Part shown: positions 1 to 25,054 of the stretch, piece by piece | Position numbering within the stretch: the stretch's first letter is position 1 | Layout: each line of letters starts with the position of its first letter | Sequence record: NZ_CP007673.1 | Source: a plasmid | Length of the DNA: 25,054 nt | Direction: 5' to 3' (one strand) | The notes under the pieces: generated by a model | Database searches by the model: none | The model's input: only the letters and a program-made list of their open reading frames with translations | Told to the model about the DNA's origin: nothing | Position numbers and translations under genes: made by a program

Positions 1-216
1 TCCTTAGATATTTTGATTGCTATGAGTGACTTATTTGGAATTACTATAGATCATTTAATTAAAGGAGATACATGTTTTAAAAAAGTTATTTTAGAGGGAA
101 ATTATAGAGAGAACAACCGGGTACCTTTCATAGTTGATTTTCTTTATGATTTTTGGTGGCTTTTCTTTCCTGTTGCCGTATTCTTAGTTTGGGCTATTCA
201 TTCGTCCTTGGATTGA
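1..216 (+). CDS. C-terminal part of an XRE-family HTH regulator with a C-terminal hydrophobic segment. It is 5'-truncated by the window start and probably continues the gene that starts at 24940.
   Basis: The open frame begins at position 1 with ...SLDILIAMSDLFGITIDHLIKGD, a typical XRE helix 4-5 region, followed by a hydrophobic tail (WWLFFPVAVFLVWAI). The stop is at 214-216. Confidence 0.5.
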   Translation, partial: SLDILIAMSDLFGITIDHLIKGDTCFKKVILEGNYRENNRVPFIVDFLYDFWWLFFPVAVFLVWAIHSSLD

Positions 217-344
217 TTTTGAAATTGAAATTTAAGGAATGTCAGTCATAATTAAAAAAGGAAAACATTTTTATGACACCTTGAAATGAATTGATAAGAA
301 TAGAAAAGTTTACAAAAGGCAATATGGAATATATACTAAAAGTA

Positions 345-406
345 ACAAGAATTTCGTTTGTAAACGCACCAAACCCCGAACTATTGGCCGTAGTTCGGGG
401 TTTTTT
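345..406 (+). ncRNA. Candidate antisense RNA (RNAII/SprA1AS-like) of type I toxin-antitoxin locus 1
   Basis: There is a promoter with -35 TTTACA at 309-314, a 17-nt spacer and -10 TATACT at 332-337. Positions 344-370 (aacaagaatttcgtttgtaaacgcacc) are a direct repeat of 509-535 and are therefore complementary in trans to the toxin start-codon region. A 10-bp-stem intrinsic terminator with a T-run lies at 374-406 and could serve both strands. Confidence 0.4.
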
Positions 407-430
407 GGTGAATTGACTTAGTCGTCTATG

Positions 431-526
431 CTATTTTTTATCGCGTTTATGGAGCCAATAACCAAATAACGTGACCAGACAACCACTAATTACTGTTGTC
501 ATGATGTGAACAAGAATTTCATTCAT
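431..526 (-). CDS. Fst/PepA1-family type I toxin, 31 aa (MNEILVHIMTTVISGCLVTLFGYWLHKRDKK). It is below the 60-aa cutoff of the ORF track.
   Basis: The RBS GAGGAGGTG lies 6 nt upstream of ATG on the minus strand. The product is a single TM helix with a KR-rich C-terminus and resembles Fst/PepA1 (VISGC...YWL). An extended -10 promoter (TGTTATAAT, minus strand) lies near 578-586, and the 5' UTR contains the palindrome GACGTCAAcTTGACGTC. Confidence 0.6.
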   Translation of the reverse strand: MNEILVHIMTTVISGCLVTLFGYWLHKRDKK

Positions 527-874
527 AAATCGCACCTCCTCTCTACGTCAAGTTGACGTCTGAGAGATAGACGACTCTAACATTATAACAAATCTCTCCT
601 TCCATAAAATAACATGAAAGCCAAAAAGTATTTTTATGTACTAAAGACAAAAAACTACAAAAGATGGGATAAATGATGTTTGGCAATCAAAGATAAGAAG
701 CTACAAAATATGTTATCAAAGAAGGCTATCAAGATATTCATTTTCTCAATTTTGGATTGGCGAAAAGAAATCATAACTGAATAAAGATACAAAATAGTTG
801 TTGATGAAAAAATAATGAAAACACGTCATTTAGGGAAATGTATAAAAGATGCATACCCGATATCGTTGATAAAA

Positions 875-912
875 AGCTCGAAACACCGTTAAATCAGTGT
901 TTCGGGCTTTTT
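875..912. terminator. Bidirectional intrinsic terminator
   Basis: A 12-bp stem (agctcgaaacac / gtgtttcgggct, one mismatch) has an A-run upstream and a T-run downstream. Confidence 0.5.
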
Positions 913-918
913 ATGTGG

Positions 919-1014
919 TTAACATAATGTTTCAATATCAGATATTGGATACCTAACTTTTTTTATATATAAATCTTGGTTACATTTTGGACATTTCAGT
1001 GGACCTGTTTTCAT
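919..1014 (-). CDS. Small CxxC (zinc-ribbon-like) protein, 31 aa (MKTGPLKCPKCNQDLYIKKVRYPISDIETLC)
   Basis: The strong RBS AAAGGAGGAG lies just upstream of ATG on the minus strand, and the terminator at 875-912 follows immediately. The ORF is below the track cutoff. Confidence 0.3.
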   Translation of the reverse strand: MKTGPLKCPKCNQDLYIKKVRYPISDIETLC

Positions 1015-1070
1015 AATACTCCTCCTTTTATTAGTTTACATAATCGATGATTACCAGAAGTTCTCACTAT

Positions 1071-1106
1071 ATAAAAGGCACTAAAAGTTTATAACTTTTA
1101 GTGCCT
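1071..1106 (-). terminator. Intrinsic terminator downstream of par
   Basis: A 14-bp perfect stem (aggcactaaaagtt / aacttttagtgcct) with loop tata is followed by a T-run on the minus strand. Confidence 0.6.
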
Positions 1107-1117
1107 AATTAATTATT

Positions 1118-1888
1118 TTAGCTACCAAACAAACGACTCCAAAACCCCTTTTTAGGTGTTTCTACTTCCCTGTCCTCAGGTCCACTCTCTATTTCTTCAG
1201 ATAGTTTATCATCTCTCTTTAATACGTCTTCGTTTGCACTGTCATCCTTTTTCGCTTTAGTTATGCCCTTATGATTTAATTCTGCTTCTATTGGTTGTAT
1301 TTTCTTTTGTTGTTGGTTACTATTTTGATATTCTTCAGTAAAAGTTGCTTCTTGCGGATTAATGCTTTGTCTATCATTAGTCGCTGTATCAAAAGAGTAA
1401 TTAAGCTGTCTTTCTTCTTCTAATTGGTTTTCTAGTTTTTGAATCTTTTTATTACTTTCTAAAGCTAATATTTGTTGATTCTCCAACAGTTTATTTAATG
1501 TATTAACATTGCTATTTTGTTGATCTAGTTGTTTAGTTAAATTCTCAATATATTTTTCATCATTTTTAGCTCTAGTTTCAAAGATTTCTATTTGCTTTTC
1601 TAATTCATTTACTTTTGTTTTTAATGACTCAAAACCATTTGAATTATTGTATATATGCTTTTCAAACTCTGCAGTATTTTCATTAAATCTTTCTTTTTTT
1701 ATTGATTCTTTATTTTGCATTGTCCTTTCTTTCTTAGTGATCTTTTCTATAATTTTTAAACAATCATTATCATTAATATAATTAATTCCATTTTCTTTTT
1801 TAAAAGATATATTTAAGTTTTTAGCATTATTAACAATAGTTTGTTTAGTTACATTCAATTCATCAGCAACCATTTTAATAGTTTTCAT
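1118..1888 (-). CDS. par: pSK1 Par-like plasmid partition protein (DUF536) with an N-terminal HTH and a central coiled coil
   Basis: The N-terminus MKTIKMVADELNVTKQTIVNNAKNL is an HTH, followed by a long heptad, charged coiled-coil region and a disordered acidic C-terminus. It is divergent from the RepA_N rep, as in pSK1-family plasmids. The start was chosen at the ATG at 1888 with RBS AAGGA (the track ORF extends to 1933). Confidence 0.7.
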   Translation of the reverse strand: MKTIKMVADELNVTKQTIVNNAKNLNISFKKENGINYINDNDCLKIIEKITKKERTMQNKESIKKERFNENTAEFEKHIYNNSNGFESLKTKVNELEKQIEIFETRAKNDEKYIENLTKQLDQQNSNVNTLNKLLENQQILALESNKKIQKLENQLEEERQLNYSFDTATNDRQSINPQEATFTEEYQNSNQQQKKIQPIEAELNHKGITKAKKDDSANEDVLKRDDKLSEEIESGPEDREVETPKKGFWSRLFGS

Positions 1889-1899
1889 AACATTCATCC

Positions 1900-2051
1900 T
1901 TAGGTACATAAATTGGTACCTAAATTTTACCACCTAACAAATATTTTTTCATCTTTCGACATCTAAATTTACTACCTATTTCACTACTTTAGTACCTAAT
2001 TAGTCACTTATAGAAGGTTTTAACGGCTAATTAGGTACTAAAGTAGTGAAT
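1900..2051. promoter_or_regulatory. Candidate par centromere/operator: degenerate TAC(C/T)ACCTA(A/T) and GGTACCTAA repeats plus a 22-bp inverted repeat
   Basis: The repeats ggtacataaa, ggtacctaaa, taccacctaa, tactacctat and gtacctaatt lie between par and rep. A perfect inverted repeat cactactttagtacctaattag (1982-2003) / ctaattaggtactaaagtagtg (2028-2049) lies immediately upstream of par. Confidence 0.45.
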
Positions 2052-2139
2052 TTTTATCATTTTAAAGTTACAATGTTCTTTCAACTAAACTTAAAAAGCT
2101 TTATATACAATCTTAAAAGTGTTAATATTACTTTGTGAA

Positions 2140-2223
2140 TATTAAAAGAGTCGATACTATTGGCGTAGCATCGACTCTCGGTAATAAAACGATTCGCATT
2201 CGTCTGTTTATATAATTTTTTGA
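2140..2223 (-). ncRNA. Candidate antisense RNAI controlling rep (countertranscript to the rep leader)
   Basis: The minus-strand promoter has -35 TTGCAC (complement of 2254-2259), a 17-nt spacer and -10 TATAAT (complement of 2231-2236). A hairpin at 2148-2180 (gagtcgat...atcgactc) is followed by a T-run on the minus strand. The RNA would lie 110-190 nt upstream of the rep start codon, as in pSK41-family RNAI. Confidence 0.4.
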
Positions 2224-2331
2224 TACTTGTATTATATATATCTAATCATATAAGTGCAAGTACAAAACATATAACCTACGTAAAAATTGTTTTATTACCT
2301 CTATCCAAAAAGTGGAAATGAGGTTTTTATT

Positions 2332-3276
2332 ATGCCCAATTTTGAGAAATACAATTTATCACAAGTAAAAACTGAAAGATTTTACCAACTTCCTAAATAT
2401 TTGTTCGAAGATGCATATTTTAAGAAAATGTCAGCAGAAGCCAAAATTATGTATGCATTATTAAAAGATCGTTTCGAATTATCCATCCAAAATGAATGGG
2501 TAGATAGAAATAATAACATTTACTTTATTTTCAGTAATAAACATTTGTGCGAGTACTTAGGTTATGGAGAACAAAAAATCATAAAATTGAAAAAAGAGTT
2601 AGTAAATTTTAATTTATTAACTCAAGAGCGTGTTGGCCTTAATAAACCAAATAGATTATATTTATTAAAACCAAATTATGATATTGAAGCAAGTCTTACC
2701 AAGGAACTTCCAAATTCACAGTTCCAGAACAATGAATTTGGAAGTTCTAGAACTGTGAATTTAAGTGGTCAAGAACTTCCAAATTCACAGTCTAATGATA
2801 CTGAGTTAAATAATACTAATTATATAGAAAATGAGGATAATGATACGTATGATATGAATGATATTATATCTAATACTTTAATAAATAATAATCATCATTC
2901 GAATCATACAAATCATCAAAAAACTGAATTTAATAATGACGCCCTTAAGTTCCAAGTACTCGAAGAATTGCCACAACAACTTCAAGACTATTTAAGTAAA
3001 TTTGAAATTAGAGAAATTCGGATTATTAAAAGCGTATTACTCAAAGGGAAAAAGTCATTTAATACTTCACATGATACTTATTATCGTTTAGAAGATGTTG
3101 AGTTTGAAATTGTAAGTGTATTGAAACGTTTTAAAGCGATGTTGCTACAAAAGAATGAAACCGTTGAAGCTATGCAAGGTTATTTAATGCAATCCATTAA
3201 AGCTGAACTTGAAGAAACACATGCCCTTTATATGCGCCGTAAAAACATGAAACAATATAATATCTTTAATCAATAA
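2332..3276 (+). CDS. rep: RepA_N-family theta replication initiator
   Basis: The protein starts MPNFEKYNLSQVKTERFYQLPKYLFED...KMSAEAKIMYALLKDRFELS, the typical RepA_N N-terminal domain of staphylococcal multiresistance plasmids. RBS GAGG precedes the ATG at 2332. The central region is low-complexity and repeat-containing. Confidence 0.85.
   Translation: MPNFEKYNLSQVKTERFYQLPKYLFEDAYFKKMSAEAKIMYALLKDRFELSIQNEWVDRNNNIYFIFSNKHLCEYLGYGEQKIIKLKKELVNFNLLTQERVGLNKPNRLYLLKPNYDIEASLTKELPNSQFQNNEFGSSRTVNLSGQELPNSQSNDTELNNTNYIENEDNDTYDMNDIISNTLINNNHHSNHTNHQKTEFNNDALKFQVLEELPQQLQDYLSKFEIREIRIIKSVLLKGKKSFNTSHDTYYRLEDVEFEIVSVLKRFKAMLLQKNETVEAMQGYLMQSIKAELEETHALYMRRKNMKQYNIFNQ
2704..2790. repeat. Iteron-like repeats inside rep (probable oriV)
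   Basis: gaacttccaaattcacag occurs as a direct repeat at 2704-2721 and 2773-2790. Inverted copies gaatttggaagttc and ctgtgaattt lie between them. RepA_N plasmids carry their origin within the rep coding sequence. Confidence 0.45.
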
Positions 3277-3296
3277 TTCAAATGATTTTATAACAA

Positions 3297-3594
3297 TCAA
3301 AGAGACATCAAAATATTCCGTTAAATCATCTGACTTTTTAACTGATGACGACGAAAAAAATCAAGAAATTTTAAGTGATCTAGAAAAGGTTTGTATCGAA
3401 AACGTATGTTAAGTTATGGTGGATTACTTAAAGAAAAGCATAAAATTTTAAACTTAGACGATGCCGAAGATGGTAATTTGATTAATACAAGTGATGAAGA
3501 TAAAACGACAGACGAAGAAGAAAAAGCACATTCGATTACAGCAATTTGGAATTTCGAAAAGCAAAATTATTATTTAAAAAATTTAAAGAGTTAA
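3297..3594 (+). pseudogene. C-terminal fragment (about 100 aa) of a Rep_1 (pC194/pUB110-family RC) replication gene, with a frameshift
   Basis: The segment is near-identical to the C-terminus of the Rep at 9927-10815 (ETSKYSVKSSDFLTD..., then RKRMLSYGGLLKEKHKILNLDDAEDGNLINTSDEDKTTDEE). One A is missing in the aaaaagg run relative to the other copy. It abuts the stop of the RepA_N rep. Confidence 0.7.
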
Positions 3595-3598
3595 AAAT

Positions 3599-3745
3599 AT
3601 GAACACTAAAATTTTAACTGGAATGACTGGAAGTTCTTTAGAACGAAAAATCAATAATTTTATTAATGATAACCAAATCGAAGTCATTGATATTAAGTTT
3701 TCAAGTTCTGTATTTTATTTTGGGGTAATGATTATTTATAAATAA
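3599..3745 (+). CDS. Hypothetical small protein, 48 aa (MNTKILTGMTGSSLERKINNFINDNQIEVIDIKFSSSVFYFGVMIIYK)
   Basis: The ORF lies in an insertion of about 150 bp that is absent from the homologous inverted arm near 9900-9930. The insertion is flanked by short aaagagtt repeats. Confidence 0.25.
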   Translation: MNTKILTGMTGSSLERKINNFINDNQIEVIDIKFSSSVFYFGVMIIYK

Positions 3746-3794
3746 TTAAAGAGTTTAAGACATTAGTGATGACTGATGTCTTTTTTTACTGTTT

Positions 3795-3862
3795 TTTTAT
3801 AAAAAAGTACTGTCTTATTTTTTGTGACAAATGCAATATATTGTGTCACAAAAGTGTGACAC
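3795..3862. repeat. Cluster of TGTGACA(C) palindromic repeats (an RC-plasmid origin-associated element). An inverted copy lies at 9790-9885.
   Basis: ttgtgacaaatgcaatatattgtgtcacaaaagtgtgacac is mirrored by gtgtcacacttttgtgacacaatatattgcgcttgtcacagttttgtgacac on the other arm. Confidence 0.4.
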
Positions 3863-4324
3863 TTAAGCTTTTTATGACCCCACATAAAAATATTGTTGAA
3901 GCTTTGAATTGTCTGGCTTTGCCAGATACCCCATGTATACATGGGGTCAAATTTCCCTTATGCTCTTACGGAGTTACGGAGTTCTTAGAGAAAAAATAAA
4001 AATTCTCGATTTTGATAAAAAATGTCTTGCAGGAATTTAGAAAAACATGGGGGAAGTTTTAAAGGATTTTATGCTAACTTTTAATTTGCATGTAAATGGG
4101 CAGTGTTTAAAAAATAGTCATTGGTTTTATTTAAAATTTTGTTTTTGAAAATAGCATATATGTATTTGGCTCATATTTGCGTTTTAAGAGATTATGTAGG
4201 TTTTAGATAGAAAAACATATGATTTACCCCTAAATCTTTAAAATACCCCCTTAAAATTCAAAATAAAGGTATTTATAATTTGAGTAAGTCTTGTGATAAA
4301 GTTTTTTAAAAAGGAGTTTTTATT

Positions 4325-4513
4325 TTGAATAAAGACACAGTGTTAGATAAAGGTTACGTTATAGCAACTATTTTAAATGTTTTCTTTTTACTTGGATTAA
4401 TTTTTATATCTCATTTGGAAAATTTATATATATTAATTCCGTATGTTATTTTGATGGGAATAAATGCTATTTATTTGGTTGTTAAATTTATGAATTTCAA
4501 AAAGAATAATTAG
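4325..4513 (+). CDS. Hypothetical small membrane protein, 62 aa
   Basis: RBS AAAGGAG precedes the start. The product has two predicted TM helices. The ORF has no counterpart in the other arm. Confidence 0.35.
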   Translation: MNKDTVLDKGYVIATILNVFFLLGLIFISHLENLYILIPYVILMGINAIYLVVKFMNFKKNN

Positions 4514-4689
4514 AATATTTGAGGGGATTTTGAAACGAGTTTCTTCTTGTTTTCACACTATTTTTTATTCCTATTGGTGTTGTTGCTTACTTTTTGTTTT
4601 TCTATGAAGATGATGATTTTGACGAGATGGAAGAAAAATATGATTATCATGAAGATAAAAAAATAGACGACGCATTTATGCCGAGAAAA

Positions 4690-4830
4690 TTTATTGATGT
4701 TGAGAAGAACCCTTAACTAAACTTGAAGACGAATGTCGGCATAGCGTGAGTTATTAAGCCGACCATTCGACAAGTTTTGGGATTGTTAAGGGTTCCGAGG
4801 CTCAACGTCAATAAAGCAATTGGAATAAAG
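4690..4830. other. ssoA-like single-strand origin palindrome of an RC plasmid remnant
   Basis: The long imperfect palindrome ttgacgttgag...ctcaacgtcaa spans about 120 nt. The conserved CS-6-like TAGCGT lies at its centre (ggcatagcgtgag). An inverted copy lies at 8990-9120. Confidence 0.45.
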
Positions 4831-4895
4831 CACCTATGATTATTTAAAAATATAAGTTATAATACATTCAAAAACATTTTTGAATGAGGTGTATT

Positions 4896-5513
4896 ATGAT
4901 TCAAACGGTTGTTGCTGCTGCTGTTCTTTATATTGCTACAGCAGTTGATTTATTAGTAATTTTATTAATATTTTTTGCTAGAGCAAAGACTAGAAAAGAA
5001 TATAGAGATATTTATGTTGGTCAATATTTAGGGTCTATTATTTTAATATTAGTTAGTTTGTTTTTAGCTTTTGTATTAAATTATGTTCCAGAAAAGTGGA
5101 TATTAGGTTTATTGGGTTTAATACCAATTTATCTTGGAATTAAAGTGGCTATTTATGATGATTGTGAAGGAGAAAAGAGAGCTAAAAAAGAATTGAATGA
5201 AAAAGGATTGTCTAAATTAGTTGGTACGGTTGCAATTGTTACGATAGCAAGTTGTGGCGCCGATAATATTGGTTTATTTGTTCCGTATTTTGTGACATTA
5301 AGTGTTACTAATTTATTACTTACTCTGTTTGTCTTTTTAATTTTAATTTTCTTCTTGGTGTTTACTGCACAAAAATTAGCTAATATCCCAGGAATTGGAG
5401 AAATTGTTGAGAAATTTAGTCGTTGGATTATGGCTATCATTTATATAGCTTTAGGTTTATTTATTATTATTGAAAATGACACTATTCAAACAATTTTAGG
5501 ATTTATATTTTAA
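4896..5513 (+). CDS. cadD: Cadmium resistance transporter CadD
   Basis: The 205-aa polytopic membrane protein starts MIQTVVAAAVLYIATAVDLLVILLIFF and matches staphylococcal CadD. RBS GAGGTG precedes the ATG at 4896. Confidence 0.9.
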   Translation: MIQTVVAAAVLYIATAVDLLVILLIFFARAKTRKEYRDIYVGQYLGSIILILVSLFLAFVLNYVPEKWILGLLGLIPIYLGIKVAIYDDCEGEKRAKKELNEKGLSKLVGTVAIVTIASCGADNIGLFVPYFVTLSVTNLLLTLFVFLILIFFLVFTAQKLANIPGIGEIVEKFSRWIMAIIYIALGLFIIIENDTIQTILGFIF

Positions 5514-5531
5514 TTTAGGGTGTGATTTTAT

Positions 5532-5879
5532 ATGAGTTATGAAAATACTTGTGATGTGATCTGTGTACATGAGGATAAAGTTAACAATGCTTTAAGTTTT
5601 TTAGAAGATGATAAATCTAAGAAATTACTTAACATTTTAGAAAAAATTTGTGATGAGAAGAAATTGAAAATCATATTATCTTTGATTAAAGAAGATGAGT
5701 TGTGTGTTTGTGATATTTCTTTGATATTGAAAATGAGTGTTGCTTCAACTTCACATCATTTAAGGCTTTTATATAAAAATGAGGTACTTGATTTTTATAA
5801 AGATGGAAAGATGGCATATTATTTTATTAAAGACGATGAAATAAGAGAGTTTTTCTCTAAAAATCATGAGGGTTTTTGA
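5532..5879 (+). CDS. cadX: ArsR/SmtB-family metalloregulator CadX
   Basis: The protein is 115 aa with the metal-binding motifs CVCDIS and CDVICVHE and an HTH (SVASTSHHLRLL). It lies immediately downstream of cadD. Confidence 0.85.
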   Translation: MSYENTCDVICVHEDKVNNALSFLEDDKSKKLLNILEKICDEKKLKIILSLIKEDELCVCDISLILKMSVASTSHHLRLLYKNEVLDFYKDGKMAYYFIKDDEIREFFSKNHEGF

Positions 5880-5884
5880 AACGA

Positions 5885-5915
5885 GTGAAACGAGTTTCTT
5901 CTTGTCTTGATACTA
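5885..5915 (+). other. pC194-family double-strand origin (dso) nick region
   Basis: gaaacgagtttcttcttgtcttgatactata contains the conserved CTTGATA nick motif about 150 bp upstream of the rep N-terminal fragment at 6070. Confidence 0.55.
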
Positions 5916-6069
5916 TATAGAAATAACTCGATTTTATATATACAGCTGTAACTGTTGATATTACAGCGTTTAAACGTGTTTTTGTGCGTGAAAGGAAAAT
6001 TTGACAATAAAAAACCCCAGTTATATTATTAAGGTGTCGAATCTTAAATAATACTGGGGGTCTTTTTAT

Positions 6070-6170
6070 ATGCAATACAATACTACTAGATATATAGACG
6101 AAAATCAAGATAATAAAACATTAAAAGATATGATGAAAAATGGGAAACAGCGCCCATGGAGAGAAAAGAA
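6070..6170 (+). pseudogene. N-terminal 33 codons of a Rep_1 RC replication gene, truncated by IS257
   Basis: MQYNTTRYIDENQDNKTLKDMMKNGKQRPWREKK runs into the IS257 inverted repeat. Its homolog on the other arm (8438-8544) continues in frame into the Rep body at 10807 (..KKIDNL|SYADILEIL..), and it aligns with the pUB110 Rep N-terminus (..GKKRDWRGKKRRANL..). Confidence 0.6.
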
Positions 6171-6952
6171 GGTTCTGTTGCAAAGTTAGAAATATAGTAT
6201 AATAGTCAACAAAAATGAGGTGCAGAGGATGAATTATTTCAGATATAAGCAATTTGACAAAGATGTCATTACTGTAGCCGTTGGCTACTATCTAAGATAT
6301 GCATTAAGTTATCGTGATATATCTGAAATATTGAGAGAACGAGGCATCTATGTTCATCATTCAACAATTTATCGATGGGTACAGGAATATGCTCCTATTT
6401 TGTATCAAATTTGGAAGAAAAAGAATAAGCAAGCTTATTATAAATGACATATAGACGAGACGTATATCAAAATTAAAGGGCAATGGCATTATTTATATCG
6501 CGCTATTGATGCAGATGGCCATACACTAGATATTTCGTTACGTAAGAAACGAGATAATCACTCAGCATATACGTTTATTAAACAATTTGGCAAACCTCAA
6601 ATGATAATTATAGACCAAGCTCCTTCAACGAAGGTGGCAATGTCCAAAGTGATTAAAGATTTTAAACTTACCCCCAACTGTCATTGTACCTCTAAATATT
6701 TAAATAATCTCATTGAACAAGATCATCGTCATATCAAAGTAAGGAAAATAAGTTATCAAAGTATCAATACGGCAAAGAATACGATCAAAGGCATTGAATG
6801 TATTTATGGACTATATAAAAAGAACCGCAGATCTCTTCAGATCTACGGGTTTTCGCCATGCCGTGTAATTAGCATCATGCTAGCTAGTTAATACGAAGTA
6901 TTATTTTAAACATAAGGTTAGACACTTATTTTTTTAACTTTGCAACAGAACC
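6171..6952 (+). mobile_element. IS257/IS431 copy 1 with a defective transposase
   Basis: Terminal IRs GGTTCTGTTGCAAAGTT lie at 6171 and (inverted) at 6936-6952. The transposase (6229-6891) has a TGG to TGA nonsense codon at 6445-6447 (W76*) and a 12-bp in-frame deletion removing RLIK, relative to copy 3. Confidence 0.85.
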
Positions 6953-7091
6953 GCAAAATGTCTATTATTAATTGTAAAGATATCTCATTATGTCTTTGCT
7001 AAAGTTTAAATAAATATAATTTTACATAGTGATACTCTACTCAAGACTATATATTAGGATGTCAGGATATTTTTAATTCCTCTAATCTTTA

Positions 7092-7463
7092 TTGGGTATA
7101 ATTAAAGGAAATATAAAGACTGGGGGAATAAAAGAGTTACACGCTAAAAGGTTGGTTAGTTTGTTGAAATCTAATAAAAAATATTATCTTTATATAGGAT
7201 TTCAAGAATGTCCGTATTGCCGAGATTTTTCTGAAACATTAAGAGAATTTAGTAGTAATGCCAATCTCCCTATTTATTATTTTAATTTAAACAGTGGAAA
7301 CTCTAAACTAAATGAATCAGATAAAAAGTTCATAGAAAAGGTATTGAACGAAAGTGTAAATTTAAGAGGAACTCCTACATTTTTAAAGATTGAAAAGAAA
7401 AAAATAATTGCTAAATTTGAAGGTTCTCAGACAACAATTAGAGATTTAAATGATATTAATTAA
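7092..7463 (+). CDS. Thioredoxin-like protein with a CPYC motif (bacteriocin-accessory/thiol-disulfide type). The N-terminus may be truncated by IS257.
   Basis: FQECPYCRDF is a CxxC active site within a thioredoxin-fold-like context. No clear signal peptide or start context is present, and the IS257 right end is only about 140 bp upstream. Confidence 0.5.
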   Translation: MGIIKGNIKTGGIKELHAKRLVSLLKSNKKYYLYIGFQECPYCRDFSETLREFSSNANLPIYYFNLNSGNSKLNESDKKFIEKVLNESVNLRGTPTFLKIEKKKIIAKFEGSQTTIRDLNDIN

Positions 7464-7475
7464 AGTATATAAGGT

Positions 7476-7635
7476 GTGAAAACTATGTATAAAAATTTTG
7501 ACTTATTTTTAGGTATTGTATCATTACTATCTGCAATAATCATTTATATTATTGATTCAGATAGTAAAGGGATAGCTCTCGTAGTTTTAATAATGGGGAT
7601 AGTATTTATTTTGACTAGTATGATACGAAAAAAAG
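7476..7635 (+). CDS. Small 2-TM membrane protein, with its C-terminus fused into the IS257 terminal repeat
   Basis: RBS AAGGTG precedes the start. The ORF MKTMYKNFDLFLGIVSLLSAIIIYII... runs into the IS257 IR at 7636, and its stop lies inside the IS. Confidence 0.3.
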
Positions 7636-8429
7636 GGTTCTGTTGCAAAGTTAAAAAATAAGTGTCTAACCTTATGTTTAAAATAATACTTCGTATTAAC
7701 TAGCTAGCATGATGCTAATTACACGGCATGGCGAAAACCCGTAGATCTGAAGAGATCTGCGGTTCTTTTTATATAGTCCATAAATACATTCAATGCCTTT
7801 GATCGTATTCTTTGCCGTATTGATACTTTGATAACTTATTTTCCTTACTTTGATATGACGATGATCTTGTTCAATGAGATTATTTAAATATTTAGAGGTA
7901 CAATGACAGTTGGGGGTAAGTTTAAAATCTTTAATCACTTTGGACATTGCCACCTTCGTTGAAGGAGCTTGGTCTATAATTATCATTTGAGGTTTGCCAA
8001 ATTGTTTAATAAGACGTTTAATAAACGTATATGCTGAGTGATTATCTCGTTTCTTACGTAACGAAATATCTAGTGTATGGCCATCTGCATCAATAGCGCG
8101 ATATAAATAATTCCATTGCCCTTTAATTTTGATATACGTCTCATCTATATGCCATTTATAATAAGCTTGCTTATTCTTTTTCTTCCAAATTTGATACAAA
8201 ATAGGAGCATATTCCTGTACCTATCGATAAATTGTTGAATGATGAACATAGATGCCTCGTTCTCTCAATATTTCAGATATATCACGATAACTTAATGCAT
8301 ATCTTAGATAGTAGCCAACGGCTACAGTAATGACATCTTTGTCAAATTGCTTATATCTGAAATAATTCATCCTCTGCACCTCATTTTTTGTTGACTATTA
8401 TACTATATTTCTAACTTTGCAACAGAACC
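7636..8429 (-). mobile_element. IS257/IS431 copy 2 (inverted) with a defective transposase
   Basis: IRs lie at 7636-7652 and 8413-8429. The transposase frame (7696-8370, minus) carries TGG to TAG (tcgatAggtacagg versus tcgatGggtacagg in copy 3). The flank TTAAATTA at 8430-8437 matches the flank of copy 3. Confidence 0.85.
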
Positions 8430-8437
8430 TTAAATTA

Positions 8438-8544
8438 TCTATTTTCTTTTCTCTCCACGGACGTTGTTTCCCACTTTTTGTAACATCTTTGAGTGTTTCG
8501 TTATCTTGATTTCCGTCTATATATTTTGTATGATTGTCTTGCAT
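8438..8544 (-). pseudogene. N-terminal 36 codons of the Rep_1 gene, separated from its body by circular permutation and IS257
   Basis: RBS GGAGG precedes MQDNHTKYIDGNQDNETLKDVTKSGKQRPWREKKIDNL. Joining 8438 to 10807 across the 8-bp repeat TTAAATTA restores the reading frame into ..SYADILEIL.. of the Rep body. Confidence 0.6.
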
Positions 8545-8699
8545 ATAAAAAGACCTCCAGTAGTTGTTTATTGAGTAGACGCTTTAATCATACTACTGGT
8601 GTTTTTTTATGTCAAAAATTCCTTTCAACACAAAAAATAGCCGAAAACCCTTATATATCAAAGTCTACGGCCATAAATTAAAAATCGAGTTATTTCTAT

Positions 8700-8745
8700 A
8701 TAGTATCAAGACAAGAAGAAACTCGTTTTCAACTCGTTTCCAAAA
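8700..8745 (-). other. pC194-family dso nick region (inverted copy)
   Basis: The reverse complement reads gaaacgagttgaaaacgagtttcttcttgtcttgatactata, lying upstream of the rep N-terminus on the minus strand. Confidence 0.5.
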
Positions 8746-8747
8746 AC

Positions 8748-8930
8748 CTATTCCTCAATCCTATTTTTTTGAAAATAATAAGTAAGCAACATACCTGAAA
8801 TAGCAGCTGCTACACCTCCGATAAACCTAGCAACCCAAATATTGATAGGCATACTCTCAAAAATCATTAATATAAAATTTCCAACAAAAGCAGATATACA
8901 GATTATCAAAAAAACTTTTAAACCAGTCAT
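8748..8930 (-). CDS. Hypothetical small membrane protein, 60 aa (MTGLKVFLIICISAFVG...)
   Basis: RBS AAAGGAG precedes the ATG at 8930 (the track ORF starts further upstream). The product has two TM helices. It occupies the position taken by cadDX on the other arm. Confidence 0.35.
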   Translation of the reverse strand: MTGLKVFLIICISAFVGNFILMIFESMPINIWVARFIGGVAAAISGMLLTYYFQKNRIEE

Positions 8931-8989
8931 AAAAACACTCCTTTTTATTAACACTAACTAAAAATATTGCTTTATTCCAATTGCTTTAT

Positions 8990-9120
8990 TGACGTTGAGC
9001 CTCGGAACCCTTAACAATCCCAAAACTTGTCGAATGGTCGGCTTAATAGCTCACGCTATGCCGACATTCGTCTACAAGTTTAGTTAAGGGTTCTTCTCAA
9101 CGTCAATAAATTTTCTCGGC
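8990..9120. other. ssoA-like palindrome (inverted copy of 4690-4830)
   Basis: The same long palindrome is present, with a TAGCGT-containing centre (gctcacgctatgcc). Confidence 0.45.
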
Positions 9121-9926
9121 ATAAATGCATGTTTGATTATGCGTGTAACTATACCTTAAATAAAGCATTAATTGTGCACTGATTTACTAATTATTATCCC
9201 TTACTTTCATTCACACTATAATCAACACCTTAATTCTAAACATCTGAAGTAATCATAATTTTTAAACCTAATAAAATTCGTGACTATCTTAGTTAAACTC
9301 TGTTTAATTAAGATTTTTTATTTTTCGTTATCCAAGAGGCGCATTTACATACTTAAAAATGCGTCGAGCTAAAACCAAAATTTACATGTAATAATCGAAT
9401 ATACTTATTTTGCATTTTAAGGGGGTATTTAGAACGAACTTTAAAAATATATAGTTTTATAACTGTATTATCTTATTTGTTTCTTAAAACGCAAATATGA
9501 GCCAAATAAATATATTCTGATTTTATAATCAAAAATTCGATCAAACCCAGTGTCGATTTTTCGGACACTGCCCATTTACATGCAAATTAAAAATTAGCAT
9601 AAAATCCTTTAAAACTTCCCCCATGTTTTTCTAAATTCCTGCAGGGCGCTTTTTATCAAAAATCGAGAATTTTAAATTTTCTCTAAGAACTCCGTAAGAG
9701 CATAAGGAGAATTTGCTATCATTCAAAAATGATAGGTCTGGCAAAGCCAGACATTCCAAGGGTTTTAAGTAATTTTAAAGTGATATCATAAAAAGCTGTA
9801 GTGTCACACTTTTGTGACACAATATATTGCGCTTGTCACAGTTTTGTGACACTACATACAGCATTTGTCACAAAAATAAGACAGTACTTTTTTACAAAAA
9901 ATCAATAAAAAAGACATCAGTCATCA

Positions 9927-10815
9927 CTAATGTCTTAAATAATAATTTTGTTTTTCAAAATTCCAAATTGCCGTAATTGAATGTGCTTTTGCTTCTTCAT
10001 CTGTTGTTTTATCTTCATCACTTGTATTAATTAAATTACCATCTTCAGCATCGTCTAAGTTTAAAATTTTATGCTTTTGTTTAAGCAGTCCACCATAACT
10101 TAACATACGTTTTCGATATAAACCTTTTTCTAAATCACTTACAATTTCTTGATTTTTTTCGTCATTGTCAGTTAAAAAATCAGATGACTTAACCGAATAT
10201 TTTGATGTCTCTTTGATTGCCGATTCAATATCTTTATCGCCTTTTTGATTAGGTTTAATTGCTTTAATATTTGCAACAGGTCGATAATCAACTTGTAATG
10301 CTTTTTGCCATAAATAGACCCATTCTTCTTGAGTTATATAATTAGATTTATTTTTAAAATAACTATTTTCAACACATAATAAAACATGCATATGTTGATT
10401 ATAACTACCGTCATTTTTATTAACGGTAACTTCTGTCGAACGCAAAAATCCAACAAGATTTTGTTTAACTTTTTTATATCTACTTAACCTATCAAATGCT
10501 TTCGTTAAGTGTTTCAAACTTTGTTCTAAAGTATCTCCATCTATCGCATTTCGTGTTGAAAGTGTTAAGAATAACCAACGTGCTTTAGGCTTTTCTTTGA
10601 TAACTTCTTTAATAACTTTTTCAGCTTGATAACTATTTTTCATAGCACGCCTCCAATTACAAACTGGACATAATTTTGATTTACAAAACCATGTCTTATG
10701 TAATTTCAAATAACCTTCATCAGTCGGCTTGAACTCTAAGACGTTACCACACTGTTTTACGTTATAAGCCTTTTTAATTTTTAAAATTTCTAGTATATCT
10801 GCATAACTTAAATTA
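9927..10815 (-). pseudogene. rep: Rep_1 (pC194/pUB110-family) RC replication initiator body, with the 5' end cut off by IS257
   Basis: HFCK.RLCP.C.WRR-like FCKSKLCPVCNWRR and the HMHVLL metal motif are present, and the sequence aligns with pUB110 Rep. The open frame continues upstream of the track ORF to the IS257 junction at 10815 (..NLSYADILEILKIKKAYNVKQCGNVLEFKPTDEGYLKLHKTW..). Confidence 0.8.
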
Positions 10816-11609
10816 GGTTCTGTTGCAAAGTTAGAAATATAGTATAATAGTCAACAAAAAATGAGGTGCAGAGGATGAATTATTTCAGATATAAGCAATT
10901 TGACAAAGATGTCATTACTGTAGCCGTTGGCTACTATCTAAGATATGCATTAAGTTATCGTGATATATCTGAAATATTGAGAGAACGAGGCATCTATGTT
11001 CATCATTCAACAATTTATCGATGGGTACAGGAATATGCTCCTATTTTGTATCAAATTTGGAAGAAAAAGAATAAGCAAGCTTATTATAAATGGCATATAG
11101 ATGAGACGTATATCAAAATTAAAGGGCAATGGAATTATTTATATCGCGCTATTGATGCAGATGGCCATACACTAGATATTTCGTTACGTAAGAAACGAGA
11201 TAATCACTCAGCATATACGTTTATTAAACGTCTTATTAAACAATTTGGCAAACCTCAAATGATAATTACAGACCAAGCCCCTTCAACGAAGGTGGCAATG
11301 TCCAAAGTGATTAAAGATTTTAAACTTACCCCCAACTGTCATTGTAACTCTAAATATTTAAATAATCTCATTGAACAAGATCATCGTCATATCAAAGTAA
11401 GGAAAATAAGTTATCAAAGTATCAATACGGCAAAGAATACGATCAAAGGCATTGAATGTATTTATGGACTATATAAAAAGAACCGCAGATCTCTTCAGAT
11501 CTACGGGTTTTCGCCATGCCGTGTAATTAGCATCATGCTAGCTAGTTAATACGAAGTATTATTTTAAACATAAGGTTAGACACTTATTTTTTAACTTTGC
11601 AACAGAACC
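10816..11609 (+). mobile_element. IS257/IS431 copy 3 with an intact 224-aa transposase (CDS 10875-11549)
   Basis: IRs GGTTCTGTTGCAAAGTT lie at 10816 and (inverted) at 11593-11609. The transposase MNYFRYKQFDKDV... to ...IMLAS is uninterrupted. The left flank at 10808-10815 is TTAAATTA. Confidence 0.9.
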
Positions 11610-11713
11610 AAGAAATCGATCCCACTGAATACCTTTACCAAATTTATTATATTTGGAATCAGAAAGAGTACCTGGCAAGTGAACTTCACGAACTTACCGA
11701 AGAAGAACAATAA
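11610..11713 (+). pseudogene. C-terminal remnant of an unidentified gene abutting the IS257 right end (..EIDPTEYLYQIYYIWNQKEYLASELHELTEEEQ*)
   Basis: The open frame begins at the IS boundary and ends at TAA 11711-11713. It has no start codon of its own. Confidence 0.35.
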
Positions 11714-11731
11714 AAAAATATAAAAATATTT

Positions 11732-11779
11732 TGAGAGTTGACCACCCACATTTGTAGTTTACGGAGAACGCGGGTGGTC
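11732..11779. terminator. Perfect 17-bp-stem hairpin (ttgagagttgaccaccc / gggtggtcaactctcaa)
   Basis: The hairpin has a loop of about 14 nt and is followed by an A/T-rich run. It may terminate the truncated upstream gene. Confidence 0.4.
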
Positions 11780-12636
11780 AACTCTCAAAATTTATTTCTT
11801 AAAAATTTATTTGTTGTTCTGATGAGCGATGAACGACTAAAAAAGTATAATGCTATTTTCTATCATTACACTTTTTTTATACGCTTATTATACTTTCGTT
11901 ATACTCTTTTTGTCGCTACACGAACTATGTGATCAAACGGCACGTTTGCCCATTTAAAATGCAAATTCGGAACGATTTATTGCTAATTTTTAAATTTGCA
12001 TGTAAATGGGCAGTACGTAAAAATCGCCCGTCCTGGTGTCGAAAAAACGAACAGAAAAAATAAAATTAAAATATAGTAATCTTTTTATTTTTTACAGGTA
12101 GGTTTCCCCATAATTTAGTACTGCATCAGAAATTTATCTGTACTTAGAAATGACGACGTATTTTTTCTATACGTTTATGACATTTATTCTACATTGATCC
12201 AAATCATAAAAATGTGTTTAAAATGTCCTAAAAAGGTTTTAAAAGGACGATTTTTTTATATTACGTATTTTTGTACTCAAAATTAGAGAATGCTCTAAAT
12301 GACCTCTTAAAACGCAAAAAAAATATATATCAAAAAGACATGTATTTTTAAAAAAATTGATGTGTATGATGCATGTCTTTTGTGTATGTTTTATATACAT
12401 AAAGTATATGTATACGTAACCTGTATGTATACATAACGTTATGGTTTTTATACATATGAGTTAAAAAAGTGATGTCACTTTTTTTCTAGGAAAAATAACT
12501 CGGCACTGCCGAGTTCACCACGTTATGGGTCTGCCAAAATATAAAAGTGGTGGCACTTTCCCTTATGCTCATGACTTTATGTATAAAAGTTAGAGGTACT
12601 TTTATGCCGAGAAAACTTTTTGAGAGATTATTTTTT

Positions 12637-13125
12637 TTATTTTTTACTTTTATTTTCTTCAAATATTTTGTAAATCTCTTTATGAGTAAATAAAAGATAG
12701 AAGCATAAAGAATAAATGAAAATTTGAAAATATAAGTTTATATGAATGTTGTAGAAAATCTTCAAAATTATTAAGTTTAATACGATCATATTAGCAGTTA
12801 TAAAGAATATGAATAAGATAATATTATTAAATTTCTTTTTGTATTTTATATGTAAAAATATTATAAAAAGTTCAAGAAAAATAAATATTAGATAAGTTAC
12901 TATAAAGAATAATGCAATATAGCCAATGTTATAAAACATATTATTTGAATACCAATTTATTGTTATTAAAGAACTTATATTTAAATTATCTGCTAATGAT
13001 TGGAAACCTATTATGCTAAAAAATGGTATTGAGAATACTAATACGGATATAGGTATGATTATTATTCCGAGTAAGAACGTTACAATTATAAAGTTCAATA
13101 AGTACTCTTTGTTTACTTTTTTCAT
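12637..13125 (-). CDS. Hypothetical polytopic membrane protein (162 aa, about 5 TM, very Phe/Ile-rich)
   Basis: The long ORF is divergent from the secreted-protein gene. It has no recognisable catalytic motifs. A hairpin pair at 12466-12520 lies downstream on the minus strand. Confidence 0.55.
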   Translation of the reverse strand: MKKVNKEYLLNFIIVTFLLGIIIIPISVLVFSIPFFSIIGFQSLADNLNISSLITINWYSNNMFYNIGYIALFFIVTYLIFIFLELFIIFLHIKYKKKFNNIILFIFFITANMIVLNLIILKIFYNIHINLYFQIFIYSLCFYLLFTHKEIYKIFEENKSKK

Positions 13126-13186
13126 AATGAATTTAATTCCTTTTATGTATATAATATTTAATAATAAAAAATTTTAACATTTATAA

Positions 13187-13813
13187 TTGGAGGATAAAAG
13201 TCATATAAAGAATTTAAAAAGTTTTTTTATTAAAAATACTTTGGTACTAACATCTACTGCATTATTATTTTCTAGTTTTGAACCTGTAGTTCATGCTGCA
13301 GAAAATAAGGAAGTTGTTAAAACAGTAGAAAATGATAATGTAGAATTCAATGAATTGTTAGAAGGACAAGAATATATTTGGGAAGTTTTATCTAGAGATG
13401 ATGAAGGATTTAAAATGTTTCTAGATGAGCAAAGAGCTTTTAATCCTAATTTTGATAATGATGTTTTACTAGCAAAACAAGAAGGTGCTTTAAATTCTTC
13501 AGTATTTGCTAATAATTCTATGACTTTAAACTCAAATAAGCCTACTCCTAGAGGTCCTATCGGTGCAACTTTAAAAGCTATTAAGGCTCTATCACCTTCT
13601 TTGAGACATGGTGGAACTGCTATATCTTGGATCATTAAACCATTAAGTAGAAAACATGCTGTTCTAGTAAAAAAATATTCAAGAAAGATGTCTAATGCAA
13701 TTGATAGGTTAGATAAGTCTACGAAATCAGCTGTTGAAAATGCTTTTGTTAAAGCAGGTATACCAAGAAGTGATGCGAAAACTTTAACTTATATTGTATT
13801 TTTAGTTATTTAG
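13187..13813 (+). CDS. Hypothetical secreted protein (signal peptide ..TALLFSSFEPVVHA|AENKE, mature about 175 aa). The start codon is uncertain.
   Basis: RBS GGAGGA lies at 13189-13194, but the only in-frame codon at proper spacing is ATA (13205). The track start is TTG at 13187 with no RBS. A strong terminator follows. Confidence 0.5.
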   Translation: MEDKSHIKNLKSFFIKNTLVLTSTALLFSSFEPVVHAAENKEVVKTVENDNVEFNELLEGQEYIWEVLSRDDEGFKMFLDEQRAFNPNFDNDVLLAKQEGALNSSVFANNSMTLNSNKPTPRGPIGATLKAIKALSPSLRHGGTAISWIIKPLSRKHAVLVKKYSRKMSNAIDRLDKSTKSAVENAFVKAGIPRSDAKTLTYIVFLVI

Positions 13814-13825
13814 ATATTGAGCTGA

Positions 13826-13866
13826 CTTGCCCTAAGATTTTATAAAATCTTAGGGCAAGTTTTTTC
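13826..13866 (+). terminator. Intrinsic terminator
   Basis: cttgccctaagatttt / aaaatcttagggcaag is a 16-bp stem followed by TTTTTTC. Confidence 0.8.
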
Positions 13867-14119
13867 TTTTTTCTTATCTTGATAAAGTAGTATTTTCAAT
13901 TTGTGATTGGGGTGATGATTTTCTAGATACAGTTAAAATTAATAATCATAGATAATGAGAGAACCTACAATTATCATAAGTTTTCACCTAAAAAGGATAT
14001 ATTAAAGTTTTACAAATCTTTAATGCACCTTTTAGAGTGTTTTTAAATCTATTCTTTAATAGACTATAATATTCACTATTTATTACACCGTTTTTTCTTT
14101 AGATTAATGAATTTAGGTG

Positions 14120-14160
14120 ATGATTTTGAACTGCGTTTCTTCTTTTGTCTTGATACTATA
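14120..14160 (+). other. Third pC194-type dso-like sequence, with an intact CTTGATA motif
   Basis: ggtgatgattttgaactgcgtttcttcttttgtcttgatactataaaaaacg resembles 5870-5915. Confidence 0.45.
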
Positions 14161-14287
14161 AAAAACGAAGTTATATAACATAAGACGACTTATCGGAAGT
14201 AGATATGCTTGTATATTCACAGATGGTATAATAATAGAGTCGCCTATCTCTCAGGCGTCAATTGACGAAGAGAGGAGGTGCATTACT

Positions 14288-14380
14288 TTGCTAATCATTT
14301 TCGTTCACATCATAGCACCAGTCATCAGTGGCTGTGCTGTTGCGTATTATACTTATTGGCTTAGTAAACGCAACAAATAA
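14288..14380 (+). CDS. PepA1/SprA1-like (Fst-family) type I toxin, 30 aa (MLIIFVHIIAPVISGCAVAYYTYWLSKRNK)
   Basis: RBS GGAGGTG lies 7 nt upstream of the TTG start. The peptide is nearly identical in pattern to S. aureus PepA1 (..FVHIIAPVISGC...YWLS.RN.K). An extended -10 promoter TGgTATAAT lies at 14224-14232. The ORF is below the track cutoff. Confidence 0.6.
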   Translation: MLIIFVHIIAPVISGCAVAYYTYWLSKRNK

Positions 14381-14407
14381 TTAATAGGCGACTTTATAAG
14401 CCAGCAT

Positions 14408-14473
14408 CGAAAAAATCCCCACACTACTGCAATAGTGTGGGGATTGGTGCATTAATTGTTAATCATTTTCGTT
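14408..14473 (-). ncRNA. Candidate antisense RNA (SprA1AS-like) of TA locus 2
   Basis: The minus-strand promoter has -35 TTGCAT (complement of 14504-14509) and an extended -10 TGTTATAAT (complement of 14480-14488). Its 5' region is the complement of 14458-14473, which is a direct repeat of 14291-14304 (taatcattttcgtt) and so is complementary to the toxin start region in trans. A 13-bp-stem terminator lies at 14414-14445, with a T-run on the minus strand. Confidence 0.4.
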
Positions 14474-14561
14474 ATATAAATTATAACACTGGTTAGTAGA
14501 GAAATGCAAAAACTACTGTTTGCGACAGAAAACTATGGAGGGTTACTGTGGTTGTTGAGCT

Positions 14562-15731
14562 TTAACACATTAATAATTCATTATACAATTCTCGTCTTTC
14601 TTGATTGGATTTATTTCCAAAGTTAGTATTATTATACCAATTTATAACGTTTTGTATAGAAGTGTTAGAAGCATTCTTATTATAGGTGAAATACCCAGAT
14701 AAATAGGAAATATAATCAATTCTTGATGGTTCTCTTAGACTATTGATATCAATAAAGTTCAAGGCATCTTCTAAGCCGTTTAATGTCATTTTAAAACACT
14801 TTCTTAATTGATCGGGCTCTAACTCATTTAAAAAAGATCCTTTGGCATCTGACGGGATGGGACTGTAATTTGAAGTATGATTTTTTTTACCACTCACTAT
14901 TTCAAAAGCAGAATTGAGTGTGGCTAAAGGTATAGAGACCTCTGTATTTTTTTGTATAAATAGATGGTCAAGTCCGGCCATTTCCAATCTATCTCTAAAA
15001 ATGTTGGAGTATTCTTTATAAAAATCCAAGCCTTTTATTTGTAATTTAGTGAGCTTCATTTGAAGCTCAGGAACTCTACTACCCGCCAAATTTAGAACGT
15101 CAAACCATTCAATTTGTTCTTCACCAGATAAGTCTTGAGCATAGTTAATGGTATAAAAATAATTAAAAAATTTGGTGCGTATTTGTCCTAGAATAGATGA
15201 TACAGAGAATTCTGCTAATTTCGGATTGAATCTAAGATACTCAGTATAGACCTCAGGATCTTTATTGTATAAAACACCAACAGGTATTTGATTTTTACTT
15301 GGCTTTTTTTCTTTTAAATTGACAAATTTCCCTTTAGTTAAATCTAGCGCTATTTCTTGTATTGATTCATCATTTGAATAAGCTTGATAATTCGTTGAAA
15401 TTCTTTGTTGCCCATCTATCACACTTAGACTACCTTCATTTAATTCTTCTATTTCAGTTCTACTTAATAGCTTTACGTGGGGCATCCCCTTACTTTTAGG
15501 ACCAATTCTATTCATTGAAATAGGAGAAACCGGAGCAAAACCTCCTAATTGAAAATTGTATAAGTCTATTTTCTTTTCGGCTGTCCAAGATAAATCGCGC
15601 TGAAAGATTGGCATAATAACTTGACCTGAATCCACATCAGAACATAATTGGTTAATTGATTTTTGGATAGTTTCTTTGGTAGGATCATTGAATGCATTTT
15701 CATTTAATTTTTTATTTAATCTAATTGACAT
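14562..15731 (-). CDS. Solo DUF262 protein (ParB/Srx-like NTPase domain with a DGQQR motif, GmrSD N-terminal-domain-like). No DUF1524/HNH partner is present.
   Basis: MPIFQRDLSWT and SVIDGQQRIST are the two DUF262 signature motifs, and a later FDVLNLAGSRVPELQ block also matches. The ATG at 15731 has RBS AAAGGAG (the track's TTG at 15737 is less likely). The C-terminal 150 aa are Asn/Tyr-rich and lack His-Me finger motifs. Confidence 0.7.
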   Translation of the reverse strand: MSIRLNKKLNENAFNDPTKETIQKSINQLCSDVDSGQVIMPIFQRDLSWTAEKKIDLYNFQLGGFAPVSPISMNRIGPKSKGMPHVKLLSRTEIEELNEGSLSVIDGQQRISTNYQAYSNDESIQEIALDLTKGKFVNLKEKKPSKNQIPVGVLYNKDPEVYTEYLRFNPKLAEFSVSSILGQIRTKFFNYFYTINYAQDLSGEEQIEWFDVLNLAGSRVPELQMKLTKLQIKGLDFYKEYSNIFRDRLEMAGLDHLFIQKNTEVSIPLATLNSAFEIVSGKKNHTSNYSPIPSDAKGSFLNELEPDQLRKCFKMTLNGLEDALNFIDINSLREPSRIDYISYLSGYFTYNKNASNTSIQNVINWYNNTNFGNKSNQERRELYNELLMC

Positions 15732-15831
15732 ACTCAATAACTCCTTTTGCTGCTTGTTAATATAACGTTAAATCTAAGACGTCAAAAAGTCAATTATTTT
15801 TTAGCAGCGTTTTATAAATAGCGAAATATAA

Positions 15832-15895
15832 ATAAATAATGCTATAAAAATACAAGCAGCTAATTTAAGCTGCTTGTATTTTTATAGCATTATTT
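15832..15895. promoter_or_regulatory. Perfect 29-bp-arm palindrome about 100 bp upstream of the DUF262 gene
   Basis: ataaataatgctataaaaatacaagcagc - taatttaa - gctgcttgtatttttatagcattatttat. Confidence 0.45.
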
Positions 15896-16046
15896 ATATT
15901 GGTTTTATGACTTTATAATGTCGAACGACTTATCCTAATCTATTTGATATTTTTTGAATGATGATCGTCTCTCTTTTCTTTCTCTTATTTGCGCTGCTTC
16001 TAATCTTTTCTTCATATTTTTACTTTTTATTGGAATTGTACGTTTA

Positions 16047-16091
16047 GTGTACACCCTAATCATACAAATAAATCTATTGAATTTATAGCAA
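16047..16091. promoter_or_regulatory. Partial Sin-type res site (half-site homologous to 20351-20395)
   Basis: gtgtacaccctaatcatacaaataaatctattgaatttatagcaa matches gatacaccctaatcacacaaaataagttattgaatttatagtaac upstream of sin. The inverted partner half is missing. Confidence 0.45.
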
Positions 16092-16142
16092 TGTCACTTT
16101 GCTTGATATATGAGAATTATTTAACCTTATAAATGAGAAAAA

Positions 16143-16180
16143 AGCAACGCACTTTAAATAAGATACGTTGCTTTTTCGAT
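16143..16180. terminator. Bidirectional hairpin about 215 bp downstream of blaZ
   Basis: aagcaacg..cgttgctt is an 8-bp stem with A/T runs on both sides. Confidence 0.4.
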
Positions 16181-16392
16181 TGATGAACACCTATAATTAA
16201 ACTATTCATCTATTATTTATGATTTTTTGTATATACAATATTTCTAGTTTGTTAAAGAGAATTAAAAAAATAAATCTCGAAAATAATAGAGGGAAAATCA
16301 GTTTTTGATATCAAAATTATACATGTCAACGATAATACAAAATATAATACAAACTATAAGATGTTATCAGTATTTATTATGCATTTAGAATA

Positions 16393-17313
<921 letters not shown>

Positions 17314-17344
17314 TTATTATAAATATTTGAAAGAAGGTGTTGAA

Positions 17345-19102
17345 ATGGCTAAGTTATTAATAATGAGCATAGTAAGCTTTTGTTTTATATTTCTATTGTT
17401 ATTATTTTTTAGGTACATATTAAAACGCTATTTTAATTATATGTTAAATTATAAAGTTTGGTATCTAACTCTTCTTGCAGGATTAATTCCTTTCATTCCT
17501 ATTAAATTCTCTCTTTTTAAATTTAATAATGTGAATAATCAAGCGCCCACAGTTGAAAGTAAGTCACACGAATTGAACCATAACATAAATACCACCAAAC
17601 CTATTCAAGAGTTCACAACAGATATCCATAAGTTTAATTGGGATTCAATTGATAATATCTGCACAGTTATTTGGATAGTTTTAGTTATTATTTTAAGTTT
17701 TAAATTTTTGAAAGCCTTATTATATCTTAAATATTTAAAGAAACAGTCACTCTATCTAAACGAAAATGAAAAAAATAAAATAGATACGATACTTTTCAAC
17801 CATCAATATAAAAAAAATATTGTGATTCGAAAAGCAGAGGCTATTCAATCTCCAATAACTTTTTGGTATGGGAAATATATTATTTTGATTCCTAGTTCAT
17901 ATTTTAAAAGTGTAATTGACAAAAGACTAAAATATATAATATTGCATGAATATGCTCATGCTAAAAATAGAGATACTTTACATTTAATTATCTTTAATAT
18001 CTTCTCTATTATTATGAGTTACAATCCATTAGTACATATTGTAAAAAGAAAGATAATTCATGACAATGAAGTAGAAGCCGATAGATTTGTCCTTAATAAT
18101 ATTAACAAAAATGAATTTAAAACTTATGCGGAAGCTATTATGGATTCCGTATTAAAAATCTCAGTTTTTAATAAAAATATACTAAGCCACTCATTTAATG
18201 GTAAAAAATCATTACTCAAAAGAAGATTAATGAATATAAAGGACGCCAATCTGAAAAAACAATCAAAATTAATTCTAATTTTCATTTGTATTTTTACTTT
18301 TTTTCTCATGGTAATTCAAAGCCAATTTTTGATGGGGCAATCCTTAACTGATGATAATTTTAAAAAACCCTTACAGAACGATTACCAAATTTTAGATAAA
18401 AGTAAAATTTTTGGTTCAAATAGTGGATCTTTCGTCATGTACAGCATGAAGAAAGACAAATACTATATTTATAACGAAAAAGAAAGTAGAAAAAGGTATT
18501 CTCCTAATTCAACTTATAAAATTTATTTAGCTATGTTTGGACTTGACCGACATATTATAAGTGATGAAAATTCACGTATGTCATGGAATCATAAGCATTA
18601 CCCTTTTGATGCTTGGAATAAGGAACAAGATTTAAATACAGCAATGCAAAATTCAGTTAATTGGTACTTCGAACGTATTAGTAATCAAATACCAAAGAAC
18701 TATACAGCGGCTCAACTCAAGCAATTAAATTATGGTAATGAAAATTTGGGAAGTTATAAAAGCTATTGGATGGAAGATAGTTTGAAAATATCTAATCTTG
18801 AACAAGTAATAGTTTTTAAAAATATGATGGAACAAAATAACCATTTTAGTAAAAATGAAAAGAAACAATTATCTTCTTCGTTATTGATTAGAAAAAATGA
18901 AAATTATGAATTGTATGGGAAAACAGGTACAGGTATAGTAAACGGGAAGTACAATAATGGGTGGTTTGTAGGTTACGTAATTACAAATCATGATAAGTAT
19001 TATTTTTCTACACATTTATCAGATGAAAAAGCCTCTGGTGAAAATGCTAAATTAATAAATGAAAAAATATTAAAAGAAATGGGTGTTTTAAATGGCCAAT
19101 AA
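17345..19102 (+). CDS. blaR1: Beta-lactam sensor/signal transducer BlaR1
   Basis: The protein is 585 aa, [14 protein letters not shown]..., with the HEYAH zinc protease motif and the C-terminal penicillin-binding sensor domain (STYK..KTG). The ATG at 17345 has RBS AAGGTG. Confidence 0.95.
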
Positions 19103-19472
19103 GCAAGTTGAAATATCTATGGCTGAATGGGATGTTATGAATATAATATGGGATAAAAAATCAGTATCAGCTAATGAAATTGTAGTTGAAATTCAAAAAT
19201 ATAAAGAAGTTAGTGATAAAACGATTAGAACATTAATCACAAGACTATATAAAAAAGAGATTATAAAACGATACAAATCAGAAAATATTTATTTTTACTC
19301 ATCAAATATTAAAGAAGACGATATTAAAATGAAAACTGCTAAAACCTTTCTTAATAAACTGTATGGAGGGGATATGAAAAGTTTAGTGCTGAATTTTGCG
19401 AAAAATGAAGAATTAAATAACAAAGAAATTGAAGAATTGCGAGACATTTTAAATGATATTAGTAAAAAGTAA
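19092..19472 (+). CDS. blaI: Penicillinase repressor BlaI
   Basis: The protein is 126 aa, [20 protein letters not shown]... It overlaps the blaR1 stop. Confidence 0.95.
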
Positions 19473-19571
19473 TTAGAGGTATGTTTCAAACATAATACAT
19501 ATGTAAACTATGCTTGACTCTTATTAAATTAGTTTTGTTAATGACATTTAAAATATATTATTAAAGATGAG

Positions 19572-19612
19572 AGTGTACAGAAAATAACCATTTTCTGTAC
19601 ACTCTCTTTTTA
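19572..19612 (+). terminator. Intrinsic terminator after blaI
   Basis: gagagtgtacagaaaa / ttttctgtacactctc is a 16-bp stem followed by TTTTT. Confidence 0.75.
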
Positions 19613-19735
19613 TATCTAGATATATATCTATTATACATATTTTAGTGTTCAATAACCCAACAGAAAATCTATGTTCAAAAAAGATCTTGTGATTAAGTTA
19701 TGGTACACTGAAGGTGTATATAGGAGGTTTGTATT

Positions 19736-20314
19736 TTGAAAATAGGTTATGCAAGAGTTTCAACTGGATTACAGAACTTGGATTTACAGGAAGATCGGTT
19801 AAATCAATATGGTTGTGAAAAGATATTTAATGATCATATGAGTGGTTCAAAAAGTAAGCGACCTGGTTTAGATAAAGCCATTGAATTTGCGAGGTCAGGA
19901 GATACGATTGTTGTTTGGAGACTAGATAGACTAGGACGTAACATGGAAGATTTAATCACATTAGTTAATGAACTTAATAATCGAGGCGTGAGTTTTCATA
20001 GTTTAGAAGAAAATATAACAATGGATAAATCAAGTTCTACAGGACAATTGTTATTTCATTTATTCGCAGCATTTGCAGAGTTTGAACGTAATTTAATTTT
20101 AGAACGTTCTTCAGCGGGACGAATTGCAGCTCGTGCTAGAGGACGCTATGGAGGTCGACCCGAAAAATTAAATAAACAAGATTTAAAATTACTCAAAACA
20201 CTTTATGATAATGGAACACCAATTAAAACTATTGCAGAGCAATGGAAAGTTTCACGTACAACAATCTATCGTTATCTCAATAAGTTAAATAACCAAGAAA
20301 ATAAAGATAAATAA
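19736..20314 (+). CDS. bin3: Bin3/BinR-type serine recombinase (resolvase/invertase)
   Basis: MKIGYARVSTGLQNLDLQ... has the catalytic Ser in the YARVST motif and a C-terminal HTH. The TTG start has RBS AGGAGG. Confidence 0.85.
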   Translation: MKIGYARVSTGLQNLDLQEDRLNQYGCEKIFNDHMSGSKSKRPGLDKAIEFARSGDTIVVWRLDRLGRNMEDLITLVNELNNRGVSFHSLEENITMDKSSSTGQLLFHLFAAFAEFERNLILERSSAGRIAARARGRYGGRPEKLNKQDLKLLKTLYDNGTPIKTIAEQWKVSRTTIYRYLNKLNNQENKDK

Positions 20315-20350
20315 TATTACTAAATTTTAAGAAAGATAAAAATTAGACAG

Positions 20351-20428
20351 GATACACCCTAATCACACAAAATAAGTTATTGAATTTATAGTAACTTAAA
20401 TGTATGATTAGGGTGTATATTAATTATG
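20351..20428. promoter_or_regulatory. Sin resolution site (resH-like): the inverted repeat tacaccctaatca / tgattagggtgta with accessory sequence
   Basis: It lies directly upstream of sin. Confidence 0.55.
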
Positions 20429-20440
20429 GAGTGAAAATGA

Positions 20441-21049
20441 ATGATTATAGGTTATGCAAGAGTATCTTCGATAGATCAAAATTTAGAAAGACAATTGGAT
20501 AATTTAAAGACATTTGGTGTGGAGAAAATCTTTACAGAGAAACAGTCGGGAAAGTCAGTGGAAAATAGATTTATATTTCAAGAAGCTCTCAATTTTGTCA
20601 GAATGGGAGATCGATTCGTTGTGGAATCTATTGATCGTTTAGGACGTAACTATGATGAAATTATTGAAACTGTGAATTATTTAAAAGAAAAAGACGTTCA
20701 GTTAATGATTACCAGCTTACCTATGATGAATGAAGTAATTGGCAATCCATTATTAGATAAATTTATGAAAGATATAATCATTCAAATATTAGCAATGGTT
20801 TCAGAACAAGAGAGAAATGAAAGTAAACGTCGACAAGCGCAAGGGATTCAAGTTGCGAAAGAAAAAGGCGTATATAAAGGGCGTCCTTTGCTTTATTCAC
20901 CGAACGCGAAAGATCCCCAAAAACGTGTTATCTATCATCGAGTTGTCGAAATGTTAGAAGAAGGGCAAGCAATTAGTAAGATTGCGAAAGAGGTTAATAT
21001 TACAAGACAGACAGTTTATAGAATTAAACATGATAAGGGATTATCTTGA
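20441..21049 (+). CDS. sin: Sin serine recombinase (plasmid multimer resolvase)
   Basis: The protein is 202 aa, [18 protein letters not shown]... Confidence 0.9.
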
Positions 21050-21142
21050 TAAATGGATTGTCAATGCAAATGAGCGTTTCTCACAGCGTCCCAAAATATA
21101 TGTTAATCATGTATTATGAGATTTTAATAATAAGAGAGGAAA

Positions 21143-21185
21143 AAAAGAGAGCGTTTTTGCCCTCTCTTTTTTATATTTTTCTCAA
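21143..21185 (+). terminator. Intrinsic terminator after sin
   Basis: aaagagagcg ttttt gccctctcttt followed by a T-run. Confidence 0.55.
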
Positions 21186-21499
21186 TAACGAAGATTTTTA
21201 AACTATGTTATTTTTTTTGTAACTATGTAATCTATTCTACCTTTTCTTACACTCCCTAACTTTTCGTCACAGTTTGGACAGCCGATATCATGTGCATTAT
21301 GGGCAGTGAAATTGTGTGTCTTATACATTAACATATCATTGTTTAATGGTGGTTAATTTAAAGGTGATAGTTAATATTATATATAGATGAATAAAGCAAG
21401 CAACAGAGCTGAAAAAACACTTTTAGATTATTTTTGCTCATTCTCTATTTTGTTTATTTTCGTTATAATAAATAAAGAATATTAAATGGAAGTGTTTTT

Positions 21500-21793
21500 A
21501 TGAAAAAGAAATTTGTTTCTAGTTGTATTGCTAGTACAATCTTATTCGGCACTTTATTAGGTGTAACTTATAAAGCTGAAGCTGCAACAGTACATTTAGC
21601 TGGTGGTGTTTGGAGTCATGGTATTGGAAAACATTACGTATGGTCTCATTATAGTCATAATAAAAGAAACCATGGCTCAACAGCAGTAGGAAAGTATTCA
21701 TCTTTTAGTGGTGTTGCTCGACCTGGTGTTCAATCTAAGGCATCTGCTCCAAAGGCTTGGGGTGGAAACAAAACATTTTATAGTCTTCACTAA
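21500..21793 (+). CDS. Lactococcin 972-family bacteriocin precursor (signal peptide ...YKAEA|ATV)
   Basis: The mature region GGVWSHGIGKHYVWSHYSHNKRNHGSTAVGKYSS... aligns with Lcn972 (EGTWQHGYGVSSAYSNYHHGSKTHSATVV...). Confidence 0.65.
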   Translation: MKKKFVSSCIASTILFGTLLGVTYKAEAATVHLAGGVWSHGIGKHYVWSHYSHNKRNHGSTAVGKYSSFSGVARPGVQSKASAPKAWGGNKTFYSLH

Positions 21794-21816
21794 TTACATA
21801 TATTAATTAAGGAGAA

Positions 21817-21848
21817 TAGACAGAATTAAGTAAACTTAATTCTGTCTA
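21817..21848 (+). terminator. Strong 14-bp-stem hairpin between the bacteriocin gene and the downstream membrane-protein gene (attenuator/partial terminator)
   Basis: tagacagaattaag - taaa - cttaattctgtcta. Confidence 0.45.
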
Positions 21849-21867
21849 TTCTCTTGAAAGAGGCAAT

Positions 21868-23169
21868 ATGAAAAAATTCAAATTATTTTTAGATTTTAGT
21901 ACTTTACTATTAATTTCAGGGCTATTATTTTTATTTTTCTTCAAAGAAAGTGAAGAAATTATACCTGAAAGTTCCAATATTTTAACAATCTCTAATTGGG
22001 ATAAATCTAACAGTAAATCAAAAGTGTTAGATGCCATTGAATCAGGCGCCAAAAATCAAAATATACAAATAATTAGGTCCGTTAAAGATTTTGATAATAA
22101 ACAAGAATTTTTTGTTTTCAACTCAAAACGAAATAATTCTGACCTTATACGTAATAAAACATCACTTTTAACTCCATCAGATTTATTAAACAGAGAGATA
22201 AAAGGAAAGTATTATATTATTGGCGAACATTTCAATGTGGAAGAGCTTACGAGTGAATTAAAAAAAGCTGGTTTAACATCTGAAGTTGAATACATAAATA
22301 GAAACATATTATTTTTTGAATTAGTCATAGATAATGATTTATTAGTGCCTTTCATATTCTTAGGAGTATTATATCTTTTGTATTACTTATATGACAGAGG
22401 ACATCATTTAAAATTTTATGCTGTTCAAAAGCTACATGGCTTTTCAACTACACGCATTATTTTTCATAATATTCATCTAAAAATCATCTATTGGCTAATA
22501 CTTACCTCCATTTTCTTTATTGCTAATATATTAATCATTCATATAGCCAATTTAGAATTGGATTTCTTAATGTTTGTTCGTAGGTTTATCGTGTTGCTTT
22601 TTGTTTTTGCTTGTATTACTACATTGTTGTGGCTGATTTCGTATAGTCTTCTTTTGAAGTTAAATATTCCATTAACCTTAAAAGGGAAAAAAGGATATAA
22701 GTTTTCAATATTTATGGGTACCTTCACCAAATGTACCATGGTTCTAATACTATCTTTTTTACTTGCACAAAATTTAAATGCTTATACGAAGTTAAAAAAT
22801 ATATATGACTCTGAAAAAATCTGGCAAAAGCTAGAGAATTACTATACGTTAGAGATTTCTCCTAATATTAGAAACTTAGAAGAAAAACAAATTTTAGAAA
22901 CTAATGTATACAACTTAATTAAGAAAAGCGAACAACTTGGAGGATTGCTTTTAAAGAATAATAATATAGCCAATCCCGATAAAAATAATTACATTCCTGA
23001 AAATGGCAATGTCTTTTTTATCAATAACAATTTTCTGAATTTCTATAAAAATATAAATCCTGATTTTAAAATGATTGCCAATCATTCGGATAAAATAAAC
23101 GTGTTTATTCCTCCAAGGTTACAATCTCAAAAATCTGAAATTCAAAAAAAATCACCAAGGATGGATTGA
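21868..23169 (+). CDS. Bacteriocin-associated integral membrane protein (DUF1430-like), N-terminal 433-aa segment. It is interrupted by a frameshift.
   Basis: RBS AGAGG precedes the start. The segment has an N-terminal TM, a large extracytoplasmic domain and then TM helices. The frame ends just after the A8 run at 23144-23151. Confidence 0.6.
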   Translation: MKKFKLFLDFSTLLLISGLLFLFFFKESEEIIPESSNILTISNWDKSNSKSKVLDAIESGAKNQNIQIIRSVKDFDNKQEFFVFNSKRNNSDLIRNKTSLLTPSDLLNREIKGKYYIIGEHFNVEELTSELKKAGLTSEVEYINRNILFFELVIDNDLLVPFIFLGVLYLLYYLYDRGHHLKFYAVQKLHGFSTTRIIFHNIHLKIIYWLILTSIFFIANILIIHIANLELDFLMFVRRFIVLLFVFACITTLLWLISYSLLLKLNIPLTLKGKKGYKFSIFMGTFTKCTMVLILSFLLAQNLNAYTKLKNIYDSEKIWQKLENYYTLEISPNIRNLEEKQILETNVYNLIKKSEQLGGLLLKNNNIANPDKNNYIPENGNVFFINNNFLNFYKNINPDFKMIANHSDKINVFIPPRLQSQKSEIQKKSPRMD

Positions 23170-23200
23170 CTTTCAAAAGCAACAAAACAAAAAAGTAGAT

Positions 23201-23803
23201 GTGCAAGTACTGTCAAAAAACGTATCTGTTTTTTCTTTTGATCGCACAACTAATTTGAAATTTGGGTATCTAGATTCTCCAATAGTACTGTTGTTGACGC
23301 CTGACGATTTAACAGGAGATTTTTATTTAGCTGCTGTTTCTCAAGGTGGATATCTATTTAAAGATTTAGATACACTTAAACAGTTGCTTAAAGATAATCA
23401 CCTAGCAGAAGAAATTAGCGGTATAACTAATTACAAGGATTCTGTGCTAAATGAAATAAATGAAACGAAAACAAAAATGATAATAACAATAGTTACTATC
23501 ATAATTAACGTTTTCATTCTTTTGATAGCTACTGTATTTGAAACAATTCAATATTTTAGTTGGAATAGAAAGCAACTATTATTAAGAAAAATTCATGGTT
23601 ATTCATTATTCAGCAGTAATGTACGTTATTTAACGATTTCTATCTTACTTTCTATTATGTTAGCTTACACTACGCATATTTTATTTTGTTCAAAGATATT
23701 ACTACTCATAATAGTGTCTATTGCTATTATTCAATATTTACTTCAAATTGCTTATATTAAATATCTTGAAAAATACTTTAAAGATTTAATGAGGGAGATT
23801 TAA
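23201..23803 (+). CDS. C-terminal segment (FtsX-like TM bundle) of the same DUF1430 membrane protein, in the -1 frame
   Basis: Removing one A from the A8 run joins ...IQKNHQGWIDFQKQQNKKVDVQVLSKNVS... into a single protein of about 645 aa. Confidence 0.55.
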   Translation: MQVLSKNVSVFSFDRTTNLKFGYLDSPIVLLLTPDDLTGDFYLAAVSQGGYLFKDLDTLKQLLKDNHLAEEISGITNYKDSVLNEINETKTKMIITIVTIIINVFILLIATVFETIQYFSWNRKQLLLRKIHGYSLFSSNVRYLTISILLSIMLAYTTHILFCSKILLLIIVSIAIIQYLLQIAYIKYLEKYFKDLMREI

Positions 23804-23806
23804 ACA

Positions 23807-24118
23807 ATGAAAAGAACTTTAATTATTGTAACAAGTGTACTATTAATCATCATACTTAGTCTGTTATTGGTTAGAAACGAGCATTTAGATCGTTTTAACC
23901 CACTGTTAAAAGAAAAAGTATCTTATGCCAAAGTTCCAAAAGACACCCAGGACTATAGAAATATAACTGTATACTCTAAAAATGGAGAAAAAAAGAGTTA
24001 TAAATTGGATTTTTTAGGTTATGATCCTACAAAAGAATATGTGAAAGTAAATCATAAAGGGAAATATGTGCGTTCGATAGAATACATTACAAAAGATATT
24101 CCTAGCTTTTTAAAATGA
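23807..24118 (+). CDS. Small N-terminally anchored protein, possibly YxeA/DUF1093-family (bacteriocin/peptide-resistance accessory)
   Basis: RBS GAGGGAG precedes the start. The protein is MKRTLIIVTSVLLIIILSLLLV followed by a beta-rich 80-aa domain. Confidence 0.4.
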   Translation: MKRTLIIVTSVLLIIILSLLLVRNEHLDRFNPLLKEKVSYAKVPKDTQDYRNITVYSKNGEKKSYKLDFLGYDPTKEYVKVNHKGKYVRSIEYITKDIPSFLK

Positions 24119-24129
24119 GGTGACCGATA

Positions 24130-24757
24130 GTGATAAAAACTTGAAAATGTTTTTGTAAAAAAAGGTAATAAAAACATTTTAGACGAATGTAATTTTAATT
24201 TTGAAAAAGGAAAATCATATGCTTTAGTTGGAGAAAGTGGCGCTGGAAAATCTACTTTACTTAACATAATCGCTGGGTTCGAAGATGTATCACAAGGGAG
24301 CATATATATTGAAGATAAGTTACTAAAAAAGAAAGTCGATTTTTATAGATATACGTTAGGGTATTTGTTTCAAAATTTTGCTTTACTTGAAAATCAAACA
24401 ATCAGTCAAAATTTAGATTTAGCCCTAAAGTTCAAAAAGAATAAAAAAGATAATATGAACTTAAAGAAAGAAGTATTAAAAAAGGTCAGCCTAGATTTAG
24501 ATATCAAGAGGATTGTTAATTCTCTAAGTGGTGGTGAACAGCAAAGAGTTGCGTTGGCGAGACTTATATTAAAAGATCCGAAAATCATTTTAGCTGATGA
24601 ACCTACTGGGTCATTAGATACGAAAAACGGAAAAATAGTCATTGATTTATTATTAAATCTACTTGATGAAAATAAAACTATGATTGTCGTAACACATGAT
24701 TTAGATCTTGCGAAACGATTTGATGTCATAGTCAATATTTCTGAGCTTAGAAATTAA
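24130..24757 (+). pseudogene. ABC transporter ATP-binding protein, frameshifted at codon 4 (A5 run at 24135-24139)
   Basis: RBS GAGGTGA then GTG ATA AAA ACT TGA. With one fewer A the protein reads [49 protein letters not shown]... (Walker A), ...LSGGEQQRVALARL (signature), ...ILADEPTGSLD (Walker B), ending at 24757. Confidence 0.65.
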
Positions 24758-24939
24758 GAAATATTGATAGATATAGTTACACATAGAGAAAAAAGCAACA
24801 TCAAAGAGATTACGATCCACAATTAGAGAAAGAACGAGAGGCTTTTTTAAAACAGCTTGAACTGAATTGGGAATAATAGAAACTTATTAAGTAGTGTTAG
24901 TAGCTTTAATTTTTATAGTTTGAGTTAAGGAGTGATTTT

Positions 24940-25054
24940 ATGAAATTAGCTGAAGCTATAAAAGAACAGAGAGAATTAAAAGGATGGTCTCAAGAGGAAT
25001 TAGCCAATATATTAAAGGTTTCCAGACAAAGTGTTTCTAAATGGGAAAGTGCTA
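24940..25054 (+). CDS. XRE-family HTH transcriptional regulator, 3'-truncated by the window end
   Basis: RBS AAGGAG precedes the start. MKLAEAIKEQRELKGWSQEELANILKVSRQSVSKWESA is a canonical XRE HTH. Confidence 0.6.
   Translation, partial: MKLAEAIKEQRELKGWSQEELANILKVSRQSVSKWESA

Follow-up and report, generated by a model that had tools for sequence, protein, structure and literature searches.

What kind of element lies between about positions 300 and 610 of this staphylococcal plasmid DNA, where a very short reading frame runs towards a promoter-like site on the opposite strand? We refer to this segment as locus 1. The window, i.e. the whole stretch of 25,054 nt that was analysed, represents a pMW2-like S. 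aureus plasmid with blaZ, cadD and a lactococcin-972-type bacteriocin cluster, and is 99.9% identical to several 20.4-kb plasmids. An earlier note, made from the sequence without database searches, had read locus 1 as an unannotated type I toxin-antitoxin locus with the architecture of par(pAD1) and SprA1/SprA1AS. This architecture is corroborated by a match of the peptide to a curated HMM, by the layout of the signals, by the terminator, by covariation across 13 loci, and by transcripts reported for the orthologous locus of plasmid pN315. We conclude that locus 1 of this pMW2-like S. aureus plasmid is very probably an Fst-family type I toxin-antitoxin module of the par(pAD1) type, on the basis of its observed family membership, architecture, covarying pairing and cognate specificity.

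Characterised systems provide the reference. In pAD1 par, the toxin mRNA and an RNA of ~65 nt are convergent and have a common bidirectional terminator, while direct DNA repeats give their 5′ regions mutual complementarity across the site of translation initiation (PMC7472228). SprA1AS (~60 nt) overlaps the 3′ end of its toxin mRNA and acts via a non-overlapping 5′ domain on the ribosome-binding site and start codon (PMC4885055). Fst-Sm/srSm of Streptococcus mutans comprises an mRNA of ~200 nt and an antisense RNA of ~70 nt, with repeats mediating repression; its toxicity and antitoxin activity have been shown by experiment (PMC3543317). Locus 1 shares with pAD1 par (Enterococcus faecalis) the convergent RNAs, the common terminator, the complementarity through repeats and an upstream helix. 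It is like SprA1/SprA1AS of S. aureus in the layout of the small RNA, and its toxin is closest to PepA1, the toxin of that system; like Fst-Sm/srSm, it has a convergent toxin mRNA and antisense RNA with direct repeats. Whereas locus 1 is plasmid-borne, SprA1/SprA1AS is chromosomal (pathogenicity island nuSa-beta), and its repeat and terminator sequences are unrelated in detail to those of locus 1. Fst-Sm/srSm is also chromosomal and from another genus, and has no close sequence similarity to locus 1.

The Fst-family peptide and its annotation

The reading frame and the signals preceding it are:

431-526, minus strand: toxin coding sequence, 31 aa, MNEILVHIMTTVISGCLVTLFGYWLHKRDKK (ATG 526-524, stop TAG 433-431)
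535-539, minus strand: Shine-Dalgarno (SD) sequence GGAGG, 8 nt 5′ of the toxin ATG
582-590, minus strand: toxin promoter, extended -10 TGTTATAAT, with no recognisable -35

The hydrophobic 31-aa peptide, its SD sequence and its extended -10, all proposed in the earlier note, are thus present. An HMM search for Fst/PepA1 families, which the same note had recommended, returned NCBIfam NF033608 (type_I_tox_Fst) with 57.2 bits against a cut-off of 26, the match covering profile positions 1-28 of 28; by this curated HMM the peptide is a predicted Fst-family toxin. The solved structure closest to it is that of S. aureus PepA1 (PDB 4B19; phmmer, E = 1.1e-6), the two sharing 15 identical residues out of 28 aligned. 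PepA1 was the sole phmmer match among solved structures, with the pAD1 Fst chain absent at E ≤ 10; in this respect locus 1 is unlike pAD1, its peptide being too diverged for phmmer to reach pAD1 Fst. For the 31-aa peptide as well as for a 34-aa form, a hmmscan against the whole Pfam-A library returned 0 families at E ≤ 10. Because NCBIfam and PDB matches exist for the same peptide, the missing Pfam match is a sensitivity limit of Pfam for the staphylococcal clade and not evidence against homology.

The 34-aa form, which starts from GTG, was rejected since this GTG falls within the SD sequence and the start annotated by PGAP is the ATG. The locus had been described as invisible to the ORF track, which is correct for length cut-offs above 34 aa only.

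The Fst/Ldr signature consists of one hydrophobic helix, a conserved Trp and a cluster of charged residues (PMC2887945; Fozo 2010). The helix, Trp and charged tail are all found in the 31-aa peptide, whose residues 4-23 are hydrophobic and are followed by W24 and then by the charged tail LHKRDKK. The helix of family members contains a P/D/S/T-x3-G motif, with Cys after the Gly in staphylococcal Fst members (PMC7472228), and the peptide has the T-x3-G-C version, T11-V-I-S-G15-C16. Unlike the pAD1 toxin, the toxin of locus 1 thus carries the staphylococcal T-x3-G-C motif, and its tail is basic, not acidic. PepA1 has P-x3-G-C where locus 1 has T, and the same P-x3-G-C motif is found in a second Fst module on the same plasmid (14220-14500), hereafter locus 2, whose antisense RNA is placed at 14409-14474. 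Judging from other members of the family, this copy of the peptide would be toxic; a truncated 23-aa peptide of the pN315 type is listed as a 'hit' from intracellular-expression studies (PMC12199084).

The label 'unannotated' given to locus 1 in the earlier note has to be withdrawn: RefSeq annotates the exact coding sequence as 'type I toxin-antitoxin system Fst family toxin' (e.g. WP_001002796.1 in NC_017345). Among the matches listed, 59 of 59 rows overlapping the ORF carry the Fst family toxin label, and across Staphylococcus plasmids the annotated copies of this gene number in the hundreds. At least the 25 plasmids listed show 100% identity over the segment 200-750, and 51 records (S. aureus) reach ≥99%. 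With a more sensitive blastn search of a plasmid collection, homologues of the locus were found in 1,590 plasmid records, of which 1,584 are from Staphylococcus. A second copy of locus 1 arising from circular wrap-around was considered and rejected, there being one match only in the window. For pMW2 as well as pN315, the toxin-antitoxin system is given as 'Type I, Fst family' in PMC8545097. According to the passages of PMC4885055 that deal with them, Fst-like loci of staphylococcal plasmids (VRSAp, pSK1, pN315, pMW2 and others) have been known since 2009-2010; the works cited there are Weaver et al. 2009 Microbiology 155:2930, Kwong, Jensen & Firth 2010 Microbiology 156:975, and Jensen et al. 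2010 Plasmid 64:135. Locus 1 is the same element as these, with no difference of substance. It is a known, ordinary and routinely annotated element; its reading as a toxin-antitoxin module is correct, and very little in it is new.

Two convergent RNAs and their common terminator

The elements from which the two transcripts were predicted, and the transcripts themselves, are:

309-337, plus strand: antisense RNA promoter (-35 TTTACA at 309-314, 17-nt spacer, -10 TATACT at 332-337)
344-407, plus strand: predicted antitoxin RNA (RNA II/SprA1AS analogue), about 63-64 nt, starting ~7 nt past the -10
371-406, both strands: bidirectional intrinsic terminator common to both RNAs (arms 371-383 and 391-403, loop 384-390)
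366-576, minus strand: predicted toxin mRNA (RNA I analogue), ~210 nt, placed by -10 geometry and family alignment
567-576, minus strand: 5′ arm of the upstream helix, a 10-nt inverted repeat 100% complementary to 420-429
420-429, minus strand: 3′ arm of the upstream helix, between stop codon and terminator

The toxin and antisense promoter-like sites are on opposite strands and face each other, resulting in a convergent layout. The antisense promoter TTTACA-17-TATACT is where it had been claimed to be and matches the consensus at 10 of 12 positions; one of the comparison loci described below (L004) has an identical antisense promoter type. A small convergent RNA had likewise been proposed, correctly except for its exact length of 60 nt, for which we predict about 63-64 nt. 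This RNA folds with -21.7 kcal/mol into a structure with the hairpin confined to the 3′ half, and nt 1-27, its 5′ targeting domain, are open (mean P(unpaired) = 0.70). The terminator is common and bidirectional, as thought before, and extends over 371-406 rather than 374-406. Its arms of 13 nt each are 100% complementary and are flanked by A and T runs; the plus strand has a T-run at 401-406, and in the toxin direction (minus strand) the tail is only UUUGGUG. In the family alignment all 13 terminator pairs are 100% paired, four of them with compensatory changes.

Neither the terminator nor the toxin promoter was picked up by automatic scans. The terminator scan returned 0 sites at the locus, a miss probably explained by the longest possible stem taking up the initial Ts of the T-run, and the consensus promoter scan did not list the toxin promoter because no good -35 is present. 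Both misses are judged to be limits of the scan definitions, since direct inspection and comparison show both elements. A TGn extended -10 was found in 17/17 loci examined, and in 17/17 the -10 hexamer ends exactly 4 nt before the upstream-helix arm (RRGTCG). Given this fixed distance, the toxin transcript should begin at the upstream helix.

The perfect 10-nt inverted repeat 420-429/567-576 is a feature absent from the earlier note. The helix that it forms joins the extreme 5′ end of the toxin mRNA to the segment after the stop codon. In pAD1 RNA I, an upstream helix hides the 5′ end of the mRNA and is reported to be protective, and there is also structure around the SD sequence (PMC7472228).

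The predicted toxin mRNA has an MFE of -71 kcal/mol. Around the SD sequence, G539 closes a CUCUC/GAGAG helix, and G536 and G535 pair with CACAUC in codons 7-8; P(unpaired) over the five SD bases is 0.01, 0.81, 0.93, 0.32 and 0.21, so that the central two are mostly unpaired. A consensus fold was computed with RNAalifold on an alignment of 14 distinct toxin mRNAs. It contains 54 pairs, with 96.9% of cells being standard pairs and 16 pairs changed on both sides; none of 500 shuffles scored as high in covariation, and sliding the partners by 1-3 columns left 34-49% paired. The upstream helix is represented by nine pairs (98.4% paired, two with compensatory changes). The CUCUC/GAGAG helix with its apical hairpin, which abuts the SD sequence, has three compensatory pairs, including CUUCC/GGAAG in S. 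gallinarum. The GAGGUG/CACAUC helix over part of the SD sequence shows 0 compensatory changes and lies in conserved codons, hence it is uninformative. Two further hairpins of the consensus fold are within the toxin coding sequence. We conclude that the toxin mRNA fold (upstream helix, helices at the ribosome-binding site and terminator) is conserved with compensatory pairs across the family.

Published transcripts allow a comparison with these predictions. The orthologue on pN315, at 23071-23166 (minus strand), has 93% DNA identity and one peptide change, V12A; its antisense promoter hexamers, their spacing and the first 41 nt of the antisense RNA are identical to those of the window. Transcripts of pN315 were reported from RNA-seq by Beaume et al. 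2010 (Table S1) with a stated precision of ~20 nt (PMC2873960). In pN315 coordinates, those relevant here are (all PMC2873960):

Teg9pl, 22973 to 23027, plus strand: 54 nt, locus-1 antisense RNA (predicted 22983 to 23045)
Teg5pl, 23202 to 23049, minus strand: 153 nt, locus-1 toxin mRNA (predicted about 23215 to 23006)
Teg8pl, 5831 to 5768, minus strand: 63 nt, locus-2 antisense RNA (predicted 5826 to 5763)

The start of Teg9pl is within about 10 nt of the predicted antisense start, and the reported 3′ end of Teg5pl is ~43 nt short of the predicted toxin mRNA end. According to this literature, both RNAs exist in the pN315 orthologue, at the predicted places. The earlier note had staked its reading on a transcript arising from either promoter, and in pN315 there is one on each strand, Teg9pl (plus) and Teg5pl (minus). 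Both are listed without a toxin-antitoxin comment (PMC2873960).

A different antitoxin is suggested by Rfam. Its family RF01797 (fstAT, 'Fst antitoxin sRNA') aligns at 386-483 on the plus strand, which would make the antitoxin a longer RNA running antisense along the entire 3′ half of the toxin coding sequence; read-through of the terminator from the 309-337 promoter would give such an RNA. The alignment scores 49.5 bits, below the gathering score of 72, and the equivalent span of locus 2 scores 88.5 bits, above it. At both loci the RF01797 span and the predicted antisense RNA have only the 3′ terminator arm in common. The match begins within the terminator loop, with no promoter before it, and in the plus direction the hairpin and the six U behind it make a strong terminator. 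The helices of the model mirror those of the toxin mRNA on the opposite strand, and the pN315 RNAs of 54 and 63 nt fit a repeat plus terminator, not the RF01797 span (PMC2873960). We consider it very unlikely that the antitoxin is this longer RNA. Coordinates for the real antisense RNA should not be taken from the fstAT model, which marks a different span.

The antisense RNA gene is absent from the feature tables that we fetched, these being PLSDB tables, which list no RNA genes. The antisense RNA genes of these common resistance-plasmid modules could be annotated by rule, as a repeat plus terminator convergent to an Fst coding sequence. The full type I toxin-antitoxin architecture, including the small RNA gene omitted by standard annotation, is recoverable from sequence alone.

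Pairing of the antisense RNA with the toxin initiation region

The short convergent RNA can reach the toxin start codon through a direct repeat, the two copies of which are:

344-370, plus strand: repeat copy 2, the antitoxin 5′ targeting domain, complementary to the toxin translation initiation region
509-536, minus strand: repeat copy 1, targeted by the antitoxin RNA (the SD sequence's last two G, spacer, AUG and codons 2-6)

A 27-nt repeat complementary to the start-codon region had been noticed before; the complementarity holds, and its coordinates become 344-370 versus 509-536 (previously 509-535) with one 1-nt indel. The core of the repeat, 344-364 versus 509-529, is a gapless 21 nt with 86% identity, and the indel falls in the extension to the full length. 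All three mismatches are transitions, each of which is accommodated as a G:U wobble once the RNAs pair. When up to three mismatches are tolerated, the 21-mer is found only at these two sites in the 25-kb window, and 100 shuffles produced 0 matches. Two separate repeats, DRa and DRb, are present in pAD1. Locus 1 differs in having one contiguous 27-28-nt repeat with a 1-nt bulge.

RNA co-folding had been named earlier as a check. Taken separately, the 5′ duplex has an energy of -33.5 kcal/mol, versus -13.7 ± 2.4 kcal/mol for 1000 shuffled antisense 5′ domains. Nested co-folding of both full RNAs returned only the trivial terminator-terminator duplex. Nested co-folding cannot show both contacts because the 5′ repeat and terminator pairings cross topologically; the 5′ interaction was therefore computed separately with the mRNA opening cost included, and the net gain at locus 1 is -20.4 kcal/mol.

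For comparison with other staphylococcal loci, we took 16 diverged loci, oriented alike with the two window loci, from plasmids of S. aureus, S. epidermidis, S. haemolyticus, S. capitis, S. gallinarum and Mammaliicoccus sciuri. The order of elements is the same in every locus: extended -10, 5′ helix arm, SD sequence, ORF, 3′ helix arm and terminator, and after the terminator the second repeat copy and then the facing promoter. Among 13 diverged loci the repeat sequences vary strongly, with the two copies matching inside each locus. Antisense 5′ domains and toxin initiation regions were paired in a 13 × 13 matrix. The cognate duplexes range from -30.5 to -38.9 kcal/mol (mean -34.0), versus a mean of -15.8 kcal/mol for non-cognate ones, and in every case the best partner was the cognate one or one with an identical target. 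Such covariation between the two RNAs would hardly be expected if their pairing had no function.

The same comparison bears on the idea that locus 1 is a decayed remnant, with an inactive ORF and inactive RNAs, and that its repeat is a relic of duplication. Decay is known in the family: one natural variant (L003) combines a nonsense codon at W24 of the toxin, i.e. a premature stop, with a 1-nt deletion in the terminator. At locus 1, in contrast, the ORF and all signals are intact, and the locus is identical or ≥99% identical in at least 50 plasmids. The repeat copies co-vary and keep their pairing through wobble-preserving changes, and the pN315 orthologue is transcribed on both strands (PMC2873960). 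We give a decayed state hardly any credence.

Proposed mechanism and role on the plasmid

Taken together, these features suggest the following mechanism. The ~210-nt toxin mRNA (576 to 366, minus strand) would encode the 31-aa membrane peptide. By analogy with pAD1 RNA I, the 10-bp upstream helix may stabilise this mRNA, the ribosome-binding site of which is predicted to be partly paired. The convergent RNA of ~63 nt (344 to 407, plus strand) would end at the same terminator, and its 5′ 27 nt would bind the toxin mRNA over a stretch reaching from the final SD guanines across the AUG to codon 6, blocking ribosome binding and hence the initiation of toxin translation. As in pAD1 par and SprA1/SprA1AS (PMC7472228, PMC4885055), first contact is likely to occur through the complementary terminator loops, and a stable, translationally silent RNA complex would form; the order of binding steps assumed here is that of pAD1. 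In a cell with the plasmid, the short antisense RNA would be continually resupplied. When the plasmid is lost, an antisense RNA less stable than its target, as expected from the analogous systems, would decay faster than the stable toxin mRNA; the toxin would then be translated and the plasmid-free cell inhibited (post-segregational killing, PSK). For locus 1 itself, toxicity, the relative stabilities of the RNAs and a plasmid-stabilising role are thus presumed from its relatives.

The surroundings of locus 1 are in keeping with such a role. Pfam DUF536 matches the neighbouring 271-aa ORF (1118-1933, minus strand), which we take to encode a pSK1 Par-like protein, and slightly beyond this ORF RefSeq annotates a RepA_N initiator. 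Since the DUF536 and RepA_N genes adjoin it, locus 1 sits within the plasmid maintenance backbone.

The same module could have another role, in stress response or persistence, phage defence or plasmid competition; its antisense RNA would then adjust the dose of toxin and not be an antidote in an addiction system. Many Fst-family functions are obscure, and over-expression phenotypes vary among members (PMC7472228). Fst-type type I toxin-antitoxin systems were reported in 62 of 189 MRSA plasmids, with two copies in 50 of these 62 (PMC10135026), and the two non-cross-pairing Fst copies of the window would be redundant for simple addiction. The L003 variant points the same way: as its toxin has a nonsense codon, the module is dispensable to the plasmid and can be lost without plasmid loss. 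On the other hand, a plasmid-borne position beside replication and partition genes is classic for the stability determinant par of pAD1, plasmid versions of the Fst family are described in the canonical PSK role (PMC7472228), and the sequence contains no pointer to a sensor or other output at the locus. We regard a different role as rather unlikely and favour stabilisation of the plasmid.

Judging by their pairing energies, the two Fst loci of the window do not cross-pair. Locus 1 might accordingly represent a distinct specificity class, orthogonal to locus 2, in which case the plasmid would carry two addiction modules that do not cross-react; we put this forward tentatively and consider it possible but on balance doubtful. 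The marks of such a class would be the T-x3-GC toxin, repeat and terminator-loop sequences of its own, and the TTTACA/TATACT antisense promoter. If true, diversification of the antisense 'address' could act as a code for plasmid-versus-plasmid exclusion or competition in staphylococci. The predicted lack of cross-talk between the two modules also bears on plasmid curing and other anti-plasmid strategies that target antitoxin RNAs.

A second Fst-type module and its predicted lack of pairing with locus 1

The plasmid that carries locus 1, an Fst-family type I toxin-antitoxin module (window 300-610), bears a second module of the Fst type, locus 2, at window 14220-14500. The following elements of locus 2 were located:

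14288-14380, + strand: toxin, MLIIFVHIIAPVISGCAVAYYTYWLSKRNK, scoring 58.2 bits with the NCBIfam Fst family toxin profile NF033608
~14410-14446: terminator
~14474->14409, - strand: predicted antisense RNA

The toxin contains a P-x3-GC motif, as does PepA1, the S. aureus SprA1 toxin. Judging by computed energies, there is no pairing between the 5′ domain of the locus-2 antisense RNA and the toxin of locus 1, or between that of locus 1 and the locus-2 toxin: duplex energies of the two cross pairs were -10.5 and -11.7 kcal/mol, versus -30.8 and -35.1 kcal/mol for the cognate pairs, and net energies were -3.9 and -7.0 versus -23.3 and -20.4 kcal/mol.

Start and extent of the antisense RNA

Comparison of both window loci with diverged staphylococcal plasmid loci (L002-L017) revealed two classes of antisense-RNA promoters. 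TTTACA-17-TATACT is the form at locus 1, at the pN315-type loci L002 and L003, and at L004. Locus 2 and most other loci have TTGCAT with an extended -10 (TGTTATAAT) after it; the promoters of L007 and L016 match neither class. For either class of promoter, the antisense RNA is predicted to start at the first base of the repeat, the DNA copy that makes its 5′ domain complementary to the toxin start region.

The Rfam family RF01797 (‘Fst antitoxin sRNA’) matches both loci:

386-483, + strand: RF01797 match at locus 1
14331-14431, - strand: RF01797 match at locus 2

Each match starts within the terminator loop and, on the strand opposite the toxin CDS, reaches into the final third of that CDS; the 3′ terminator arm is all that it has in common with the antisense RNA, whose predicted length is ~64 nt. 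The helices of the model mirror those of the toxin mRNA, and a transcript detected by RNA-seq on plasmid pN315, Teg8pl (5831->5768), agrees with the repeat-plus-terminator arrangement and not with the RF01797 span. Thus, the RF01797 model looks offset relative to the real antisense RNA. At the 93%-identical locus-1 orthologue of pN315 (L018, 22973-23202), transcripts Teg9pl (+) and Teg5pl (-) coincide with the antisense RNA and the toxin mRNA; both were entered without a toxin-antitoxin comment in Table S1 of Beaume et al. 2010 (PMC2873960).

A truncated variant and neighbouring ORFs

A natural variant of the locus-1 type, L003 (CP141471.1), carries changes within 357-428 of the locus: TGG->TAG converts W24 of the toxin to a stop, leaving a 23-aa product, and 1 nt is deleted from the terminator stem. 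The ‘Fst1 hit’ peptide of PMC12199084 is identical to this 23-aa sequence; that sequence is staphylococcal, despite its attribution there to Enterococcus faecalis.

Two ORFs lie beside locus 1:

1118-1933, - strand: 271-aa ORF, DUF536 (26.6 bits, cut-off 20.7)
919-1014, - strand: 31-aa ORF, MKTGPLKCPKCNQDLYIKKVRYPISDIETLC, with AGGAGG 7 nt upstream

The 271-aa product has an HTH-like N-terminal region and resembles the pSK1 Par partition protein. PLSDB, in its gene table for the TCH60 plasmid, does not list this ORF. The 31-aa ORF, located between Fst locus 1 and the DUF536 gene, gave only weak, sub-threshold, zinc-ribbon-like Pfam matches, and is flanked by hairpins at ~878-912 and ~1077-1105.

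Follow-up and report, generated by a model that had tools for sequence, protein, structure and literature searches.

Small plasmids that are cointegrated into larger replicons and flanked by IS257 are well known, for example, pUB110 in pSK41 and SCCmec, and trimethoprim-resistance plasmids are reportedly of the same IS257-flanked, cointegrated kind, as Leelaporn et al. are said to have described in 1996. The capture of small plasmids by IS257 is known (Shearer 2011; Varani 2021, PMC7986276), and copy-in or conservative cointegration by members of the IS6/IS26 family yields direct IS repeats with the target repeat at one IRR and one IRL end; these elements are reported to form cointegrates only, and functional compound structures are always direct repeats (Varani 2021, PMC7986276). 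In pMW2-type plasmids, rep fragments and cadDX adjoin oriT sequences of the pWBG749 family; plasmids with two such oriTs always carry them on opposite strands, with OT45 plus OT49 as the commonest combination, and the relaxase deletes DNA lying between same-strand pairs (O'Brien et al. 2015, NAR 43:7971).

The 25,054-nt stretch of record NZ_CP007673.1 (hereafter the window) belongs to a Staphylococcus aureus theta plasmid that is pMW2-like and of the penicillinase/cadmium type; positions 1-16265 are 99.96% and positions 3000-11700 are 100.0% identical to pVR-MSSA_03. We consider it likely that the region of interest (Table 1) is a recombination mosaic, in which two remnants of Rep_1 rolling-circle plasmids lie inside this theta plasmid. 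Mosaics of this type are already known, and the two-oriT pattern was previously described by O'Brien et al. 2015. An earlier note had proposed two permuted rolling-circle plasmid remnants, each broken in rep by IS257, and this is confirmed: the arms are circularly permuted, inverted relative to each other, and both contain Rep_1 genes cut next to an IS257 copy. The two arms differ in distribution: the left arm is present at at least 80% coverage in 280 PLSDB records, whereas the right arm is fully covered in 7 and covered to at least 80% in 82. The left arm without the right one is the state of pMW2-type plasmids, and the 20.4-kb plasmid pC200_1 plus window positions 6953-10814 and one IS copy equals the present plasmid. 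Counted with the trx fragment, IS B, and a further IS copy, the right arm brings 4.65 kb to the 20.4-kb pMW2-type plasmid. The left arm is an old and widespread module common to the pMW2, pUSA300HOUMR, and pIB485 families, and the right arm is an addition made later. The full connectivity is shared by pVR-MSSA_03, pF5, pTF3198, and pMRSA-139-14-168, the sequences of which were compared, and LT009691, CP127742, and CP127540 are full-length matches in a single piece.

Table 1. Features of the two arms and of the IS257-bounded core (window positions).
Feature	Position	Strand	Basis or remarks
Left arm, Rep_1 rep 3' fragment	3294-3594	+	inverted match to 9929-10219 at 90-93%
Left oriT mimic, pWBG749 family, OT45	3819-3968	+	AR repeats (TGTGACA/TGTCACA), IR1/IR2 hairpins
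Conserved 21-nt motif AATTTGCATGTAAATGGGCAG	4083-4103	+	exact copy
Left ssoA-type single-strand origin	4672-4832	+	98% identical to 8968-9128
Left cargo, cadD (4884-5513) and cadX (5532-5879)	4884-5879	+	Pfam Cad 2.5e-75; HTH_5 1.3e-10
Left dso region, nick motif CTTGATA at 5906-5912	5885-6069	+	40-nt context identical on both arms
Left rep 5' fragment, 33 codons	6070-6170	+	ends at IRL of IS A
IS257/ISSau6 copy A (IS A)	6171-6952	+	degenerate: 12-bp deletion and TGA stop
Class II bacteriocin locus fragment, 683 bp	6953-7635	+	lies between the IRRs of IS A and IS B
PedC/BrcD thioredoxin-like gene (trx)	7092-7463	+	weak Pfam Thioredoxin_2 match
Small membrane ORF in trx segment	7476-7661	+	
IS257 copy B (IS B)	7636-8429	-	TAG stop; hybrid
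8-mer TTAAATTA adjoining IRL of IS B	8430-8437	.	exact match
Right rep 5' fragment, codons 1-36	8438-8544	-	splice test
Right dso region, hairpin 8548-8610, nick motif CTTGATA 8704-8710	8545-8747	-	fold, sequence context
Right cargo, hydrophobic ORF of small membrane type	8748-8954	-	68 aa from GTG; annotated 60 aa
Right ssoA	8968-9128	-	DNA fold -41.2 kcal/mol, z = -9.9
21-nt motif, right copy	9568-9588	-	exact match
Right oriT mimic, OT49	9695-9872	-	core 9696-9706; five TGTGACA/TGTCACA repeats at 9802-9872
Right rep body, codons ~39-331 and stop	9927-10807	-	splice test
Second 8-mer TTAAATTA, adjoining IRL of IS C	10808-10815	.	exact match
IS257/ISSau6 copy C (IS C)	10816-11609	+	intact transposase ORF 10866/10874-11549

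At 2,378 bp, the right arm comprises one whole plasmid unit in permuted form. Its two rep pieces are bordered, each at an IS end, by the same 8 bp, just as the earlier note had claimed. Joining 8544->8438, one copy of the 8-mer, and 10807->9927 results in 996 nt in frame, whereas the frame is lost with zero or two copies; the asserted exact restoration of the reading frame is thus borne out, with neither a frame break nor a missing repeat. The product is an intact Rep of 331 aa that contains the motifs HMHVLL and ETSKYSVK, matches Pfam Rep_1 (8.8e-92; pC194/pUB110-type, in agreement with the proposed pC194-family origin), and is identical at 327/331 positions to Rep of the free 2.3-kb plasmid NZ_CP150784.1. 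A 339-nt sequence across the splice gives a single full-length alignment at 98.8% with each of five free plasmids of 2.3-7 kb, in all of which rep runs uninterrupted across the junction. Read in rep orientation, both 8-mers are TAATTTAA, while four free relatives all carry TAATGTAA; as the shared variant is absent from these relatives, the two copies are true duplicates of one target. The two right-arm junctions hence represent cuts at one 8-bp site in one plasmid lineage. In the closest plasmids with the full architecture (pF5, pTF3198, and an S. argenteus plasmid) the 8-mers differ by one base, and we infer, rather than observe, the direction of this change relative to the window. Two segments of the right arm are similarly close to the NZ_CP150784 allele, with 98-100% identity per 60-nt segment at 8659-8540 (dso/hairpin and first rep codons) and 95-100%, mostly 100%, at 10295-10774.

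On the left arm, the rep 3' fragment begins at the IKETSKYSVK active-site motif, is frameshifted, and is joined without a gap to the 3' flank of the gene for RepA_N theta replication (2287-3276). The ssoA folds as DNA into a long, imperfect hairpin tipped by TAGCGT (-31.2 kcal/mol, z = -7.2), and a further hairpin in the dso lies just 5' of the rep ATG (z = -3.3). The cargo genes cadD and cadX, for which an AMRFinder annotation is present in an identical record, are predicted to confer cadmium resistance. The IS boundary of the rep 5' fragment precedes that of the right arm by 14 bp, precisely the distance given in the earlier note, and the junction of this fragment with IS A also occurs in pC200_1, pUSA500, and NC_010077. 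The suggested circular parent, a free cadDX plasmid, was not found in PLSDB.

The IS257 copies were located through their terminal repeats GGTTCTGTTGCAAAGTT and are 97-99% identical in pairwise comparison. The intact transposase of IS C matches Pfam DDE_Tnp_IS240 (3.8e-37). IS A, the resident IS of pMW2-type plasmids, equals the single IS of pC200_1 save for one additional T in a T-run. IS B, which is 99% complementary to IS C over 794 nt in inverted orientation, is C-like at all A/C markers within positions 1-417, where its own TAG at 208 is the sole difference, and is identical to IS A at 454-770; it is therefore a hybrid. IS A and IS B enclose trx, so that the IS257-trx-IS257 core of the earlier note stands, with trx now further identified as a bacteriocin-locus fragment. 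The native context of this segment is a class II bacteriocin locus in NC_010077, where IS A adjoins it, and in the S. argenteus plasmid it is found in flipped orientation. The segment is also recorded as 680-bp 'plasmid' entries.

Both arms show the same order of rep 3' part, repeats, motif, ssoA-like palindrome, cargo, dso, rep 5' part, and IS257, as had been noted. The arms align with each other in inverted orientation (lowest BLAST E-value 1e-113), although the proposed 85-90% identity has to be widened to 75-98% by segment, with ssoA as the best conserved at 98% and the dso/rep 5' regions at only 76-84%. TGTGACA occurs at 9 sites versus 2.0 expected, 8/9 of them in two clusters, and the 21-nt motif in three exact copies within the window versus 0 expected. 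The third copy (11993) and two further dso-like sites (13878 and 14149) lie beyond the interval of the earlier note. This note had left open whether the arrangement reflects two related plasmids or one old duplication with cargo swap. The oriT subtypes (OT45 vs OT49), the rep alleles, and, as stated there, the cargo differ (cadD/cadX on the left, and on the right a hydrophobic ORF of 60/68 aa), which supports the former: the arms derive from two different plasmids. Descent from one integrated plasmid through an old inverted duplication, with later divergence and a swap of cargo, would explain the common element order and the nearly identical ssoA, and pCM05-type plasmids do show IS257 intramolecular inversion of part of an integrated unit. 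We nonetheless deem it very improbable, because the oriT subtypes have distinct IR2 hairpins, the dso/rep 5' regions are far more diverged than the IS copies, each arm is closer to different free plasmids than to the other arm, and the left arm occurs alone in pMW2-type plasmids. The free relatives of both arms are themselves mosaic.

The TGTGACA repeats and the adjoining hairpins are oriT mimics of the pWBG749 family, a class defined by experiment; this oriT identity is absent from the earlier note. The left mimic, whose IR1/IR2 hairpins fold and whose core CTTATGCTCTT lies at 3957-3967, is OT45 variant C of O'Brien et al. 2015 (dataset S2; 125/125 identical at 3844-3968), whereas the right one is one base off OT49 variant B (124/125 at 9695-9819) and agrees with bases 5-125 of variant C (121/121). 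The two lie on opposite strands, presumably since a pair on the same strand would undergo deletion by the relaxase in transfer. The plasmid would carry two transfer origins of differing specificity, with the relaxase supplied in trans, so that, as we infer from O'Brien et al. 2015, either pWBG749-family conjugative subtype may mobilise it. The main consequence of the trapping would be that the large plasmid gained two different borrowed transfer origins, one per strand.

The affected position in rep recurs as an IS257 junction in at least two further contexts and therefore behaves as a hot spot. In pCM05 and pUSA300HOUMR-type plasmids, rep5'-TAATGTAA|IRR is found together with TTACATTA|IRL, a pair that characterizes intramolecular trans transposition (Varani 2021, PMC7986276); the pCM05-type junction query is at least 80% covered in 257 records and is carried by 6 metagenome contigs. 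Contig OEFZ01000039 has a divergent IS257 isoform at the same rep position, and in pMW2-type plasmids the IS junction is found 6 bp upstream of the 8-mer. Recombination is also active in this region: besides the hybrid IS B and the flipped trx segment, in pF5 the left junction is converted to the right-arm type, and an allele block of ~520 bp adjoining IS C is not the same in pF5, pTF3198, and pCM05 as in the window. Between plasmids, the interior of IS A-trx-IS B stays constant, but the IRL flanks outside it do not.

Both 8-mers abut the IRL ends of the inversely oriented IS B and IS C. The earlier note regarded the 8-bp repeat as the target duplication of one IS257 insertion, now at the inner junctions of an IS-mediated cointegrate. 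While the repeat is genuine, the frame restored exactly, and IS257 known for such trapping (Shearer 2011; Varani 2021, PMC7986276), a cointegrate would have its IS copies in direct orientation, with the junctions at one IRR and one IRL end. Each pairing of IS end and flank survives homologous recombination between IS copies; an IRR junction, once formed, would therefore persist, and the arrangement cannot descend from one ordinary insertion. As a sufficient explanation this model is ruled out by the IS orientations in the window, and we see hardly any chance for it. Even less probable is a misassembly, in which the 794-bp repeats would have been mis-joined and a pMW2-type plasmid would in truth coexist with an independent small circle. 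Short reads cannot orient segments between inverted IS copies, and the 680-bp records of the trx segment would fit; however, the same connectivity is found in the seven independently deposited complete plasmids listed above, and IS end, 8-mer, and flank together are shorter than a read, so the junctions do not depend on repeat resolution.

It is likely that IS257 joined inside the rep 5' end of two different small Rep_1 plasmids and thereby trapped them; disruption of rep would silence rolling-circle replication, while the remainder of each plasmid was kept. For the joining of the right arm, about an even chance, in our judgement, falls to two ordinary IS257 events at the hot spot. Either a plasmid dimer might have received a copy-in and then undergone an intramolecular 'trans' inversion, or two cointegrates might have formed separately; later homologous recombination, acting in the arms and in IS B, would have led to the gain of the IS A-trx-IS B module. 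Against this multi-step route speaks that one 8-bp site would have to be struck twice within a single lineage, with a recombinational replacement in addition, and that the two 8-mers differ in pF5, pTF3198, and the S. argenteus plasmid. The canonical partner junctions of the right arm were found in none of the 72,556 plasmids of PLSDB, nor was an intermediate with the predicted IRR partner junction in PLSDB and one metagenome scan. A rather unlikely, though conceivable, alternative is a single unorthodox transposition, by which the IRL ends of two inverted IS257 copies, bounding either the IS-trx-IS unit or the complementary arc between IS B and IS C, were joined to both sides of one staggered cut in rep, that is, true compound transposon behaviour. 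No other one-step route leads to two IRL junctions whose 8-mers are identical and in direct orientation, and the private variant common to both 8-mers, the missing partner junctions, and the conserved interior with variable outer flanks all favour it. However, IS6/IS26 elements are reported to form cointegrates only, with direct repeats (Varani 2021, PMC7986276), the flanks have simpler accounts (pUSA500 fits an adjacent deletion and pF5 gene conversion), the position of trx beside IS A in its native bacteriocin context argues for formation of the module in place, and the demonstrated hot spot takes away the chief objection to two separate hits.

Among free plasmids, none that matches either arm end to end was found in PLSDB. 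The Rep_1 plasmids NZ_CP150784.1 (2,294 bp), pC884_2 (3,516 bp), and p2010S01-051-2 (3,011 bp) share the dso, ssoA, and oriT backbone with the arms at 91-100% identity, but have other cargo, rep uninterrupted at both junction sites, and TAATGTAA instead of TAATTTAA at the target. Like the integrated cadDX/oriT plasmids of O'Brien et al. 2015 (pMW2, pIB485, pUSA300HOUMR, the pNewbould305-like insert in SAP047A, and pWBG762), the present one combines rep fragments, cadDX, and pWBG749-family oriT mimics on a large plasmid; unlike those inserts, its right arm lacks cadDX and has the small membrane ORF instead, and whereas the IS257 junctions were not dissected there, 8-bp repeats are seen here at two IRL ends. 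The pCM05/pUSA300HOUMR-type plasmids (NC_013323.1, NZ_CP035792.1) have the left arm, the IS C-Y junction, and the rep position in common with the window, together with an inverted partial second arm whose oriT region is ~91% identical to the OT49 arm. Their 8-mers, however, are inverted copies (TAATGTAA / TTACATTA) at one IRR and one IRL, the classical outcome of intramolecular trans transposition; the IS beside rep 5' is cut to 176 bp, and both the trx module and a complete second unit are missing. As in the pUB110/pSK41-type cointegrates, a small rolling-circle plasmid trapped by IS257 resides in a large replicon, and 8 bp of its sequence are duplicated at the inner junctions, but the flanking IS257 copies are direct there and inverted here, with like ends towards the insert.

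There is good support for IS257 having trapped two different rolling-circle plasmids, at or close to a single hot spot in rep, and equally for an old left arm (with the cadDX cargo) and a recently acquired right arm. The window represents nearly an entire pMW2-family plasmid, comprising a RepA_N theta replicon, blaZ-blaR1-blaI, a lactococcin-972-type bacteriocin operon, Fst toxin loci, and cadDX, the latter encoding a CadD transporter (Pfam Cad, 2.5e-75) and an ArsR/SmtB-type regulator (HTH_5, 1.3e-10) for cadmium resistance. Identity to S. aureus pVR-MSSA_03 (NZ_CP012596.1) amounts to 99.96% over 1-16265 and 100.0% over 3000-11700; a 1.7-kb stretch of the bla region (16266-17974) is missing from this otherwise near-identical plasmid.

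Features of the trapped plasmid remnants, the IS257 copies and the neighboring backbone
Feature	Position	Strand	Remarks
Left arm	~3294-6170	+	cadDX cargo
Left-arm-only ORF	3599-3745		48 aa
Left oriT mimic	3844-3968		OT45 variant C, 125/125
Left oriT core	3957-3967	+	CTTATGCTCTT
Left-arm-only ORF	4325-4513		62 aa, hydrophobic
Left dso motif	5906	+	TTTCTTCTTGTCTTGATACTATATAG
IS A	6171-6952	+	12-bp deletion and stop codon
trx segment	6953-7635		683 bp, between IRR ends of IS A and IS B
8-mer beside IS A	6953-6960		GCAAAATG
8-mer beside IS B	7628-7635		AAAAAAAG
IS B	7636-8429	-	own stop codon (position 208)
Repeated 8-mer	8430-8437, 10808-10815		TTAAATTA, each directly against an IS end
Right arm	8438-10807	-
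Split rep	8544->8438 + one 8-mer + 10807->9927	-	996-nt ORF, 331 aa
Right dso motif	8704	-	TTTCTTCTTGTCTTGATACTATATAG
Right oriT mimic	9695-9819	-	OT49 variant B, 124/125
Right oriT core	9696-9706	-	CTTATGCTCTT
IS C	10816-11609	+	DDE transposase intact
Third copy of 21-nt motif	11993-12013		AATTTGCATGTAAATGGGCAG
dso-like sites	13878-13884, 14149-14155		TTCTTATCTTGATA, TTTCTTCTTTTGTCTTGATACTATA
Fst toxin ORFs	near 14288-14380, near 433-528		second per annotation of identical record
fstAT antitoxin RNA	14331-14431	-	88.5 bits (Rfam)

The three IS copies, delimited by exact terminal-repeat matches (GGTTCTGTTGCAAAGTT), measure 782-794 bp, are annotated as ISSau6, and show the hallmarks of IS257/IS431 (IS6/IS26 family), that is, a length of ~790 bp, terminal inverted repeats, and a DDE transposase (DDE_Tnp_IS240, 3.8e-37). 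IS A is identical to the single IS of pC200_1 except for one extra T in a T-run, and IS B and IS C are inverted and 99% complementary over 794 nt. Apart from its stop codon, IS B is C-like at every marker distinguishing A from C up to position 417 and identical to IS A at 454-770, and thus represents a recombinant. The pMW2-like pC200_1 (CP127815.1, 20.4 kb) is collinear with the window minus 6953-10814 and one IS copy, which argues that the left arm with a single IS257 is the widespread state, to which the right arm was added along with the trx segment and IS B; in pUSA500, left arm, IS A, trx, and IS B are present and the right arm is absent. The trx segment, which encodes a PedC/BrcD thioredoxin-like protein, is continuous at either end with a class II bacteriocin locus in NC_010077.1, where it follows immediately after the left arm and IS also seen here, and in view of this native context is a locus fragment cut out by IS257. 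Its flipped orientation between A and B in an S. argenteus plasmid demonstrates recombination between the inverted IS copies. Two PLSDB records of 680 bp each (CP127728.1 and CP127752.1), deposited as 'plasmids', contain only the trx segment between inverted IS257 copies; almost certainly, they were left over when an invertible segment bounded by repeats was assembled.

Both arms are remnants rather than working Rep_1 rolling-circle plasmids, as rep is split on the right and lacks ~600 bp on the left; circular relatives with intact rep exist. The earlier note had described the arms as inverted repeats sharing one gene order, which holds, but with identities of 75-98% by segment, and had proposed that joining the right-arm rep pieces across the short repeat restores the frame. 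Indeed, one 8-mer yields an uninterrupted ORF, whereas zero or two break it. The spliced product belongs to Pfam Rep_1 (8.8e-92), carries HMHVLL (HUH motif, residue 177) and ETSKYSVK (active-site motif, residue 238), and shares 327 of its 331 residues with the Rep encoded by NZ_CP150784.1, a free plasmid of 2,294 bp; in addition, a 339-nt segment spanning the spliced junction aligns in one piece to five free plasmids (98.8%). Upstream of both rep 5' pieces lies CTTGATA, the nick motif of the Rep_1 (pC194/pUB110-type) double-strand origin (dso). Each arm also harbors a 161-nt segment, 98% identical between the two, that folds (z = -7.2 and -9.9) into an extended hairpin tipped by TAGCGT and is an ssoA-type single-strand origin. 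The search for a free circular parent of the right arm returned only backbone relatives and none with the 68-aa ORF cargo, and no small cadDX plasmid that might be the parent of the left arm was found in PLSDB, in which pNewbould305 (named in O'Brien et al. 2015) is apparently not contained. The two small left-arm ORFs, which the right arm lacks, are conserved among many plasmids and annotated there.

Where small rolling-circle plasmids carry copies of this oriT, these are located just downstream of rep, and in pMW2, pIB485, and pUSA300HOUMR such copies adjoin rep fragments and cadDX (O'Brien et al. 2015, PMC4652767). In a pWBG749-family oriT mimic, the IR1-IR3 hairpins and the AR3 repeat come before the core CTTATGCTCTT, with a minimal oriT of ~126 bp; exactly two cores occur in the window, and both lie within such a mimic. 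The TGTGACA repeats pointed out in the earlier note are the AR repeats of these origins, an identity that it had missed. Helper specificity is set by the IR2 hairpin, in which the arms differ, and, judged from their sequences, an assignment as an OT45/OT49 oriT pair on opposite strands is well supported. In plasmids with two oriT copies, these are invariably on opposite strands, since the relaxase deletes the DNA between same-strand pairs; mobilization by a helper with matching SmpO/SmpP was demonstrated experimentally with OT49 oriTs that had been cloned, and an OT45 oriT was mobilized only if pWBG745 smpO was added (O'Brien et al. 2015, PMC4652767). The window would exemplify how a common penicillinase/cadmium plasmid may gain a second transfer origin of other helper specificity by swallowing a small plasmid, a gain that bears on the spread of non-conjugative resistance plasmids in S. 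aureus.

In rep orientation, the 8-mer reads TAATTTAA at both window junctions and TAATGTAA in the four free plasmids examined, so that the two copies are genuine duplications from a single target lineage. Just as previously noted, the left rep 5' piece ends 14 bp ahead of the IS boundary on the right arm, and the junction of pMW2-type plasmids is located 6 bp upstream of the 8-mer. In pCM05 and pUSA300HOUMR-like plasmids, a left-type rep5'-TAATGTAA adjoins the IRR (right end) of a 176-bp IS remnant and TTACATTA adjoins the IRL (left end) of IS C; at the same position of rep, but in another allele, this is what a trans event produces in textbook form. The pCM05-type junction is common, with 257 PLSDB records covering at least 80% of the junction query and six metagenome contigs carrying it. 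Moreover, the metagenome contig OEFZ01000039.1 (9049-9156) joins a divergent IS257 isoform (end GGTTCTGTTGCAAAGTTAGAAAAACATCT...) to rep5'-TAATGTAA at exactly the same rep position, which looks like an independent insertion. The IS257 target site is therefore recurrent, and recombination among arms and IS copies is frequent. For example, the stretch beside IS C (10295-10774) is nearly all 100% identical to free plasmid NZ_CP150784 and 88-95% to pF5, pTF3198, and pCM05; past 10295, away from IS C, these three and the window are 97-100% identical, and the sharp boundary in the rep body marks a ~520-bp allele block that is a recombination tract ending at the IS boundary. In pF5 (10862-11967), the left dso/rep 5' and IS A junction is now of right-arm type (rep5'-TAATTTAA-IRL), which indicates gene conversion between arms, and the inverted repeat spans the IS into both arms. 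About 75 PLSDB plasmids (e.g. NZ_CP082814; many from dogs) retain IS C-TTAAATTA-right arm and are a derived form that has lost the entire core (IS A, trx, and IS B together with the two rep 5' pieces) by deletion between small hairpins upstream of both rep starts; at 6180-6360 of NZ_CP082814.1, the right arm meets the reverse-complemented left arm head to head exactly at the hairpin, which forms the center of a near-palindrome.

The repeat flanking the right arm was correctly located in the earlier note, which ascribed it to a single IS257 insertion, with the copies at the inner junctions as expected for a cointegrate. IS6/IS26-family cointegrates, however, contain direct IS repeats with 8-bp target repeats at one IRR and one IRL, and an intramolecular trans event gives an inverted IS pair with inverted target copies, again at one IRR and one IRL (Varani 2021, PMC7986276). 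Here, IS B and IS C are inverted and both 8-mers are direct and abut IRL ends, which matches neither product; among the relatives, pCM05 and NZ_CP035792 do have the trans product, at this very position of rep. Since recombination between IS copies preserves the pairing of IS end and flank and cointegrates need direct IS, a single insertion cannot account for the whole structure. Derivations from a single copy-in event followed by homologous inversions or deletions between IS copies were rejected, as were those from one intramolecular cis or trans event, because each leaves an IRR-target junction or predicts unseen 8-mers; for example, those at the two ends of the trx segment (GCAAAATG and AAAAAAAG) differ from TTAAATTA. 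The junction IRR-TAATTTAA-rep body was absent from PLSDB, where the best matches were the IRL junction itself, and rep5'-TAATTTAA-IRR had no exact form there, its matches being the left-type TAATGTAA junction of pUSA300HOUMR-like plasmids. A metagenome scan did not reveal the exact partner junction, and scans of genome contigs returned neither a partner junction nor the positive control and thus carry no information.

We consider the chances about even that the IRL/IRL pair arose from two ordinary IS257 hits at the hot spot within one plasmid lineage, either by copy-in into a dimer followed by trans inversion or by two cointegrates with subsequent recombination. Crossovers in IS B and the backbone would then have put the IS A-trx-IS B module in place of the intervening DNA, a replacement that fits the hybrid make-up of IS B. 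Alternatively, a single event might have used the two IRL ends of inversely oriented IS257, which would place the direct repeat at like ends without further steps but appears rather improbable; no intermediates of right-arm joining were found. A further, formally possible route would start from an inverted IS pair and delete the DNA between its 18-bp terminal repeats. A broader reading combines two linked claims, namely that GATAAT(G/T)TAA, ~110 bp into Rep_1 rep, is a position-specific hot spot at which IS257 repeatedly fixes small rolling-circle plasmids as oriT/cargo modules of large staphylococcal plasmids, and that the right arm was joined in one event by like IRL ends of inverted IS257. 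Both together seem improbable; if true, two-IRL joining would constitute true compound-transposon behavior, which the IS26 family is thought not to show.

Further traces of small plasmids may be present in the backbone. Right of IS C, the third exact copy of the 21-nt motif is embedded in ~45 nt of arm-like sequence with an inverted partner adjoining, and together with the two dso-like sites looks like remnants of older rolling-circle plasmids; in pUSA300HOUMR-type plasmids, the motif runs continuously into an inverted partial arm. The sole Rfam match in the window, with none in the interval 3297-10815, is the fstAT antitoxin RNA, which adjoins one of two annotated Fst-family type I toxin loci on the plasmid.

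For the mechanism of the IS26 family, two points may be of interest: one exact rep site has been used repeatedly by IS257, and a target repeat is flanked by inverted IS copies with both of their left ends, an arrangement that does not follow directly from standard cointegrate models. Among known plasmids, pF5, pTF3198, and an S. argenteus plasmid share the architecture of the window but differ at the IS C junction by one base (TTACATTA) and in the first ~520 bp of the rep body, which is another allele (88-95% versus 97-100% for the rest of the arm). The text of Shearer 2011 does not describe rep remnants. The class of structure is already published and the sequence already in GenBank; the new details, namely the preferred site and the target repeat at like ends, are minor.

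Follow-up and report, generated by a model that had tools for sequence, protein, structure and literature searches.

The region at about 14172-14511 of the window, which in this study means the whole 25,054-nucleotide stretch of plasmid DNA that was analysed (NZ_CP007673.1), is very probably a complete and intact type I toxin-antitoxin cassette of the par family (Fst/RNA I-RNA II) on a Staphylococcus aureus resistance plasmid, in which the antisense RNA II would block translation of the toxin. All defining features of par/Fst loci that can be tested at the sequence level are present, except for a U-turn motif that is not universal in the family. Both the cassette and its interpretation are already known, and it is an ordinary, catalogued plasmid "addiction" module. 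A sequence-only reading had proposed a second Fst-family type I locus of the plasmid at this position. This is borne out by a family model of the peptide (NF033608), by Rfam fstAT, by covariation over 43 loci, by the predicted RNA-RNA duplex, and by Teg8pl, a transcript from an identical copy of the cassette on plasmid pN315.

The toxin ORF (14288..14380, plus strand) has a TTG start and encodes a 30-residue peptide of the Fst/PepA1 family, MLIIFVHIIAPVISGCAVAYYTYWLSKRNK. A Shine-Dalgarno (SD) sequence, AGGAGG, is located at 14273-14278, 9 nt 5' of the ORF. The peptide scores 58.2 bits against NCBIfam model NF033608 (cut-off 26), which was used in place of Pfam Fst_toxin (PF13955), since the latter gives only 13.9 against a threshold of 36. 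The features of the family toxins are present, namely a hydrophobic peptide, APVISGC with the PxxxG(C) motif, W24, and a KRNK tail, and the RefSeq entry (WP_001791613.1) is named 'type I toxin-antitoxin system Fst family toxin'. The closest relative with a solved structure is PepA1 (PDB code: 4B19, MLIFVHIIAPVISGCAIAFFSYWLSRRNTK), with 21 of 28 aligned residues identical (E = 5e-13; 76% identity by MAFFT) and only conservative differences. The peptide had been taken for almost a copy of PepA1; a PepA1-like toxin it is, but at 75% identity (21/28) it is better described as a close paralogue. The start codon of the relatives, at the aligned position, is ATG, GTG or TTG, which lends support to the TTG start here. 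An overlapping ORF at 14278..14364 on the plus strand and small ORFs on the minus strand are unsupported, as the relatives conserve the Fst frame only.

The relatives were collected by scanning one genome per species with a degenerate pattern, which returned 44 loci, nearly all on staphylococcal plasmids or chromosomes, and no locus from an S. aureus chromosome. A few of the 44 are on short contigs of unrelated assemblies and are probably contaminants. Forty-three cassettes were aligned (alignment A3), and promoters were counted on the 41 distinct rows. Between the -10 box of the toxin promoter and the -35 box of the antisense promoter, majority-base conservation is 0.7-0.9, and beyond these boxes it drops to about 0.45. 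Upstream, conservation across loci starts at about 14172 (alignment A4) and is absent further upstream, which places the left edge of the cassette at 14172..14200 (plus strand). This edge ends in a conserved 13-mer, ACTTATCGGAAGT (14188-14200, plus strand), at -51 to -39 relative to the predicted RNA I start. When a second copy was sought across the window, near matches were found at chance level only and the motif is single. Some relatives are visibly inactivated: L042-L044 have TGG changed to TAG in the conserved Trp codon, while L012 and L028 are without the promoter and 5' UTR.

A generic promoter and terminator scan listed neither promoter of the cassette, both -35 boxes being weak, and the promoters were instead called from conservation across the loci. 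The putative promoter of the toxin mRNA, RNA I, is an extended -10 box, TGGTATAAT (14224..14232, plus strand), and TGnTATAAT occurs at the same aligned position in 34 of the 41 distinct loci. No recognisable or conserved -35 box of RNA I appeared in the promoter scan or among these 41 loci. Judged from the -10 box and the terminator, RNA I would be approximately 212 nt long (14239..14450, plus strand). Its predicted minimum free energy (MFE) fold (-76.8 kcal/mol) has a par-like architecture. The 5' arm of an upstream helix, GUCGCCUAU (14239..14247), pairs in this fold with AUAGGCGAC at 14384-14392 and may thereby sequester the 5' end of RNA I. The underlying inverted repeat (14234-14247 and 14384-14397), which is absent from the sequence-only reading, is present in the DNA, and the helix has 9 pairs, with 95.4% of cells paired in the alignment and compensatory changes in 3 pairs. 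Next to it, a predicted 5' stem-loop (14248..14274, plus strand) is closed by CUCUC (14248-14252) and GAGAG (14270-14274), which would partly occlude the SD sequence, and it encloses a hairpin, CGUC/GACG (14256-14267). These two helices are paired in 90.3% and 97.9% of cells, respectively, and the SD stem shows a compensatory change from CUCUC/GAGAG to CUUCC/GGAAG in L016-L023.

Over the 43 loci, 84.5% of cells are paired in the RNA I structure, compared with 34-52% when the partners are slid. The covariation score is 0.213 against 0.138 ± 0.004 in shuffles (0 of 500), with double changes in 23 pairs; these statistics are inflated by the relatedness of the loci, and the structure that was tested came from one member of the alignment. 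The upstream helix, the SD stem, the inner hairpin, an intra-ORF helix, and the terminator are each 90-99.6% paired and each have compensatory changes. Helices 4-6 near the start codon (51-83% paired) are features of the MFE fold without conservation, and helix 10, an extension below the terminator (42% paired), is not conserved either; neither is claimed here.

The promoter of the antitoxin, RNA II, is on the minus strand at 14480..14509 and consists of TTGCAT (14509->14504), an 18-nt spacer, and TGTTATAAT (14488->14480). It had been pointed out in the sequence-only reading, and it is both read directly in the sequence and conserved over the 41 distinct loci, of which 32 have TGTTATAAT, 29 have TTGCAT, and 39 have the 18-nt spacer. 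Since TTGCAT matches only three of the six positions of TTGACA, this promoter was missed by the generic scan. The predicted RNA II is 64 nt long (14410..14473, minus strand), with a 28-nt 5' domain that is completely unstructured in the predicted fold, followed by the terminator hairpin. A 65-nt RNA overlapping the 3' end of the toxin had been expected; the convergent antisense RNA is retained at a predicted length of 64 nt, but within the toxin mRNA it overlaps the terminator and the 3' UTR, whereas the coding sequence stops short of it at 14380.

The expectation of an antisense transcript agrees with RNA-seq of S. aureus by Beaume et al. (2010; PMC2873960), in which Teg8pl was detected on the identical pN315 sequence as a 63-nt transcript of the minus strand (5831->5768, stated precision of about 20 nt). 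Mapped onto the window it runs 14478->14415, within about 20 nt of the predicted RNA II. The absence of an antisense transcript, which had been named beforehand as a refuting outcome, is thereby contradicted for an identical sequence. In the same study, SAP007 of pN315 had approximately 160x sense coverage (PMC2873960, supplementary Table S1), and SAP007 is an old ORF call that shares the stop codon of the toxin ORF. The Rfam model fstAT (RF01797) scores 88.5 bits on the minus strand at 14431..14331, against a gathering score of 72, but its alignment falls on the wrong side of the RNA II terminator, downstream of it.

The two RNAs share a G+C-rich terminator hairpin of 14 bp (14414..14445, both strands), and this is the region in which their 3' ends overlap perfectly. 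The T-run is on the minus strand only; the resulting U-tract is good for RNA II and weak (UUGGUG) for RNA I. Therefore, the 3' end of RNA I is uncertain. The terminator helix is paired in 99.6% of cells, with three compensatory pairs (CACACUA/UAGUGUG, CUCACUA/UAGUGAG, and CGAACUA/UAGUUCG). The YUNR U-turn motif is not present in the terminator loop, which reads CUGCAA. The motif is present in pAD1 and not in all homologues (PMC7472228), and it is therefore not a strict defining feature of the family; since the loop lacks it here, the kissing-loop initiation known from pAD1 may differ in this cassette.

The element that would confer recognition is a direct repeat equivalent to DRa/DRb. Its 5' copy (14277..14305, plus strand) reaches from the end of the SD sequence through the start codon to codon 6 and is the predicted target of RNA II, whereas the reverse complement of the 3' copy (14446..14473, plus strand) is the single-stranded 5' domain of RNA II. 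The core is an exact 14-mer, TAATCATTTTCGTT, at 14292-14305 and 14460-14473, for which the chance expectation in approximately 400 nt is about 1e-3 by our own estimate. It extends to 18 nt at 94% identity (14288-14305 and 14456-14473), and a second block of 12 nt, GGTGCATTA(C/A)TT, is repeated at 92% identity (14277-14288 and 14446-14457), so that the combined repeat is 28/29 nt long with one indel. A 14-nt direct repeat had been reported before, with its first copy one base off (14291-14304); it is exactly present, but it is only the core of the longer repeat.

An RNA-RNA interaction prediction, proposed earlier as a check, gave -30.4 kcal/mol for the 5' domain of RNA II with RNA I, against -8.3 ± 2.3 kcal/mol in 1,000 shuffles (z = -9.7). 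The predicted duplex covers 14276-14306, that is, the end of the SD sequence, the UUG start, and codons 2-6. Across the 43-locus alignment, the non-coding downstream copy of the repeat follows the synonymous and near-synonymous changes of the coding copy. Columns 192/375 are TT in 25 loci and CC in 14, columns 193/376 are TT in 32, CC in 8, and AA in 1, and columns 195/378 are CC in 28 and TT in 12; columns 189/372 are CC in 9, AA in 8, and TT in 12, with a further 7 that are G:U-compatible. Over the last 12 repeat positions, 99.1% are pairable compared with 83.9 ± 1.3% when the partners are permuted (0 of 2000). Among 28 distinct loci, the mean predicted duplex is -31.2 kcal/mol for cognate pairs versus -15.5 ± 6.9 kcal/mol for non-cognate pairs. 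Pairing in trans with the ribosome-binding site and start of the toxin, as had been suggested, is thus favoured by both the predicted duplex and the covariation of the repeat. It was called the defining mechanism of SprA1AS; however, trans-pairing through DRa/DRb was defined for par of pAD1 and is common to the whole par family (PMC7472228, PMC4147584), and therefore it is not specific to SprA1AS.

A profile search of the window with nhmmer found exactly two cassettes, at 14224-14510 (plus strand) and 590-321 (minus strand), and no third cassette was found by the profile or by a six-frame motif scan of the window. The paralogous cassette (locus 1, 321..590, minus strand) has a toxin of its own, MNEILVHIMTTVISGCLVTLFGYWLHKRDKK, together with a separate set of direct repeats, a terminator, and a convergent promoter, and is 78% identical to the present one (locus 2) over the whole cassettes. 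The earlier view that the 5' UTR is shared, on the opposite strand, with locus 1 (540-590), and that the plasmid carries two related but distinct Fst systems, agrees with these results: the 5' UTR structure is common to both loci with compensatory differences (GCC...GGC versus GUC...GAC). The cognate 5'-5' duplexes of loci 2 and 1 are predicted at -30.4 and -33.5 kcal/mol, while the cross pairs reach -10.5 and -12.2 kcal/mol, which is background. Loci 1 and 2 are accordingly predicted not to cross-react. This predicted orthogonality parallels that of SprA1 and SprA2, whose independence was demonstrated experimentally (PMC6393315), and that of par-pAD1 and par-EF0409, for which experiments likewise showed independence (PMC7472228). 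Two Fst copies are present in 50 of 62 Fst-bearing MRSA plasmids (PMC10135026). Plasmid pN315 also has a second cassette, 93% identical to locus 1, and Teg5pl and Teg9pl correspond to the toxin and antitoxin RNAs of that cassette (listing in PMC2873960).

A 461-bp region around the present locus has megablast matches in 1,290 plasmid records, of which 1,289 are from Staphylococcus, and S. aureus plasmids SAP055A and pN315 are among those that match at 100%. The cassette is identical to pN315 5523-5864 at 342 of 342 nt, and both this identity and the conservation across loci end at 14511, two bases past the antisense -35 box. Around the locus, similarity to pN315 is confined to 14124-14511, and therefore the cassette stands in different flanks on the two plasmids. 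Its neighbours on pN315 are genes of an ArsR/SmtB-family regulator and an oxidoreductase, and here they encode a hypothetical protein and a GmrSD_N/DUF262 protein. SAP007/Teg8pl of pN315 is accordingly the nearest known system, with a nucleotide-identical cassette and the same protein accession (WP_001791613.1), and the flanks alone differ. In the literature searched, there was no experiment showing for this exact variant that the peptide is toxic, that the two RNAs bind, that translation is repressed, or that the plasmid is stabilised, and the peptide strings had no match in the full-text literature. Matches to 'pSK1' in PMC3543317 are to an unrelated E. coli construct.

The function of the cassette can be potentially described as follows. 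The extended -10 promoter would give RNA I, of approximately 212 nt (14239 to about 14450), which would be translated to a 30-residue hydrophobic membrane peptide of the Fst/PepA1 type. RNA I would silence itself in part, with the upstream helix between its 5' and 3' regions protecting the 5' end and the 5' stem-loop occluding the SD sequence. Further silencing would come from the convergent 64-nt RNA II (14473->14410), which would share the terminator hairpin with RNA I. The 28 unpaired nucleotides at its 5' end may base-pair in trans with 14276-14306 of RNA I, a stretch that runs from the end of the SD sequence over the UUG start to the sixth codon, and thereby keep ribosomes from loading. 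If the cassette behaves like par of pAD1, RNA II would be the shorter-lived of the two RNAs, and in cells that lose the plasmid the toxin would be translated and would kill them or stop their growth (post-segregational killing). Such a role on the plasmid is likely.

The same device could have another role. For chromosomal SprA1/SprA1AS, the antitoxin is in 35-90-fold excess and post-segregational killing has been doubted (PMC7472228); therefore, the biological role of the present cassette could also differ. It is possible, although rather unlikely, that it is a stress-responsive or cytolytic-peptide module like SprA1, in which the toxin is made when the antitoxin drops under acid or oxidative stress and may lyse host cells. 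Cytolytic activity is known for both PepA1 and PepA2, and the antitoxins of both are stress-responsive (PMC4885055, PMC7472228, PMC6393315), and the peptide, 75% identical to PepA1, keeps the PxxxGC motif and the basic tail. Several staphylococci carry chromosomal cassettes that are built in the same way (L012, L014, L015, L019, and L026, on contigs of 0.4-2.8 Mb). However, the present copy is borne by a plasmid, as are those on approximately 1,290 staphylococcal plasmids, and the cassette travels as one discrete unit, with different sequences around it. The Fst-like system of pSK1 reportedly stabilises its plasmid (Jensen 2010), which also counts against a stress or cytolytic role, as does the frequent occurrence of two Fst copies per plasmid (50/62; PMC10135026).

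With regard to the mode of action, RNA II might act mainly through its perfectly complementary 3' overlap with RNA I (14410-14450), so that RNase III would cut the toxin mRNA and cause its decay, as with SprG/SprF or TxpA/RatA, and the pairing of the repeats would then be secondary. In a cofold of the whole molecules, the most stable duplex does lie in the terminator overlap (approximately 41 bp, -79 kcal/mol, duplexfold), and degradation that depends on the overlap is documented for SprF1/SprG1 (PMC4885055). This mode is nevertheless improbable here, since the downstream repeat co-varies with the SD and start region, which the overlap alone does not explain, and the overlap is locked inside two very stable hairpins. 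A reading in which the locus has decayed or fallen silent, and its ORF and repeats hitch-hike on a successful plasmid with no current function, is most improbable. Some relatives are inactivated and the RNA I promoter has no -35 box, but here nothing is broken in the ORF, the SD sequence, the two promoters, the helices, or the two repeat copies. The compensatory changes over the 43 loci also point to purifying selection that acts on structure and pairing, and transcripts of both strands are known from the identical copy on pN315. Block of translation by repeat pairing, in an intact cassette, is the preferred reading.

Among the known systems, par of Enterococcus faecalis pAD1, the founder of the family, likewise has convergent promoters, a shared terminator, and DRa/DRb repeats, as well as a 5' stem-loop that sequesters the SD sequence, an upstream helix at the 5' end, and RNAs of approximately 210 and 65 nt (PMC7472228, PMC4147584). 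The present cassette differs from it by the staphylococcal PxxxGC motif, a basic instead of an acidic C-terminus, the UUG start, the lack of YUNR, and the host genus. SprA1/SprA1AS has a cis-encoded antisense RNA that acts in trans at the ribosome-binding site through a non-overlapping 5' domain (PMC4885055), a mode of action that is predicted for the present locus as well, but it resides in a chromosomal pathogenicity island of S. aureus next to transposase genes. Since the present locus is on a plasmid, its peptide is 75% identical to PepA1, and its specificity repeat is different, it is a paralogue and not sprA1 itself. When loci of the subfamily closest to PepA1 (L013 and L025-L027) were taken as proxies for sprA1, their predicted pairing with the present RNA I was -13 kcal/mol, near background, and cross-talk with the PepA1-like subfamily is thus probably lacking, as far as these proxy loci indicate. 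Teg8pl was described as approximately 80% repeated beside a chromosomal tnp gene, where sprA1 lies (PMC2873960). SprA2/SprA2AS has the cis-encoded, trans-acting design that is predicted here and is orthogonal to SprA1AS by experiment (PMC6393315); PepA2 is more distant from the present toxin, and the SprA2 locus belongs to the chromosomal core genome.

On staphylococcal plasmids, Fst-like systems have been known since 2009-2010 according to the works cited in PMC4885055 (Weaver 2009; Kwong 2010; Jensen 2010), and they are routinely annotated on pMW2, pN315, and pLAC-p03 (PMC8545097). Going by the papers that cite them, the Fst-like systems of pSK1, pSK41, VRSAp, pMW2, and pLAC-p03 belong to the same family and are located on theta-replicating resistance plasmids.

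One tentative and somewhat improbable scheme suggests that the two cassettes are deliberately orthogonal, self-contained units that can be moved as a whole, the present one being sharply bounded at about 14172 and 14511. Each would independently 'address' its own segment of a mosaic, multi-replicon plasmid, and any recombinant or deletion derivative would keep a working addiction module. In this scheme, ACTTATCGGAAGT might be an unrecognised site of the unit for binding of a regulator or for recombination. Beyond correct annotation, the significance of the locus is mostly little, as it is a textbook addiction module of the par/Fst type. [quoted passage not shown] That the two cassettes of the plasmid are predicted to be orthogonal may be relevant to the curing of blaZ/cad/ars resistance plasmids, as may the likely absence of PepA1-like cross-talk that the proxy loci suggest.

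In the Rfam database, the Fst antitoxin family fstAT (RF01797) matches both toxin-antitoxin cassettes of the plasmid, at 14331-14431 on the minus strand for locus 2, the cassette considered here, and at 386-483 on the plus strand for its paralogue, locus 1. The matches run from the terminator loop through the U-tract and then antisense to the toxin ORF over its 3' half, so that the matched stretch is downstream of the terminator of RNA II, the predicted antitoxin RNA. The bounds of RNA II are taken from its promoter and terminator, and also from Teg8pl, the antisense transcript on the identical pN315 copy (Beaume et al., 2010); RNA II and the fstAT match overlap by only about 22 nt. The model correctly marks the locus, but with respect to the antitoxin RNA it appears to lie on the wrong side of the terminator. 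The score of locus 1 (49.5 bits) is below the gathering score of 72, and this cassette is therefore missed in a default Rfam scan.

Upstream of the toxin promoter, the 13-mer ACTTATCGGAAGT (14188-14200, plus strand; -51 to -39 relative to the predicted start of the toxin mRNA, RNA I) is kept in most cassettes with a PepA1-like toxin and is absent in the locus-1 subfamily. No further copies above chance were found across the window. The 425 nt from 13814 to 14238 are non-coding and contain, about 170 nt before the cassette, a sequence that matches a sigma-70-like promoter well (TTTAAA-17-TATAAT, 10/12; 14042-14070, plus strand); a conserved product was not identified, and in the related loci the upstream region is not conserved. 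On the other side, a gene on the minus strand (14562-15737) converges on the cassette. Its product, a protein of 391 aa, has a GmrSD_N (DUF262) domain (44 bits), and PADLOC gave only weak matches for it (SspE, HEC-06, and PDC-M55C). This protein may be defence-related. In pN315, a different neighbour occupies its position.

In the scan of one genome per species, copies identical or nearly identical to staphylococcal cassettes were present in assemblies labelled Nonomuraea, Mesorhizobium, Moraxella, Streptomyces, Lentzea, and Halovulum (loci L007, L008, L009, L018, L029, L039, L040, and L042-L044, among others). The contigs are mostly short, and the names of two of them (Mesorhizobium and Halovulum) indicate about 1x coverage. 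Most likely, these copies reflect contamination of the assemblies with staphylococcal DNA.

Inactivated copies occur among the related cassettes. In L042, L043, and L044, which are of the locus-1 type, TAG is found at the conserved Trp codon (columns ~249-251 of A3, the alignment of 43 cassettes), and the peptide is therefore cut to 23 aa. In L012 and L028, the toxin promoter and 5' UTR are missing (columns ~106-165), with the ORF and antisense side retained. In the Staphylococcus simiae locus L031 (~1700-1796; columns ~440-535), TTCGTTCACATCATGGCCACAGTTATCAGTG directly past the antisense promoter looks like the beginning of a second Fst-type ORF, a resemblance which suggests that cassettes are arranged in tandem at this locus.
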